The position numbers and the translations under genes were made by a program. A DNA stretch of 39,525 nucleotides from Minisyncoccia bacterium (lineage in GTDB: Bacteria; Patescibacteriota; Minisyncoccia; Phycocordibacterales; DATDWN01). The stretch spans positions 1 to 39,525 of the forward strand of contig JBAQWP010000095.1 of NCBI GenBank assembly GCA_049298975.1, written 5' to 3'. Shown one piece after another: positions 1-39,525 of the stretch. The notes below the pieces were generated by a model. It did not search any database. It was not told the DNA's origin and saw nothing but the letters and a program-made list of their open reading frames with translations. How positions within the stretch are numbered: the stretch's first letter is position 1; every line of letters begins with the position of its first letter.

Positions 1-237
1 GTTTATATCTGGATATTCAACCTTAGGAATAATAGTTTCACTAATTTTTTTGATAGTATATCCATTGTTTTCTAAAGACAGAAAATCATCTTTAGATTGT
101 TCTGTACTTGATGCCAAATTATCCTCGACAGGAACAGTAGCCTGCTCTGTCTTTTTATCCAACAAAAAATATGTGGTAATAATCAGGATAATTGGTAAAA
201 GTATGTATAAATATTTCTTGTTAATTGATCCTTGCAT
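1..237 (-). CDS. Hypothetical membrane-anchored protein, N-terminal part only (gene runs off the left edge)
   Basis: Not in the ORF track. Hand translation of the minus strand from ATG at 237..235 gives 79 stop-free codons (MQGSINKKYLYILLPIILIITTYFLLDKK...) with an N-terminal hydrophobic helix. The + ORF 50..328 looks like its shadow. Confidence 0.45.
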   Translation of the reverse strand, partial: MQGSINKKYLYILLPIILIITTYFLLDKKTEQATVPVEDNLASSTEQSKDDFLSLENNGYTIKKISETIIPKVEYPDIN

Positions 238-266
238 AATACAAGATCATATCATATTTGTAGACA

Positions 267-296
267 ACAAAAAACCACCCAAAGGTGGTTTTTTGT
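267..296 (-). terminator. Intrinsic terminator after the giant surface-protein gene (bidirectional shape)
   Basis: Hairpin aaccacc-caaa-ggtggtt (273..290) flanked by an A-run and a T-run, about 40 nt past the stop at 337. Confidence 0.75.
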
Positions 297-336
297 TTAG
301 CTTAACACTAACCGAATTTGTTTGGTAATCGCTAGA

Positions 337-3300
337 TTACTTAGACAATACTTCAGCTGACATGTTAGCTGCTGGCAATCCTGACAAACCAAATCCGTTT
401 GTCCAGTCGTTAGATGCATATACCGATGTGGTTGTTGCATTTGGTGACCAGATAAAGTCATTGTTTGAATCATTGTTGATTGTCAGACCGTTACCCATAA
501 AGCCTGAAAGGCTAGGATAAGCAGCGTCTCCCTGAAGTTGTGCCTGAACAGAAGCTCCTGTTGTAGCACCAGCAATTGTTCCAACAACTTCAAAGTATCG
601 TGTAAAGCCAGCCGGAATCTGAATCGTTGTAGATGCAGAGCCAGATGTCTGAGCAAATATCTCTAGATCAGTTGCAGATGATGCCCATGTAGCTCCAGTA
701 AGAGCTGTAGCAAGCATTGAACCATCAGATGTCAATCCAGAAACTGGTGATGAGAAATCTGAATTAGTAAATGCTCTTATGTTTATACCAGATACTGTAG
801 CTGTTGTTGTAGCCAATCTAACTGTGAACTTGTAGATACCTACATCACCCTTAGAGTTAGCGGTAACAGAGAATCTTAGAAGTTTCTGTTCACCGTTGTT
901 CAATGTGTTTGTAGGAACTGCAAGTTTAGCAAATGTTGGGAATGACTTGAATAGTCTAACTCCTGACACTGCTGTTGAAGCACTTGATCCAGCTGTAGCA
1001 AGGTTGACTGTACTACCAGAACCAACGCCTGTACCTTCTGTACCTGTTAAATCAGATGCATTTACATCTATTGCAATCAGGTGACCTTGTGTAGCTGGAG
1101 AACCAGCTCCTGTACCTTCAATTTTAGCAAATTCTGCTTTAACTGTAAGTACTTTGGCTTGGTCCTTTGTTAGAACTACTGGTGAACTGAATGTAGATGT
1201 AGCTACAGTATTTGCACCTGTAAATACAGCTGATCCAACCAATGTTCCGCCATCCCAAATTGTTACTTCAACCAAATCTGAAGCTGAAGATGAAGCTGTG
1301 TTTGTTAGCTTCAATCCAAGCTTGTTAAGGTTAATAGACTCATTTACAGCAACAATTCTGAATCTTCCAATCTCGTTTCCAGATGTATTTGCAGCACCTA
1401 CAGCGTATGAAGGTGATCCAGAATCAGTTGTGATTGTTAGATATCCAGAAGAAACTGTCATTGCTTGACCATTTGAAGCAGTAACTGTTTCTGTTACATC
1501 ATTTCCTGATGTAACACCTGTTACAGCGATAGATGGTGATGAATCAATACCCCACTGGAATACTGATGAACTATCTGAAGCAGACGAAGAATTACACTTC
1601 AATGCAAGAGTCTTAACTGTTCCCTTAGGAACTGTAAACTGTTGATCAAATGTAAATGTCGATGTAACTGCAGATGTAGTAGCAGTAGTTGAAGGATTAA
1701 CAACATTTGAACCAGTGTTCAATGCTGATGCACCATCAAACAACTGACATGAAGTCAATTTGCTTATTGCAGCAGCTGTTGCGTTGTTTGCACCGTCATA
1801 GTAAAGAGGTATAGATGCGAATCTTACATCCTCACCAGACTGTGAAGCATCAAGCTGATAATTAGCAAATGTAAATCCTTGACCACCAGCCACAATGTTC
1901 TGAGCAGAAGGAGTTGCAGAGACTGAGATAGCCAAAGAAGCTGCCTTAACTGTCATACTGTTCATAGTGAACAAACCATTTGTCAGTGTGATTGAATTTC
2001 CAGTTGTCTGACCTGTTATGTTTGTCCATTGTGATGAAGGTGTTGAAGAAAGTGTATACACTGTTCCATTTCCAATTCCTGAAGCAACCTTACCCTTAAT
2101 AGTGTAAGTTTTAACTCCTACTGGGAATGTAACTGTGTCAGTGAATGTAAGTGATGTTCCTGCGCCTGATGCGTCAACTGGACCAGCAACTACAGCACCA
2201 TTTTCATCAACGATTGACACGTTGGTCAAAAGACCAGTTCCAGAACCTGAAGATGAAGCGACTGTGAACACCATCTGTTGAACAGATATTGGTTCACCCT
2301 TTATGTCTGTCATGAAACCTCCAAGAATCTGATTAGGAACATTAGCTGCAATTGGTTGAGCGGCTACTGAAGTTGCCTTCTGAATAGTCGTAACTGAACC
2401 TGCAGAAACTGTTACCTTAGAACCATCGAAGAACGGAGTTCCTGATGTAAATTCTGATGTTGAATCAGAAGCTGTTCCATTTTGACTCTGAGTAGGTGTT
2501 ATGCCGTATCCATAAGTTACACCTGATAGGTAAATATCAGTTGCTTTATAGATATCGAACTTAACTGTTCTTCCTGCTGCACCTGTTCCAACGATATCAC
2601 CCTGTAGATATATATCCTTTGAGTTACCCTTGTCTATAAGAACACCTCCAGGAAATACTGCAGAGTAATACTTACCATCGGCAGAGATTGTTGTGTCATA
2701 AGCAGTTCCGTCAATGTAAATCTTTACATTGGCTAGATCTTGTGATGAAGCAGAACCAGTCTGATTCCATCGTACTGACCATAGTCTTACCTGCTCAGCT
2801 GAACCAGCTGTAACTCTAACTCCAGCATATTTGAAGTTAGTTGTTCCTATCTCTCTACTTGAAGAAGAGTCTGGATCAAAAGAAGACTCAGTCATAGATG
2901 CTGTTCCAAGTGTTAGAGAAGCATTGATTGTGTGATTTGCTCCTGAAACTGGAAGAGATCCTGAAACTGAAGATGATGTATTAACCGCAACAACATTTAG
3001 ACCTCCAACCTGACCAGCGTATGATGAAAGGCTTGAGTTCATGTTACCAGCGACTGTAACTGTTCTTGAAGTTCCAGCCTTAACAACGAATGGCTCGCCC
3101 ACCATTGCCTGGTGATTTGAGTTAAGTGTTTTTGCAATTCCAATCTGTGTTCCGTTTGAATCAAGAAGTACTACTCCAGCAAGAGTAGCATCCTGCATAA
3201 GTCCAACTCTCTCTACTGTTATAGAGTTAACTGTTACATCTGCAGCACCTGCTGTAAGTGTAACTGTTGTGAATGGAACTCTGGATGCACTTTGTGGTGC

Positions 3301-3867
3301 CAAAGAGTTAGCAGGTTGTGCTCCAGCTGAAACCATAAGGCTTCCTGCTGTAGGAACCACTACTCCTGTGCCAGTACCTGTACCTGTGCCTGTACCTGTG
3401 CCAGTCGAAGAGCACATAGTGTTAAGCTTTGCTCTTGTTATTGGACCAACATAACCTACTGCTGGTGTAATTCCATATTTATTTTGGAATTTAATAACAG
3501 CTGATTTTGTTAGTGCTCCGAAGTATGATGACTCACTACCTGGTGAACCAACTCCTGATGCTGCTATTCGAGTATCAGCACTCATGTTTAGAAGCTTTTG
3601 TAGGTTCATAACATCTGCGCCAGTACTACCCATTGTTAGGTTAGTGTTGAAAGTGTAGCAAGCCCCCATTGAAGGAATAGACGAGCTTCCACCTGTTGCA
3701 AGTTGAGACTGTAGAGATGCTATTGTCGCAAGGAGGCTGTTTATTTGAGCCTGTAAGTCTGCAGAAGTTTGTGCACCAGCAAGTGATGGTACAAACGCAG
3801 AGACTGCCATTGCGAATCCAACAACTCCAGCTGCAATTTTTGCAGTTTTTGATTTTGTTAAACTCAT
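337..3867 (-). CDS. Giant secreted cell-surface protein: signal peptide, coiled segment, peptidoglycan-binding-like domain, (TG)7 linker, then about 8 Ser/Thr/Ala/Val-rich beta-sandwich-like modules
   Basis: 1176-aa ORF. The N-terminus KIAAGVVGFAMAVSAFVPSLAGAQT looks like a signal peptide. GSTGADVMNLQKLLN...YFGALTKSAVIKFQNKYGI resembles the PG_binding_1 motif. Recurring modules have the pattern V.F..F.LTA...DV.V.S. Confidence 0.85.
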   Translation of the reverse strand: MSLTKSKTAKIAAGVVGFAMAVSAFVPSLAGAQTSADLQAQINSLLATIASLQSQLATGGSSSIPSMGACYTFNTNLTMGSTGADVMNLQKLLNMSADTRIAASGVGSPGSESSYFGALTKSAVIKFQNKYGITPAVGYVGPITRAKLNTMCSSTGTGTGTGTGTGTGVVVPTAGSLMVSAGAQPANSLAPQSASRVPFTTVTLTAGAADVTVNSITVERVGLMQDATLAGVVLLDSNGTQIGIAKTLNSNHQAMVGEPFVVKAGTSRTVTVAGNMNSSLSSYAGQVGGLNVVAVNTSSSVSGSLPVSGANHTINASLTLGTASMTESSFDPDSSSSREIGTTNFKYAGVRVTAGSAEQVRLWSVRWNQTGSASSQDLANVKIYIDGTAYDTTISADGKYYSAVFPGGVLIDKGNSKDIYLQGDIVGTGAAGRTVKFDIYKATDIYLSGVTYGYGITPTQSQNGTASDSTSEFTSGTPFFDGSKVTVSAGSVTTIQKATSVAAQPIAANVPNQILGGFMTDIKGEPISVQQMVFTVASSSGSGTGLLTNVSIVDENGAVVAGPVDASGAGTSLTFTDTVTFPVGVKTYTIKGKVASGIGNGTVYTLSSTPSSQWTNITGQTTGNSITLTNGLFTMNSMTVKAASLAISVSATPSAQNIVAGGQGFTFANYQLDASQSGEDVRFASIPLYYDGANNATAAAISKLTSCQLFDGASALNTGSNVVNPSTTATTSAVTSTFTFDQQFTVPKGTVKTLALKCNSSSASDSSSVFQWGIDSSPSIAVTGVTSGNDVTETVTASNGQAMTVSSGYLTITTDSGSPSYAVGAANTSGNEIGRFRIVAVNESINLNKLGLKLTNTASSSASDLVEVTIWDGGTLVGSAVFTGANTVATSTFSSPVVLTKDQAKVLTVKAEFAKIEGTGAGSPATQGHLIAIDVNASDLTGTEGTGVGSGSTVNLATAGSSASTAVSGVRLFKSFPTFAKLAVPTNTLNNGEQKLLRFSVTANSKGDVGIYKFTVRLATTTATVSGINIRAFTNSDFSSPVSGLTSDGSMLATALTGATWASSATDLEIFAQTSGSASTTIQIPAGFTRYFEVVGTIAGATTGASVQAQLQGDAAYPSLSGFMGNGLTINNDSNNDFIWSPNATTTSVYASNDWTNGFGLSGLPAANMSAEVLSK
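3364..3405 (-). repeat. Hexanucleotide tandem repeat encoding the (Thr-Gly)7 linker
   Basis: cctgtg ccagta cctgta cctgtg cctgta cctgtg ccagt on the + strand; protein SSTGTGTGTGTGTGTGVVV. Confidence 0.9.
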
Positions 3868-4420
3868 ATGTATTTTTTAATAAAATATTTCCATCCAATA
3901 ATTACTAATAAAGGTATTGAACGAAAATACTGAAAAACTATTAACCAACTTATAACATTTTGGTATGACTCGATTTCTCAAACCACACCACTCTTCTCTA
4001 AAATATTTATCTCATTTTTCCCTCACATCCATGTAAAGACACGGCCGAGAGTTTCGACACGAGACAAATAAATAGATGACGAATTTTAGACTGAGTTTCT
4101 GAATAATCTGAAAATATAAAAAGAAAAATTCTGATAGACGGTAATCCGGACTAAATCTATTTTTAGTCCTTCTGAAATCCATATTCTGTTTTCAAAAAAC
4201 GATCCGTTCTGAATGTCAGAGTTACACAGTACACGCATAGTGGTATAAACCGCCTATGCATGTTATGTATTATATACTCTGAACTGGCTCTGTTTCAAAC
4301 CACTTTGTGGATAACTGTGCTTTTTTTAGCCATATTTTCAGCATATTTGAGCAAAATTATCCGCGGTGGCATTATTTCAAAAGCCAATACGAAAGTCAAC
4401 CTTGACGAGACTATAGACGA

Positions 4421-5182
4421 CTACACTATAGAATACTTACTCCACCTCCTCTCCCCACTCCTTTTTATTAGACCAGCGGAAACCAGTGAGATTAGTTCTC
4501 TCTGGATTGTCTTTTCACTACAATTTTTAATGACATCAGAAACGTCCTTTATGGTTATTTCGCCCTTTTTCCTTATTATTGAAAGTATAATGTTTTGCCT
4601 ACTGTTTTTCTTAAATTCCGGTGATCCACCAATGGAAACTTCATTCCTTTTATGCTCCAAAATGTTGGTAATATGGCCATGTTTTGAGGAAGAATTCTCA
4701 CTTGGTGATTTCGACTGAGCCATATAACCCCCTACATTAAAATAACCCTCATTAATTGCATCCAGCTCAGAGGCTCCAGCATATGGCATTGGACTAGACT
4801 TTATGGTCCCGACAAGCTTAACAAACTCATCCTGAACAATAATAAAGTTCATTCTAGATATGAGTCCAACATTTAAGGAAATTTCTAGTAATGACACAAT
4901 CTCAATTACTCTGTTTTCAACATCCTTCTTAAAACCAACAAACTGGATTCCGTTTAAATCTTTGTAACCAATCATAAAAGACACCAAGTTAGCAGACTTA
5001 TCTCTCAAAGACCTTTTTAGGGGTTCATTGTCTGAAAAATGGTTGGTCATCAAATAAATTGCAGAGGCAATTTTTTCTGTCTTTTTTAGCAAAAAAACAA
5101 AAGGACTAGAGTCAGCCAAACTTGGCTTATTCCTTTGATTTTCCTGCGATGTGTCCTGGTTTGTCTTATAGTCTGATTCCAT
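4421..5182 (-). CDS. Putative transcriptional regulator with C-terminal winged-helix (DeoR-N-like) HTH
   Basis: 253-aa ORF. The C-terminus RQNIILSIIRKKGEITIKDVSDVIKNCSEKTIQRELISLVSAGLIKRSGERRWSKY has the wHTH pattern. The N-terminal domain is unassigned. Confidence 0.65.
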   Translation of the reverse strand: MESDYKTNQDTSQENQRNKPSLADSSPFVFLLKKTEKIASAIYLMTNHFSDNEPLKRSLRDKSANLVSFMIGYKDLNGIQFVGFKKDVENRVIEIVSLLEISLNVGLISRMNFIIVQDEFVKLVGTIKSSPMPYAGASELDAINEGYFNVGGYMAQSKSPSENSSSKHGHITNILEHKRNEVSIGGSPEFKKNSRQNIILSIIRKKGEITIKDVSDVIKNCSEKTIQRELISLVSAGLIKRSGERRWSKYSIV

Positions 5183-5386
5183 TGTTGTCCTTTTAATTTA
5201 GTCTCTTTTATTGGCCACTGCTGTCCTTAATTGTCTAATACAATACACTGTGTCCTTTATATTGTCAACAGGTCCATTATACTTCTTTAAAAGTCTCTAT
5301 TGCAAGTCCTTTATTCTGTTTTTCAACAATTTTGAGCTACTGTAAATAGTAATTGTATCTAATGGGAACTCTGATAAAATAGACAG

Positions 5387-7618
5387 ATGAGTAAAAAAGA
5401 TAAGCTTGGAGGTAGAAGAGGTCGCAAATCTGATGATTCTGATATTTTGGAAAAGTACTTAAGTGAGGAGACCATTAGAGCAATTTTTGCAGTCTTATTT
5501 TTTGTTTTAGGGGTTTTTTTAGTGCTGTCTTCTGGGCCAATAGCAAAGGGTGGTGTAGTGGGTCGAAGTGCATATTCAGCCTTAAATTTTTTGTTTGGGG
5601 TAGGATACTACATCCTCCCTGTTTTGTTTGTAATTCTTTCAGTCTCTTTCTTTCGATCCTTACATAAGAGGCTTGCACTAACCCATAGTGTTGGAGGTTT
5701 AATCTTCTTCATCTCATCTCTTGCACTAATAAGTATAGTTTCTATAGATAGCGGTGGTCTACTCGGAAACTACATATCAACACCTTTAATCTCGTTGTTT
5801 GATACGCCTGTTTCTGTAATTCTTTTAGTCGCGCTAGTAACCATATCTGTTTTAGTGATGTTTGATGCCCCACTTAAATTCACTTACTTAGGTAATTTAT
5901 TCAATTACTTGTTTAGAAAAAAGGAGGCCGAGGACGATGGGGCTCTAATCATATCTAACCCCCAAGCCATGTCTGTCGAAGAGAAGCCGAGAGATGCAAG
6001 CAAAGAAACTGAAAAGTATAGTGACTCGTCTAGCTTAGATAAAAAGACTAGCTCAAGTGAAAATAAAGATGAATTCGGCATAATGCCACTTTTACTAAAT
6101 GGTAAGGAGTTTACTCCCCCACCACTTTCTCTACTACAACAGGATCGAGGTAAACCAGGCGTGGGTGACATCAAAGCGAACTCAAACATTATCAAAAGAA
6201 CTTTGGCAAATTTCGGCATAAATGTAGAAATGGACGAAATATCTATCGGACCCTCCATAACTAGATACGCCTTGAAACCAGCTGAGGGTGTAAAACTCTC
6301 TAGGATAGTCGCCTTACAGAACGATCTATCACTAGCCTTAGCCGCACATCCAATCAGAATTGAGGCTCCGATCCCTGGCAAATCTCTGGTTGGTATTGAA
6401 ATACCAAATAGTACCAAAACTACTGTTGGTCTGGGTGGTCTTTTGGGTGCAACAGAGTTTCAAAACTCAGAAAAACCACTTTTGGTTTGTCTCGGTAAAG
6501 GCATTTCCGGCATGTCATATTTTAGTGACTTAGCTAAAGCTCCCCACATGCTCATTGCCGGAGCTACGGGTTCAGGAAAATCAGTTACTATTCATGCAAT
6601 TATTACTTCACTACTTTATAGAAATTCCCCTGACAATCTAAAGTTTATAATGATTGACCCGAAGAGAGTCGAGCTAACTCTGTATAATAAAATCCCCCAC
6701 CTTCTTACCCCAGTTATTACTGAGGCCAAAAAAACTATCTTGGCTCTAAAATGGGCAGCAAAGGAGATGGACAGAAGATACGATATCCTACAAGCAGAGG
6801 GGTTACAGAATATTTCTTCATACCACAAAAATATAGTTGAACCAGAATTGAAAAAACTTAAGGACAAAAAGTCTGCTGGTGAAGAAAAAAGGATTGAGAC
6901 AATGCCATATATTGTAATAGTGATTGATGAACTTGCAGATATTATGCAGGCGTACCCAAGAGAACTTGAATCAGGCATTGTCAGACTAGCACAGATGTCT
7001 AGAGCAGTTGGTCTACATCTTATACTCTCTACCCAAAGGCCGTCTGTAAACGTCATTACAGGCCTTATCAAGGCCAATGTACCGTCTAGAATAGCTCTAC
7101 AAGTAGCTTCTCAAATTGACTCAAGAACTATACTCGACATGGCTGGAGCAGAAAAACTTCTTGGTGCTGGAGATATGCTTTATCTAGGTGGCGAAATGAG
7201 CCAACCTCAAAGAATCCAGTCAGCTTTTATCTCCGAAAATGAAACAAAATCAATCGTAAAATACCTTGCAGAAGCATATGAAAGTGAAGTCCCGTCAGAA
7301 ATAAACCTCACTGGGGAGACAAGTGGACCAACAACAAAAAATACTATTTTTGATTCTGTAATTGAGGACGAAAAAATCGAAGATGAGGATGAAATGTATG
7401 AAGAAGCAAAGAAAACTGTTCTCGAAGCTGGTAAAGCATCTACTTCTTATCTGCAAAGAAAGCTTGGGGTCGGATACGCTCGCGCGGCAAGACTTATAGA
7501 TATGTTAGAAAATCGTGGGGTTGTTGGTCCAGGTTCTGGAGCAAAACCAAGAGAAATACTTGGGGGTGTTTCATCTGGAGAAAACTCTGAGGCTGAGACC
7601 CAAGTAGACAATGACTAG
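5387..7618 (+). CDS. ftsK: DNA translocase FtsK/SpoIIIE
   Basis: N-terminal TM helices, Walker A GATGSGKS, Walker B VIVIDELAD, and a C-terminal gamma wHTH (ASTSYLQRKLGVGYARAARLIDMLENRGVVG). Confidence 0.95.
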   Translation: MSKKDKLGGRRGRKSDDSDILEKYLSEETIRAIFAVLFFVLGVFLVLSSGPIAKGGVVGRSAYSALNFLFGVGYYILPVLFVILSVSFFRSLHKRLALTHSVGGLIFFISSLALISIVSIDSGGLLGNYISTPLISLFDTPVSVILLVALVTISVLVMFDAPLKFTYLGNLFNYLFRKKEAEDDGALIISNPQAMSVEEKPRDASKETEKYSDSSSLDKKTSSSENKDEFGIMPLLLNGKEFTPPPLSLLQQDRGKPGVGDIKANSNIIKRTLANFGINVEMDEISIGPSITRYALKPAEGVKLSRIVALQNDLSLALAAHPIRIEAPIPGKSLVGIEIPNSTKTTVGLGGLLGATEFQNSEKPLLVCLGKGISGMSYFSDLAKAPHMLIAGATGSGKSVTIHAIITSLLYRNSPDNLKFIMIDPKRVELTLYNKIPHLLTPVITEAKKTILALKWAAKEMDRRYDILQAEGLQNISSYHKNIVEPELKKLKDKKSAGEEKRIETMPYIVIVIDELADIMQAYPRELESGIVRLAQMSRAVGLHLILSTQRPSVNVITGLIKANVPSRIALQVASQIDSRTILDMAGAEKLLGAGDMLYLGGEMSQPQRIQSAFISENETKSIVKYLAEAYESEVPSEINLTGETSGPTTKNTIFDSVIEDEKIEDEDEMYEEAKKTVLEAGKASTSYLQRKLGVGYARAARLIDMLENRGVVGPGSGAKPREILGGVSSGENSEAETQVDND

Positions 7619-7964
7619 GTCCGGCAAAACAATACTTAAGTACGGATTGCTCGGCCTTCTAGGCCTGGTGATTGTTTCCTATTCTGTCTTTCAAGCTTGG
7701 AAAATAATAGAGGGTCCAGTGATAAGTATTTTAAGCCCAGAAAACGGTAGAACTTTTAACGAAACACTCATATCTATCGAAGGTCAGGCAAAAAATGTGT
7801 CGCATCTATACCTAAATGACAGACCTATTTATACAGATAAAAATGGCTACTTCAACGAGAAATTCCTCTTGTCTCCCGGCTACAACATAGTAAAACTAAA
7901 TGCGGTGGACAAATTCAGGAAATATACGGAAAAAAGACTCTACTTAGTTCTGAAAGATTACTAG
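7611..7964 (+). CDS. Small membrane-anchored hypothetical protein
   Basis: 117-aa ORF overlapping the ftsK stop by 8 nt. One N-terminal TM helix followed by a beta-rich domain. Confidence 0.6.
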   Translation: MTRSGKTILKYGLLGLLGLVIVSYSVFQAWKIIEGPVISILSPENGRTFNETLISIEGQAKNVSHLYLNDRPIYTDKNGYFNEKFLLSPGYNIVKLNAVDKFRKYTEKRLYLVLKDY

Positions 7965-8042
7965 GGCTATGTCAATTGCTTGAGAAAAAATAAAGAGTAG
8001 AATACGGGGCTAAGCAAGTTTTATTAATAAGAACAAATTAAC

Positions 8043-9116
8043 ATGAAGAAAAAAGAAAAAAAGCCTGAGAGAGTGCCAGTAGGCACAGAAAATGTTGAAA
8101 ATACATTGAGAGAAATCCGAACAAAATTCGGGGATGATTCTATAATGATGCTTGGAGACAAACCTCATGTAGACATTGATGCAATTTCTACTGGCTCAAT
8201 CGGACTGGATGCTGCACTCGGAGTGGGCGGACTACCTCGTGGAAGAATCATCGAAATTTTCGGTCCTGAATCTTCAGGTAAAACTACTCTTTCCCTTCAT
8301 GTAGTAGCTGAAGCTCAGAAAAAAGGCGGTATCTGCGCATTCATTGATGCAGAACATGCTATGGACCCTGAGTACGCAAAGCGTCTTGGAGTAAAAATCG
8401 ACCAGCTTCTTATTTCCCAACCAGACAATGGCGAGCAAGCACTAGAAATAGTAGATTCTCTCGTTCGTTCTGGAAAAATTGATGTTATTGTTATTGACTC
8501 TGTAGCTGCGCTCACTCCAAAAGATGAGATTGAAGGTGATATGGGAGCAACCCACGTCGGAAAACAAGCAAGGCTCATGTCTCAGGCCCTAAGAAAGCTT
8601 ACTGCTATCGTTGCTAAGTCAAAAACTATTGTAATTTTCTTAAACCAGATCCGAATGCAAATCGGAGTTATGTTTGGAAACCCGGAAACAACTCCCGGAG
8701 GAAAAGCATTGAAGTTCTACACTTCGGTCAGACTTGATATAAGGAGAATCGCGCAGATAAAGAAAGGTGAAGAAATTATGGGAGGTAGAATTCGAGTAAA
8801 AGTTGTAAAAAACAAAGTAGCCGCTCCGTTCAAACAAACTGAGTTTGACCTTATGTATAACGAGGGTATCTCAAGAGAGGGCGAACTTATTGCTCTTGGC
8901 GAGAAAATGGGTGTTATTTCCAAGACTGGCACTTCCTACTCATACGGTGAAGAGAAGCTAGGGCGAGGCTATGACGCGACACGACAATTCCTAAAGGATA
9001 AAGCAAACAAAAAAATTGCTGATTCAATATTGAAAGAAATAAGAGAAGGACTAAAGAAAAACGGCGGATCTGTTGTGGCTGTAAATGAGACAGAATCTTC
9101 CTCATCTGAAGAATAG
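8043..9116 (+). CDS. recA: Recombinase RecA
   Basis: Walker [10 protein letters not shown], the IDAEHA and [10 protein letters not shown] blocks, and the FLNQIR loop region; full-length RecA pattern. Confidence 0.97.
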
Positions 9117-9340
9117 AAGTTACTCGATTATTATTTCAAAAAGACCGCATAAACTCTGCTGAGTTTTGCTTATCTCGATGTTCTAAGAAAACAATATCCT
9201 CGATACGTAGCCCTTTCGCAAACTCGACTCCGCCTCAAACAGTGCTTCGGGCTAACTTTATCTTCGTCTTTGTTTTCTAAAACATCTGCGAAAGTCTTTT
9301 TGAAATAACAATCTCGCTCAGTTGTGAGAATTTTTGACAG

Positions 9341-9392
9341 CAGAAAACCGGCTCGAGCGCGAGACGGTTCTGCGTCTTCGGCGTCGGCCGGC
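9341..9392 (-). terminator. GC-rich compound hairpin plus U-run after the small high-GC ORF
   Basis: ccggc(9348..9352)/gccgg(9387..9391) outer stem and gagacg-gttctg-cgtctt inner stem, followed on the minus strand by tttt. Confidence 0.45.
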
Positions 9393-9395
9393 ACA

Positions 9396-9584
9396 TTACG
9401 CCTGCGCGATTACTTCTCTCTTGTCGTCTTCGACAGTGACATTGACGACCTCGGCCGATATGACACCACTTATCCTAACGAATGCATTGAGTAGCGCGGT
9501 CGTCGTCAAACTACGCACCACTTCTTTGGCATCATCGTCCTTTGTTGCAAACCGCACCGTAAACGACGCTTCGAATGTCTTCAT
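9396..9584 (-). CDS. Small (62 aa) high-GC orphan protein, unknown function
   Basis: ATG at 9584..9582 is preceded by aggagaattgccg (SD plus 7 nt). Protein MKTFEASFTVRFATKDDDAKEVVRSL...; composition differs strongly from the flanks. The track ORF extends to 9614 but lacks an RBS there. Confidence 0.55.
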   Translation of the reverse strand: MKTFEASFTVRFATKDDDAKEVVRSLTTTALLNAFVRISGVISAEVVNVTVEDDKREVIAQA

Positions 9585-9604
9585 CGGCAATTCTCCTGCC
9601 TCAT

Positions 9605-9633
9605 AAGGTAACATTCAATTTAAAAAGTGTCAA
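9605..9633 (-). promoter_or_regulatory. Candidate sigma70-type promoter for the small high-GC ORF
   Basis: Minus strand: TTGACA (9633..9628), 17 nt spacer, TACCTT (9610..9605). Confidence 0.35.
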
Positions 9634-9791
9634 GCCTAGTTTTTTTGGCTTAAATAGGCTATATTTTAGCCTTACTGAACGAACTTACTTATCCCGTTAG
9701 AAGTATCGGGAATTAGGAGTGGGTTTCGAATTATCAAATTAACTTACGTAGGTGACTAAACACGAAAGTATAGGTCTCTACTTCTAATGGG

Positions 9792-10370
9792 ATGGCAATG
9801 CTAGAATACGACGAAATAAAGGAAAGAAAATATATTGTTTTTAATGGAGAGCCTTGGGAAGTTCTCTCAAGTCATGTTTTTCGAAAGCAACAGAGAAAAC
9901 CTGTTAATGCAACTAAACTCAGAAACCTTATTACTGGTAAAGTAACAGAGCAGTCATTCCACGTATCTGAAAAAGTAGAAGAAGCTGAAATCGACTCAAA
10001 GGAAGCAAAGTTTCTCTTTGCAAACCGAGGACAATTCACCTTTTGTGATCCAAAAAACCCCGCTGATCGCTACACCCTATCTGATACACTTATGGGAGTT
10101 CGTGGAAAATTTTTAAAAGCAAACACTATTATCAGTGTGCTTTCCTTTGAAGAAAAGTTTATTGATATAAGAATGCCAATTAAAGCAGAACTGAAGGTGG
10201 TAGAAGCTCACCCTGCTGTTAAGGGCAACACAGCCCAAGGAGCAACTAAAACAGTTAAGCTTGAGACTGGTGCGGAAATACAAGTCCCGATGTTTATTGA
10301 GGAAGGTGAGATTGTGAGAGTTAATACAGAGACGGGTGAGTATGCTGAACGAGCCACCGCCGGCTTCTAG
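9792..10370 (+). CDS. efp: Translation elongation factor P (divergent modification loop)
   Basis: Three-domain EF-P pattern (KLRNLITGK, ELKVVEAHPAVKGNTAQGATK, IQVPMFIEEGE). The loop reads HVFRKQQRKPV instead of the HVKPGKG type. Confidence 0.9.
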   Translation: MAMLEYDEIKERKYIVFNGEPWEVLSSHVFRKQQRKPVNATKLRNLITGKVTEQSFHVSEKVEEAEIDSKEAKFLFANRGQFTFCDPKNPADRYTLSDTLMGVRGKFLKANTIISVLSFEEKFIDIRMPIKAELKVVEAHPAVKGNTAQGATKTVKLETGAEIQVPMFIEEGEIVRVNTETGEYAERATAGF

Positions 10371-10373
10371 TCG

Positions 10374-10497
10374 CTAAGGTCTTTTTTGCGAATCTCTTGT
10401 TGTTCGCTCCGTTTACTCCATGCGCAGTACTAAGTGTACAGCTTAGTCGCAATACTCACTCACAACTTCGACCTTCGCAAAAAATCCTCTTAGCTTT
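10374..10497 (+). repeat. Palindromic 3'-UTR repeat element, copy C (degenerate), downstream of efp
   Basis: Contains ctccatgcgcagtactaagtgtacagcttagtc. This is the reverse complement of the core of copy B (37272..37304), differing only in the GTAC-loop-GTAC loop. Confidence 0.7.
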
Positions 10498-10498
10498 C

Positions 10499-10526
10499 AA
10501 AAAAATCCCCTCTCGGGGATTTTTTG
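10499..10526. terminator. Bidirectional intrinsic terminator shared by convergent efp and rpsR
   Basis: A-run, atcccc-tctc-ggggat hairpin (10505..10520), T-run. Confidence 0.8.
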
Positions 10527-10527
10527 T

Positions 10528-10651
10528 AAACTTTCATAAACTGAGTGAAGTTCGAAGTTCGCAGATTTTACTTCTGACCAAGCTGTACAAGAGTACTGTG
10601 CGTGGAGGAAGTAAAATCGAGAACAAAGAAATTCGCCAGTTTTGGAAGTTT
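10528..10651 (-). repeat. Palindromic 3'-UTR repeat element, copy A, abutting the rpsR stop codon
   Basis: Aligns end to end with copy B (37224..37349). Termini are aaactttca.aaactgag / agttttggaagttta; internal stem is gattttacttc (10564..10574) / gaagtaaaatc (10608..10618). Confidence 0.8.
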
Positions 10652-10856
10652 ATCTGCTAACGAATGGAAGTAGTCCCATGAAGCGAGAACGTTTAACCGC
10701 CATAGCCAGATTCCTCTGGTGGTGAGCAGTCACTCCAGTTCTTTTTCTGCCAATTATTCTTCCATGAGGATTTAGGAACTTCTTAAGAAGATCCACATCC
10801 TTAAAGTCTATGTACTTTATGTTGTTTTCAGTGAAGTAACACTTTTTAGAATTCAT
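10650..10856 (-). CDS. rpsR: 30S ribosomal protein S18
   Basis: 68 aa with ...YIDFKDVDLLKKFLNPHGRIIGRKRTGV..HQR.LA.AVKR.R; the classic rpsF-ssb-rpsR context. Confidence 0.95.
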   Translation of the reverse strand: MNSKKCYFTENNIKYIDFKDVDLLKKFLNPHGRIIGRKRTGVTAHHQRNLAMAVKRSRFMGLLPFVSR

Positions 10857-10941
10857 AATGTTTGATTAATGATTAATGATCCAGGATTAATGAATAATGC
10901 ATTTGTATTTATTCTATAATCTTTAATCTTGATTCTAGTGA

Positions 10942-11379
10942 CTAAAACGGAATATCCTCGGGGTTTATCTCTTCCTCAGGATACTCAATAGTATCGAGCG
11001 CCTTCTTGTCTTCTGCTTGAGGTGCATCATAACTCGGAGCTGAACCACCATCTCTTTTTGGTCCAAACTGTATACGATCTGCGATGATTTCTGTCCTATA
11101 CTTTTTTTGCCCTCCAGCATCTTCCCAAGATCTTGTTTGCATCCTACCCTCGACTAGAATACTAGAACCTTTCTTCATATATTGGCCGACAATGTCAGCC
11201 TGCCTACCAAAGACAACCACATTGTGATAATCAACGTTTTCTTGCTTTACGCCATTTTTATCTTTCCAAACTCTGTTTGTGGCCACAGAAAAACTCGTAA
11301 CTTTGATTCCGCTCGGAAGAGCTTTTATCTCAGGATCCCTTGTAAGATTACCTATCACGATTGCTTTGTTTAAATACAT
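10942..11379 (-). CDS. ssb: Single-stranded DNA-binding protein
   Basis: OB-fold N-terminus (MYLNKAIVIGNLTRDPE...) and an acidic tail ending DIPF. Confidence 0.95.
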   Translation of the reverse strand: MYLNKAIVIGNLTRDPEIKALPSGIKVTSFSVATNRVWKDKNGVKQENVDYHNVVVFGRQADIVGQYMKKGSSILVEGRMQTRSWEDAGGQKKYRTEIIADRIQFGPKRDGGSAPSYDAPQAEDKKALDTIEYPEEEINPEDIPF

Positions 11380-11400
11380 GATATTTTTGTTAACTTATAA

Positions 11401-11904
11401 TTATTCTACTACCAACTCGTCTATACTTTTATCTACTTCTTCAGTGGATACTTCCTTCGCTATTTCTTCAGGAATAACTCCAACCTCTTCAAGCACCTCT
11501 TCTTCCTTTCTTTGCTTTTCTTCCCTAGCAAGATTCATCTTTCCATTAACTAAGGTATTCTCTTTGACAGTTTTTATCAAAAGAAACCTAACGACTTCGC
11601 CATCACTATCGAGTTTATTTTTGATTTTTCCTACTTCCTCACCTGAGAGCTCAAACTTGATCCAACCAAAGTAACCCCCTCCTACCTTTACTCGGGTAGT
11701 TGGCGTTACTCTAGTCATAGGATACGCAAGATCTATGAGAACTGGGTCCTCAAAAGAAACAATTGCACCACCTGCTTGTGTTATGAGATCTTTTAAGGAT
11801 CCCACCTTGGCAGGAATCTCGCTCTCGGCGAGGGATGGAAGGAGAATGTAAGACAACTCGTATACAGTCATTACATCCATCTTTTCTTCTATTTGTTTTT
11901 CCAT
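11401..11904 (-). CDS. rpsF: 30S ribosomal protein S6 with acidic C-terminal extension
   Basis: S6-like core (VYELSYILLP...) in the rpsF-ssb-rpsR operon. The start is uncertain: ATGs at 11904, 11880 and 11871; the track ORF runs to 11940. Confidence 0.8.
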   Translation of the reverse strand: MEKQIEEKMDVMTVYELSYILLPSLAESEIPAKVGSLKDLITQAGGAIVSFEDPVLIDLAYPMTRVTPTTRVKVGGGYFGWIKFELSGEEVGKIKNKLDSDGEVVRFLLIKTVKENTLVNGKMNLAREEKQRKEEEVLEEVGVIPEEIAKEVSTEEVDKSIDELVVE

Positions 11905-11932
11905 GAGGTCAACACTACCACAAGGTGAGGCT

Positions 11933-12739
11933 CTATGCAATCCTCGGGAAAACTCGTAAAGTGTTGGAAATTAAGGCATTTTTTAGGGTTTCTAAATCCT
12001 CACCTCTAATTTCAGCTAGTTTCTTTACCACTTCTGGAATATATAAAGGAGAGTTCCTTTTTCCTCTATGTGGAACTGGAGCAACAAAAGGACTATCTGT
12101 CTCAGCCATAATCATATCTAGAGGAATATATTTAATATATTCATCATAATCACGAGTAAAAGTTACTACTCCAGTAAAAGACGCTGTAAAGCCAATGCTT
12201 AGAAACCTCTTTAATATCTGTATATCGCCTGCAAAAAAATGTGCATTCCCCTTTAATTTGTCCCCAGCAATTCTACTGTGATGTTCTAATATCTCTAAAG
12301 CATCTTCATACGCATCTAGGCTGTCTTTAGTTGATCTTATATGTAGCATAAGAGGTAAGTCTTTAGTTAAAGCTAGATCTATTTGGTATTCAAAAATTGT
12401 TTTTTGGATAGTTTTGAGCTCAGAATCATCAGATTTTATTCTGAAATAGTCTAAACCACATTCTCCTATCGCCACTACATGCCTGTGATCACATAACTTA
12501 ATTAGCTTTTCATCAAAAACAGAATCAGACACAAGATCCGAAGGATGTTGACCTACGCACGCATAAAAACCCTCATGTTCTTTTGCAATTTCAATAGCTG
12601 TTTTTGAACTTTCTAAGTTAGTACCAATTGTAATAGTACCTATTTTTGCCTTTTTGATTTTTTTTATCTCCTCTTCCCTATCCTTATCGAAATCTGGAAA
12701 ATAAATATGAGAATGTATGTCGAAGTACTCAAAGTTCAT
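11933..12739 (-). CDS. tatD: TatD-family metal-dependent hydrolase/DNase
   Basis: DIHSHIYFPDF N-terminal His motif and TatD-like blocks (GECGLDY, ETDSPF). Confidence 0.9.
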   Translation of the reverse strand: MNFEYFDIHSHIYFPDFDKDREEEIKKIKKAKIGTITIGTNLESSKTAIEIAKEHEGFYACVGQHPSDLVSDSVFDEKLIKLCDHRHVVAIGECGLDYFRIKSDDSELKTIQKTIFEYQIDLALTKDLPLMLHIRSTKDSLDAYEDALEILEHHSRIAGDKLKGNAHFFAGDIQILKRFLSIGFTASFTGVVTFTRDYDEYIKYIPLDMIMAETDSPFVAPVPHRGKRNSPLYIPEVVKKLAEIRGEDLETLKNALISNTLRVFPRIA

Positions 12740-12772
12740 AAAGTGTAAAGTTAAAAGTTATAAAGTAAATTC

Positions 12773-14212
12773 TTAATCTTTTCGAGCAAAGAGTGGTATC
12801 TCTGGGGATCTGTTTGTTTTTATGAGTTCTTTAATTTTGACTGCGGTTTCTGGCAAAATAGAGGTTAGCATTCTTCGCACTGTATTTAGTTTTAAAACTA
12901 AATCAGAAATCATCTTTTGGCCCAAAGCCTTATCTGTCTTAACAACTTTAAATGGTTGATTATCCTGTATAAATGTATCCATCTCACTTATTTTCTTCCA
13001 GACAAGTTCTGTGGCCTTGTTAATTTCGAAATTATTTAAATAACCAAAGTATTCTGACATGTCTTCCCATTCAGGAATACTTACTGGTCCATCCAAATTG
13101 TCCTGGGACATTTTCATTATTCTAGAAACTAGATTTCCTAGACCGTTTGCAAGGCCTGAGTTGTAGGAAGCCTTAAATCTCTCCATTGTAAAAGGACTGT
13201 CTTCAAAGTTTGAAACTTCTTTTAATAAGAAAAATCTAAGAGCGTCTGTGCCGTATTCAGAGACAATGTCTTTTGGGTTAATAACATTGCCAATGGTTTT
13301 AGACATCTTCACTCCACCATCAGCGGTAATAAAACCGTTAATCACAATTTTATCTGAATTTTCAACCCCCACAGACATTAACATCGCTTGCCACATTGCC
13401 GACTGAAAACGTAAATTATCCTTGCCACAATATTGAACCGGGGATCCCTCTTTCCAGTATTTTTGAAAATTTTCCCCATCAGGCCAGTCTAAAGTTGAGA
13501 TGTAGTTTACCAAAGCATCAAACCATACGTACATTACTTGAGTGTCATCGCCAGGGACTGTAATCCCCCATGGCATTTTTTCCTTTAGTCGTGATATGGA
13601 AAAATCATTTAATCCTCTCTCAACAAATGCTTTTATTTCGTTATATCGAAAATCAGGAATTACAAAATTTGGTTTATTTTTGTAAAATTCCAACAACTTG
13701 TCGCCAAAACTACTATACTTAAAAAAATAATTCTCTTCGTTTATTATCTGTAATGCTCTACCTGGATGAATTGAACACTCGTTGTTTACTAACTCTGAAT
13801 CACTTTTGGTTTCTTCGCAACCAACACAATATTTTGCCTCATAATTTTTTTTGTATATGAAGCCGTTGTCAAAACATCTTTTCCAAAATTCTTGAGCAAT
13901 TTTTACATGTTTCAGGTCAGTCGTTCTAGTAAAATGTAAAAGTTCTTCGTCCATTCCAAATATTTTTACAGAATCCTTAAATCGTAAAAACTGCTCATCA
14001 ACAAAAGCTTGCGGGTCCTTCCCTGCTTCAATCGCTTTTTCATAAATTTTTGACCCATGTTCATCTGTGCCTGTATTAAAAAATACATCAAAATCCTGTA
14101 GTTTTTTGCTCCTAGCAATTACATCGGCCCGTATAAACTCTAAAGCATGGCCCATATGTAAATCTGCATTAACATAAGGAAGTGTGGTTGTAATATAGAA
14201 ACTTTTCTGCAT
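12773..14212 (-). CDS. metG: Methionyl-tRNA synthetase (short form, no C-terminal tRNA-binding appendix)
   Basis: Class I HIGH variant (LHMGHALE), KMSKT (VKMSKTIGN) and a Cys knuckle (CVGCEE...ECSIH). Confidence 0.95.
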   Translation of the reverse strand: MQKSFYITTTLPYVNADLHMGHALEFIRADVIARSKKLQDFDVFFNTGTDEHGSKIYEKAIEAGKDPQAFVDEQFLRFKDSVKIFGMDEELLHFTRTTDLKHVKIAQEFWKRCFDNGFIYKKNYEAKYCVGCEETKSDSELVNNECSIHPGRALQIINEENYFFKYSSFGDKLLEFYKNKPNFVIPDFRYNEIKAFVERGLNDFSISRLKEKMPWGITVPGDDTQVMYVWFDALVNYISTLDWPDGENFQKYWKEGSPVQYCGKDNLRFQSAMWQAMLMSVGVENSDKIVINGFITADGGVKMSKTIGNVINPKDIVSEYGTDALRFFLLKEVSNFEDSPFTMERFKASYNSGLANGLGNLVSRIMKMSQDNLDGPVSIPEWEDMSEYFGYLNNFEINKATELVWKKISEMDTFIQDNQPFKVVKTDKALGQKMISDLVLKLNTVRRMLTSILPETAVKIKELIKTNRSPEIPLFARKD

Positions 14213-14227
14213 TTGACTTGAAGGAAA

Positions 14228-15307
14228 TTAGTTATTGTTCATCATTCTCTCTATCTTCTCAATTTTGTCTTTTTCTAAATCACTAATAAACTCTATAACT
14301 ACTGAAGCTATCGGAACAGCAAGAATTAGACCAATAACACCCGCTAGTTGCCATCCGGCTGCTAGGGCGACTATCGAAACAACTGGCGAAACTCCAACTA
14401 CTTTTTTCACCACAAGTGGATATATCAACTGATTTTCAAATTGATGAACAATAAGATAAAGACCAGCAACAATGAGTGCAGTAGGAAAACCCCCTGAAAC
14501 AAAAGAGATAGCAATAGCTGGAATCGAAGCGAGAATTGGTCCAAACAGTGGAATAATCTCAAATGCTGCGGCAAAACAAGCAAGTAGAAGTGCATTTGGC
14601 ACCTTAAGCAACAACAGACCAAGATAAACCAACATGCCAATTATTACCGCTAGAACCAACTGTCCTTGCATCCACAAACCGATTTTTTTCTGAGATCTTT
14701 TCCAAAGTGCAACTACATACTTTTCATGTTTGATAGTAGTGATAGCTTTCAAAAACTTACCTACCCCGTCTTCTTCAACAGAGAGATAAAAAGAAAGTAT
14801 CACGATTAGAAAGAAGGACAAAATTCCTCCAAAAAAAGTGGCTACCGTTCCGAAAGCATTTGAAGAGATACTGCCAACTATTTGGTTTATCTGGGCAATA
14901 TAATCCTCTATATTAAAACTATTTTTAAGTTCGGAGGCAAATGATCCTGATGAAAATAACGGACTGTTATTAATAGAATTTAGTATTTGATTTGAGTTAA
15001 AATATTTAGGAAAATTCCTCATAAAATCACTCGTCTCAGTGAGAAGCGGAATTACAAGAAAATAAACTACTCCAACCAAAAATGAAGCGATTAAAAAATA
15101 AATTATTATTACAGAAAACAACCTTGCTACACCTTTTTTTTGAAACCACAGAGCCCCTGGCTCAATCGCAGAAGCTACAACAATAGACATAAGTAAAACG
15201 AGTACAATATCCTTGAGCACAAACAATAAAGTGAAAAGTAGCCCAATCACTATAACTTTAACTATTGTTCCGGCACTTATGTGAACTAATTGCTCAGGTC
15301 TCTCCAT
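14228..15307 (-). CDS. AI-2E family (PerM/UPF0118) membrane transporter
   Basis: 359 aa, multi-TM, with conserved C-terminal blocks typical of the family (IPLFGPILASIPA, PVVSIVALAAG). Confidence 0.85.
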   Translation of the reverse strand: MERPEQLVHISAGTIVKVIVIGLLFTLLFVLKDIVLVLLMSIVVASAIEPGALWFQKKGVARLFSVIIIYFLIASFLVGVVYFLVIPLLTETSDFMRNFPKYFNSNQILNSINNSPLFSSGSFASELKNSFNIEDYIAQINQIVGSISSNAFGTVATFFGGILSFFLIVILSFYLSVEEDGVGKFLKAITTIKHEKYVVALWKRSQKKIGLWMQGQLVLAVIIGMLVYLGLLLLKVPNALLLACFAAAFEIIPLFGPILASIPAIAISFVSGGFPTALIVAGLYLIVHQFENQLIYPLVVKKVVGVSPVVSIVALAAGWQLAGVIGLILAVPIASVVIEFISDLEKDKIEKIERMMNNN

Positions 15308-15344
15308 GAGGCCATAGTACTATGTTTTCAGCCTTTTGTAAAAA

Positions 15345-16613
15345 TTAGATTTTAAGTAGATTTTTTATCTTATCTTCTTTCTTTACGTTCCCAACTATTG
15401 CTAAATTGATATTTTTATCTATAAAGATTTGTTTTGCTAGTTTCTGAATATCCTGAGCAGAAATTTTATCTATTTCCTTTTCCATCTCCTTTGGTGTCTT
15501 AATATTTTCTCTCATTATCTCCTGAAAACCATAAAATCCGGCTAAGGAGTCTGAGGATTCTAGATCAAGATACATTCTGCCTATCAAGTAATCCTTTGCC
15601 TTTCGTAGTTCATCTGGTGAAACTTTGTCATTTACTATTTTTCTTACTTCTGCGAGTATCCCCTCTACCGCATTATCTAACCTACTTTTATCTACTCCTG
15701 CAGAAATAACAAAATTACCATGGTCTGTAAAATCATTTATTCCGGATCGAACATAATAACAAATACCCAGTTCTTCTCTCATTTTTTGAAACAATCTAGA
15801 GCTCATACCCCCACCCAAAATAGTAGACAAAACTTTCAAGGTTGGAATTCTTTTATCATGCAATCCAAAAGTTCTAAAACCAAACACTAAATGAGCCTGA
15901 TCTGTTTCTTTATTCTTAACTTTTATTTGGGGTGATGACTGGAATTCCCTTACCTTATTTTTCTTTATCATTTTCCCAGTAGAAATATTTTTAAATAGTT
16001 TTTCTATTCTAGAAAAAGCACTTTTAGGATTAACATCACCTGCTACAACTATGAGGGTCTTTTCTGCAACATAATGCATCCTTCGATAATTTAGAAAATC
16101 CTCGATTTTCAGTTTAGAAATATTTTCCTTTGGACCTGCAATACTCCAACCATATGGGGTGTCTCCATACATGAGCTCACCCAAAACTTCATGTACTTTT
16201 CTTTGAGGTAGGTCCTCGTACATATTTATTTCCTCGATAATCACCCCCTTCTCCTTTTCCATTTCTGCTTCGGGAAAGATTGGGTTTAGATACATATCAG
16301 AAATTATATCTAGTATCCTATCGAAATTTTTAGATGCGGATTTACCATAATAAGCAGTTATTTCGTTTGATGTAAAAGCGTTATGTTCTGCACCCATTCC
16401 ATCAAACTCCTTAGAAATGTCTAGCGAGCTTGGTCTATTTTTTGTTCCTTTGAAAAACATATGCTCTAGAAAATGAGAGATCCCATTTTTCGCTTTGGTT
16501 TCGTATTCGGAACCTGCCTCAACCATAGACATTGCTGTCACAGATGGTGCACCTTTTATAGGAACTACAATAATTCTTAAACCGTTTTTTAGTGTTTTTT
16601 TCTTAAATATCAT
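15345..16613 (-). CDS. M16 (pitrilysin/insulinase) family zinc peptidase
   Basis: Inverted zinc motif HFLEHMFFKG (HxxEH) near the N-terminus; 422 aa. Confidence 0.9.
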   Translation of the reverse strand: MIFKKKTLKNGLRIIVVPIKGAPSVTAMSMVEAGSEYETKAKNGISHFLEHMFFKGTKNRPSSLDISKEFDGMGAEHNAFTSNEITAYYGKSASKNFDRILDIISDMYLNPIFPEAEMEKEKGVIIEEINMYEDLPQRKVHEVLGELMYGDTPYGWSIAGPKENISKLKIEDFLNYRRMHYVAEKTLIVVAGDVNPKSAFSRIEKLFKNISTGKMIKKNKVREFQSSPQIKVKNKETDQAHLVFGFRTFGLHDKRIPTLKVLSTILGGGMSSRLFQKMREELGICYYVRSGINDFTDHGNFVISAGVDKSRLDNAVEGILAEVRKIVNDKVSPDELRKAKDYLIGRMYLDLESSDSLAGFYGFQEIMRENIKTPKEMEKEIDKISAQDIQKLAKQIFIDKNINLAIVGNVKKEDKIKNLLKI

Positions 16614-16664
16614 AAAGACAAATATACGACTTTCCTAACCAAAAGCAAGCCTCACAGTAATAGC

Positions 16665-17996
16665 TTAATTTAATTGAGATTTTACGAACTCGATAAGTTC
16701 TTCAACTGACATCCTTTTCTGTTCCCCAGTGTCTCTGTCACGAACTGTTACACCTGTTCCCTTTTCTATAGTTTCGAAATCTATAGTCACACACCACGGA
16801 GTTCCAATCTCGTCCTGTCTTCTATACCTTTTGCCGATATTCCCATTGTCGTCAAAAGTCACGGCACTGAATTCCGCCTTCAACGTCTTGTAAATTTCTT
16901 TTGCTTTTTCAACAAGCTCAGGTTTGTTTTTAAGTAGAGGAAATACCGCGATTTTTATTGGAGCGATTATTGGTTTGAAAGCTAGATAAGTACGTATTTC
17001 ACCATTCATTTCATCTTCCCGATAAGCTGAGGTCAACACTGCCAACATAGTTCTTCCATGTCCAAAAGAAGGTTCAACAACATGTGGTATAAATCTTTCT
17101 TTCGTCGACTCATCAAAATAAGTCAGATCTACCCCAGACCCAGTTGAGTGACTTCTTAAATCATGATCAGTTCTATATGCTAAACCATAAAGTTCCTTCT
17201 TTCCAAATGGATAATCATATTCGAAATCTATAGTTCTTTTTGAGTAAAATGCTCTGTCCTCTGCTGAAACTTCTAATTCATGAACCATGTCTTTTTTTAT
17301 ACCTACTCTTTCAATCCACTTCCACATCTCAGTTCGCCAAAACTCAAAGTATTCCTCCCAAGTATCTTCTCTTATGAAAAACTCAAATTCCATAAGATCG
17401 AACTCTCTAACTCTAAATAGAAAATCTCTTGGAGCAATTTCGTTTCTGTACGCCCGTCCGATTTGTGCTAAACCAAAAGGTAGATCTGGGTGAACAGTGT
17501 CCATTACGTTTTTAAAATTTAAAAACATTCCAGGCGCAATCTCACCTCGCAAATACGCTATGCTATCTGAAGAGCTCCCCATATTGAGTGGGAACATTAA
17601 ATTAAATGCTTTTTCCTCTCCTAAATCTCCACCACAATCAGGACATTTTTTTGATTCTAAACTTTTTTTATCGAGATGATCTGCTCTGAACCTGTGATGA
17701 CATTTTTTACATTCAATCATAGGGTCAGTAAAGCCAGATAAATGACCTGAAGCCTTCCACACAGCTTCTGGCATTATTGATGGTGTAGAAAGACCAAAAA
17801 TGTTTTCTTGTTCTTCCACAAAATGCTTCCACCATAGATCCTTTATATTATGAGAAAGGGCTGAACCATATGGTCCGTAGTCCCAAGTCCCCGCTAAACC
17901 TCCATATATCTCAGAACCCTGAAAGACAAAACCTCTCCTCTTACACAGAGAGACTATCTTCTCCATTAGGTCGTTTTTTTCAGTTTTATCTACCAT
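16665..17996 (-). CDS. glyQS: Glycyl-tRNA synthetase (dimeric class II type)
   Basis: GlyQS pattern (RGFVFQGSEIYGG, FRNEI.PR, Cys cluster CKKCHHRF...CPDCGG). Confidence 0.95.
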   Translation of the reverse strand: MVDKTEKNDLMEKIVSLCKRRGFVFQGSEIYGGLAGTWDYGPYGSALSHNIKDLWWKHFVEEQENIFGLSTPSIMPEAVWKASGHLSGFTDPMIECKKCHHRFRADHLDKKSLESKKCPDCGGDLGEEKAFNLMFPLNMGSSSDSIAYLRGEIAPGMFLNFKNVMDTVHPDLPFGLAQIGRAYRNEIAPRDFLFRVREFDLMEFEFFIREDTWEEYFEFWRTEMWKWIERVGIKKDMVHELEVSAEDRAFYSKRTIDFEYDYPFGKKELYGLAYRTDHDLRSHSTGSGVDLTYFDESTKERFIPHVVEPSFGHGRTMLAVLTSAYREDEMNGEIRTYLAFKPIIAPIKIAVFPLLKNKPELVEKAKEIYKTLKAEFSAVTFDDNGNIGKRYRRQDEIGTPWCVTIDFETIEKGTGVTVRDRDTGEQKRMSVEELIEFVKSQLN

Positions 17997-18035
17997 ATTG
18001 GTAATATACCAGAGTTTATATTTTAGCCAAGAAGA

Positions 18036-19952
18036 CTATTGTCCCACAACACTATCAGTCGATCTGTATGTAGCATCAGAAAATTGAGTGGTTACTGCCT
18101 TGTATGTATCACTAACTGGTGCTCCAACATAAGTATCAGTAGCAGTGATTTTTGTTAGTGATAAAAGTTCTGGAGTTGAACCAATTTGGTTAATACTTGG
18201 CACAATACCAACTCTAAATGAAACTGTTCTGGGTGAAGTATAATAACCAACACCTGGTGAAACACTACCAACATTCCAGGTAATAATTCTGGAATCTGGG
18301 TCATATTTTACTTTTTCAGATAAAGGAGAAACATCCCCTTTCCATATTACTCCTTCTTTTAAAGTGGCCTCAGCTGTTACATTTGATAGATCATTTGTTG
18401 TATTTGAAACGGTCCAAGTAACAGTATATGTAGTTTCCTTGTCTGCGCGCGGAGGCACTGGACCAATGTTAGTAAATGGACCAACATTCCTAAAAGATTT
18501 TGCAGTTATTGATAAGGTGGAAAGTATTTTAATTATAATATCACCTTCCGAAGTTACAACACTTGTATCAGTACCCGACCTATCACCAGAAATTTTTACA
18601 TGAACATCTAAATGAGGATTTTTAGTTTGAATAACAGTTTGAGGATCAGTTAAGGAAGTTATCGAGAATGAGACTTGGTTTCCCTCAGCGGGCAATATTT
18701 GTATTAAATCCTCATTATTATTCTTATTCCACACTAGAAGATTATCAACTGACTGATAATATCCACCCCCACCAATATTCACTTTATTGCGATCTAGGAT
18801 ATTACCACTGATCGAAGCTTCAATACGTGCATTTAATATCTTGTCGGGTAAAGTATTCCTCCACCTAACTAGGACTGTTGCTGAATCGCCAATTTTTATT
18901 GAATTTCTATTATCTACATCCATTGCAAGATCAAAAAATGATTTTCTTATACCAATAGTTACATCTTGATTTACAAGCTCAGCTTCAAACTCCTTCGAAC
19001 TGTCCTGACTCTGTGTTCCTGCAGTAATTTTGAAAGTCTTGTCTTCTTCATTTTGACCTAAAAGCACACCTGAAATCTCTAGAATTTTTTTCTCGCCATC
19101 CTTCAGATCACCTATATTCCACACAGAATTATCTCTAAATGGTTTTATGTTAGACGATTTATATGTAAAACCATATGGATAATCTATCCTGACCAAAGTG
19201 TTTTTTAAGCTTACTGCGGAGTTCGAGGTCATATTAATAACAAACTTTATCTCCTGACCTGAATTTGTTTCTTTAGGATAGTTTATGCTCACTAGAATTG
19301 GTGATGAGCCAATAGATAGTGAATATAATTTTTCTTTTGTGAAAGTGGCATTTGAACCCTTAACCTTATACTCTATTTTGAAACTAAAATCCTTAATAAT
19401 ATCTTTCTCACCAAACAAAACTGACCTGAGTGAATACTCGGTGCTGTCGCCCTTTGCAATTGTGCCAAGACTTATTCTGTCATAAATAAGTGGTTTACCA
19501 GAGGTTATTGATTGTGCACCTTCTGGATAATCCACAATAAGATAAACATCTTCCAAATCAGTTCTGTTGCCATTTATTATAGTTAAGCCAATTGGCAGTT
19601 CCTCCCCCGAAGAAACTGAACTTGGAGCAACTATTCTTACATCCAAATTATTTGAGGAGATCATATTTAAGCCCCCATAAAAAATAAACAAAGCTGTTCC
19701 GAGTGAAATAAAAAATATTATTGATGACACTAGCAGGAACTTATTAAAAAAGGAATTGTTTCTTTTTGTGGTCATTGGATCTACAGTATACTCAAAACTC
19801 TTGGGAGCACCCCAACCAGCTGGGGCATTAGTTTCTCTGCTTTCAAATGTAGATCTCTCTTCTTTAGGCAATATATCTACATTTCTGGAATATAGAGCTT
19901 TTTTAAGCTTCTCAATTCTACTATTTTCCATACTATTTTTGTCAGGATTCAT
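18036..19952 (-). CDS. Hypothetical single-pass membrane protein with large beta-rich extracytoplasmic region
   Basis: 638-aa ORF. The N-terminal cytoplasmic part is followed by one TM helix (FLLVSSIIFFISLGTALFIFYGG) and then repeated beta-type modules. Confidence 0.7.
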   Translation of the reverse strand: MNPDKNSMENSRIEKLKKALYSRNVDILPKEERSTFESRETNAPAGWGAPKSFEYTVDPMTTKRNNSFFNKFLLVSSIIFFISLGTALFIFYGGLNMISSNNLDVRIVAPSSVSSGEELPIGLTIINGNRTDLEDVYLIVDYPEGAQSITSGKPLIYDRISLGTIAKGDSTEYSLRSVLFGEKDIIKDFSFKIEYKVKGSNATFTKEKLYSLSIGSSPILVSINYPKETNSGQEIKFVINMTSNSAVSLKNTLVRIDYPYGFTYKSSNIKPFRDNSVWNIGDLKDGEKKILEISGVLLGQNEEDKTFKITAGTQSQDSSKEFEAELVNQDVTIGIRKSFFDLAMDVDNRNSIKIGDSATVLVRWRNTLPDKILNARIEASISGNILDRNKVNIGGGGYYQSVDNLLVWNKNNNEDLIQILPAEGNQVSFSITSLTDPQTVIQTKNPHLDVHVKISGDRSGTDTSVVTSEGDIIIKILSTLSITAKSFRNVGPFTNIGPVPPRADKETTYTVTWTVSNTTNDLSNVTAEATLKEGVIWKGDVSPLSEKVKYDPDSRIITWNVGSVSPGVGYYTSPRTVSFRVGIVPSINQIGSTPELLSLTKITATDTYVGAPVSDTYKAVTTQFSDATYRSTDSVVGQ

Positions 19953-19982
19953 GCCTGAAATTATACCATGGTATTTTCTTGT

Positions 19983-20564
19983 TTATAACTGACTTTCTTT
20001 TAATGCCCTGTTAATTAGGGCAACAATTTTAATTTTATTATCCTGCCCTTGTTGTAATATTTCACTACTATAGTCATCATTTTTTAAAAAATCTGTCACT
20101 TCATTGTCATCACGAACATATCCCAACTCATACATTATTCGCAAAACACTTAAAACTTCAACGATATGAATATGATCTTTCGTGACCTCAGTTAGAAATT
20201 TGAAACTCTCAACCACTGTAGAATAAACTTCCTTATGTGGTTCTTCACCTTGAATCATTTTCAATAATACAGCAGCCATCTGGGCTAGAGTTTTTCTAGA
20301 GTGATTCGGGGCCTGAAAGAAAAAATTGCCGTTTTCAGATACATTGGTTAGGTGCCAGCCATTTTTTCCTTTTACAAAAGAAAAATCACCATGAGAGAAT
20401 TCTTCGATAAGTCCTTTTAATTTTGATTTAGAAGATCTAGTAGAACGAGCTGAAGCAATAATAAGACCCAGATCTTTAGTTAAAATATACAAGAACGAAT
20501 TTTGCTCTCCCGAATTTTTTTTCTTGAGAACAATACCCTTGGTTGTATACACTCTATAAGACAT
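19983..20564 (-). CDS. recO: DNA repair protein RecO (short form)
   Basis: N-terminal OB-like segment (YTTKGIVLKKKNSGEQNSFLYILTKDLGLI) and size/context typical of reduced genomes. Lower sequence certainty. Confidence 0.6.
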   Translation of the reverse strand: MSYRVYTTKGIVLKKKNSGEQNSFLYILTKDLGLIIASARSTRSSKSKLKGLIEEFSHGDFSFVKGKNGWHLTNVSENGNFFFQAPNHSRKTLAQMAAVLLKMIQGEEPHKEVYSTVVESFKFLTEVTKDHIHIVEVLSVLRIMYELGYVRDDNEVTDFLKNDDYSSEILQQGQDNKIKIVALINRALKESQL

Positions 20565-20565
20565 A

Positions 20566-23500
20566 CTAAAAATCTAGAGTAACTGAGGATGATTCAGCTC
20601 CAGTTTCAAAGTCATATTTTTGTGGATCATTAGAGTACACCGCTCGAACAACTCCGGTCGGAGACTTGATCATTTCGAAATATTTTTCTACTATTTTTCT
20701 CTGTTCTTCCGACAAGCAGAGTGTAATGTTTATATCTTGGCTAGGATTTAGTCCATCCTTCTTGCGAGCATCTTGAATCCCGCGAATAACATCTCGAGCT
20801 ACACCCTCTTCTTTTAGGTCTAATGTAAGTTCAGTATCCAACCAGATATCTGTTTCTAAAGTATCGGTTAGTACAACAGTTTTAACATTTATCTCATCTT
20901 TAATAATCTCAAGCATTTCTGTATTATCTTTCAACTTTTCACTTTTAACTTTTAACTCTTTCAGGGGCTGCCTAACCTTATGTCCTGACTTCTGCCTTAA
21001 CTCTAATGCTTTAGTAACAATCTCACGGACCACCTTCATGTCTTCTAGAATTTTATTATCTATACTCCCCACTTCTGGCCAATCACAAAGATGCACGCTT
21101 TCTGGGTCGCTCTCTACTCTAAGTTTCAGGTACATCCTGTCTGTGAAAAATGGTGTAAATGGAGCCATGTACTTCATAAGATTTAGCAAAACATATTTTG
21201 TAGTTGCTAGTGCTTCGTCTCTCTCCTTTTTATCCTCGGATTTTAGTCTCTCTCGAGATCGTCTTATATACCAAGTCGAAAAATCATTTACGAAATCCCT
21301 TATTGACCTTGTCGCCTCGAATACTTTGTATCTGTCTAAATTTTCCGTTCCGGTGGATATGAGCTCATTTAGTTTCGAAATCACCCATTTATCGAGCACA
21401 TTTTGGCTAGCATCGTGAGCTTCAACATTTTCATCCTTGTAGAGTTCATACAAGGCCAAGATATTGTCTAGTGGATTAAAAACTTTCTTAACTATTTCAT
21501 CTACATTTTTCTCGTCAAAGTTTTTCGAATCCCCAGGTTGATTAACCGAAAACATCCAAAACCTCAAAGTATCTACTCCGTGTTTATCCATCATGATCCA
21601 TGGATCAACAACATTCCCAACTGACTTTGACATCTTCTTGCCTTGACTATCGAGTATATGCCCAAGACATATTACATTTTTAAATGAATTACCTTTACCC
21701 ATTAGTACGCCTATAGCATGTAGCGTATAGAACCATCCTCGAGTCTGATCGATTGCTTCGGAAATATAATCTGCTGGATACAAAATTTCTTTTGTAGAAA
21801 ACGGGTAGTTGTCCTGAGCAAACGGCATCGCACCTGAGTCAAACCAAACATCCATAACCTCTTTTGTTCTGGTTAACTCTTCCCCGTTTTCATCCACCAA
21901 AACAACCTTGTCTATATACGGTCTGTGTAAGTCTAGCTCGTAATTTTCGTTATGTGGAAGTGGAACAAAATTCAGCTCACGTATTTCAGAATTTTTGAGC
22001 GACTCAAGATATTTATTCTTAAGCTCCTCGAACGAGTTTCCTTCCGCGACAAATGAAAGTGCTCTTCCTGTACCAGAATGACTAACTAACATTATTTTCT
22101 TACCTTGGTACTTCGAATCTATTTCATAAAGAAACTCGCCAGCTCTTCTTACTGTTTCCGCAAAACTCTCACCGTCATTAAACTTTTTTGTTGGAGCTTT
22201 CAAATAATCGATGTCATAGAATTTAAGTATTTCTCTTCCCTTACCTTCGAATTCCGAGGCTATCTCCCACTCATGTAACCTGTCATCAAAAATGACCTTA
22301 TCAAAATCAAAACCGTTTTTTTCACAAAATATTTTCGCCGTCTGTTTTGATCTCTCGTATGGAGAACAAAATACCAAGTCTACTTTTTCTTTAAAATTCT
22401 CAGAACTTTCCTCTACTTGTTTTCTGCCATTTTCGGTAAGATTTAATTTGTCATCGTTAGTTAGAATTATTTTGTCACTAACATTGTTTTCCGCCTGACC
22501 GTGTCGCATGACAAAGAATTTATTTCCAGACTTTTTGGTGTGTTTCTTGAGCTCGTCTATTCCACCGATTACTTTGTACTTGCCGTCTTTGTTAATCCAG
22601 ACTGGTAGTGGTGTTCCCCAATACCTCTCTCGACTTATTGCCCAGTCCTTGATTTCTCTAAGCCATTCACCAAAACGCCCCTCCTTTATATATGATGGCT
22701 CCCAATTTATGTTTTCATTCTCTGAAACAAGCTTGTCTCGAAGCGTGGACATGGCGATGTACCATGAGTCCCTTGCATAGTAGATAAGCGGAGTTTTACA
22801 TCTCCAACAGTGTGGGTATGAGTGCTCATACTTTTCCTTTTTGAAAAGCAACCCTCTATGAGCCAAATCCTTTATCACATCCACAGCAACTTCTTCATCT
22901 TTTACAAACCTACCACTAAGAAAGTCCATATCATCCAAGAAATTTCCATCCTCTTTTACCAAATGATGCTTGGGCAAACCTATCTTTGTTCCCAAAACAA
23001 AGTCGTCTTGTCCGTACATAACAGCAGTGTGCACAATGCCTATTCCATCAACGGTTGTGACAAAATCAGCAATATAAACTTTGTACGCTTTTTGAAAAGC
23101 TTCTGGGGATTTATCACCAAACTTTTCTTTCATGAAAGGATAAAGTGGTTCGTATTCCATTCCAGACATTTCACTTCCCTTATGCTCTGCAACAATCTCG
23201 TACTCAACGCCTAGTACTGAAAGTCTCTCTTTTGCTAAAACTAATATTTCTTCACCCTTATCGGTCTTAACTTTTGCTTCTACGTAAACAATATTTTCTC
23301 CGACTGCCAAGGCTACATTTCCTGGAAGTGTCCAAGGGGTTGTGGTCCAAGCAAGAAAGTAACCATTGTCAGTTCCTTTTATTTTAAATTTTGCGGTAAC
23401 CGACAAATCCTTATCATCCTGATATCCTTGAGCAAGTTCGTGTGATGAAAGTGCGGTTCCACATCGAGGACACCAAGGAAGGACTTTGTAGTCCTTATAC

Positions 23501-24009
23501 AAAAGTTTTTTATCCTCAACAGTTTTAAGCACATTCCAAACAGATTCTATGTATGAGTTGTGATATGTAACGTATGGATTTTCTTTATCCACCCAGTAAC
23601 CTATTCTCTCTGTGAATTTGCTCCACAAATCCACATACTCCCAAACACTTTCTTTACATTTTTTATTGAACTCCTCTATACCATAACTCTCAACTTCTTT
23701 TTTACTCTTTAATCCCAAAGCCTTCTCCACCTGTATCTCAACTGGTAGTCCATGTGTATCCCAACCGCCCTTTCTTCGAACATGGAAACCCTGCATAGTT
23801 TTATAACGAGGAATTATATCCTTGAAAGATCGAGCTTCTATGTGGTGTATACCTGGTTTCCCGTTTGCTGTTGGAGGGCCTTCGTAAAACACAAATTCAC
23901 CCTTTGTAGATTTTTTATTCAAGGTTTTCTTAAAAATTTCTTGTTTATTCCAAAACTCGAGAGTTGCCTCCTCGTTTAAAGCTATTTGTGATTTTTTAAC
24001 GTCCTCCAT
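20566..24009 (-). CDS. ileS: Isoleucyl-tRNA synthetase carrying an internal histidine-phosphatase (PGAM-like) domain
   Basis: Class I motifs (PTANGKPGIHH, KMSKSVGN) and the editing-domain block (TTTPWTLPGN). Residues about 496-685 read FFVMRHGQAENN...LTENGRKQ...SPYERSKQTA...VSHSG. Confidence 0.95.
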   Translation of the reverse strand: MEDVKKSQIALNEEATLEFWNKQEIFKKTLNKKSTKGEFVFYEGPPTANGKPGIHHIEARSFKDIIPRYKTMQGFHVRRKGGWDTHGLPVEIQVEKALGLKSKKEVESYGIEEFNKKCKESVWEYVDLWSKFTERIGYWVDKENPYVTYHNSYIESVWNVLKTVEDKKLLYKDYKVLPWCPRCGTALSSHELAQGYQDDKDLSVTAKFKIKGTDNGYFLAWTTTPWTLPGNVALAVGENIVYVEAKVKTDKGEEILVLAKERLSVLGVEYEIVAEHKGSEMSGMEYEPLYPFMKEKFGDKSPEAFQKAYKVYIADFVTTVDGIGIVHTAVMYGQDDFVLGTKIGLPKHHLVKEDGNFLDDMDFLSGRFVKDEEVAVDVIKDLAHRGLLFKKEKYEHSYPHCWRCKTPLIYYARDSWYIAMSTLRDKLVSENENINWEPSYIKEGRFGEWLREIKDWAISRERYWGTPLPVWINKDGKYKVIGGIDELKKHTKKSGNKFFVMRHGQAENNVSDKIILTNDDKLNLTENGRKQVEESSENFKEKVDLVFCSPYERSKQTAKIFCEKNGFDFDKVIFDDRLHEWEIASEFEGKGREILKFYDIDYLKAPTKKFNDGESFAETVRRAGEFLYEIDSKYQGKKIMLVSHSGTGRALSFVAEGNSFEELKNKYLESLKNSEIRELNFVPLPHNENYELDLHRPYIDKVVLVDENGEELTRTKEVMDVWFDSGAMPFAQDNYPFSTKEILYPADYISEAIDQTRGWFYTLHAIGVLMGKGNSFKNVICLGHILDSQGKKMSKSVGNVVDPWIMMDKHGVDTLRFWMFSVNQPGDSKNFDEKNVDEIVKKVFNPLDNILALYELYKDENVEAHDASQNVLDKWVISKLNELISTGTENLDRYKVFEATRSIRDFVNDFSTWYIRRSRERLKSEDKKERDEALATTKYVLLNLMKYMAPFTPFFTDRMYLKLRVESDPESVHLCDWPEVGSIDNKILEDMKVVREIVTKALELRQKSGHKVRQPLKELKVKSEKLKDNTEMLEIIKDEINVKTVVLTDTLETDIWLDTELTLDLKEEGVARDVIRGIQDARKKDGLNPSQDINITLCLSEEQRKIVEKYFEMIKSPTGVVRAVYSNDPQKYDFETGAESSSVTLDF

Positions 24010-24039
24010 TTTTATTTTATAAATTTGTAATTTGTTATT

Positions 24040-24215
24040 TCGAATTTAAAAAACTCGTCTTCATGCAGAATAACTTCTGCACAAGGACGAGTTTTTCTCG
24101 TGGTACCACCTTGTTTATCCTGCATAGCTTTAGCGACGCAGGGCTCATTACTGCTATAACGGGCTTACCCGCCCAGTTCTACTCGCCAACAATATTGTCG
24201 ACTTTCTTCCAGGTA
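24040..24215 (-). promoter_or_regulatory. T-box riboswitch leader of ileS
   Basis: Minus strand has aacaaGGUGGUACCACGag (24117..24100), one mismatch to the GGUGGUACCGCG T-box core. It is followed by the terminator aaaaactcgtc...gacgagtttttt (24098..24051) and overlaps an alternative antiterminator pairing. The specifier codon is not identified. Confidence 0.65.
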
Positions 24216-24227
24216 GCTCGGGGGTGA

Positions 24228-25262
24228 TTAGTCCCCTCTTACGCTTACTTTCAGAATACCAGAAAAAAACTTTTGCTTCAATCCCCAAGTACTCCCATGA
24301 CTAAGTAATCCCAAGTATGACTGAACTATTTCTCTGCTTGGATTATCTTGCAGTTTCTTCTTCATCCTCCTCTTTGTACTCGTCCTTAGTACTCTGTGAT
24401 ATGGAAAATGTACAAATCCAAGAAAATCTGCTCCTGAAGAGAGTGTTTCGATTGTGACTTTATTTGGGTGAAGTTTAAGTTTCAAATTGTTTTTTAGATA
24501 TATTGCGATATATCGCAATATATTAGTGAGATAGTTTTTATCTTGGGAAAGGACGACGAAATCATCTGCATATCGAATATAGTGTTTTAGTTTCAGCTCT
24601 TGTTTTACATATTGGTCAAACTCATTCATGTAGATGTTTACTAGGAGTTGGGAGGTGAGGTTGCCTAGGGGTAAACCTTTCATATCATGCGATATATCGC
24701 ATGATATGAAATTGGGATTAGTAGTATTAAAGCTTGAGATGACCTGGCTCAGTAACCAGAGAGTGTCGGGGTCTAGGTTGTGATACTTCAGGATGCTGAG
24801 TAGTACTTCGTGATTAATACTTGCAAAGAACTTCCTTACATCACACTTTAGTACCCAACATTGTTTTGTATTGTTTTGACTTACCCTTCTGCCAAAGTCT
24901 CTAAACCTGTTCATGGCACTGTGTGTTCCTTTCCACTTTCTGCATGAGTAGGAGTCGTAGATGAACTTCTTGTCGAAGTGTGGGTAGAGCACTCTGTAGA
25001 TAGCGTGATGAAACAGTCTGTCTCGAACTGTTGCTTTGTGAATGTTTCTTGGTTTTGGGTCGGAGATGTTGAATGCGTGGTAGGGGCCATGGGTGTAGGT
25101 TTTATTTTTCAAATCTTGGTGAAGGTTGTAAACATTTTCTGAAAGGTTTAAAGAAAACTCCATTACATCCTTTTTATGTTTCTTGCCTTTTTCAAACTCT
25201 TCCCAAGCTGAAAATAGGTTTTCAAGCGATACTATTTCTTTGAAAAAATCTTTCTGTTTCAT
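24228..25262 (-). CDS. DGR-type reverse transcriptase
   Basis: 344 aa. The catalytic YADD is encoded at 24561..24572. Motif 4 LGNLTSQ (24648..24668) fits the DGR-specific [ILV]GxxxSQ signature. There is no maturase or endonuclease extension. Confidence 0.9.
   Translation of the reverse strand: MKQKDFFKEIVSLENLFSAWEEFEKGKKHKKDVMEFSLNLSENVYNLHQDLKNKTYTHGPYHAFNISDPKPRNIHKATVRDRLFHHAIYRVLYPHFDKKFIYDSYSCRKWKGTHSAMNRFRDFGRRVSQNNTKQCWVLKCDVRKFFASINHEVLLSILKYHNLDPDTLWLLSQVISSFNTTNPNFISCDISHDMKGLPLGNLTSQLLVNIYMNEFDQYVKQELKLKHYIRYADDFVVLSQDKNYLTNILRYIAIYLKNNLKLKLHPNKVTIETLSSGADFLGFVHFPYHRVLRTSTKRRMKKKLQDNPSREIVQSYLGLLSHGSTWGLKQKFFSGILKVSVRGD
24498..24523. repeat. 26-bp perfect palindrome inside the RT gene
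   Basis: atatattgcgata|tatcgcaatatat; shares the core tgcgatatatcgca with the second palindrome. Confidence 0.9.
24678..24711. repeat. 34-bp perfect palindrome inside the RT gene
   Basis: tttcatatcatgcgata|tatcgcatgatatgaaa; encodes ..FISCDISHDMK.. immediately N-terminal to RT motif 4. Confidence 0.9.
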
Positions 25263-25268
25263 GTTAAA

Positions 25269-25682
25269 ATGCTAACTAAATTAAAACACAAAATAACTAT
25301 GAATGTATCCCCCCCCCGAGAAGCACCTAGGGTTTTAGTAAAAGAGAAAGAGGTATACAAATACTGGGTTACACTCCATAGAGACTTTCCAAAAGTAGAA
25401 AGGTTTGGAATAGGTCAAAAAATTGAGCAAAGTTTTTTGGATTTACTTGAGCTTACTTTTACATCCGTGTATCTTTCGCCAGAACAAAAAATAGTCTTAC
25501 TTGGTAGAACTATTGCAAAAATGGATAACTTAAAATTTTTCATGCAACTAGCTTGGGAAGCCAAACTCATACCAACAGATAAATTTGCAAAGATTTCTCT
25601 GGACTTGGAAGAAATAGGGAGAATGCTGGGTGGATGGAGAAAGGGATTACTAGAGAAAATACAAAAAACTCCGACCGCCTAG
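25269..25682 (+). CDS. avd: Avd-like accessory variability determinant (four-helix-bundle / 23S rRNA intervening-sequence protein family)
   Basis: FPKVERFGIGQKIEQS helix-1/2 motif and C-terminal EEIGRMLGGWRKGL (compare the Bordetella phage Avd EVGRILGSWI motif). The alternative start is 25299. A C9 tract lies at 25309..25317. Confidence 0.8.
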   Translation: MLTKLKHKITMNVSPPREAPRVLVKEKEVYKYWVTLHRDFPKVERFGIGQKIEQSFLDLLELTFTSVYLSPEQKIVLLGRTIAKMDNLKFFMQLAWEAKLIPTDKFAKISLDLEEIGRMLGGWRKGLLEKIQKTPTA

Positions 25683-25698
25683 CCGGAGAAAAATTAGA

Positions 25699-25816
25699 GT
25701 TTCGGGATCACGATGCGATGACGATACTTGCCATTCCAGACGTTCGAGTTCGAGAACCGGTTGACGTTGACGTTCAGATCACGATCATCGACATTCACGT
25801 TCGCAACGAAGATTTT
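25699..25816 (-). repeat. DGR template repeat (TR), noncoding
   Basis: 118 bp aligning without gaps to 26164..26281 (offset 465). 98 positions are identical; all 20 mismatches are T on the + strand, which is A on the minus strand, in this copy. In the target frame it carries six AAC codons at variable positions. Confidence 0.92.
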
Positions 25817-26081
25817 GTGTGATAGTCCCTCCTTGCCACCACCTCTCGAAAAATATCTCGAGGTTGAATTTTACTTGGGACATACAAGTCCACCAGACTA
25901 CCACACCAACTATTTATTTTTTTATTTTATGAAAAAATATCTCCACTCTTTTGCAAGGCAAATCTGAACGCAACCCGACAAAACTCTTGAAAACATTCTC
26001 ATACACCATATTACTGAAGCCTTAACCGCAGTAAACATATGAATGCATCTTAAATTTTATATAATTTTTTACAAAACAAAA

Positions 26082-26122
26082 GCCCTCTGGCACCGACGCG
26101 CGTTGCGTAAGTGTCAGAGGGC
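26082..26122 (-). terminator. GC-rich hairpin plus U-run 3' of the target gene (terminator and/or DGR target-recognition hairpin)
   Basis: gccctctggcac (26082..26093) pairs with gtgtcagagggc (26111..26122): 12 bp with one G-U. It is followed on the minus strand by ttttgttttgt and lies about 40 nt 3' of the VR end. Confidence 0.6.
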
Positions 26123-26152
26123 CAAGGGAACAAAGGGACAGAGCGCCTAGTT

Positions 26153-26806
26153 TCAGGCGGTCTGTTGCGGGACCACGAAGCGATGACGATACCTGCCAAG
26201 CCAGACGAACGAGCGCGAGAACCGGTCGACGTAGACGTACAGATCACGAACAACGACAATCACGCGCGCAACGAAGAGGTTCGAGAGGTCGGGTAGCACA
26301 TTCGGTCCGACCTTGAAAATGAAGAATGTGCCAAATCCCTCCGTACGGAGCTTGTCGCGATGGTCTTCGCAGAACGCGATGACCTGCTTTTGGGTCAAGA
26401 CAAGCTCCGCGATCGGCCTCCCGACCGATTCAAAGATGGTCTGAAAGTTTCCGTTCTGGACCATCTCATGGATCTCGACGATCTGCTTGGGCGTCGTCGT
26501 TTCGTCGAGTTCATCCGTACCCCACGCAACGAAATCGGAGTCGATGTGGCCTGAGAAAACACGGTCTGCGTGAGCAATCGTGCCAGCCCCAGCCAGACGA
26601 CGGATGCTGATCACTTCACCCTCGTACAGACGATGGAGTACACTCTTCATTTTCGGCGCATCGGCTTGGCCTTCGAGCCACGCCTTGATAAGACGCGAGC
26701 GCCCTTCCTCGCCCAGCATGTTGACCTGCTCAGCTGTCAGCCCGTCATCTGCGAACTTGCCGAAAACAAATATCATCTGCTCGATCGAATACGGAAGTGG
26801 AGACAT
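26153..26806 (-). CDS. DGR target protein (217 aa, high GC, no signal peptide, no recognisable C-type lectin motif) with C-terminal variable region
   Basis: The ORF track has 26153..26827 with a GTG start. ATG at 26806 is preferred because of aaaggatggggacgATG (SD plus 8 nt). The VR covers the last roughly 40 codons. Confidence 0.85.
   Translation of the reverse strand: MSPLPYSIEQMIFVFGKFADDGLTAEQVNMLGEEGRSRLIKAWLEGQADAPKMKSVLHRLYEGEVISIRRLAGAGTIAHADRVFSGHIDSDFVAWGTDELDETTTPKQIVEIHEMVQNGNFQTIFESVGRPIAELVLTQKQVIAFCEDHRDKLRTEGFGTFFIFKVGPNVLPDLSNLFVARVIVVVRDLYVYVDRFSRSFVWLGRYRHRFVVPQQTA
26164..26281 (-). repeat. DGR variable repeat (VR)
   Basis: Counterpart of the TR. Encodes ...NLFVARVIVVVRDLYVYVDRFSRSFVWLGRYRHRFVVPQ; the TR frame reads ...KIFVANVNVDDRDLNVNVNRFSNSNVWNGKYRHRIVIPK. 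Confidence 0.92.
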
Positions 26807-26971
26807 CGTCCCCATCCTTTCAGGCACATCGTGCCATTGCTGGCTCAGCGTTATGCTTTGCCACAGCAGAGAAAATCCTCAAAATTGTTACCTTTAGGGC
26901 ACTTTCTGCTATAGCAAAACCCAGACAAACCACTATTTCTCATAAAAATTCAAAGATCAAATTACACAATA

Positions 26972-27000
26972 ATTATATACCTATGTACAGCTTTTGTCAA
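26972..27000 (-). promoter_or_regulatory. Consensus sigma70 promoter driving the DGR target gene
   Basis: Minus strand: TTGACA (27000..26995), exactly 17 nt spacer, TATAAT (26977..26972). It sits about 165 nt upstream of the start codon. Confidence 0.6.
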
Positions 27001-27082
27001 ATCCGATTATTTTGATATTAGATAATTAGAAATTAGAAATTTTTTAGAGTTTTTTTACAACTTGTAATTTACCAACTACTCA

Positions 27083-28735
27083 CTACATCTTTTGTGGTAT
27101 CTTTATCCCTAAAAGATCCAGCCCCTCCTCCATCACCCCAACAAAAACTTTTGTTATATATAGTCTATATGAAGAAGTTGGGTCAGTTTCATCTATTATC
27201 TTGTGACTTGCATAAAAGCTGTTGAACTCCCCCGCTAGGTCAATAAGGTATGTTACTAAATGATGCGGAGCATATTCTCTTCCTGCACGCTCTACAACCG
27301 AAGAAAACCTTCCGAGAATTTTCTCTAAATTTGTTGTCTGCCAACCTTCTGGAATTTGATATTTGATATTTGATATTTGAGATTTACTTTTTTCTAATAC
27401 TGACCTCGCTCTAACTGTCGCGTATTGTAAATATGGACCAGAATCACCGTCGAAGGAAATCGATTTGTCGAAATCAAAGACAATATCTCCTCCGAGTGAC
27501 TGCTTCAGTATGGAAAATCTTATTGCTCCCAAGGCAACATCTTCTGAAATCTCCCCTATCTCTTTGTGATTGAGCTCCCTATCTCGAATTTTATCTTCAA
27601 CTTTTTCTTTTACTTGTTTGATTAAATCTTCTGCAGAAATAATCGTCCCTGTTCTCGACGACATTTTCCCAGATGGAAGTTTTAGAATTCCATGAGAGAG
27701 ATGGAAATGTTTACCTTTAAGATCTGGGAAAACTTCCCCAACTGCAACCTCAACAACCCTAAAGAATGAGTCTTGCTCATTCGCCGTGACAGTTATCGAT
27801 TTATCGTACGTATAATAATCTTTTTTTAGTTGAGCCAAACCAAGCTCTTTTGCTTCATATACTGGCAAACCATCCGAATTCAAAAATACTCGAGTATGAG
27901 TTTTTGGAACATAGTTTTCTCCTCTAAATATTATCGCTCCACCTTCGCCCTTTTCGAAAATTATGCCCATATTTTCTTCAACAAGTTGCTGACCCACTGG
28001 ACCACTCTGACTTTCATAAAACTGATAATCAAACTTACTACCAAGCCTTTTATATAGTTCCTCAAATTTACTAAAAGATTCCTCTCTTCCCTTCTCGTAT
28101 ATTTTAGAAATTTCTGGGTCACTTTCGTCGTATATCTTTTTGTTTATCTCAACTATCTCTTGCTTGGATTGATCATTGGTCTCATACGCATTATTACCAT
28201 ACGCATAGGCATCTTCAAGTGACTGACCGTTTTTCATAGCCCAGACTGCCTTTGCAATATGCATACCGACATCACCGTTATAAGAAACAACTTTTGCCTC
28301 TGCACCATTTGCTTTAATAATTCTAGAAACTGCCTCACCTATGTTGTTACTCATTAGGTGCCCAATGTGAAAAGCTTTAAACGGATTCGGTTGAGAATGT
28401 TCGAAAATAATTTTTTGACCAGAAAGCATTTTTCCATAAGTTCTCTTTTCAATTATTCCTGCAAAATATTCAGCTGAAATAAAAAAATTAATAAACCCTG
28501 GAGGTATGATTTCTATTTTGGATATGCCAAAAATTTCCCTCTCATCTAGTTTTTGTTTTATTTGGCATGCAAGGTCAATCGGTTTTTGGGAAAGCTCCTT
28601 AGCGGAAGACATGGCGGCATTGGTAGTATAGTCCCCCAACTCAATATATGTCGGGTAATCTAAAGTAAACTTAGGATCTTTAACTCCAAGTTCTATCAAA
28701 ACTTCCTTTATATTTTTTGATAATTCCTCTCTCAC
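27083..28735 (-). CDS. argS: Arginyl-tRNA synthetase
   Basis: 550 aa with HIGH-type FHIGHLMSN, the MSSRTG loop and an ArgRS anticodon-binding C-terminus. Confidence 0.95.
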   Translation of the reverse strand: MREELSKNIKEVLIELGVKDPKFTLDYPTYIELGDYTTNAAMSSAKELSQKPIDLACQIKQKLDEREIFGISKIEIIPPGFINFFISAEYFAGIIEKRTYGKMLSGQKIIFEHSQPNPFKAFHIGHLMSNNIGEAVSRIIKANGAEAKVVSYNGDVGMHIAKAVWAMKNGQSLEDAYAYGNNAYETNDQSKQEIVEINKKIYDESDPEISKIYEKGREESFSKFEELYKRLGSKFDYQFYESQSGPVGQQLVEENMGIIFEKGEGGAIIFRGENYVPKTHTRVFLNSDGLPVYEAKELGLAQLKKDYYTYDKSITVTANEQDSFFRVVEVAVGEVFPDLKGKHFHLSHGILKLPSGKMSSRTGTIISAEDLIKQVKEKVEDKIRDRELNHKEIGEISEDVALGAIRFSILKQSLGGDIVFDFDKSISFDGDSGPYLQYATVRARSVLEKSKSQISNIKYQIPEGWQTTNLEKILGRFSSVVERAGREYAPHHLVTYLIDLAGEFNSFYASHKIIDETDPTSSYRLYITKVFVGVMEEGLDLLGIKIPQKM

Positions 28736-28739
28736 TTTT

Positions 28740-29156
28740 TTAAATTATATTTTGAAATTCTTTCTTGAGTATTTCCTTCATTTCTTCAATATTGTGATAC
28801 TCACAAAACTTAACTCTTGGACAGCCCTTTATCATGGCAGAAATCTTTATGCCCTCAATCGGCATATATAAACATATTATAGGTTTTTTTAAGCTTTCAG
28901 CATACCCTATTTCATAACCAACCCCGAGGCTGGGAATCGACACATCCGCCAAAACAACATCGCATTCTCTAATTAAGGCAGTATCTCGGTTATATATTTC
29001 TTCTGTGGGTAGTTTACTACTTTCGTAATTTGTCAAAACTTCACCAACAAATTCTGTCAGAACCACTCCGTATTTTTTAAGCTCAGAAATAATTTCAGAA
29101 TAATTTTTTCTATGATCACCTCCTCCTCGTATTGAACCCGAAAAGTATATTTTCAT
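28740..29156 (-). CDS. DNPH1/Rcl-like 2'-deoxynucleoside 5'-phosphate N-hydrolase (nucleoside 2-deoxyribosyltransferase superfamily)
   Basis: MKIYFSGSIRGG..., VLTEFVG, PSLGVGYEIGYA and ISAMIKG match the DNPH1 signature blocks. ATG at 29156 lies 1 nt after the dut stop; the track ORF extends to 29183. Confidence 0.8.
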   Translation of the reverse strand: MKIYFSGSIRGGGDHRKNYSEIISELKKYGVVLTEFVGEVLTNYESSKLPTEEIYNRDTALIRECDVVLADVSIPSLGVGYEIGYAESLKKPIICLYMPIEGIKISAMIKGCPRVKFCEYHNIEEMKEILKKEFQNII

Positions 29157-29157
29157 A

Positions 29158-29580
29158 TTATTTACCTGTACTCCCAAAACCACCTTCTCCTCGTGTGGTG
29201 TCAGTTAATTCATCTGCCTCCACGACATCAACTCTTTCGACTTTCTGAATTAACATTTGAATAATCTTATGACCTTTTTCTATTGTATAGGGCACATCGC
29301 TAAGATTTATTAACCCAACTAAAGACTCACCTCTGTATCCTGAATCTATTACACCTCCAAGAGACTTAATCTTATTTTTCGTAGACATACCACTTCTATC
29401 CCACATAAGCCCAACGTAGCCATCTGGTATTTCCATTGCTATACCTGTTTTTACCTTCACACTCTCTCCTGGATTTATCACGATAGTTTCATTTGCGTAA
29501 ACATCCATGCCGGCGTCACCCATATGTGCATACGAAGGTATAATTGCATCTGGATCAAGTTTTTTAATTTTTATTTTCAT
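29158..29580 (-). CDS. dut: dUTP diphosphatase
   Basis: Trimeric dUTPase motifs (GDAGMDV, DRSGMS, GVIDSGYRGE, RGEGGFGSTG). Confidence 0.95.
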   Translation of the reverse strand: MKIKIKKLDPDAIIPSYAHMGDAGMDVYANETIVINPGESVKVKTGIAMEIPDGYVGLMWDRSGMSTKNKIKSLGGVIDSGYRGESLVGLINLSDVPYTIEKGHKIIQMLIQKVERVDVVEADELTDTTRGEGGFGSTGK

Positions 29581-29599
29581 CTCTTAGATTATACTATGT

Positions 29600-29740
29600 A
29601 AAAAATTTTGTTTCTGAAAGACTCCACAGGCCTTAATGCTTGGTTCCGTCAAGGCACCCCCTCTTGACGGATTAAGGCCGAGGACAAGAGAGGTTTTCGC
29701 TGGAAAAACCGAACGGTCTTGAAGAAACAAAATTTTAACA
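29600..29740 (-). ncRNA. Candidate structured cis-regulatory RNA between glyA and dut
   Basis: GC-rich island in an AT-rich spacer. It has a nested hairpin ggccttaat(29629..29637)/attaaggcc(29671..29679) around ccgtcaag(29646..29653)/cttgacgg(29663..29670). A mutually exclusive pairing joins 29659..29666 with caagagagg (29685..29693). A further hairpin lies at 29692..29710. Confidence 0.35.
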
Positions 29741-29742
29741 CA

Positions 29743-30942
29743 TCACACCTGTCTCAATATTTTATCAATCTTTTGTGCAATTTTTACAAAATCTTTTTCT
29801 TTTTTGCCGCGTGTAGTTTCTGCTGCAGAACCAAGTCTTATGCCAGATGGATCCATTGGCGAACGAGTCTCGCGTGGAATGGTATTTTTATTTACAATTA
29901 TTCCAGCTTTCTCTAGTTTATCACTTGCGTCTTTTCCAGAAATTCCCTTACCCTCCATCCATGTGTCTACTAAAACCAAATGTGAATCAGTCCCACCAGA
30001 AACAATTCTCCAACCCAGCTTTTTGAGTTCGTTAGCTAAGACCCCTGCATTTTTAATAACCTGCTTTGCATACTTTTTAAAGGCTGGTGCACTTGCTTCT
30101 TTGAGTGCAACTGCAACAGCTGCTATTTGGTTTAAGTGCGGACCGCCCTGAAGTCCCGGGAATACCGCCTTGTCTATTTTTTTATACAATTCTCTTTCGT
30201 CTATTCTAGAGAAGATCAGTGCCGATCGTGGGCCTCGAAGAGTTTTGTGAACTGTTGTTGTAACCACATCTGCATAATCAAAAGGCGAAGCGTATGCGCC
30301 CCCTGCAACGAGCCCAGCAAAGTGCGACATATCTACCATAAGTATTGCTTCCGAACTATTTGCAATTTCTCTAAACTTTTTAAAATCAACCTTTCTTGGA
30401 TAAGCGGTGAAACCAGCGACAATAACGTGAGGCTTTTCTTTTTCAGCAATTTTCTTTATCTCTTCGTAATCAATCATTTCAGTGTCCTTGCTCACTCCAT
30501 ATGCAACTTGGACCCACGCCTTGCCTGTCATAGAAACTTTGTGACCGTGTGTTAAATGTCCTCCATCGCTTAAATTCATCCCCATTATTTTTCCACCAAG
30601 CGGAACTAGTCCGAGATACACAGCCAAGTTTGCTGGTGAACCGGAAAGCGCCTGCACATTCACATGCCATTTTTTAGGTGACAACCCAAAAAGTTTCAGC
30701 GCTCTCTCCTTTGCTAAGTTTTCAATTTTATCGACAAAAAAATTACCACCATAGTAGCGCATGCCTGAATCCCCCTCTGCGTATTTATTCGTAAGTTCCG
30801 ATCCAAGAGCCTCCAATACATCTTTGGAAACATAGTTCTCTGACGCGATAAGGTTTATTACACTCTTCTGTCTTTTCCTCTCCCCATCTATTAATTTTTT
30901 TATTTCTTTGTCTTTCATTTCTTCGTAGAGCAATACTAGCAT
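29743..30942 (-). CDS. glyA: Serine hydroxymethyltransferase
   Basis: SHMT blocks (LIASENY, GGHLTHG, TTTVHKTLRGPR). The start may be the internal Met at 30918. Confidence 0.95.
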   Translation of the reverse strand: MLVLLYEEMKDKEIKKLIDGERKRQKSVINLIASENYVSKDVLEALGSELTNKYAEGDSGMRYYGGNFFVDKIENLAKERALKLFGLSPKKWHVNVQALSGSPANLAVYLGLVPLGGKIMGMNLSDGGHLTHGHKVSMTGKAWVQVAYGVSKDTEMIDYEEIKKIAEKEKPHVIVAGFTAYPRKVDFKKFREIANSSEAILMVDMSHFAGLVAGGAYASPFDYADVVTTTVHKTLRGPRSALIFSRIDERELYKKIDKAVFPGLQGGPHLNQIAAVAVALKEASAPAFKKYAKQVIKNAGVLANELKKLGWRIVSGGTDSHLVLVDTWMEGKGISGKDASDKLEKAGIIVNKNTIPRETRSPMDPSGIRLGSAAETTRGKKEKDFVKIAQKIDKILRQV

Positions 30943-30989
30943 TGACCACGATCTTTACAAAGTATAATATCATTGAAGAAGGGGTACTC

Positions 30990-31490
30990 ATGCCTAACAT
31001 CACACTTGTAGTGGCCATGGACAGAAACATGGCAATTGGGAAAGATCGTGATATCCCATGGCGAGGTCATCTCCGTAGGGACATGGAGCACTTTAAAGAA
31101 ACAACGCTAGGCAAAACTGTGCTGATAGGTCGTTTAACATACGAATCCATCCCAGAGAAATTCAGACCACTTCGTGGAAGGACCAACATCATATTTACAA
31201 GAAACAGAGAATACTCTGCGACGGGATGTGTGATTTCACACTCTGTTGAAGAAATCTGTCGTCTTTCAGAAACACAGGAGGTAATGGTTATTGGTGGTGG
31301 TCAGATCTATGAGCTTTTTTTACCGCATGCGCAAAGAATCATTGCAACACTTGTGGAAACAATAATTGATGGTGACACTTTCTTCCCTGATGTGTACCAC
31401 AATCAATGGGGAACGAATCCGTTATTCGTTCAACATGCAGACGAGAAAAATGTTTTTTCTTTCTCGGTTGTTGAATACGTCCGGGTATAG
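30990..31490 (+). CDS. folA: Dihydrofolate reductase
   Basis: NITLVVAMDRNMAIGKDRDIPW, LGKTVLIGRLTYESI and VIGGGQIYELFLP...DGDTFFPD parallel E. coli FolA. SD gaaggggtactcATG. The track ORF starts at 30942. Confidence 0.85.
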   Translation: MPNITLVVAMDRNMAIGKDRDIPWRGHLRRDMEHFKETTLGKTVLIGRLTYESIPEKFRPLRGRTNIIFTRNREYSATGCVISHSVEEICRLSETQEVMVIGGGQIYELFLPHAQRIIATLVETIIDGDTFFPDVYHNQWGTNPLFVQHADEKNVFSFSVVEYVRV

Positions 31491-31500
31491 ACCCGTCTCA

Positions 31501-31528
31501 AGCCGCACACAGGTGCGGCTTTATATTT
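31501..31528 (+). terminator. Intrinsic terminator after folA
   Basis: agccgcac-acag-gtgcggct hairpin followed by ttatattt. Confidence 0.65.
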
Positions 31529-31584
31529 GACTTAGTATAATACAGTGTTATTATCCCAAAAGAACTCTAACAAGTGGAGATTGA

Positions 31585-32493
31585 ATGAATCCAAAATACT
31601 TGGAATACGGAGAGCGTGTGCCGGATACGCAATACAAGGAATTGCTATCCAAAATTCTTGATGAGGGTGAAATAACCAAAAACCCATATCAAACCATGAG
31701 TCGTCGTGTTGTTCTTACATTGCCACCGATGATTTTCAGGCTTGAAAATGGCTTCCCAATAATCACAGAACGCAGAGTCGGTTTTTGGAGAAAGCCGATC
31801 GGCGAGCTGCTTGCCTTCATTCATGGCGTACGAGACGCAAACAATCTAGCGGATGTTTGGGGAGCTAATTGGTGGCGAGAACAATGGGCCACACCAGAAA
31901 AGTGTGCTGACTTCGGACTCGAAGCATATGACCTAGGACCAGGTTCATACGGTGGGGCGCTCGAATACGTTCTGCCTGGCGGTAGAGTTTTCAACCAATA
32001 CAAAGAATTGATGCTCCAACTTCGTGACAAACCAGACGTCGTCACTCACAAGGTTACAACCTGGTTACCACATCATGTGTTGAGCAACAAAATGAGGCAA
32101 AGAAAAGTAGTTGTGGCCCCATGTCACGGTGATGTCGAAATCACGATCATGAATAAGCGACTCACACTTCGAATGGATCAGCGTTCAGCCGATTTCCCGA
32201 TTGGTGTCCCGTCAAACATCATTCAGTATGCTGCGTTGACCATAATGATCGCACACGTCCTGGGGTACGAACCCTACATGTTCATTCACGCCACTCACAA
32301 TTCACAGATATACGAAGATCAAGTGGCAATGGTTCGTGAACTTGTCACCAGAAAAACTCACCCGTTCCCAAGCTTGTACCTCACAGAGGAAGGTCAAAAG
32401 GTTACTGACCTATTTGACTTCCGACCGAGCCATTTCGAACTCAGAGACTATACTTCTGAGCCAGCAATGAAGGAAATCCCTGTCACCACGTGA
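31585..32493 (+). CDS. thyA: Thymidylate synthase (ThyA-family), divergent
   Basis: Catalytic VAPCH, then DQRSADFPIGVPSNI (the R, S, D and uracil-specifying N are retained). The N-terminal DRTG and the SRR phosphate-binding segments are not recognisable by eye. SD ggagattgaATG. Confidence 0.8.
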   Translation: MNPKYLEYGERVPDTQYKELLSKILDEGEITKNPYQTMSRRVVLTLPPMIFRLENGFPIITERRVGFWRKPIGELLAFIHGVRDANNLADVWGANWWREQWATPEKCADFGLEAYDLGPGSYGGALEYVLPGGRVFNQYKELMLQLRDKPDVVTHKVTTWLPHHVLSNKMRQRKVVVAPCHGDVEITIMNKRLTLRMDQRSADFPIGVPSNIIQYAALTIMIAHVLGYEPYMFIHATHNSQIYEDQVAMVRELVTRKTHPFPSLYLTEEGQKVTDLFDFRPSHFELRDYTSEPAMKEIPVTT

Positions 32494-32503
32494 CAAACGA
32501 CGC

Positions 32504-32540
32504 ACAAGCCGTTCCGTTTTTTGGAGCGGCTTGTTTTTAT
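32504..32540 (+). terminator. Intrinsic terminator after thyA
   Basis: acaagccgttcc / ggagcggcttgt stem (12 bp, one G-U) followed by a T-run. Confidence 0.7.
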
Positions 32541-32580
32541 TTGATTTTGTAGTATAAAAGTATATAGAAAAGAGGCATGC

Positions 32581-33030
32581 ATGGCTGAAATTAGAATCGA
32601 TAATGCCCGTGATCCTGAGCAGATACGTAGAATGACTGCAGTCGCGGGCGAAAACGAGTGTTATTTTTGTACAGATTTCACGCTACATGGTTCTGCGCCA
32701 GCAGTTTGGGAATGTGATAATTGGTTTATCAAAATAAACGACTTCCCATATACGGGTTCAGTCCACCATTACCTAATTGTGAGTAAAAATCACATTACTA
32801 GTGTTGGACAAATGAATGCAGCAGCACAGCTTGAATTATGGGTGGCTGTTGCCTGGCTGGAAAATACCCTGGGAACTTCAGGAGCGTCGATATTTGTACG
32901 CACAGGAAATATGGCGTACAACGGAGCAACTTTAGACCATTTGCACTTTCATTTTCTTGTGGGTGTGGAAAAGAAAGAAGGTGAAACTGAATGGCTGACA
33001 GTGACGCTTGGATATAAACAACGTAAGTAA
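32581..33030 (+). CDS. HIT (histidine triad) family nucleotide hydrolase/transferase
   Basis: HLHFHFL histidine triad near the C-terminus and a CYFC motif near the N-terminus; 149 aa. Confidence 0.8.
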   Translation: MAEIRIDNARDPEQIRRMTAVAGENECYFCTDFTLHGSAPAVWECDNWFIKINDFPYTGSVHHYLIVSKNHITSVGQMNAAAQLELWVAVAWLENTLGTSGASIFVRTGNMAYNGATLDHLHFHFLVGVEKKEGETEWLTVTLGYKQRK

Positions 33031-33033
33031 AAA

Positions 33034-33070
33034 AGAACCCCCGACGTCGCTAAGCGACTACGGGGGTTTC
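33034..33070. terminator. Bidirectional hairpin between the convergent HIT and deaminase genes
   Basis: aacccccg / cgggggtt outer stem with gtcgc-taa-gcgac inner stem. It overlaps the last codons of the minus-strand gene. Confidence 0.55.
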
Positions 33071-33940
33071 GACTACTTGGATAATCTGCACATCTCTGGA
33101 GCGCAAGACATCCAATGCATTCAGGATTGAATAGCCTTGGGAAAAGAACACTTTCTTTATTCCTGCCTCAGCAATTTCTCGTGCACAGTCTTCGCATGGA
33201 AAGGTTGTGACAAACAAAGAAGCACCTTCCATAGCAATCCCTCTCCGTGCACACTGTGCAATCACAGCTCGTTCAGCATGGAGAGCTACATATTTCCCTG
33301 GTTGACCAGCATCAACATTCAGACGTGGATCGCCAAAAATATATGTTTCATATTCTGTGGGTAAATGAGTGTTGCAAGCAACAGCCAAACAATCGTCATC
33401 TTTCCATACTGCTGCTGCAATCTGCCTCCACCAGTCAGGACTTTTAGTAACCTCCAGATTTATAGCTCTCATACGAATTATGTCCGATAGAGAGCTTGTC
33501 ACTACAACATCAGGAATTACTGGCTGAGCCTTGTGAACAGCTGTCATATCCCATCGAGCCCAAATCATTTCAAACTCAATGGAATCACAGTTTGAGTGAA
33601 GGTATTTTTCAGCCACCAGATGTGAGATATCCTCGTCTGGTAGAACCCAACTTCTTGGAACCAGTGAATCAACAAATGTCCCCTGTCCAGAACCGATGAC
33701 TTTAGGATCCCAACTCTCAGGATCAAAAATGGAGACACTGCCATTACCTATTACTGAAACGAGCATTGATCGCATCATTTCAGTTGGAATGGCCACAAGA
33801 TTCCTTTTGAGTCGTGTTAACTCCTCCTCGGCCATGGCCTGTGAAATCAAGTGGAGGTGAATTGAACATGAATTGTGACGACTGAACCAGTCCAAGTGAC
33901 GCTGGTTAATGGTCGGGATGTAGGCAACTAGGTTCTTCAC
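33050..33940 (-). CDS. Two-domain protein: unknown N-terminal domain (about 165 aa) fused to a dCMP/cytidine deaminase zinc domain
   Basis: The C-terminal half has HAERAVI (HAE) and PCEDCAREI (PCxxC) zinc ligands. The N-terminal half is unassigned. Confidence 0.8.
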   Translation of the reverse strand: MKNLVAYIPTINQRHLDWFSRHNSCSIHLHLISQAMAEEELTRLKRNLVAIPTEMMRSMLVSVIGNGSVSIFDPESWDPKVIGSGQGTFVDSLVPRSWVLPDEDISHLVAEKYLHSNCDSIEFEMIWARWDMTAVHKAQPVIPDVVVTSSLSDIIRMRAINLEVTKSPDWWRQIAAAVWKDDDCLAVACNTHLPTEYETYIFGDPRLNVDAGQPGKYVALHAERAVIAQCARRGIAMEGASLFVTTFPCEDCAREIAEAGIKKVFFSQGYSILNALDVLRSRDVQIIQVVETPVVA

Positions 33941-34590
33941 TTTTCATCCTTCTCCTTGTGAATAAACGGGCGACCTGCTCGATGAAAGTATTCATCATAC
34001 TCTCGTTGCAGAACTCCCATGATATGTTCAGCAAAACCGACAGATCCGTCAATCAACAGATCACGAATACGACCTGTAGTTGAAACGGTATCCTTAGGTT
34101 GAAGAAGTTCCAGTCTACCACCCCATTCTGAGATCATTTTACGAATTTCTTCGTACTTTTGCTCGTCAATGTCTCTAGTTGAGTGAGACATTATGAGAAC
34201 GTTTGGTCTCACTAGTTTAATCACATAGTCAGGATCAGTCTCATGTTCAGCGAGATCTCGATGCGTCAATAAATCAACGCTACGAATCTGGGATAGAATT
34301 TCTATCCTCTCTTGAAACGGAACAACAGGACGACGTTCGTTATCGCTTCCCTTGCGACGTTTCGTGTATGCATCAGTATCAACTGCAACAAGCAGAAAAT
34401 CACCATGAGACTTCGCTTCCTCCAGATATCGGGTATGGCCAGTATGAAGCAGATCATAGACCCCTTGAGTCATCGAAATAGTGTGCCCTGTCGCCCTAAT
34501 GGCATTCAGAGCTTGGAGTAGTTCACCGTAATTAGAAGTGAATCGTTCATCGAGAGTTGCATTACCACTCATGATTCTCTTGACATTCAT
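33937..34590 (-). CDS. Cytidylyltransferase-superfamily nucleotidyltransferase (RfaE/HldE domain II-like) with C-terminal extension
   Basis: GVYDLLHTGHTRYLEEAKSHGDFLLVAVDTDAYTKRRKG...RPVVPFQERIEIL parallels heptose-1-P adenylyltransferase (GCFDILHAGH...VAVNSDAS..RLKG). The stop overlaps the deaminase start (ATGA). ATG at 34590 has an SD. Confidence 0.75.
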   Translation of the reverse strand: MNVKRIMSGNATLDERFTSNYGELLQALNAIRATGHTISMTQGVYDLLHTGHTRYLEEAKSHGDFLLVAVDTDAYTKRRKGSDNERRPVVPFQERIEILSQIRSVDLLTHRDLAEHETDPDYVIKLVRPNVLIMSHSTRDIDEQKYEEIRKMISEWGGRLELLQPKDTVSTTGRIRDLLIDGSVGFAEHIMGVLQREYDEYFHRAGRPFIHKEKDEK

Positions 34591-34700
34591 CTCAATACCC
34601 TTTCCTTGAATGTACTTCCTACATAAAAGTATCATCCAAAATAACAAAAAAAGATACTTTACATAAGTATCTTTTTTTGTTTTAAATTATTTTATCTTAT

Positions 34701-35123
34701 CTACTTCACATCCACGCCCATAGACCTTGCAGAACCCTCTATGATTTTCATCGCAGCGTTGATGTCGTTTGCATTTAGGTCAACCATTTTCTTTTCTGCG
34801 ATTTCCTTTACTTGAGCTTTAGTTAGAGTTCCTATCTTAGAAACTGCGTTCTTACCAGAACCCTTTTCCTTTCCAAGAGCCTTTAGAATAAGAGCTGATG
34901 CTGGAGGAGTTTTTAGTACAAAAGTGAATGTTCTGTCTTCGTATACTGAAATCTCAACAGGAACAATATCTCCCATCATCCGGCTAGTAGCATCGTTGAA
35001 TTGCTTTACGAATTCACCGATGTTTACTCCAGCCTGTCCTAGTGCAGGTCCAACTGGTGGAGCTGGGTTAGCCTTTCCTGCTGGAATGACTAGTTTTAGT
35101 TTTTTTGTTATTTTCTTTGCCAT
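34701..35123 (-). CDS. rplK: 50S ribosomal protein L11
   Basis: Canonical L11 sequence ([23 protein letters not shown]...). Confidence 0.97.
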
Positions 35124-35205
35124 CTGTTTTCTCTATGTTTAATTACTTTGAAGCCCAGATACTCTATAATAAATCACTACTTTTTGCAATGCCTGAAATT
35201 TCGGG

Positions 35206-35395
35206 AAACTTTCCTAATTTGAGACAAATTCGACGTGAGAAATTAAAAATGTGAGAAGCGTTAGTTAGTGCTAAGGTGACGAGCATTTTTAATTTGGGTG
35301 AGAAGTGATGTTATCACTTCGTAAAACCTTGAGCCTTTAGCGAAAGGTGTACAGTTTCTGTAAGAAACGAGAATTTGGCCAAATTTGGAAGTTTA
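35206..35395 (-). repeat. Palindromic 3'-UTR repeat element, long variant (copy D), just after the nusG stop
   Basis: It shares both termini with copies A and B (aaactttcctaatttgagacaaattcg ... gagaatttggccaaatttggaagttta). The interior is different and hairpin-rich (aaattaaaaatg/catttttaattt, gaagtgat/atcacttc). Confidence 0.65.
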
Positions 35396-35398
35396 GAA

Positions 35399-35944
35399 TT
35401 ACACTTTTCGAACTTGAAGGAAGTCGAGTTCAACAGGTGTCTCGCGACCGAACATAGCGACTAGGACTTTCACCTTTCCTCTCTCCTCATCAACTTCTGA
35501 AACCTTACCTTCAAGATCCTTAAACGGACCATCTACTATCTTTATTGCGTCATTTAGCGATAAGTCGATCTTGTGCTTAACTTCCCCTGCATTCATTCTA
35601 GAGAATAACTCATCAACTTCTTTCTTCTCTATTGGAACTGGATAAACACCGGAGCCAACGAAGCCTGTAACACGTGGGGTATTTCTTACTACATACCATG
35701 AATCTTCAGTAACTATCATATCTACCAAAATATACCCTGGATATATTTTTTCCTCTTCCTCCACTCTCTTACCTCCCTTTATTTTTATTTTTTTCTCAGT
35801 AGGAACTATTACGTTAAAAATCTTATCTTCCATTCCAAGAGACTCGATTCTCTGTTTGAGATTTCGCATCACTGCGTTTTCATATCCAGCATAGGTATGA
35901 ATCACGTACCAATTTCTATCAGATTGTGGCTGTTGCTTAGACAT
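35399..35944 (-). CDS. nusG: Transcription termination/antitermination factor NusG
   Basis: NGN domain (WYVIHTYAGYENAV) and KOW domain (IVDGPFKDLEGKV). Confidence 0.95.
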   Translation of the reverse strand: MSKQQPQSDRNWYVIHTYAGYENAVMRNLKQRIESLGMEDKIFNVIVPTEKKIKIKGGKRVEEEEKIYPGYILVDMIVTEDSWYVVRNTPRVTGFVGSGVYPVPIEKKEVDELFSRMNAGEVKHKIDLSLNDAIKIVDGPFKDLEGKVSEVDEERGKVKVLVAMFGRETPVELDFLQVRKV

Positions 35945-35953
35945 AGTTTAAGG

Positions 35954-36139
35954 TTAGTCAATATTTAAAACAAATTGTAAAAATTTTCCAAATATGTAAT
36001 CAAAGAAACCAAGATAAAATGAAACAAATATCGAGATAAGAATAACAACGATAGTAAAAGCTACCGCTTGGCTTCTTGTCGGCCAAGCAACGTGCTTAAG
36101 TTCTCCTTGTGTATCTTTTATGTATGTAAGTAATGACAT
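35954..36139 (-). CDS. secE: Preprotein translocase subunit SecE
   Basis: 61 aa from ATG 36139 (MSLLTYIKDTQGELKHVAWPTRSQAVAFTIVVILISIF...), with the single-TM SecE pattern upstream of nusG. The track ORF N-terminal extension is implausible. Confidence 0.8.
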   Translation of the reverse strand: MSLLTYIKDTQGELKHVAWPTRSQAVAFTIVVILISIFVSFYLGFFDYIFGKFLQFVLNID

Positions 36140-36294
36140 GAATGATTTTCTTGAGCAGAGCGATCGGAAAATCATCACCCTGTGAAATAATTTCACTGGG
36201 TAATAGATTATATTCGCTTCGCACATTAATCTATTAAAAAACCCCTCCCGGGGAATCAGTTCTAATAGTACTCCTTTCTAAACATAAGTCAACT

Positions 36295-36328
36295 AAAAAA
36301 GCCCGGGAAGTTGATGTCCTTCCCGGGC
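36295..36328 (-). terminator. Strong intrinsic terminator after the high-GC orphan gene
   Basis: gcccgggaag-ttgatgtc-cttcccgggc (10-bp stem), followed on the minus strand by tttttt. A second small hairpin plus U-run lies at 36236..36256. Confidence 0.8.
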
Positions 36329-36356
36329 TCAGAGTGGCACTTACCAATGGAATGTG

Positions 36357-36995
36357 CTAGCTGAGGAGTGAAATCAGGTGTCCGGCCGTCTCGCGACGAG
36401 CGGCGAGAATCTTCTCGCGCTGGGTCTGCGCCGCGACACGGTTGAGCTCGGTTGCCCGAGCATCCTTCGCTTTCTTGGCCACACGCTGAGCCTCTCGTTC
36501 ACGAACAACGCGAACGTTGTCTCGGCGACGCTGTACGACGTCCGCTTCGGCCAAACACTTCTGCATGGCGTTGTGGGCGTCACGCCGCAGGTCGAACGTA
36601 CCATTGGTCTCGAGGCGAACCGCCTCGAGAACCCTGGTGTGAGCCTTGCGAAGCCCGCCGACGATGTCCTCGTCGTAACCCTCTTCGACTCGGAGCCGAA
36701 GCTCCTTGTTGAAGTGGGCCTCGCGAACCATCTGTCCATCATCAGTCATCTGATCGAAGACAGAATTGCGGACGTACTTTCCGAGGATCGAGCGTCCGAC
36801 GGAGACGATGTCTCCACCACGTGCGAGGGCCGTTTTGGCGTCGTTCTGTTCGATGGCCTCGGCCATCTGACGCACCCAACCGGCGACAGGATCACCAACC
36901 TTGAAGTCCATGAAGGACTTCATTGCGGCAATCACCTCCGTCACGCGCTCAACGGACTGCTCAAGGGTGATCTCGTGGCGGGTGGAATTCTTCAT
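36357..36995 (-). CDS. High-GC (about 60-65%) orphan protein, 212 aa, Arg-rich helical C-terminus, unknown function
   Basis: The frame is supported by a strong G/C bias at codon position 3 (hand check) and by ggagaatgcgATG at 36995. Overlapping ORFs on both strands are high-GC shadows. Confidence 0.65.
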   Translation of the reverse strand: MKNSTRHEITLEQSVERVTEVIAAMKSFMDFKVGDPVAGWVRQMAEAIEQNDAKTALARGGDIVSVGRSILGKYVRNSVFDQMTDDGQMVREAHFNKELRLRVEEGYDEDIVGGLRKAHTRVLEAVRLETNGTFDLRRDAHNAMQKCLAEADVVQRRRDNVRVVREREAQRVAKKAKDARATELNRVAAQTQREKILAARRETAGHLISLLS

Positions 36996-37042
36996 CGCAT
37001 TCTCCAACTTTTTCCGATGTTTTTCCCTCAAAGAACGTTATT

Positions 37043-37096
37043 GTTCAGTTCGGGAGGAGAAATCCTATTAGTAAGATTTTTTCTCCCGAACTGAAT
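37043..37096 (-). promoter_or_regulatory. 21-bp stem hairpin in the predicted 5' leader of the high-GC orphan gene
   Basis: ttcagttcgggaggagaaatc (37044..37064) pairs with gattttttctcccgaactgaa (37075..37095), including a 13-bp perfect run. Loop is ctattagtaa. Confidence 0.6.
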
Positions 37097-37108
37097 CTTT
37101 TTTTGTTA

Positions 37109-37137
37109 ATACTAACACCATCTAAAGTATTTGTCAA
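37109..37137 (-). promoter_or_regulatory. Candidate sigma70 promoter of the high-GC orphan gene
   Basis: Minus strand: TTGACA (37137..37132), 17 nt spacer, TAGTAT (37114..37109). Confidence 0.45.
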
Positions 37138-37166
37138 GGTATTTTCTGATTTTCTTTTCATATTTC

Positions 37167-37197
37167 AAAAAATGGCCTTATTTTAGGCCATTTTTTT
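37167..37197. terminator. Bidirectional intrinsic terminator (serves the SIMPL gene plus repeat copy B)
   Basis: A-run, aatggcct-tatttt-aggccatt hairpin, T-run. Confidence 0.75.
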
Positions 37198-37223
37198 GAA
37201 AACTCACCAAAAATCTACCCCGA

Positions 37224-37349
37224 AAACTTTCACAAACTGAGATAATTTCGTAGTTCGCAGACCTGAGTTTCGACTAAGCTGTACAAGTAGTACTGCGCAT
37301 GGAGAAACTTAGGTCGAGAACATAGAAATTCGCAAGTTTTGGAAGTTTA
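37224..37349 (-). repeat. Palindromic 3'-UTR repeat element, copy B, abutting the stop of the SIMPL-domain gene
   Basis: Full-length match to copy A. Internal stem is gacctgagtttc (37260..37271) / gaaacttaggtc (37304..37315). Confidence 0.8.
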
Positions 37350-38159
37350 CTACTCCACTTCGTAAGAAAGTGTAACTGTCGAAACAACCTTATTCTCCCC
37401 CACCGGTAACTCTGGAACAATTGGTGCTGCCTCAGCTGACATCACATCTGCCTTCATCATTCCACCTCTAGCATACAATACTGGATAATCACCACCTTCC
37501 TGGAAGTTAACTATCTTATTAAATTTAACACCTAATGACTTTGCTAGAACTTTTGCTTTTGCTTTTGCATCAGAAATAGCTTTATCTCTTGCCTCAGCAT
37601 TAGCAGCATCCATATCATCTACTACAAAACTAAGGCCGGAAATATTTGAAACTCCAAGCTCCCCAACCTTTGTTAGCGCACTGCCAGCATCTGCTGTCTT
37701 TCTTACCTTTACTGAAATTGATTGACTGACTTCATAACCAATGACAACTTGCTTACCTGGAGGACAGTAACCCGCAGAACATAACTCCGTTTTCATATAT
37801 TCATACTTTGGATAAGAATTGTAACTGTCAGTTTTTATATCCTTCTCTGCTATACCTAGTTTTTTCAAAGCCTCTATAACTGTGTTTGATTTCTTGGACG
37901 CCTTATCTTGAGCCTCCTTTACAGTTTTGCCCTCCTCAACTACAGAGTAAGAAAACGAACCTGTATCTGGAACTGTTGTTACTTCTCCTTTACCAGTGAC
38001 AGAAATAACGTTATTGGAATACAAACCCTTACCTATATACTTACCCTCCTTCATAGTATTCAATGTTTCAAAAGCAAGAAATGCTGCAAGAAATACCAGT
38101 GTTATAAACACTACATTAAATAATCTCTTCTTTTGAACTTCGTTTAAATATTGATACAT
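37350..38159 (-). CDS. SIMPL-domain (DUF541) secreted/periplasmic protein
   Basis: N-terminal TM/signal anchor and typical DUF541 blocks (ISVTGKGEVTTVPD, KDIKTDSYNSYP, ISGLSFVVDD). Confidence 0.8.
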   Translation of the reverse strand: MYQYLNEVQKKRLFNVVFITLVFLAAFLAFETLNTMKEGKYIGKGLYSNNVISVTGKGEVTTVPDTGSFSYSVVEEGKTVKEAQDKASKKSNTVIEALKKLGIAEKDIKTDSYNSYPKYEYMKTELCSAGYCPPGKQVVIGYEVSQSISVKVRKTADAGSALTKVGELGVSNISGLSFVVDDMDAANAEARDKAISDAKAKAKVLAKSLGVKFNKIVNFQEGGDYPVLYARGGMMKADVMSAEAAPIVPELPVGENKVVSTVTLSYEVE

Positions 38160-38221
38160 AAAATTTAGTTAATTAATAAAACTCCTTACATTTTAGCACA
38201 GACGAAATAAGAGTAAATTTC

Positions 38222-38752
38222 TTACTTAAAACAAGAAAATCTGGAAATATAGACCGAAACAAAGGAAACTGCACAACCAAGAAGTATCCCTGCTAAGACA
38301 TCGGAAACCCAATGAACTCCGAGATAAACTCTGGAAATTGCCACCAAAAAAATCATTAACAAACAAGCAAAATTAAATAAGTGTCTTCTGAATGAAGTAA
38401 AATAATCATCAAAGATATAAATAAGCATTACAAAAAATATGGTGGAAACTGTAGCATGGCCACTAGGAAAACTTTTTCCTAAGACATGCATGACTCCATC
38501 AATCGGTCTAGAAACATCAAAAATAATTTTCAATATATAAACTATTGCTGCGCCAAATCCTAAAGAAAAAATAAACAGTATTGAGTACTTTATATTTCTA
38601 ACGAGATAAATTAGTACCGCAATACAAAAAGCTATTAGCACAAAGTGAAAAGAATAGTCAAAAAGAATAGTCAATAAATATAAAAACTGAGTGAGGGAAT
38701 CTTCTCTAACGGTACTTATGTAATTTTGTATAAAAATATCTATGCTTCCCAT
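38222..38752 (-). CDS. PAP2-family membrane phosphatase (undecaprenyl-diphosphatase-like)
   Basis: The three PAP2 motifs are present: KIIFDVSRP, FPSGHA, SRVYLGVHWVSD. Confidence 0.85.
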   Translation of the reverse strand: MGSIDIFIQNYISTVREDSLTQFLYLLTILFDYSFHFVLIAFCIAVLIYLVRNIKYSILFIFSLGFGAAIVYILKIIFDVSRPIDGVMHVLGKSFPSGHATVSTIFFVMLIYIFDDYFTSFRRHLFNFACLLMIFLVAISRVYLGVHWVSDVLAGILLGCAVSFVSVYISRFSCFK

Positions 38753-39525
38753 CTTGCGTATATCCCAGCAGTTAAGACCCTCTTACTGTTTGACTCAACT
38801 ATGCCGAGCTCTCCAAACGACACACCCCCACCTAAACTACTACTTAATTCACTAAGTGTATTTGCATAAGTGGAGCCAGAGTAACTTGAGGCATAACCGT
38901 TTAACACGACCGCAATTGGTTTTTTAGATAAAATATTTTTTAATCTTAAAATCAGTGGAATTAAGTCGTTTTCAATTTTCCAACTCTCCCCCTTTGAGCC
39001 CTTCCCATATACAGGAGGATCTAAAAGTATGATGTCATAAGCACTCCCTCTCTTTATTTCTCTCTCTACAAACTTTCTAACATCATCCACCATTAGTCTT
39101 ACTTTTTTATCCTTTAGTCCTGAGCTTTCTATATTTTTTTTAGCCAAATCAACCGCAAACTTGGATGCATCCAGATGGACCACTTCTCCACCAGCTTTCA
39201 AAGCTGCCATAGTAGCCCCACCAGTATACGCAAAAAGATTTAGGACCTTTACTTCCTTTCTATTTTTTAGTTCATTTTTTATTTTTTGCTCCAACCAAAC
39301 CCAACTGGAAACTTGTTCTGGAAAAACTCCAAGATGTTTTGATGGTAAAAGCGATAAAGAGAAAGTTAAGCCTTCTAGCTCTATTTTCCATGGTTCCACA
39401 ATGTCTTTCGACTTGGTCCATCGACTTCCTGTTCCCGTGCGAGCATAAGTTGCATCTGCCTTAGCCCACTCCTCATCTTTTAGGCTCTTTCTCCATAAAA
39501 CTTGTGGATCAGGACGTCTCAAAAC
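38740..39525 (-). CDS. Class I SAM-dependent (RlmI/RlmK-like) methyltransferase, probably truncated at the window edge
   Basis: VLNLFAYTGGATMAA (SAM motif I) and ILLDPPVYG (motif IV). The track start is a TTG 3 nt from the window end, so the true N-terminus is likely outside. Confidence 0.75.
   Translation of the reverse strand, partial: VLRRPDPQVLWRKSLKDEEWAKADATYARTGTGSRWTKSKDIVEPWKIELEGLTFSLSLLPSKHLGVFPEQVSSWVWLEQKIKNELKNRKEVKVLNLFAYTGGATMAALKAGGEVVHLDASKFAVDLAKKNIESSGLKDKKVRLMVDDVRKFVEREIKRGSAYDIILLDPPVYGKGSKGESWKIENDLIPLILRLKNILSKKPIAVVLNGYASSYSGSTYANTLSELSSSLGGGVSFGELGIVESNSKRVLTAGIYARWEA

What the first reader, a model, noticed from the sequence alone, without database searches (positions are those of the whole stretch)
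21955..22524. Isoleucyl-tRNA synthetase with an internal histidine-phosphatase (phosphoglycerate-mutase-like) domain
A roughly 190-aa segment is inserted between the conserved ...RYWGTPLPVW... block and the ...DLHRPYID...DVWFDSG... block. It carries the full branch-1 histidine phosphatase signature: FFVMRHGQAENN (RHG...N), LTENGRKQ, SPYERSKQTA, HEWE..EFEG and VSHSG. The catalytic Arg/His/Arg/His residues appear intact, so it may be active. I know of no description of such an insertion in IleRS. It sits where the connective-peptide or zinc-binding region usually lies. It could couple aminoacylation to hydrolysis of a phosphorylated metabolite or nucleotide, but that is speculation.
Basis: partly seen in the sequence, partly recalled or inferred. 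Interest (0 to 1): 0.6.

Follow-up and report, generated by a model that had tools for sequence, protein, structure and literature searches.

The report
Phosphatase domain nested inside isoleucyl-tRNA synthetase
The only isoleucyl-tRNA synthetase of this tiny uncultured bacterium carries a complete, apparently working phosphatase spliced into a surface hairpin of its catalytic region; hundreds of related species share this, no paper I could find describes it, and the phosphatase and the synthetase body are exchanged between relatives as separate modules.

Summary
Window 20566-24009 (minus strand) is one 1147-aa frame, and it is the genome's only IleRS. Residues 492-688 are a branch-1 histidine phosphatase (Pfam E 2.8e-27) nested in the CP2 zinc-knuckle hairpin.

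It is not an assembly artefact. Hits in 446 species genomes and most sampled genomes of the class show the same architecture. All catalytic residues are invariant, dN/dS is about 0.03-0.06, and the insert alone folds at pLDDT 95.

This scan had already flagged the same architecture in at least eight other genomes. I re-tested two of those leads here and both hold: orthologues lie as a separate gene between argS and ileS, and the domain recurs in ValRS.

New here:
- Relatives carry 2-4 tandem copies, or extra HD or GNAT domains.
- The domain sits at three different ValRS sites.
- Insert-bearing IleRS come in two body types about 49% identical, GxHH (this window) and HxGH. Body type is unrelated to insert relatedness (AU p 2e-37), and the identity breaks fall at the domain borders.

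The substrate is unknown. The closest solved enzymes are small-molecule phosphatases at 20-27% identity. My best reading is a tethered small-molecule phosphomonoesterase. No paper describing it was found.

The parts
20566..24009 (-). ileS: single 1147-aa ORF, the only IleRS in the genome. Type-2 (eukaryote-like) enzyme with a DUF5915 C-terminal domain.
22537..24009 (-). IleRS N-terminal part (aa 1-491): first half of the Rossmann fold, CP1/editing domain, and CP2 up to the N-arm of the former zinc knuckle (WINKDGK).
   Evidence: Aligns to PmIleRS2 residues 13-478. TIGR00392 positions 5-507.
23842..23853 (-). Class I signature motif in non-canonical form, G53-I-H-H56 (GxHH instead of HxGH).
   Evidence: Brkic et al. 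2023 (PMC10485003) link G/AXHH IleRS2 to mupirocin hyper-resistance.
21946..22536 (-). Inserted segment aa 492-688, comprising linker KKSGN, the histidine-phosphatase domain and linker PLPHNEN.
   Evidence: It is the gap in the alignment to solved IleRS2. The insert folds autonomously at pLDDT 95.4, pTM 0.91.
22015..22515 (-). Pfam His_Phos_1 (PF00300) match, aa 499-665.
   Evidence: E 2.8e-27 to 3.4e-29.
22498..22506 (-). R502-H503-G504: the RHG motif, with H503 as the predicted phospho-acceptor.
   Evidence: Invariant in 93 and in 59 aligned relatives.
22483..22485 (-). N509, phosphate-pocket asparagine.
   Evidence: Invariant.
22351..22353 (-). R553 (SPYERSKQT), second catalytic arginine.
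   Evidence: Invariant.
22270..22272 (-). E580 (LHEWE), predicted proton donor.
   Evidence: Invariant.
22078..22080 (-). H644 (VSHSG), second catalytic histidine.
   Evidence: Invariant.
20569..21945 (-). IleRS C-terminal part (aa 689-1147): DLHRPYID, the C-arm of the former zinc knuckle, DVWFDSG, the second half of the Rossmann fold, the anticodon-binding domain and DUF5915.
   Evidence: Aligns to PmIleRS2 residues 483-869 and beyond. Pfam Anticodon_1 and DUF5915.
21622..21636 (-). KMSKS motif (aa 792-796).

Best explanation
This is the cell's single, essential type-2 isoleucyl-tRNA synthetase. An autonomous branch-1 histidine phosphatase of about 190 aa has been spliced into the tip of the CP2 zinc-knuckle hairpin, just before the second half of the Rossmann fold. 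The phosphatase keeps the full catalytic set (R502, H503, N509, R553, E580, H644). I infer that it is an active phosphomonoesterase working through a phospho-histidine intermediate. It belongs to the compact small-molecule-phosphatase branch of the family (PhoE, PspA, CobC, GpgP type), not to the mutases. It behaves as a tethered module rather than as part of the synthetase's own catalytic machinery. What selection preserves is its physical or transcriptional linkage to a class Ia synthetase, not a fixed geometry. The substrate is not known. My best guess, marked as inference, is a small and possibly nucleotide-like phosphomonoester, for example AMP released by aminoacylation. Shown here: the architecture, conservation, autonomous fold, linkage and modular exchange. 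Inferred: catalytic activity, substrate class and the purpose of the linkage.
For: Architecture and essentiality:
- There is one uninterrupted ORF, and the IleRS model match is split in two by a His_Phos_1 match.
- It is the only IleRS in a genome that is 98.5% complete.
- Each of 41 genomes sampled from 41 genera of the order has one ileS, and most of these are split in the same way.

How widespread it is:
- The top 120 of 1997 protein hits all combine IleRS with PF00300.
- 154 of 201 class genomes match the insert, about five in six of the listed matches lying in frames of 670-1370 aa.
- 446 hits in species-representative genomes encode a relative.

Signs of activity:
- The catalytic residues are invariant in 93 relatives of both body types and in 59 insert sequences.
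- dN/dS on the insert is 0.03-0.06, equal to or lower than on the synthetase body.
- The insert alone is modelled at pLDDT 95.4 and pTM 0.91. Within the full-length model its blocks score 78-97.

Subfamily:
- The best structural matches are PspA, GpgP, HFP, CobC and PhoE, at TM 0.7-0.8.
- The best profile match is PhoE, at 1.2e-20.
- All NCBIfam equivalogs, dPGM included, score far below their cut-offs.

Linkage without fixed geometry:
- Orthologous free genes sit in the order argS-hisPhos-ileS, overlapping an insert-less ileS by a few bases. On the domain tree they nest among the embedded copies.
- The same clade is inserted at three different ValRS sites and read through onto ArgRS.
- Some relatives carry 2-4 tandem copies.
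- The insert works on two IleRS body types only 49% identical, and the identity breaks fall at the domain borders.

Hints on the substrate (weak):
- The embedded copies are acidic, median pI 5.7.
- No HipA or Hanks-type kinase is found in the genome.
- One free orthologue is followed by a MazG gene.
- A more distant clade is fused to a glycerophosphodiesterase.
Against: - No activity or substrate has been measured.
- Identity to any characterised phosphatase is only 20-27%, so specificity cannot be transferred.
- About 23% of sampled class genomes have no close match (47 of 201 at E 1e-8, including all 7 of family f25). Three of 41 genomes in the order have an insert-less ileS. So the partnership is dispensable in some lineages.
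- The linkers on both sides are highly conserved and modelled with high confidence. That would also fit a fixed orientation with a role in aminoacylation.
- The MazG adjacency is a single case.
- The ArgRS fusion follows trivially from gene order.
- I could not inspect model coordinates, so the position of the phosphatase pocket relative to the synthetic site, the KMSKS loop or the tRNA is unknown.
Confidence: 0.55

Rival explanations
1. The domain is a functional phosphatase whose job has nothing to do with aminoacylation. IleRS is merely a tolerant, constitutively expressed carrier, and the nesting persists through co-expression convenience or neutral retention in a very small genome.
For: The module is exchanged independently of the body. 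It occurs in 1-4 copies and at several insertion sites. It is absent from about a quarter of class genomes. The IleRS hairpin also accepts other domains in relatives, such as GNAT.
Against: When the domain is not embedded, the orthologue is still kept immediately upstream of ileS with overlapping reading frames, in two separate families. The same clade has entered ValRS independently at three sites. This genome has four other free-standing His_Phos genes that never show this linkage and lie outside the clade.
Confidence: 0.17
2. The domain senses or binds a ligand and has little or no catalytic turnover. It binds a phosphorylated metabolite or nucleotide and tunes IleRS activity allosterically through the CP2 hairpin.
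For: The linkers (KKSGN; PHNxxYELDLHxPYID) are conserved and confidently modelled. The domain sits in CP2, next to the second half of the catalytic fold.
Against: The proton-donor Glu and both His residues are invariant, which is more than binding alone would require. Tandem arrays of 2-4 copies and differing ValRS sites fit poorly with a precise allosteric relay. The domain also works as a separate polypeptide.
Confidence: 0.1
3. It is a tRNA-end repair enzyme that removes a 2'- or 3'-phosphate from the tRNA acceptor end so that the tRNA can be charged. In the longer variants it might cooperate with the C-terminal HD domain.
For: The domain is linked to three different class Ia synthetases whose shared macromolecular substrate is tRNA. 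A subset of relatives adds an HD phosphohydrolase domain. From my own knowledge, the HD domains of bacterial CCA-adding enzymes have 2',3'-cyclic phosphodiesterase and phosphatase activity.
Against: The embedded copies are acidic, with median pI 5.7 and net charge -4. The nearest solved relatives all act on small molecules. I know of no branch-1 histidine phosphatase that acts on RNA ends. In ArgRS the domain is attached at the anticodon-binding end.
Confidence: 0.08
4. It is a built-in protein phosphatase that reverses inhibitory phosphorylation of the synthetase, for example on the KMSKS loop as HipA- and HipT-type kinases do to other class I synthetases, or of another translation component.
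For: From my own knowledge, the superfamily includes protein phosphatases (SixA, Sts-1, PGAM5), and toxin kinases do target class I synthetases. SixA and Sts-1 appear among the weak profile matches.
Against: No HipA_C or Pkinase match exists in this 98.5%-complete genome. The best structural and profile matches are small-molecule phosphatases, with protein phosphatases far down the list.
Confidence: 0.05
5. It is an assembly chimera, a frameshift, or an intein-like element that is removed from the mature protein.
For: None was found.
Against: The same in-frame architecture appears in hundreds of independent assemblies, including long contigs. There is no stop codon and no composition step. Pfam found no intein or Hint domain. 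Strong purifying selection acts across the junctions.
Confidence: 0.01

Closest known systems
Compact branch-1 histidine phosphatases: PhoE/YhfR (1EBB, 1H2E), metal-independent phosphoserine phosphatase PspA (4IJ5, 4IJ6), CobC alpha-ribazole phosphatase (6E4B, 6NRU), glucosyl-3-phosphoglycerate phosphatase Rv2419c (4PZ9), riboflavin-pathway HFP (9MMH)
   Same: They are about 190-210 aa with the same fold (TM 0.7-0.8) and the same R-H-N-R-E-H catalytic set. None has the dPGM C-terminal tail.
   Different: Identity is only 20-27%. No NCBIfam equivalog cut-off is reached. All of these enzymes are free-standing, whereas this one is nested inside an aminoacyl-tRNA synthetase or encoded directly upstream of one.
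Type-2 IleRS (IleRS2), e.g. Priestia megaterium 8C8U/8C8V/8C8W, Thermus thermophilus 1ILE, and the G/AXHH subclass of Brkic et al. 2023 (PMC10485003)
   Same: The body is a full-length IleRS2 (E 1e-240 to the solved enzymes) with the type-2 C-terminal domain, KMSKS and a natural GIHH signature motif.
   Different: It carries a 197-residue catalytic domain in the CP2 zinc-knuckle hairpin, and the four cysteines of that knuckle are lost in this window. Relatives with the same insert have the canonical HYGH body instead.
IleRS with an appended N-acetyltransferase domain (NCBIfam NF040702, ileS_w_GNAT) and other synthetases with accreted catalytic domains
   Same: It follows the same principle: an essential synthetase serves as the scaffold for an extra enzyme domain. 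One relative, P0248, has both His_Phos and GNAT.
   Different: The window's protein scores 311 bits against a cut-off of 1999 for that model. The added domain is a phosphatase, and it is nested internally rather than appended.
Rv2228c-type bifunctional RNase H / acid phosphatase (NCBIfam NF005567)
   Same: It is a CobC/PhoE-like histidine phosphatase fused to a nucleic-acid enzyme, and it is among the best NCBIfam matches to the insert (57.6-60 bits).
   Different: The score is far below the cut-off of 326. The fusion partner differs, and that fusion is terminal rather than nested.

Membership tests
Histidine phosphatase superfamily, branch 1 (Pfam PF00300) | Profile match above the curated gathering score | tested here: met
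   96.1 bits in the whole protein and 101.5 bits on the excised insert, against a cut-off of 21.7.
Histidine phosphatase superfamily, branch 1 (Pfam PF00300) | RHG motif with the nucleophilic His, plus a second Arg, a Glu proton donor and a second His | tested here: met
   R502, H503, G504, N509, R553, E580 and H644 are present and invariant in 93 and in 59 relatives.
Histidine phosphatase superfamily, branch 1 (Pfam PF00300) | Alpha/beta fold of the family | tested here: met
   The AF2 model scores pLDDT 95.4. Foldseek probability is 1.00 with TM 0.7-0.8 to solved members.
Histidine phosphatase superfamily, branch 1 (Pfam PF00300) | Phosphomonoesterase or mutase activity through a phospho-histidine intermediate | not testable with these tools
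   This needs an enzyme assay with an H503A control.
Cofactor-dependent phosphoglycerate mutase (dPGM; NCBIfam NF038349, TIGR01258 and others) | Equivalog score cut-off, and a length of about 230-250 aa with the C-terminal tail | tested here: not met
   61.5-66 bits against a cut-off of 225. The domain is about 190 aa with no tail, and dPGM structures align at rmsd 6-9 Å with lower target coverage.
PspA, CobC, SixA, GpmB and acid-phosphatase equivalogs (NCBIfam) | Curated equivalog cut-off | tested here: not met
   All fall below their cut-offs: CobC 55.8-61 vs 162.9, PspA 44-48.5 vs 350, SixA 31.5-36 vs 74.5.
Isoleucine--tRNA ligase (TIGR00392) | Equivalog score, KMSKS motif and a class I signature motif | tested here: met
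   869.6 bits against a cut-off of 621.4. KMSKS lies at aa 792-796. The signature motif is present in the non-canonical GIHH form.
Type-2 IleRS (IleRS2) | Closest to solved IleRS2 enzymes, with the type-2 C-terminal domain | tested here: met
   Best PDB hits are PmIleRS2 and TtIleRS (E 1e-240 to 1e-221), while IleRS1 (1FFY, 8C9F) scores about 1e-98. DUF5915 is present.
Acquired mupirocin-resistance IleRS, MupA/MupB (NCBIfam NF000257, NF000258) | Exception-model cut-off | tested here: not met
   752-779 bits against a cut-off of 1900.
G/AXHH hyper-resistant IleRS2 (Brkic et al. 2023) | First and third positions of HXGH swapped, in an IleRS2 background | tested here: met
   The motif is G53-I-H-H56, matching the definition in PMC10485003. 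Resistance itself was not tested.
Intein or other excised element | Hint/intein domain and splice-junction residues | tested here: not met
   The Pfam scan of the whole protein gave no intein or Hint match at E <= 0.01. Both junction linkers are conserved as ordinary protein sequence.

The most novel reading that the evidence does not exclude
The histidine phosphatase is a dedicated, exchangeable partner module of class Ia aminoacyl-tRNA synthetases in Paceibacteria, with a role tied to the aminoacylation cycle such as removal or salvage of a nucleotide product. Separately, the ileS locus of these bacteria holds two anciently diverged body types, GxHH (linked to antibiotic hyper-resistance) and canonical HxGH. 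These body types are repeatedly swapped between close relatives while the phosphatase module is kept, re-installed, or rescued as a gene upstream of ileS. That pattern would point to long-term balancing selection by natural IleRS inhibitors.
Probability: 0.25. Interest if true: 0.78.

Novelty: new variant of a known kind. Interest (0 to 1): 0.62.

Why it matters
Aminoacyl-tRNA synthetases are among the best-studied enzymes. Extra domains on them have repeatedly revealed new biology, such as editing, signalling and resistance. Here a whole class of uncultured, ultra-small bacteria keeps an intact phosphatase inside its only IleRS, or directly in front of it. No publication I could find mentions this.

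If the phosphatase acts on a product or by-product of aminoacylation, it would be a new kind of coupling between translation and phosphate or nucleotide metabolism in organisms that depend on salvage.

The modular exchange of phosphatase and synthetase body is of interest in its own right. It includes switching between a motif linked to antibiotic hyper-resistance and the canonical motif within single genera. That bears on how essential genes evolve under antibiotic pressure in natural communities. The domain also marks a permissive insertion site that could be useful for engineering IleRS.

Tried and rejected
- **Chimera or frameshift:** rejected on the breadth of independent assemblies.
- **A second, insert-less IleRS in the genome:** none found.
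- **dPGM or another named equivalog:** every cut-off was missed.
- **[quoted passage not shown]:** I held this. I withdrew it when the independent 33-species set showed that inserts are also sometimes discordant with recO.
- **ArgRS fusion as independent evidence of a functional link:** downgraded, because the free gene lies directly downstream of argS, so a read-through fusion is expected.
- **Basic charge of the free-standing copies as a sign of binding in trans:** it is only a tendency (9 of 16 in one clade), so I do not rely on it.
- **Protein-phosphatase idea:** weakened by the absence of HipA and Hanks kinases.
- **8C8W as a natural GVHH enzyme:** corrected. The paper states that wild-type PmIleRS2 is HVGH and that GVHH is their mutant.
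- **Word-based search for free-standing homologues of the insert:** it gave only 3 hits and was of little use.
- **Body type from identity alone in the class sample:** identity to the window's N-body forms a continuum from 43% to 73%, so types could not be called that way.
Full report
**1. The observation**

Window 20566-24009 (minus strand) is one uninterrupted 1147-aa ORF.

- Pfam places His_Phos_1 (PF00300) at aa 499-665 with E 2.8e-27, 96 bits against a cut-off of 21.7. On the excised piece the E-value is 6.4e-29.
- The class I synthetase domain is split into two stretches around it, followed by Anticodon_1 and DUF5915.
- NCBIfam's ileS equivalog scores 869.6 bits (cut-off 621.4), again in two stretches.
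- Against solved structures, query 12-491 aligns to residues 13-478 of P. megaterium IleRS2 and query 689-1069 to residues 483-869. So about 197 residues replace a 4-residue loop.
- G+C content shows no discontinuity at the borders.

**2. Where the insert sits**

Brkic et al. 2023 give the IleRS2 catalytic core as residues 40-168 and 513-632, separated by CP1 (with the editing domain) and CP2. The insertion point, PmIleRS2 478-483, therefore lies in CP2.

In most relatives the flanking arms read W-x-C-x-x-C and L-V-C-x-C-G-G. The domain thus emerges from the tip of a four-cysteine zinc-knuckle hairpin. In this window's protein all four cysteines are gone (WINKDGK and VDENGE).

**3. It is real, essential and widespread**

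- The window's genome (833 kb, 98.5% complete) has only this IleRS. The other hits to the model are ValRS, LeuRS and MetRS.
- In 41 genomes from 41 genera of the same order, each has one ileS. Most are split by the insert and three are not.
- A search using residues 470-720 returned 1997 proteins. The top 120 all combine IleRS domains with PF00300, and sources name them Paceibacterota, Patescibacteria, Parcubacteria or Nomurabacteria.
- In 201 genomes sampled across the class, 154 match the insert at E <= 1e-8. About five in six of the listed matches lie in open frames of 670-1370 aa.
- A pattern scan of species-representative genomes found 446 hits that encode a relative. Among the named records are the 2013 RAAC4_OD1_1 genome, the 2015 GW2011 Nomurabacteria, Zambryskiibacteria, Vogelbacteria and Minisyncoccia.

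A chimera or frameshift is excluded on this breadth.

**4. It looks like a working enzyme**

- In 93 full-length relatives covering both body types, R502, H503, G504, N509, R553, E580, R622 and H644 are invariant. The same core is invariant in 59 insert sequences from other genomes.
- Against three close relatives, dN/dS on the insert is 0.03-0.06, equal to or below the synthetase body. dS is saturated, so these are rough values.
- The insert alone is modelled at pLDDT 95.4 and pTM 0.91. In the full-length model (pLDDT 88.3, pTM 0.75) its blocks score 78-97.
- Structural neighbours are compact small-molecule phosphatases: PspA, GpgP Rv2419c, riboflavin-pathway HFP, CobC and PhoE, at TM 0.7-0.8 and 20-27% identity. 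The best profile match is PhoE at 1.2e-20.
- Mutase-type and every other NCBIfam equivalog cut-off is missed by a wide margin.

So it is a member of the superfamily, of the phosphatase type, with no transferable substrate assignment.

**5. Linkage to synthetases (earlier leads re-tested)**

This scan's earlier notes on other genomes reported a separate upstream gene in relatives and recurrence in ValRS. I tested both.

*The upstream gene.* I examined 15 genomes whose best match is a free gene of about 190 aa.
- In four, all from family f18, the gene lies immediately upstream of an insert-less ileS on the same strand, overlapping it by a few bases.
- In three, from family f56, it lies 0.7-2.5 kb upstream.
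- In at least three of the four f18 loci and in all the f56 loci the order is argS-hisPhos-ileS.
- These free genes score 114-140 bits against an HMM of embedded inserts. The genome's own four free-standing His_Phos paralogues score 24-54 bits.
- On a domain tree, three of the four paralogues fall outside the clade (SH-aLRT 96). The f18 and f56 free genes each form a clade nested among embedded copies. The backbone of that tree is weakly supported.

*ValRS.*
- P0214 is 60% identical to this genome's ValRS and carries the domain after DTWFSSG...GWP.
- P0176 is a ValRS with one copy after PQWF and three tandem copies after WGHRIPVWY, the site equivalent to the IleRS site.

*ArgRS.* P0204 is an ArgRS with the domain at its C-terminus. 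Given the argS-hisPhos gene order, this is a simple read-through fusion and weaker evidence.

*Other variants.* These include two tandem copies in IleRS, an added C-terminal HD domain in proteins of about 1330 aa, and His_Phos plus GNAT.

**6. New: insert and synthetase body are separate evolutionary modules**

- Among 108 full-length insert-bearing IleRS, the bodies fall into two main types: 69 and 34 sequences, plus 5 others. Identity is 74% within a type and 49% between types.
- Insert identity is the same within and between types, 0.525 against 0.516.
- The nearest-insert neighbour shares the body type in 56 of 102 cases, which is the chance level of 0.55.
- On an insert tree the body-type label needs 17-19 changes, as many as shuffled labels. 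Well-supported branches alone force at least 7. An AU test rejects a single type-1 clade (delta lnL 520, p 1.8e-37).
- The types differ in the class I signature. Type 0, including this window, has G-I-H-H. Type 1 has the canonical H-Y-G-H.
- Brkic et al. showed experimentally that G/AXHH in an IleRS2 background gives mupirocin hyper-resistance. I did not test resistance here.

Syntenic loci make the mosaic concrete.
- L032 and L033 are close relatives: ArgRS 78%, M16 peptidase 85%, RecO 71%. Their inserts are 90% identical (86% at the DNA level). Their IleRS N- and C-bodies are 48% and 55% identical (56-58% DNA). The steps fall at about aa 481-490 and 685-695.
- The window against L030 shows the same pattern: insert 79%, bodies 47-51%.
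- Within one genus (g5), the N-bodies of G121 and G148 are 73% and 45% identical to the window's.

In an independent set of 33 species representatives, pairs with different motifs and pairs with the same motif have equal recO identity (0.41 and 0.40) and equal insert identity (0.43 and 0.42). Their body identity differs (0.45 and 0.63). Many of the closest pairs by recO differ in body type. The insert is also sometimes discordant with recO: L061 and L111 have recO 0.84, insert 0.35 and body 0.80.

I therefore claim independent exchange of two modules with breakpoints at the domain borders. I do not claim strict vertical descent of the insert.

One plausible route for the argS-hisPhos-ileS arrangement is displacement of an insert-bearing ileS by an insert-less one, with the phosphatase surviving as a stand-alone gene. 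This is inference.

**7. What it most likely does**

*Shown:* the domain is an autonomous fold with an intact catalytic set under purifying selection. It is kept attached to, or co-transcribed with, a class Ia synthetase. It tolerates different scaffolds, sites and copy numbers.

*Inferred:* it is an active phosphomonoesterase that acts as a tethered or co-expressed module.

Evidence against the alternatives is indicative, not decisive.
- Against a direct tRNA substrate: the embedded copies are acidic, median pI 5.7.
- Against a protein-phosphatase role: the genome has no HipA or Hanks kinase, and protein phosphatases of the family are distant matches.

Weak hints towards small or nucleotide-like substrates:
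- the nearest solved enzymes;
- a MazG gene directly after one free orthologue;
- a glycerophosphodiesterase fused or adjacent to a more distant clade.

My estimates are as follows.

| Claim | Probability |
|---|---|
| Architecture as described | about 0.95 |
| Catalytic competence | about 0.8 |
| Small-molecule substrate | about 0.55 |
| AMP specifically | no more than 0.2 |

**8. Novelty**

Seven literature searches and a targeted look in a 2026 IleRS evolution preprint found no description of a histidine phosphatase in any aminoacyl-tRNA synthetase. The library does not cover most subscription journals.

The architecture is visible in precomputed domain tables, and this scan noted it on at least eight other genomes. 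So it is undescribed rather than rare. I classify it as a new variant of a known kind: accretion of a catalytic domain onto a synthetase. The modular exchange with two signature-motif body types is an additional, apparently unreported feature.

Noticed in passing
window 24228-26827: A complete diversity-generating retroelement lies between ileS and argS. It comprises a reverse transcriptase (24228-25262, minus), a bAvd accessory protein (25269-25682, plus), a template repeat at 25699-25812, and a variable repeat at 26164-26277 in the C-terminus of ORF 26153-26827 (minus). All 18 mismatches between the two repeats fall on T of the plus strand, which is A on the RT's strand. The syntenic relatives L029-L031 lack this cassette at the same position.
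   Followed up: partly
window 12773-28735 and loci L029-L034: Gene order is conserved across distant Paceibacteria: argS - variable segment - ileS - recO-like - DUF11/CLIPPER-like 637-aa protein - class II synthetase (tRNA-synt_2b) - M16 peptidase - AI-2E transporter - metS. In relatives a nucleotide-salvage cluster lies upstream of argS (dNK/thymidylate kinase, dUTPase, nucleoside deoxyribosyltransferase, SHMT, NUDIX, CYTH).
   Followed up: partly
G000 contigs C79:11919-12497, C69:5065-5547, C87:4078-4662, C41:13512-14069: This 833-kb genome has four further free-standing His_Phos_1 genes, five in all with the insert. Three of the four fall outside the insert clade on the domain tree.
   Followed up: partly
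proteins P0015, P0030, P0047, P0065, P0075, P0117 (relatives, about 1330 aa): A subset of insert-bearing IleRS also carries an HD phosphohydrolase domain (PF01966, motif H...LLHDMGN) within or after the C-terminal DUF5915 region. These single synthetases therefore carry two different phosphohydrolase domains.
   Followed up: partly
protein P0248 (relative, 1066 aa): This IleRS carries His_Phos, a C-terminal GNAT acetyltransferase and a Y1_Tnp (IS200-like) match inside the CP1 region. It suggests that this synthetase accepts several foreign domains.
   Followed up: no
loci L014-L019, proteins P0212, P0216, P0241, P0204: Nine of 16 members of the free-standing clade closest to the embedded copies are strongly basic (pI 8.8-9.9, net +3 to +16). 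Embedded copies are acidic (median pI 5.7). This could reflect binding in trans to an acidic partner or to RNA, or merely amino-acid composition.
   Followed up: partly
L028:6880-8232 and protein P0253: A more distant clade of the same phosphatase family is adjacent to a glycerophosphodiester phosphodiesterase (L028) or fused to one (P0253). This suggests glycerol-phosphate-type substrates in that clade.
   Followed up: no
G000 C67:6640-8847: The genome's ValRS frame is reported with one in-frame TAA near its C-terminal part. I did not examine it.
   Followed up: no

Follow-up and report, generated by a model that had tools for sequence, protein, structure and literature searches.

Positions 24228-27000 of the window, the 39.5-kb stretch of DNA analysed here and the entire contig of a Minisyncoccia (CPR) MAG, very probably hold a complete chromosomal diversity-generating retroelement (DGR) of a type common in CPR/Patescibacteria. 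This confidence, which rests on comparative sequence analysis, extends to the mechanism proposed below. The cassette lies between ileS and argS and comprises, in order, the target gene (minus strand), the template repeat (TR; minus), avd (plus) and the reverse transcriptase gene (RT; minus). A set of 168 related loci was used for comparison, including 154 with a full avd, and the same order and orientation were found in 154/154 of the latter. Adenine-specific differences between the TR and the variable repeat (VR) were present in 119/121 related loci, and the same cassette was found beside relatives of the target protein. The features of the locus are as follows:

24228..25262, minus strand: DGR RT gene, 344 aa, with LGNLTSQ at residue 199 and YADD at residue 231
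25269..25682, plus strand: avd, 137 aa, C-terminus EEIGRMLGGW, on the strand opposite the RT, TR and target
25309..25317, plus strand: C9 homopolymer in avd codons 14-17 (S-P-P-R), just ahead of the conserved Avd domain
25659..25688, minus strand: terminator-like hairpin (25688..25669) and U-run, 11 nt 3' of the TR, overlapping the avd stop codon on the other strand
25699..25816, minus strand: TR, 118 nt, with 32 adenines, 19 variable codons and the terminal motif CGAAAC
25817..25910, minus strand: RNA domain immediately 5' of the TR, structured as a three-way junction with a 12-bp closing helix and two hairpins
25908..26036, minus strand: upstream portion of the spacer between VR and TR, whose hairpins match the Rfam RT-9 motif below its threshold
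26072..26122, minus strand: G+C-rich hairpin (26122..26082) and U-run, 41 nt downstream of the VR
26153..26806, minus strand: target gene, 217 aa from the ATG at 26806, with the ORF open back to a GTG at 26827
26164..26281, minus strand: VR, residues 176-215 of the 217-aa target, stopping 3 codons short of the stop
26972..27000, minus strand: predicted sigma-70-type promoter of the target (TTGACA, 17 nt, TATAAT), a 12/12 match to the consensus only

This layout matches the published B3 architecture, which accounts for 90% of CPR DGRs in the survey by Wu et al. (2018, NAR, PMC5758913), so the locus is a further case of a known DGR type and adds one more example to a class whose abundance in CPR bacteria is established. 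Going by the text description of B3 in that survey (PMC5758913), the host group, components and order are the same as in the window, and nothing in the window contradicts membership. The first-pass annotation had already proposed a complete DGR with RT, Avd, TR and VR/target. Its list of parts stands, and those of its own tests against a DGR that were run all came out in favour of one, although it overlooked the position of avd on the opposite strand, the C9 run within avd and the structured RNA around the TR. DGRs of CPR/Patescibacteria are reportedly also the subject of work by Paul et al. in Nat Microbiol in 2017.

Template repeat, variable repeat and target protein

The TR and VR align without gaps at an offset of 465, and 98/118 positions are identical in the pairwise alignment. 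All 20 mismatches (20/20) fall at adenines of the TR on the minus strand, which are T on the plus strand of the 25.7-kb copy, and at these sites the VR, read on the plus strand, carries A nine times, G six times and C five times. The 86 non-A positions are all identical (0/86 differ), and the hypergeometric probability of 20 randomly placed mismatches hitting only the 32 A positions is 1.1e-14. Translated with the 26153..26806 ORF, the 20 changes affect 16 codons, 16/16 nonsynonymously. Each of the six AAC codons of the TR is changed (6/6, to R, Y, Y, D, R and F), and 30/32 TR adenines occupy codon positions 1 and 2. The first pass had reported the same alignment and the same codon changes: the former was reproduced exactly, with no mismatch at a non-adenine TR position on re-alignment, and the latter agreed when recomputed.

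The homology between the two repeats ends abruptly at 25699/26164 and fades past 25816/26281 at the other end; a repeat search gives the pair as 114 nt. A-to-N differences reach to 4 nt from the repeat end, and no unmutated G+C-rich IMH is seen within the repeat, nor is a Bordetella-phage-like IMH/IMH* pair visible. The TR end motif CG[A/C]AAC recurs in relatives. A blastn search with the TR found no second VR in the whole 39.5-kb window.

Many of these properties are shared with the experimental prototype, the DGR of Bordetella phage BPP-1 (mtd-avd-TR-brt). The two elements share a homologous RT (E 8.7e-39) and an accessory protein of the bAvd family. In both, adenine-specific TR-to-VR differences are concentrated in AAC codons, and the VR occupies the 3' end of the target gene and is followed by a G+C-rich hairpin. 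However, the window element is chromosomal and sits between housekeeping genes, whereas that of BPP-1 is carried by a phage. The window also differs from BPP-1 in having no recognisable IMH/IMH* pair and in a target without a significant C-type-lectin match.

The target protein consists of a helical N-terminal part and a C-terminal domain of ~160 aa, which belongs to an unnamed family with at least 2,240 representative proteins/clusters at E <= 1e-3. The target itself has no Pfam or NCBIfam match, and no Pfam match was found among 51 family members. An AF2 model from 51 sequences has a pLDDT of 92, compared with 73 for a weak one from 5 sequences. Fold searches with the pLDDT-92 model returned no significant PDB match (best E 0.76) and no BFVD match. 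C-type lectins (Mincle, NKR-P1A, NKp80) recur among the fold matches at TM 0.35-0.45 only, and similarity to the CLec/FGE-sulfatase fold of the Mtd/TvpA type is not significant by sequence or fold; on the model, a very divergent CLec-like fold is possible. The 'UVR' classes of the CPR survey, as its text describes them, similarly comprise targets without a recognisable domain (PMC5758913). In the structure model, the VR spans a beta-hairpin and the last strand of the target. As a confidently foldable member of a large unnamed family for which no structural relative was found, the target is a candidate new scaffold that tolerates massive variation.

The target gene is 55% G+C compared with 37-38% in the neighbouring genes, an enrichment that is not mentioned in the accessible parts of Wu et al. 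2018 (PMC5758913). The window at 24682..28440 is matched at 100% identity by L172, an independent assembly from Logan, so the presence of a G+C-rich target amid A+T-rich surroundings is not a chimera of MAG assembly. A second ORF in a G+C-rich island (36357-37031; 224 aa) was considered as a second target and rejected, having no similarity to the target or the TR and no Pfam match.

Downstream of the VR, the hairpin at 26072..26122 has a folding energy of -28.6 kcal/mol (z = -4.6), with 0/200 shuffles as stable, and comparable hairpins follow the target gene in L001, L005 and L010. It is the predicted intrinsic terminator of the target gene and may correspond to the hairpin that promotes homing in the DGR of Bordetella phage. 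A downstream hairpin occurs in only 34% of DGRs surveyed in the accessible text of PMC5758913.

A simple-sequence repeat at the start of avd

The start codons of avd and the RT gene lie head to head, 6 nt apart, and a second in-frame avd ATG is found at 25299. On the strength of its EEIGRMLGGW end, the 137-aa product had been called Avd-like in the first pass, and this is borne out by Pfam, where it passes the bAvd cut-off (PF22296, 50.9 bits against 40); its score with the NCBIfam model DivGenRetAVD, 64.6 bits, is under the cut-off of 80.

The C9 tract near the start of avd is the sole G or C run of >=6 in the 39.5-kb window. Read from either upstream ATG, it is in frame ('ON'), so the window copy of avd would be in an expressible state. 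A simple-sequence repeat is present at this position in 153/154 related loci, with homopolymer lengths from 6 to 13. In 26 loci the site instead holds (CT)n, (CA)n, (GA)n or a comparable repeat, indicating that repetitiveness rather than sequence is conserved at the avd start. Neither the accessible parts of Wu et al. 2018 (PMC5758913) nor the literature retrieved by full-text searches mention this repeat.

One reading, which we hold tentatively and at somewhat less than an even chance, is that in this CPR DGR clade a hypermutable repeat at the 5' end of avd (C6-C13 or a dinucleotide) gates the mutagenesis machinery. Slipped-strand changes in repeat length would shift avd in and out of frame, so that a minority of cells would inherit the hypermutator in the ON state and the others in the OFF state, which would make the repeat a contingency locus over a diversity generator. 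Simple-sequence contingency loci of Neisseria, Haemophilus and Campylobacter resemble avd in having a pure homopolymer or dinucleotide repeat just past the start codon, length differences from strain to strain, and both in-frame and out-of-frame states. However, the known loci mostly switch surface structures and restriction-modification systems, whereas avd is a component of a targeted hypermutation machine and its switching is only putative. To our knowledge, little has been described of how DGR activity is controlled, and surveys mostly find DGRs that look static. A conserved slippery tract opening an essential accessory gene is a concrete candidate for an on/off mechanism of DGRs and, if true, would explain identical consensus VRs across samples despite intact cassettes.

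Alternatively, and with a probability close to one half, the C9 run is not a switch and its frame is irrelevant: it could be a tolerated poly-proline leader, a part of the 5' leader or promoter, or homopolymer noise from sequencing or assembly. The frame statistics are at the level that such irrelevance also predicts, with avd in frame in 60/153 loci against 65 expected at random and ~60% out of frame at consensus level. Tract length is constant in most repeatedly sampled populations (for example, G9 in 8 contigs and G10 in 2), long G/C runs are error-prone, and contigs often end there. Where the run is 4-9 nt ahead of the RT start codon, as in some loci, it could serve as a ribosome-binding site. 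Such a role, or that of a promoter element for the RT gene, is unlikely in general, the distance from the C/G run to the RT start being 14-158 nt among loci and 46 nt in the window.

Several observations count against the run being a passive leader or noise. The repeat is missing from only one of the 154 loci and keeps a fixed distance to the Avd domain (IQR 37-40 nt), whereas its distance to the RT gene is variable (14-158 nt), and the dinucleotide repeats that take the place of the homopolymer sit at the same site. Of the proline codons in the window, CCC is used least often (22/319). Among G/C runs of >=8 in 919 kb of related loci, 110/128 are the avd repeat site. An upstream start codon reads into the repeat in every locus, and many loci have no in-frame start beyond it. 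For two pairs of near-identical assemblies, the repeat is the sole difference in the target-TR-avd part of the cassette. Over 10,364 nt, L003 and L004 differ at the avd tract alone (6/6 differences), and their contigs contain a G8 run outside this tract that does not vary.

Across near-identical clusters, tract length differs in 3/8 (L003 vs L004-8; L155/L160/L163; L014/L018/L021), where homopolymer sequencing error is possible, and it is constant in two further populations. The closest relative of the window, L001, also has C9 but with another leader length, and its avd is OFF. In-frame loci carry more A-to-N differences than out-of-frame loci (19.8 vs 17.3, p = 0.001; poly-C loci only, p = 0.015), an excess that is suggestive but is left out as evidence because phylogeny may confound it.

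Possible recent activity of the element

The sequence is compatible with an apparently active DGR, with intact ORFs, avd in frame and no non-A difference between TR and VR. This last feature suggests that the latest homing event was recent. It is unlikely that the element is instead a fossil or currently silent, with a VR that was once diversified and is now fixed and kept by ordinary selection. In keeping with such a history, no VR polymorphism was found for the strain: exact-protein look-ups of the RT, ArgRS and target found no other copies, the one cluster mate is identical, and a metagenome scan found no RT above 69% identity. That cluster mate, L172, is the sole other copy of the strain's locus, has the same VR and possibly comes from the same sample. 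Related populations have VRs that are identical in up to 16 contigs of different samples, and avd of the related loci is, as noted, often out of frame at consensus level. However, a fossil is hard to reconcile with the intact RT, avd and target ORFs of the window, its in-frame avd and the 0/86 non-A differences. Out-of-frame loci also have intact RTs, and their non-A mismatches are similar to those of in-frame loci (0.86 vs 0.79, p = 0.8), which counts against decay in these loci as well.

Reverse transcriptase and template RNA

The RT matches Pfam RVT_1 (E 1.5e-25), and its best PDB sequence match is the RT of the Bordetella phage DGR (8ub7_A), which aligns over the full length at E 8.7e-39; group II and 'retron-type' RTs in the PDB reach ~1e-21. 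The YADD and LGNLTSQ motifs, from which a DGR RT had been recognised at the outset, were located, and in the PDB sequence comparison the protein sides with the DGR enzyme and not with group II intron or retron RTs. It is 63% identical to RTs of related CPR DGRs and belongs to a very large clade, with at least 7,934 homologues at E <= 1e-60. A hairpin at 24049-24096 that was considered as the RT terminator belongs to an ileS T-box leader, of which it forms the terminator stem.

These comparisons have already refuted a group II intron or retron origin of the RT, with the 118-nt repeat as an unrelated duplication, to which we assign almost no probability: the top NCBIfam model is indeed a group II intron RT/maturase (E 4.7e-45), and close homologues are publicly annotated as 'group II intron RT domain' or 'retron-type RT', but the score of 154 bits is half of the cut-off of 300, the retron model gives 63 bits against a cut-off of 235, the DGR RT in the PDB far outscores group II RTs, no family (including group II intron or retron RNAs) reaches its gathering score in an Rfam scan of the whole window, the mismatches are adenine-only (P = 1e-14) and a bAvd gene adjoins the RT gene.

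In the mechanism proposed for this DGR, the RT gene and avd would be transcribed divergently from their head-to-head starts. The TR would be transcribed from the minus strand within a separate non-coding RNA of ~370 nt, which presumably starts after the terminator of the target gene, contains the RT-9-like hairpins and the three-way junction directly 5' of the TR, and ends at the hairpin and U-run 11 nt past the TR. A complex of RT and Avd would copy the TR into cDNA, misincorporating opposite adenines, and this cDNA would replace the VR. Each replacement would re-randomise up to 19 codons (~9e17 protein variants) on the beta-hairpin and last strand of the target's C-terminal domain.

Relative to the Bordetella phage model, this RNA is arranged in reverse. 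The large structured domain lies 5' of the TR in the window but 3' in BPP-1, and the 3' flank of the TR is ~45 nt (a short terminator hairpin and U-run) compared with a spacer of ~140 nt in BPP-1. Because the structured RNA is 5' and not 3' of the TR, the priming step of BPP-1 is not transferable to the window, and cDNA priming in this very large clade may work differently.

The three-way junction has conserved single-stranded motifs (TTGGTG, AAATAAAATWCA and GGTGG), and RNAalifold with 46 loci finds 21 pairs, 19 with compensatory changes. In this alignment, 96% of cells are paired compared with 72% in shuffles and 32-51% in slid controls, and the covariation score of 0.786 (vs 0.315) is reached by 0/500 shuffles. 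The junction itself is covered by no Rfam family, and an RNA of this kind 5' of the TR is not mentioned in the accessible parts of Wu et al. 2018 (PMC5758913).

Directly 5' of the junction, the window matches Rfam RT-9 (RF03080) over the whole model (positions 1-92 of 92; E 0.0008-0.0015), though at 33.2 bits the match is below the gathering score of 46.1, which is reached by 0/18 related loci. RT-9 and RT-10 are conserved RNA structures found beside RT genes (Weinberg et al. 2017, PMC5737381). In the Bordetella phage DGR, RT-10 is the spacer between TR and RT, and other RT motifs were guessed to serve other DGRs (PMC5737381). Spacer hairpins with the loop GGTTAcGGCTT recur in relatives of the window. 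On the 3' side of the TR, the hairpin found by a terminator scan folds at -11.7 kcal/mol, and nearly every related locus has a hairpin followed by GTTTT, with compensatory changes among them.

A complete retroelement between ileS and argS

The diversity-generating retroelement (DGR) at 24228-27000 lies between ileS and argS, amid housekeeping genes, and is chromosomal and not phage-borne. The host contig, spanned in full by the window (39,525 nt), belongs to a Minisyncoccia (CPR) MAG. The cassette comprises the following features.

26153..26806, minus strand: target ORF, 217 aa from the ATG at 26806, without a Pfam or NCBIfam match
26164..26281, minus strand: variable repeat (VR), inside the target ORF
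25699..25816, minus strand: template repeat (TR)
25269..25682, plus strand: avd ORF, 137 aa, above the cut-off of Pfam bAvd
24228..25262, minus strand: reverse transcriptase (RT) ORF, 344 aa, Pfam RVT_1

Pairwise alignment of the TR and VR is gapless at an offset of 465, with identity at 98 of 118 positions. All 20 mismatches fall at a plus-strand T (minus-strand A) of the copy at 25.7 kb, which has 32 such positions; the probability of all 20 landing on these adenines by chance is 1.1e-14, and the 86 non-A positions are identical in both repeats. On the minus strand and in the target reading frame, the changes affect 16 codons, all nonsynonymously, and each of the six AAC codons of the TR is altered in the VR (to R, Y, Y, D, R and F). 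The first-pass annotation had reported this gapless alignment, the restriction of its mismatches to adenines, the 16 nonsynonymous codons and the six changed AAC codons, all of which were reproduced. Codon position 1 or 2 is occupied by 30 of the 32 TR adenines, and the 19 variable codons of the TR allow about 9e17 possible protein variants. Homology stops abruptly at the coding-strand 3' end (25699/26164) and fades gradually at the 5' end, with no further repeat copy anywhere else in the window. Positions 24682..28440 recur with 100% identity in an independent Logan assembly, L172.

The RT carries the motifs YADD (residue 231) and LGNLTSQ (residue 199). Among solved structures it comes closest to the RT of the Bordetella phage DGR, with a full-length match to 8ub7_A at E 8.7e-39, ahead of group II intron and 'retron-type' RT structures, which reach only about 1e-21. 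The best NCBIfam model is a group II intron RT, scoring half of the model cut-off in a collection from which a DGR RT model is absent. The DGR-type RT and the Avd-like 137-aa ORF proposed from sequence are supported and, together with the TR and the VR-bearing target, make the DGR complete, as had also been claimed.

Current activity is plausible. In its favour are the intact ORFs, the in-frame avd, the lack of non-A TR/VR differences (0/86) and a predicted consensus promoter for the target gene. Against a firm claim, consensus VRs in related populations are identical between samples.

A 35-nt inverted repeat (24013-24047 / 26945-26979; 71% complementary, A+T-rich) encloses the whole cassette almost exactly, and may be a chance product of A+T-rich intergenic DNA. 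The RT coding sequence also contains two 26-nt near-perfect palindromes, 24498-24523 and 24682-24707, which lie 184 nt apart and have the common core GCGATATATCGC; one of them sits in a loop that deviates from related RTs.

Related loci and the target family

A word-based search for relatives of the target found four and no more. Those with sufficient flanking DNA all carry target, TR, opposite-strand avd and RT in that order, with adenine-specific TR/VR differences. RT-alignment scans took the best 80 loci from species-representative genomes and the best 80 from metagenomes, and nearly all genome records among these loci bear CPR names. Among 168 RT-bearing loci, avd is opposite in strand in all 154 with a full avd, and of the 121 in which a repeat pair could be detected, 119 have A-biased TR/VR differences. 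The RT clade numbers at least 7,934 homologues at E <= 1e-60.

Wu et al. 2018 (PMC5758913) describe B3, an architecture class with a variant avd/TR order and orientation, as accounting for 90% of CPR DGRs, and state that most CPR variable regions belong to unclassified 'UVR' groups. Because its architecture matches these statements, the element is a member of the already described CPR-type B3 DGRs. Its interest beyond that known kind rests on clade-wide features exposed by comparison: a slippery repeat conserved at the beginning of avd, a structured RNA domain next to the TR on its 5' side, and a target family that is large, unnamed and without a structural relative in fold searches of PDB and BFVD.

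In public records, the clade RTs (related proteins P0157-P0276) are widely labelled 'group II intron reverse transcriptase domain-containing protein' or 'retron-type reverse transcriptase'. One related locus, L036, has a LOOT RNA (RF03000, 81 bits) at 4569-4686, directly downstream of its RT.

A profile search of 1.84 billion representative proteins recovered 2,240 members of the target family at E <= 1e-3 and 532 at E <= 1e-30. These proteins are mostly 200-240 aa long and have a common C-terminal domain of about 160 aa, with tandem domain copies in a few members; Pfam gave no relevant match for any of 51 members searched. An AlphaFold2 model of the target from a 51-sequence alignment reached a pLDDT of 92, and places the VR in a predicted beta-hairpin and the last strand. 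Foldseek searches with this model gave no significant match in either BFVD or PDB, the best E in the latter being 0.76. Several C-type lectins come up repeatedly as weak matches (TM 0.35-0.45). A very remote CLec-like fold is possible.

The MAG record annotates the target gene as 'hypothetical protein'. Outside the VR, target genes are rich in G+C: across 101 related loci the mean is 51.6% for the 400 nt preceding the VR, compared with 37.3% in the RT, 38.3% in avd and 43.2% in the host flank. Target G+C exceeds that of the RT by more than 5 points in 86 of the 101 loci (in the window, 55% at 26282-26806 versus 38% for the RT), with A and T depleted about equally. A second G+C-rich island on the minus strand (36357-37031; 60% versus about 37% for the genome) holds one ORF flanked by G+C-rich hairpins; this ORF lacks a Pfam match and resembles neither the DGR target nor the TR.

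RNA structure around the template repeat

The following RNA features lie within or beside the cassette.

25688..25669, minus strand (TR strand): hairpin followed by a U-run, 11 nt 3' of the TR, overlapping the avd stop codon on the other strand
25817..25910, minus strand: structured domain of about 95 nt abutting the TR 5' end, a three-way junction with a 12-bp closing helix enclosing two hairpins
25908..26036, minus strand: RT-9-like region, a full-length but sub-threshold Rfam RT-9 match (33.2 bits versus a gathering score of 46.1)
24080-24250, minus strand: T-box leader (Rfam RF00230), matched over the full model length at E 1e-12, with 59 bits against a gathering score of 93

On the 3' side of the TR, nearly all related loci have a CG[A/C]AAC end, a short U/C-rich linker (often TTCATTTCTC), the hairpin and GTTTT, and the hairpin shows compensatory changes across loci. 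In the 5' domain, compensatory changes occur in 19 of 21 pairs (46 loci). Paired cells make up 96%, compared with 72% in shuffles and 32-51% in slid controls, and the covariation score (0.786 versus 0.315) was reached by none of 500 shuffles. A strong terminator hairpin also stands at the end of the target gene, 41 nt past the VR (-28.6 kcal/mol, z = -4.6). On the basis of these features, the TR would be transcribed into a structured RNA of its own, about 370 nt long and delimited by a terminator at either end.

RT-9 is one of a set of motifs found near RT genes, in which the Bordetella phage DGR is represented by its TR-RT spacer, RT-10 (PMC5737381). Compared with that DGR, the layout here is reversed, with the large structured RNA domain 5' of the TR.

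The T-box leader precedes ileS (20566-24009), and its 5' end overlaps the final 8 codons of the RT ORF. A hairpin and T-run at 24049-24096 was considered as an RT terminator and rejected, being the terminator stem of this leader; no terminator was found between the RT and the leader.

The simple-sequence repeat in avd

The only G or C run of at least 6 nt in the window is a C9 tract at 25309..25317, in avd codons 14-17, directly ahead of the conserved Avd domain; among the proline codons of the window, CCC is used least. A simple-sequence repeat occupies the corresponding site in 153 of 154 related loci: a poly-C tract of 6-13 nt, in most cases 8-11, in 127 of them, and in the other 26 nearly always a dinucleotide repeat such as (CT)n, (CA)n or (GA)n. 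The distance from repeat to Avd domain is almost constant (IQR 37-40 nt), while that to the RT ranges from 14 to 158 nt. Across 919 kb of related loci, this site accounts for 110 of the 128 G/C runs of at least 8 nt. An upstream ATG, GTG or TTG reads into the repeat in every locus, and many have no in-frame start downstream of it.

In our reading, the most likely effect of the repeat is stochastic production of Avd. That it acts as a phase-variation switch is a more tentative reading, to which we give somewhat less than even weight. Slipped-strand mispairing in DNA is a trait common to homopolymers and dinucleotide repeats; the tract may instead act through transcriptional or ribosomal slippage. 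The reading frame at the tract may also be irrelevant, and length differences may be sequencing error. The repeat leaves avd in frame in only 60 of 153 loci, against 65 expected by chance. The window copy is in frame and its closest relative (L001) out of frame. Loci with avd out of frame show no apparent sign of decay, with non-A TR/VR mismatches of 0.86 versus 0.79 in in-frame loci and intact RTs.

Near-identical assemblies were also compared. Contigs L003 and L004 differ at 6 positions over 10,364 nt, each at the tract or within 9 nt of it, and a G8 run elsewhere in these contigs is invariant. Likewise, the first 1,824 nt of L155 and L160 (target, TR and avd) are identical save at the tract. 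In two more populations the tract is constant (8 contigs with G9, 2 with G10), both being out of frame with identical VRs. Three contigs terminate within the tract.

In the full-text literature covered, which did not extend to Paul et al. 2017, no paper ties Avd or DGRs to homopolymers, simple-sequence repeats or phase variation, and the accessory-gene section of Wu et al. 2018 (PMC5758913) does not mention the repeat.

Assemblies of related populations often break at or beside the G/C run upstream of the RT (L176, L178 and L185; also L182, L186 and L187), which is consistent both with tract lengths that vary within a population and with a run that sequences poorly. Between L012 and L171, A-to-N TR/VR differences are slightly more numerous with avd in frame (19.8) than out of frame (17.3; p = 0.001, phylogeny uncontrolled); the in-frame excess persists in poly-C loci only (p = 0.015, likewise uncontrolled).

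Follow-up and report, generated by a model that had tools for sequence, protein, structure and literature searches.

CPR bacteria hold a very large share of the natural DGRs. To our knowledge, all the mechanistic understanding of these elements comes from one phage element, in which the scaffold RNA is located 3′ of the template. In BPP-1 the order of the RNA elements is strand a of the stop duplex, TR, Avd-binding stem-loop, primer strand (A56), strand b of the stop duplex, small stem-loop, adenosines, thumb ring and RT-binding stem (Handa et al., PMC6182149; bioRxiv 10.1101/2023.10.23.563531). Handa et al. also predicted stop duplexes between the 40 nt upstream and the 100 nt downstream of the TR in many DGRs, including those of CPR. 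For 207 of 278 Avd-type DGRs they predicted an Avd-binding stem-loop of 9 bp with a tetraloop immediately downstream of the TR. Weinberg et al. 2017 (PMC5737381) described the orphan motifs RT-1 to RT-19; one of them, RT-10, was shown to be the BPP-1 Sp, and the authors speculated that other RT motifs serve DGRs. As for the arrangement of the genes, the searchable text of Wu et al. 2018 (Nucleic Acids Res 46:11, PMC5758913) gives Architecture B3 as TR-(avd)-RT and assigns to it 90% of the CPR DGRs of that set.

The window analyzed here, a whole stretch of 39,525 nt, is an AT-rich Patescibacteria (CPR) contig that includes a DGR. Its minus strand carries, in this order, a target ORF with the VR, a spacer, the TR and the gene encoding RT, and the plus-strand avd gene lies between TR and RT. 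The genes and repeats are the following.

26827..26153, minus strand: DGR target gene, an ORF of 224 aa with the VR at its 3′ end
26277..26164, minus strand: VR, ending 9 nt before the stop of the target ORF
336 nt, minus strand: spacer between the stop of the target ORF (26827..26153) and the TR
25816..25699, minus strand: TR, which differs from the VR at adenines only (20 of 20)
25269..25682, plus strand: avd ORF (Pfam bAvd PF22296, E 2.5e-13)
25299..25682, plus strand: avd from its homologous start, 127 aa, with an in-frame ATG upstream at 25269
25309-25317, plus strand: run of nine C residues (C9) inside avd
25262..24228, minus strand: DGR RT, 344 aa (RVT_1, E 1.5e-25), with LPLGNLTSQ and YADD

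The RT is 63-74% identical to many Paceibacteria/Patescibacteria RTs, and its relatives are annotated as Zambryskibacteria, Nomurabacteria and Paceibacterota. The translation has both marks of the DGR clade of RTs, the [I/L]GxxxSQ motif and YxDD, and the stretch G200-Q205 is invariant among 29 relatives. Avd scored 50.9 bits against the bAvd model, which has a cutoff of 40, and the target ORF matched no Pfam family. Aligned in register, TR and VR show 20 mismatches, and in all 20 the TR has a T on the plus strand, i.e., an A on the minus strand. A near-repeat of this kind, in which an ORF has the VR at its 3′ end, is characteristic of a DGR, and its adenine pattern is a historical record of A-to-N changes. 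Since all the TR/VR differences correspond to minus-strand A, the TR RNA is a transcript of the minus strand, the same strand as the target and the RT, as stated in the original prediction. All the coordinates given there were right, those of avd included: its stop codon (25680-25682) is 16-17 nt from the 3′ end of the TR, and its first in-frame ATG (25269) is only 6 nt from the RT start codon at 25262. Because the relatives begin Avd 5-6 codons ahead of the conserved PPP encoded by the C-run, following the pattern M-T-x-x-x-(A)-PPP, the homologous start of avd is placed at the ATG at 25299 (MNVSPPP), 36 nt from the RT start.

The original prediction regarded this architecture as unusual and proposed a comparison of the gene order in related DGRs. 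The DNA around 33 further RT matches was fetched from the genomes of relatives. In all 27 loci where both genes were visible avd was inverted directly upstream of RT, and the TR was found just past the avd stop with its A-strand on the RT strand. A scan of GTDB that included one genome per species added 80 loci from many CPR lineages, and among the 70 with enough upstream flank 69 had the identical layout, again with the TR A-strand on the RT strand. In the lone exception, locus L121, a second cassette is present in the opposite orientation. Taken together, the layout is common to about 95 related Patescibacteria loci that were independently assembled in many studies. It also coincides with Architecture B3, in which TR and RT are on the same strand and avd is on the opposite one. 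As far as the searchable text of Wu et al. 2018 (PMC5758913) describes B3, order and orientation (target-VR, TR, reverse-strand avd, RT) are identical, the hosts are CPR/Patescibacteria in both cases and the gene layouts do not differ. The inverted avd is then the normal and already catalogued layout of CPR DGRs (about 95 loci here; PMC5758913), and the layout itself adds nothing new. A description of the RNA leader, the 3′ hairpin or the promoters was not found in the searchable text of Wu et al. 2018 (PMC5758913). In the explanation that we favor, the locus belongs to the CPR/Patescibacteria DGR clade and is ordinary within it, having the published B3 layout; a separate, leader-bearing TR RNA would end at, or be punctuated by, a hairpin, and avd and RT would be read from compact divergent promoters. 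We assign to this explanation, taken as a whole, a joint probability of about 0.6.

The region occupied in BPP-1 by the ~140-nt Sp is taken up here by the antisense of avd, as had been pointed out in the original prediction. The arrangement of the RNA must therefore differ from the Bordetella paradigm, and the proposal of a very different priming RNA was probably right in spirit, but the conserved RNA was found upstream of the TR and not in the antisense of avd. The VR-TR spacer has a steady length of ~320-390 nt, and its conservation extends over 73 loci. It includes, in order, the terminator hairpin of the target gene, a position-specific extended -10 and a leader of ~230 nt. At this locus the structured elements are as follows.

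26082..26122, minus strand: hairpin 3′ of the target stop and VR, with a 12-bp GC-rich stem and a U-run
26036..25908, minus strand: leader domain D1, with Pa (26033..26012), the long Pb (26000..25933) and a sub-threshold match to RF03080
25907..25932, minus strand: A-rich single-stranded linker
25906..25817, minus strand: leader domain D2, a three-way junction of P1, P2 (25891..25878) and P3 (25864..25841)

A hairpin with a U-run recurs at the position of 26082..26122 in the alignment of the 73 spacers, and it could be a terminator and/or a VR-proximal DGR hairpin. In domain D1, the loops of Pa and Pb are alike, of the YGRYYACGGYUU type, and both hairpins show clear compensatory changes. The whole domain aligned to the 92 positions of the Rfam model RF03080 (RT-9; model positions 1-92/92) with 33.2 bits and E 6e-4, a score that does not reach the gathering score of 46.1. 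At the gathering score there was no Rfam match in the 39,525-nt sequence, and none of 20 related loci had an RT-9 match above it. The GGUUACGGCUU-loop hairpin and the UUCAAGAG box are common to D1 and RT-9, whereas the three-way junction of D2 and the hairpin 3′ of the TR are outside the RT-9 model.

In domain D2, P1 consists of 12 bp formed by 25906..25895 and 25828..25817 and closes P2, the A-rich stretch that follows it (AAGUAAAAUU) and P3. The 3′ strand of P1 ends at 25817 and directly abuts the TR, which begins at 25816. In a MAFFT alignment of 40 sequences 95.3% of the cells of D2 were paired, compared to 71.9% after shuffling and 34-52% when the strands were slid, and 17 of the 20 pairs showed compensatory changes. 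With a covariance model, R1, built from this alignment, D2 could be located in 88 loci, immediately 5′ of the TR, with 90 matches in total. In these 90 sequences the paired cells amounted to 95.7% and the pairs with compensatory changes to 18 of 20. Among 61 genomes of relatives R1 was found in 18, of which 17 also have a DGR RT, and the distance from R1 to RT was ~550-700 nt where both could be mapped. The covarying leader structure was exclusively linked to the DGR. Folding of the leader of this locus as a single sequence recovered the same helices (z -2.8). These comparisons, with strong support from covariation, identify the ~230-nt leader 5′ of the TR as the conserved RNA of this DGR.

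On the other side of the TR, the structured segment is short.

25688..25660, minus strand: 3′ hairpin (25688..25669) and U-run (25668..25660, UUUUUUGUA)

The start of the hairpin is 10 nt from the TR, and the avd stop codon falls within its span. Its stem has 8 pairs, 5 of them GC, and is followed by the tail TTTTTTGTAT; the pattern scan classified it as terminator-like. A GC-rich stem followed directly by a U-run is the form of a Rho-independent terminator, and termination at this point is predicted. On the RT-sense strand, about 70 of 80 loci have a hairpin between U-runs past the TR (median offset, 12 nt); the stems are mostly of 8-10 bp, the loops of 4-5 nt, and the consensus is UUU-CUCYCC...GGRGAG-UUUUGUUUU. 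The inner stem is formed by several pair types and is 88-100% paired, compared to 43-75% with shuffled partners, and the inner pairs covary. The hairpin contains the avd stop codon in 40 loci; in 34 others the codon is on its 5′ side and in 6 on its 3′ side. The gap between TR and avd stop varies from -2 to 91 nt; the position of the hairpin is fixed relative to the TR and not to avd. By its shape and location, the 3′ hairpin fits both the form of an intrinsic terminator and that of the predicted Avd-binding stem-loop. A pairing between a motif at the 3′ end of the TR and the U-run after the hairpin was also considered. The combinations observed looked striking, with (GCNA,G) in 31, (GAAA,C) in 17 and (GAAA,G) in 9, but the mutual information was 0.28, a value not above that of arbitrary leader columns. 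This pairing was set aside as unproven, as only 4 independent contrasts were well supported and the signal was inseparable from that of lineage.

Candidate promoters were identified upstream of the target gene, within the spacer and around the gap between avd and RT.

26972..27000, minus strand: TTGACA-17-TATAAT, an exact match to the sigma-70 consensus, located upstream of the target gene
26063..26054, minus strand: probable -10 of the TR RNA, TATATAAAAT, without the TG extension
25262..25270, plus strand: extended -10-like motif of avd, TGTTAAAAT, where the strand reads caTGtTAAAAT
25288..25280, minus strand: extended -10-like motif of RT, TGTTTTAAT, 17 nt upstream of the RT start

A promoter for the TR had been proposed at 26035..26008 (TTTACT, TAATAT). 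Its hexamers turned out to be the two arms of the covarying hairpin Pa, and relatives with unrelated sequences at that place still form the pairs; this candidate was rejected. A -10 conserved in position is found ~25 nt further upstream. Of 84 loci, 44 have the motif TGnTAnnnT upstream of D2 at a distance of 110-170 nt, which in 39 of them is 110-129 nt. The sequence at 26063..26054 is, in view of this conservation, the probable -10 of the TR-RNA promoter, with a predicted TSS at ~26047.

The original prediction saw no room for a divergent promoter between avd and RT. Counted from the start at 25299 the gap is 36 nt, and there are extended -10-like motifs on both strands. The TG of the avd-side motif is supplied by the CATG of the RT start codon, and caTGnTAnnnT recurs in 10 of 79 loci, which constitute the subfamily of this locus. 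At the RT -10-like position, TGTTnTAAT is found in the close subfamily. The spacing between the G-run and the RT start, if the run acts as a Shine-Dalgarno sequence, is 13 nt in many loci and ~46 nt here. Across the clade the starts of avd and RT mostly abut or overlap, with a median spacing of ~0 and a range of -36 to +57. Such loci would therefore need either an RT promoter inside avd or transcription of RT through the hairpin. Where the starts abut or overlap, avd may thus be transcribed in antisense to some extent, and read-through of the hairpin may be a source of RT mRNA.

These tightly head-to-head or overlapping starts are also what would be expected if TR and RT were transcribed together from the minus strand, in an RNA that traverses the whole of avd in antisense. 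In that case the hairpin would only be a protein-binding stem-loop or a leaky attenuator, and the overlap would create a sense/antisense regulatory loop. The pattern scan, which found no strong sigma-70 promoter for RT, is consistent with this model. Read-through is plausible given that intrinsic terminators are rarely complete; moreover, avd does not have a U-run terminator of its own and the convergent transcripts may overlap at the TR. However, a single transcript leaves the 230-nt covarying leader unexplained. It is also difficult to reconcile with a hairpin and U-run in terminator form kept right after the TR, and with extended -10-like motifs for both RT and avd in the gap, one of which, that on the avd side, recurs in the subfamily. 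The antisense of avd, furthermore, showed no conservation at the RNA level, as described below. On balance we consider the single transcript unlikely, although it retains some credibility. The obligatory sense/antisense overlap that the original prediction offered as one possibility was not supported: the conserved 3′ RNA is a hairpin and U-run of ~30 nt at the avd stop, the following 141 nt have no consensus structure and their synonymous sites are unconstrained. An obligatory antisense loop is not needed.

Conservation in the antisense of avd was assessed with a codon alignment of 91 avd genes, in which the entropy of synonymous codons was expressed relative to background. The values were ~0.8-1.2 throughout the gene, including the C-terminal MLGGW block and the last 47 core codons. 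They fell in the last few codons of the tail (0.23-0.46), which correspond to the U-run and hairpin, and also in the N-terminal PPP codons (0.05-0.24). RNAalifold predicted 0 pairs in the 141 nt of antisense avd beyond the 3′ hairpin in the 91 sequences. A structured Sp of ~140 nt like that of BPP-1 was not found 3′ of the TR, where only the hairpin and U-run are conserved. Judging from these alignments, beyond the 3′ hairpin the antisense of avd gives no sign of a functional RNA. A pairing of the D2 segments GGUGG..GGAUGG with antisense avd (CCAUCCACC) was discarded, as it is not compatible with the sequence of this locus and there is no constraint on the Gly codons.

The same results bear on the idea of dual coding, i.e., that the antisense of the 3′ half of avd is an Sp-like priming RNA as in BPP-1, except that it overlaps a gene. 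Its position matches that of the BPP-1 Sp, and in many Avd-type DGRs, those of CPR included, the putative stop duplexes of Handa et al. involve the 100 nt downstream of the TR. Nonetheless, the relative entropy of 0.8-1.2 over the last 47 core codons and the lack of any pair predicted by RNAalifold there argue against dual coding. So does the gap between TR and avd stop, whose length ranges from -2 to 91 nt while the hairpin keeps its place relative to the TR. In addition, the bases immediately 5′ of the TR are already engaged in P1, a helix with strong covariation. We regard this explanation as quite improbable. Finally, an assembly inversion, for which a check on homologous cassettes had been suggested, or another artefact can be dismissed because the orientation is conserved in about 95 independently assembled loci and agrees with the literature (PMC5758913).

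Returning to the favored explanation, the template would most likely be made as a separate non-coding RNA of ~390 nt. Its synthesis would start from the -10 located just after the target terminator, and the RNA would consist of the structured 5′ leader (Pa, Pb, A-rich linker and three-way junction) followed by the TR. It would end at, or at least be punctuated by, the hairpin and U-run, which overlap only the stop codon of avd. The avd and RT genes would probably be read from compact overlapping divergent promoters in the 36-nt gap. The transcript ends, the promoters and termination at the hairpin are points that we infer from sequence patterns.

A comparison with BPP-1 suggests what the leader could do. 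Both are RT plus Avd systems with mutagenesis of adenines, both have a stem-loop just 3′ of the TR (~9 bp in BPP-1), and they look alike in form in that a duplex abuts the 5′ edge of the TR and a strand of that duplex is followed by a small stem-loop and adenosines. In BPP-1 avd is upstream and on the same strand, whereas here it is inverted between TR and RT. The order at this locus is A-rich linker, P1 strand b, P2, adenosines, P3, purine-rich single strand, P1 strand a, TR, hairpin and U-run. BPP-1 has, 3′ of the TR, its RT-binding elements and the strand that completes the stop duplex; the stop-duplex-like partner strand here is ~95 nt upstream, in the 5′ leader, and the 3′ flank has only the hairpin and U-run. 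The scaffold functions that the 140-nt Sp carries out 3′ of the TR in BPP-1 thus appear to sit in the leader in this DGR. P1 would act like the stop duplex (cPRT Stop) with a partner strand that comes from upstream, a pairing in which the partner is different from that in the stop duplex predicted by Handa et al., and the 3′ hairpin would correspond to the Avd-binding stem-loop. By analogy, the elements of the leader would be functionally equivalent to those of the BPP-1 Sp.

The A-rich linker 5′ of P1 may in turn pair with the 3′ flank of the TR, in the manner of the template:primer duplex. Within the clade this linker shows complementarity to the U-rich stretch that separates the TR from the 3′ hairpin, and in the main subfamily the best register pairs AAAUGAAG with CUUCAUUU. 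With statistics that ignore phylogeny, this register was paired in 77% of the cells against a background of 37 +/- 11%, 3 positions changed on both sides, and the duplexes between linker and flank of the same locus averaged -4.3 kcal/mol compared to -2.4 for cross-locus combinations. The duplex of the locus described here is weak and consists of A-U pairs only (-0.9 kcal/mol). The linker is, on this suggestive evidence, a candidate clamp or primer strand that pairs with the TR 3′ flank.

A more comprehensive proposal, which we put forward tentatively and with rather less than an even chance of being correct, is that in B3/CPR DGRs the whole equivalent of Sp, namely the primer strand, the stop-duplex strand, the small stem-loop with adenosines and the protein-binding hairpins, moved 5′ of the template. 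The TR RNA would then be an autonomous molecule of ~390 nt in which the leader clamps both ends of the TR and primes cDNA synthesis from a leader nucleotide, and its terminator would be inside the 3′ end of avd. If true, it would amount to a rearrangement of the one DGR ribonucleoprotein that has been solved to date, and the relocation of Sp would explain how avd could be inverted.

The analysis defines a concrete RNA construct, 26047..25660 of the minus strand, for reconstituting a CPR DGR, and it is relevant to the engineering of compact DGR-based mutagenesis tools. In the DGRs of CPR, the scaffold with covariation support precedes the template, on its 5′ side, and the flank on the 3′ side is minimal. 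Their leader bears on whether the stop and priming functions can come from the other side of the template.

The target gene of the diversity-generating retroelement (DGR; 26153-26827, minus strand) and the template repeat (TR) have a GC content far above that of their flanks. In the translation of its variable repeat (VR), N and V alternate (N-V-N-V), and no Pfam family matches; because of these two characteristics, the VR does not look like that of a typical C-type lectin. Two features accompany the gene:

26972-27000 (minus strand): sigma-70 consensus promoter TTGACA-17-TATAAT, a perfect 12/12 match, upstream of the target gene
~26123-26152 (minus strand): three to five copies of the short repeats CCCUUUG / CCCUUGG / CCCUCUG, after the VR

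The short repeats are located between the target stop codon and the terminator hairpin, and a repeated CTT.G pattern like theirs is present in the spacer alignment of 73 loci.

No U-run terminator was found at the stop codon of avd itself, and hairpin P3 of the leader element, when read on the avd-sense strand (25844-25863, plus strand), has a U-rich tail after the stem and a terminator-like score. Therefore, avd transcripts may pass antisense over the whole TR and end at P3.

The genomes of the relatives G010 and G019, about 0.6-0.7 Mb in size, contain up to 4-5 DGR reverse transcriptase (RT) loci, each with a leader element of its own, and the related locus L088 includes two avd genes and two leader copies inside 2 kb.

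Additional features were identified on either side of the RT gene:

24040-24227 (minus strand): T-box-like leader (GGUGGUACCACG) for ileS, starting directly after the RT stop codon
25309-25317 (plus strand): run of nine C residues within the 5′ end of avd, a G-run on the RT strand

No Rfam family was detected at the gathering score in the entire window, the T-box-like ileS leader included. The C-run is conserved at the nucleotide level, its PPP codons having a relative codon entropy of 0.05-0.24, and a run of 7-11 G was present at the avd/RT junction in 27 of the 35 measured loci. Among the related loci L054-L133, a (GA)n simple repeat takes the place of the G-run in L080 and L091, and the same site is occupied by (CT)n in L106 and L107, by (GT)n in L133, and by a C-run of great length in L118. 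Across the clade, these junction repeats look like a slippage-prone switch for Avd.

What the first reader, a model, noticed from the sequence alone, without database searches (positions are those of the whole stretch)
26153..26806. DGR target does not look like a C-type lectin: small, leaderless-looking, high-GC protein with alternating variable residues on predicted beta strands
Most described DGR targets place the VR in a CLec/FGE-type fold, often ending in a GFRC-like motif. Here the VR region in the TR frame reads FVANVNVDDRDLNVNVNRFSNSNVWNGKYRHRIVIP. Variable Asn/Asp/Ile/Lys codons alternate with fixed hydrophobic Val/Phe, as in a surface of two or three beta strands, and no CLec hallmark is present. 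The protein has about 217 aa and no signal peptide or TM segment, so diversification may act on an intracellular or non-classically exported binder. I recognise no family for the N-terminal roughly 175 aa. My hand counts on sample lines give about 53-58% GC, against about 35% for neighbouring genes.
Basis: partly seen in the sequence, partly recalled or inferred. Interest (0 to 1): 0.8.

Follow-up and report, generated by a model that had tools for sequence, protein, structure and literature searches.

The report
Hypervariable small protein, unrecognised fold
A tiny symbiotic bacterium uses a retroelement to rewrite about 17 codons at the end of a small soluble protein whose fold matches no solved structure, so nature's strongest protein-diversifying system may use a second scaffold besides the C-type lectin fold.

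Summary
Window 24228-26806 is a complete diversity-generating retroelement (DGR) in a Minisyncoccia (Patescibacteria) genome. It has a reverse transcriptase, an Avd gene on the opposite strand, a TR (25699-25812), a VR (26164-26277) and a 217-aa target. All 20 TR/VR differences lie at TR adenines.

The target is not an isolated oddity. It belongs to a Patescibacteria family of at least 2,359 clusters (50% identity) with no Pfam model. Sixteen near-identical natural alleles differ almost only at the VR codons.

AlphaFold models are confident (pLDDT 90.7; domain alone 95.1). The variable residues alternate on a beta hairpin, the following loop and the last strand. Foldseek finds no significant match in PDB or BFVD. 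Pfam, a profile search of PDB sequences and hhalign against the Mtd family are all negative. No signal peptide or membrane segment is present in about 97% of 200 members.

One caveat remains. The order of secondary-structure elements equals that of a compact C-type lectin-like domain, and such domains are the only fold recurring among the sub-threshold hits (TM up to 0.43). A very divergent lectin fold is therefore not excluded.

The high GC is real and recurs across the family: 42 of 44 loci, median +10 points. It is unexplained.

The parts
26153..26806 (-). DGR target gene (217 aa plus stop; NCBI WAW92_04235, annotated hypothetical protein). An alternative GTG start lies at 26827.
   Evidence: ORF list. 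AAAGGA ribosome-binding site 9 nt upstream of the ATG. Identical to P0001. GC 55.8%.
26657..26806 (-). N-terminal region, residues 1-50: three short helices, poorly conserved across the family.
   Evidence: AlphaFold helices 8-20, 25-29 and 32-44 with pLDDT 74-83. These alignment columns are variable and gappy.
26156..26656 (-). Conserved alpha/beta domain, residues 51-217. It defines the family and carries the VR at its C-terminus.
   Evidence: Domain-only AlphaFold model: pLDDT 95.1, pTM 0.91. Profile matches in 2,359 clusters cover this part. No significant Foldseek match.
26164..26277 (-). Variable region (VR), codons 177-214. It covers strand 177-185, a turn, strand 188-195, a loop and strand 209-213. 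The homology extends 1-4 nt further 5' if adenine mismatches are allowed.
   Evidence: Repeat D1. All differences lie at TR adenines. Codon and secondary-structure map.
26140..26163 (-). Hairpin AGACCGCCT-GAAACT-AGGCGCTCT, starting 4 nt after the last TR/VR homology (CCGCAAC) and overlapping the stop codon. It is a candidate target-recognition hairpin.
   Evidence: DNA fold of this 76-nt stretch: -7.8 kcal/mol, not better than shuffles on its own (z -0.38). A hairpin sits at the same position in L001, L005 and L008, and more weakly in L002.
26072..26122 (-). Intrinsic terminator of the target gene (GCCCTCTG...CAGAGGGC followed by TTTTGTTTTG).
   Evidence: Read directly from the sequence. The same TCCCTCTGA...TCAGAGGGA-plus-T-run element follows the homologous gene in 6 of the 8 loci, including three of the four without a nearby RT (L003, L005, L009); L006 and L008 have a different hairpin.
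25813..26036 (-). Conserved structured non-coding domain directly 5' of the TR. It contains CGGTTAAGGC, a TTTTGY/RCAAAA hairpin, an invariant AGTTGGTG and a 12-bp long-range helix (GTGTGGTAGTC / GACTATCACAC).
   Evidence: Alignments of 4 and 46 loci with many compensatory pairs. Sub-threshold Rfam RT-9 match at 25908-26036: 33.2 bits against a gathering score of 46.1.
25699..25812 (-). Template repeat (TR). It has 29 adenines in the VR frame, 28 of them at codon positions 1-2, and eight AAY codons.
25662..25688 (-). Hairpin CTCCGGC...GGTCGGAG plus U-run, 10 nt after the TR. It is terminator-like and probably marks the 3' end of the TR RNA. It overlaps the 3' end of avd on the opposite strand.
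   Evidence: Sequence. Conserved with compensatory changes in 46 loci (A9 columns 472-475 / 510-513).
25269..25682 (+). Avd accessory protein gene, on the strand opposite to the TR, the RT and the target.
   Evidence: Pfam bAvd 2.5e-13, above its cut-off (50.9 vs 40 bits). NCBIfam DivGenRetAVD 8.5e-18, below its curated cut-off (64.6 vs 80 bits). Same inverted position in L001 and L002 and in nearly all of 44 genomes.
24228..25262 (-). DGR reverse transcriptase (344 aa).
   Evidence: Pfam RVT_1 1.5e-25. Motifs LGNLTSQ at residue 199 and YADD at residue 231.

Best explanation
This is an intact DGR cassette of the Patescibacteria-specific type.

How the cassette most likely works:
- The TR is transcribed as part of a discrete RNA. 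That RNA has a structured 5' domain, the TR, and a 3' hairpin with a U-run.
- The reverse transcriptase, with Avd, copies the TR and misincorporates opposite adenines.
- The cDNA replaces the VR at the 3' end of the target gene.

What is rewritten:
- Seventeen codons (177-212) can vary, giving about 2x10^15 possible proteins.
- The variable side chains are at i, i+2 positions of a beta hairpin (181, 183, 185, 186 / 190, 192, 194), in the following loop (198, 200, 203, 205) and on the last strand (210, 212).
- The intervening Val, Leu, Phe and Trp residues are fixed and pack against a conserved IDSDF segment. One face of a small sheet therefore becomes a programmable binding surface.

What the target is:
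- The scaffold is a 165-residue alpha/beta domain of a large Patescibacteria family. It shows no detectable relationship to the CLec/FGE scaffolds of known DGR variable proteins.
- The protein works like Mtd or TvpA, as a hypervariable ligand binder, but on a different-looking scaffold.
- Almost no family member has an export signal, so it most likely acts as a soluble cytoplasmic recognition module. Export by an unrecognised route is the alternative.

Shown: the cassette anatomy, the adenine-specific differences, natural diversification in the family, and the lack of sequence or structure matches.
Inferred: the single exposed variable face, the binding function and the cellular location.
For: Cassette:
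- RT, Avd, TR and VR are all present.
- 20 of 20 TR/VR mismatches are at TR adenines.
- The RT carries the motifs LGNLTSQ and YADD.
- The same gene order is found in L001, L002 and L006.
- In 44 species-level genomes, 754 of 798 mismatches are at TR adenines.

Natural diversification:
- Sixteen alleles that are 87-100% identical have all 13 hypervariable columns inside residues 176-203.
- Mean column entropy is 0.96 bits in the VR against 0.12 bits elsewhere.

Family size: 54 relatives by profile search and 2,359 clusters by exhaustive HMM search, none with a Pfam domain among those where precomputed Pfam is shown.

Structure:
- Model confidence is pLDDT 90.7 (full length) and 95.1 (domain).
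- Variable codons map to strands 177-185, 188-195 and 209-213.
- Residue covariation in 192 sequences supports contacts of fixed V182, L189 and V191 with segment 85-91. It also supports the beta2-beta3 and beta3-beta4 hairpins.

No CLec link.

No export signal: only about 6 of 200 members have an N-terminal hydrophobic window.

Repertoire size.
Against: - The order of secondary-structure elements is that of a compact C-type lectin-like domain. Such domains recur among weak Foldseek hits, so 'different scaffold' may mean 'very divergent CLec'.
- No variation of this particular gene was seen. The only other copy in the databases has the same VR.
- The hairpin after the VR is not more stable than shuffled sequence in the window.
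- No ligand, partner gene or effector domain was found, so the binding function and cytoplasmic location are inference.
Confidence: 0.6

Rival explanations
1. The C-terminal domain is a highly divergent, compact C-type lectin-like (CLec) fold. On this reading the target is an ordinary DGR variable protein whose lectin scaffold has drifted beyond detection, as Roux et al. 2021 predicted for CPR targets.
For: - The element order is strand 108-115, helices 121-126, 132-135 and 139-148, then strands 160-165, 177-185, 188-195 and 209-213. This equals beta1-alpha1-alpha2-beta2-beta3-beta4-beta5.
- In most family members beta2 and beta3 are joined by a short turn, as in compact forms.
- Mincle, NKR-P1A, NKp80, EMS16 and rhodocetin recur among the sub-threshold hits, with 111-131 aligned columns and TM up to 0.43.
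- Weak covariation links beta1 with beta5: pairs 109-208 and 108-203.
- The VR covers beta3-beta4, which is the ligand-binding side of lectin-like domains (my own knowledge, not tested here).
- Prediction stated in PMC8144416.
Against: - All these hits have E 0.8-10, probability at most 0.14, RMSD 6-10 A and TM below 0.5.
- No DGR CLec structure or FGE is among the matches listed.
- No Lectin_C, FGE-sulfatase or DUF1566 hit in any of 57 members at E<=10.
- hhalign against Mtd gives probability 0.15%.
- There is no GFRC-like C-terminal motif and no conserved cysteines.
Confidence: 0.35
2. The protein is an extracellular or surface-displayed adhesin of an episymbiont, exported by a route that leaves no classical signal. 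Diversification then serves attachment to host cells.
For: - Most characterised DGR targets are surface or phage receptor-binding proteins. Cell-cell and virus-cell interaction is the main role proposed by Roux et al. (the section heading, and the passage).
- Patescibacteria live attached to hosts (PMC11665869 abstract).
- A few family members (about 6 of 200) do have an N-terminal hydrophobic stretch.
Against: - About 97% of 200 diverse members lack any N-terminal hydrophobic segment.
- There is no lipobox, cell-wall anchor or pilin-like N-terminus.
- No secretion genes are conserved next to the cassette. The neighbours are unrelated housekeeping genes.
- The Sec system is present in this genome (SecE at 35954-36226), so classical signals should be recognisable.
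Confidence: 0.3
3. The GC-rich target gene is recently acquired foreign DNA or an assembly chimera, and the DGR is a decaying relic.
For: - The 17-20 point GC jump has sharp edges at both ORF ends.
- Two other GC-rich patches with unassigned ORFs lie in the same window.
Against: - The same excess occurs in 42 of 44 independent genomes, with a median of +10.4 points. This holds even between targets only about 50% identical.
- The TR, which sits outside the gene in host-like DNA, matches the VR.
- All three genes are intact, with catalytic motifs.
- Near-identical alleles in other lineages are actively diversified.
Confidence: 0.03

Closest known systems
CLec-fold DGR variable proteins (Mtd of Bordetella phage BPP-1, TvpA, AvpA, TaqVP, LdtA)
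   Same: - The VR lies at the extreme C-terminus of the target.
- Differences are adenine-only, with AAY codons that cannot become stop codons.
- A hairpin follows the VR, and the cassette includes RT plus Avd.
- Fixed hydrophobic residues hold a static scaffold, while the variable ones are presumed to be exposed.
   Different: - No sequence, profile or significant Foldseek similarity.
- The variable residues sit at alternating positions of regular beta strands rather than mostly in loops. The comparison with the Mtd structure is from my own knowledge.
- No GFRC-type ending, no trimerisation or N-terminal tail-fibre part, and no signal peptide or lipobox.
Targets of Patescibacteria (CPR) clade-2 DGRs, as catalogued by Paul et al. 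2017 and Roux et al. 2021
   Same: Same phylum, cellular DGR, small targets without recognisable membrane or conserved domains (PMC8144416). This family is very probably among their unannotated target clusters.
   Different: Those surveys left the VR domain unassigned and expected it to be a new C-Lec variant. Here a confident model is compared with solved structures, and the family size, natural allele variation and strand-face pattern are documented. I could not read Paul et al. 2017 (not held), so overlap with their clusters is unchecked.
Compact C-type lectin-like domains (NKp80, NKR-P1A, Mincle, snake-venom lectin-like chains)
   Same: Same order of secondary-structure elements. They are the best recurring sub-threshold structural neighbours.
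   Different: TM at most 0.43, RMSD 6-10 A and no conserved cysteines. The extra N-terminal subdomain (residues 51-107) packs on helix 139-152.
Intracellular DGR-diversified sensors of multicellular bacteria (Dore et al. 2024, PMC10907252)
   Same: DGR targets that are proposed to act inside the cell.
   Different: According to that paper's abstract these belong to conflict systems. My own recollection is that the VR there is a CLec domain fused to NTPase and effector domains. The protein here is a stand-alone 217-aa protein with no effector domain.

Membership tests
Diversity-generating retroelement (DGR) | TR/VR repeat pair whose differences fall at adenines of the TR | tested here: met
   20 of 20 differences at TR adenines over 118 nt. 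754 of 798 in 44 related loci.
Diversity-generating retroelement (DGR) | Adjacent reverse transcriptase of the DGR type | tested here: met
   RVT_1 at 1.5e-25. Motif LGNLTSQ (the [ILV]GxxxSQ signature, recalled from my own knowledge) and YADD. No phylogenetic placement was made.
Diversity-generating retroelement (DGR) | Avd accessory gene | tested here: met
   Pfam bAvd at 50.9 bits, above its 40-bit cut-off. NCBIfam DivGenRetAVD at 64.6 bits, below its 80-bit cut-off. Unusually, the gene lies on the opposite strand.
Diversity-generating retroelement (DGR) | VR at the 3' end of a target ORF, followed by a homing-initiation sequence (IMH) and a hairpin | tested here: inconclusive
   The VR ends 9 nt before the stop codon. 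A fixed TR/VR difference (AAA in TR, CAA in every VR examined except L002, which has CAT) marks the 3' boundary. A hairpin starts 4 nt later, but its energy is not better than shuffles in the window (z -0.38). Hairpins sit at the same place in several homologous loci.
Diversity-generating retroelement (DGR) | Ongoing diversification of the VR | tested here: inconclusive
   Shown for close relatives in the family: 16 alleles with variation confined to VR codons. Not shown for this gene. The one other database copy has an identical VR.
CLec-fold DGR variable proteins | Sequence signature of a CLec-type domain (FGE-sulfatase, DUF1566, Lectin_C or Mtd C-terminal domain) | tested here: not met
   No such Pfam hit in the window protein or in any of 57 members at E<=10. 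The family profile found nothing among PDB sequences. hhalign against a 31-sequence Mtd alignment gave probability 0.15%.
CLec-fold DGR variable proteins | Three-dimensional CLec fold carrying the VR | tested here: inconclusive
   Foldseek with models of pLDDT 90.7 and 95.1 found nothing at E<=0.001. No Mtd, TvpA, TaqVP or FGE hit is among the matches listed. Only lectin-like domains appear, at E 0.8-10 and TM 0.30-0.43. The element order is compatible with the fold.
CLec-fold DGR variable proteins | Variable residues forming one solvent-exposed site | not testable with these tools
   Inferred only. It rests on the i, i+2 alternation on strands and on covariation of the fixed residues with the conserved segment 85-91.
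Ig-like-fold DGR targets | VR inside a beta-sandwich Ig-like domain | tested here: not met
   The model is mixed alpha/beta with four helices in the domain. One antibody Fab complex (8fl1_I) appears as a weak hit (E 2.2, TM 0.13), but Ig domains do not recur among the Foldseek hits. Roux et al. also re-assigned the earlier Ig claims.
Patescibacteria small DGR-target family (unnamed, defined here) | Conserved 165-aa domain ending FVAxVxV..GxLxVxVxRF...VW.....R.VVPQ, with the TR 256-465 nt downstream | tested here: met
   The window protein is the seed. 54 relatives at E of 3.6e-24 or better, 2,359 clusters and 44 genomes with the same layout. 36 of the 44 are labelled as Patescibacteria lineages, and none carries a high-GC phylum label.

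The most novel reading that the evidence does not exclude
The C-terminal domain is a genuinely new natural scaffold for massive sequence variation: a flat beta-sheet paratope on a 165-residue cytoplasmic protein. [quoted passage not shown] The sharply bounded GC-rich composition of the target gene would reflect a process specific to these targets.
Probability: 0.4. Interest if true: 0.75.

Novelty: new variant of a known kind. Interest (0 to 1): 0.6.

Why it matters
- Every DGR variable protein solved so far uses a C-type lectin fold. The largest survey (Roux et al. 2021) assumed that unassigned VR domains are further variants of that fold. A large, compact, confidently modelled family that resists this assignment makes the assumption directly testable with one crystal structure.
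- If the fold is distinct, it is a second evolutionary solution for tolerating about 10^15 variants. It is also a small, cysteine-poor, soluble scaffold of interest for binder engineering.
- It bears on an open question stated in the literature: whether the candidate phyla radiation has DGR targets that are not membrane-bound. Here about 97% of 200 members lack any export signal.
- If the domain turns out to be a derived lectin fold, the result is still useful. It would name a Pfam-less family of at least 2,359 clusters and define its VR register.

Tried and rejected
1. The search for related loci with alignments A3 and A2 failed because no conserved 7-10 column stretch exists. It was replaced by exact-protein look-ups and a TR-pattern scan.
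2. The 17-base TR pattern also hits by chance in high-GC genomes. Only loci that also encode the family domain were kept.
3. Hypothesis: the GC excess reflects adenine avoidance in the whole target gene. Rejected. In 29 loci, third-position A and T are depleted equally (log2 -0.77 and -0.66). A is more depleted than T in only 11 of 29 (p = 0.26).
4. Hypothesis: the GC excess is a one-off horizontal transfer. Rejected by its recurrence in 42 of 44 genomes.
5. Trimming the model to the domain, to sharpen Foldseek, gave the same weak hits and no gain.
6. Mtd sequence and Mtd-family profile against the family profile gave nothing.
7. Search for fused domains in longer members found only tandem copies of the same domain and one DUF3536 fusion, with no functional clue.
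8. No partner gene is conserved around the cassette.
9. Paul et al. 2017 could not be read because it is not held.
10. Mean-field covariation analysis supports the model's local contacts but is too weak to fix the full sheet order.

Full report
**What is there**

The window comes from a Minisyncoccia (Patescibacteria) metagenome-assembled genome. A complete DGR sits between isoleucyl- and arginyl-tRNA synthetase genes. All parts are read on the minus strand unless noted.
- Target gene: 26806-26153.
- Intrinsic terminator: 26122-26072.
- Conserved non-coding stretch of about 220 nt.
- TR: 25812-25699.
- Short hairpin with a U-run.
- Avd gene, on the plus strand: 25269-25682.
- Reverse transcriptase (RT): 25262-24228.

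The TR/VR pair is the only long repeat in the window. All 20 differences over 118 nt are at TR adenines. The RT has the motifs LGNLTSQ and YADD. The last difference, TR AAA against VR CAA at codon 214, recurs in three of the four TR-linked loci first compared (L002 has CAT). It is probably the fixed boundary of homing rather than a mutagenised site.

- The TR translation matches letter for letter.
- Eighteen codons carry adenines, and fifteen differ between TR and VR. Eight are AAY, each giving 15 amino acids and no stop codon. Only AAG at codon 205 can become a stop. The 17 codons from 177 to 212 allow about 2x10^15 proteins.
- The alternation is real and falls on predicted strands.
  - Variable: 181, 183, 185, 186, 190, 192, 194 in the hairpin. 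Also 198, 200, 203, 205 in the loop, and 210, 212 on the last strand.
  - Fixed: V182, V184, L189, V191, V193, F196, W202, V211.
- GC is 55.8% (GC3 68%) against 36-38% in the neighbouring genes, RT and Avd included. The block has sharp edges at both ends of the ORF.
- Neither start codon gives an N-terminal hydrophobic segment.

**The protein belongs to a large family**

- A single-sequence search found 7 relatives. A profile search found 54, all unnamed or labelled Patescibacteria, Parcubacteria, Paceibacterota or Nomurabacteria, and none with a Pfam domain.
- An exhaustive HMM search of representatives at 50% identity found 2,359 clusters at E<=0.001 and 740 at E<=1e-30.
- The conserved part is residues 51-217. 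The N-terminal 50 residues vary in length and sequence.
- Some members carry two or three tandem copies of the domain.
- In L001, L002 and L006/L007 the gene sits in the same cassette as here. In L003/L004, L005, L008 and L009 no TR or RT lies within 5 kb.
- A scan of species-representative genomes with the TR's first 18 bases was filtered with the family HMM and gave 44 genomes with target plus TR.
  - The TR starts 256-465 nt after the stop codon.
  - 754 of 798 TR/VR mismatches are at TR adenines.
  - Avd is inverted in nearly all of them.
  - 36 of the 44 are labelled as Patescibacteria lineages. The rest are 'uncultured bacterium' or two low-GC bins labelled Gammaproteobacteria.

**Diversification is active in the family**

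Two 90%-identity clusters supplied 16 full-length alleles from different samples, 87-100% identical to one another. All 13 columns with four or more residue types lie between residues 176 and 203. They are in the same register as the window's adenine codons. Mean column entropy is 0.96 bits in the VR against 0.12 bits elsewhere. For the window's own gene, only one other copy exists, and it has the same VR.

**Is it a C-type lectin fold?**

Sequence level: no.
- Pfam on 57 members at E<=10 returned no lectin, FGE-sulfatase or DUF1566 family.
- The family profile found nothing among PDB sequences.
- PHROGs and PADLOC returned nothing.
- hhalign against Mtd alone, and against a 31-sequence Mtd CLec alignment, gave probabilities of 0.04% and 0.15%.

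Structure level: unresolved.
- AlphaFold2 with the 57-sequence alignment gave pLDDT 90.7 and pTM 0.80. The domain alone gave pLDDT 95.1 and pTM 0.91.
- Foldseek found nothing at E<=0.001 in PDB (two searches) or in BFVD. No DGR variable protein or FGE is among the matches listed.
- However, the element order is that of a compact C-type lectin-like domain: strand 108-115, three helices, then strands 160-165, 177-185, 188-195 and 209-213.
- Mincle, NKR-P1A, NKp80, EMS16 and rhodocetin recur among the sub-threshold hits, with 111-131 aligned columns, TM 0.30-0.43 and RMSD 6-10 A.
- A mean-field covariation analysis on 192 sequences supports several contacts:
  - the beta2-beta3 and beta3-beta4 hairpins;
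  - packing of segment 56-83 on helix 139-152;
  - contacts of the fixed V182, L189 and V191 with the conserved segment 85-91;
  - only a weak link between beta1 and beta5.
- I put about 0.35 on 'very divergent lectin fold' and about 0.4 on 'distinct scaffold'. The remainder is left undecided.

**How it most likely works**

- Shown: the cassette parts and the adenine-specific rewriting of the C-terminal codons.
- Inferred from alternation and covariation: the fixed hydrophobic residues of the hairpin face the conserved IDSDF segment. The variable residues then face outward on the other side of the sheet. Together with the loop and the last strand they would form one binding surface.
- Inferred from the absence of export signals in about 194 of 200 members, and from the presence of Sec components in the genome: the protein is soluble and probably cytoplasmic. 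Export by an unrecognised route remains possible.
- No partner gene, effector domain or ligand was found, so the biological target of binding is unknown.
- Roux et al. 2021 list exactly this as unresolved for clade-2 CPR targets.

**The GC excess**

- It is a family trait. The non-VR part of the target is richer in GC than the rest of its locus in 42 of 44 genomes. The median excess is +10.4 points and the maximum +21.9.
- Against the adjacent RT gene in 29 loci, third-position C nearly doubles (0.33 against 0.18) and G rises. A and T fall equally. This is not adenine avoidance.
- A single transfer cannot explain the recurrence.
- Expression-linked codon bias, repeated exchange of the target-plus-TR module, and GC-biased conversion linked to homing all remain untested.

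**Comparison with what is known, and novelty**

- The element is a bona fide DGR. The target family is very probably among the unannotated CPR target clusters of earlier surveys (PMC8144416; Paul et al. 2017 could not be read). The finding is therefore not a new kind of system.
- New here:
  - a confident model that fails to match any solved fold;
  - placement of the variable residues on regular strands;
  - the family's size, distribution and VR register;
  - the natural allele series;
  - the generality of the GC island.
- I rate it a new variant of a known kind. The main uncertainty can be resolved by one coordinate-level comparison or one structure.

Noticed in passing
window 25813-26036 (minus strand); alignment A9 of 46 loci: A structured non-coding domain lies directly 5' of the TR and is conserved across Patescibacteria DGRs. 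Its 12-bp long-range helix has many compensatory pairs (one pair reads GC:22, AU:18, GU:6, none broken). It also has three small hairpins and an invariant AGTTGGTG. The window gives only a sub-threshold Rfam RT-9 (RF03080) match: 33.2 bits against a gathering score of 46.1. No gathering-level hit was found in 12 related loci.
   Followed up: partly
window 25269-25682 (plus strand) against TR 25699-25812 and RT 24228-25262 (minus strand): Avd is encoded antisense between the TR and the RT. Its stop codon lies 16 nt from the TR end, and its start lies 6 nt from the RT start codon (divergent). The TR's 3' hairpin with its U-run overlaps the avd 3' end. The same layout occurs in L001, L002 and nearly all of 44 genomes. 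The TR RNA therefore seems to be a separate transcript of about 370 nt, with its structured part upstream of the TR rather than downstream.
   Followed up: partly
window 26072-26122; L001-L009 just after the target stop codon: The intrinsic terminator after the target gene is conserved in sequence (TCCCTCTGA...TCAGAGGGA plus a T-run). This holds across distant lineages, including three of the four loci that have no TR or RT nearby (L003, L005, L009).
   Followed up: partly
L003/L004, L005, L008, L009: Family members occur with no TR, Avd or RT within 5 kb on long contigs. They may be diversified in trans from a distant cassette, or they may be fixed copies. This was not resolved.
   Followed up: no
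proteins P0058 (476 aa), P0059 (560 aa), P0061 (360 aa), P0167 (365 aa): Some family members contain two or three tandem copies of the domain, each ending in a VR-like motif. One member is fused to DUF3536.
   Followed up: partly
window 36357-37031 (minus strand): A second sharply GC-rich ORF (224 aa, 59% GC, GC3 70%) lies between secE and a SIMPL-family gene. It has no Pfam, PHROG or PADLOC match. It has no repeat relationship to the DGR.
   Followed up: partly
window about 9170-9620: A third GC-rich patch (about 50% GC) lies between recA and efp. It has two small minus-strand ORFs (72 and 74 aa) without Pfam matches. The RNA fold z-score is -2.8 over 651 nt. No Rfam match lies in this patch: the one hit in the 9100-10800 scan, a spurious miRNA family, falls at 10414-10609.
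   Followed up: partly
window 10413-10663 and 37224-37360: Intergenic repeats of 81-90% identity occur in direct and inverted orientation. A long hairpin at 10414-10609 was picked up as a spurious miRNA-family match. This may be a small repeated element.
   Followed up: no
window 20566-24009 (minus strand): The isoleucyl-tRNA synthetase (1,147 aa) carries a histidine-phosphatase domain inserted within its catalytic domain (His_Phos_1, residues 499-665, E 2.8e-27).
   Followed up: partly
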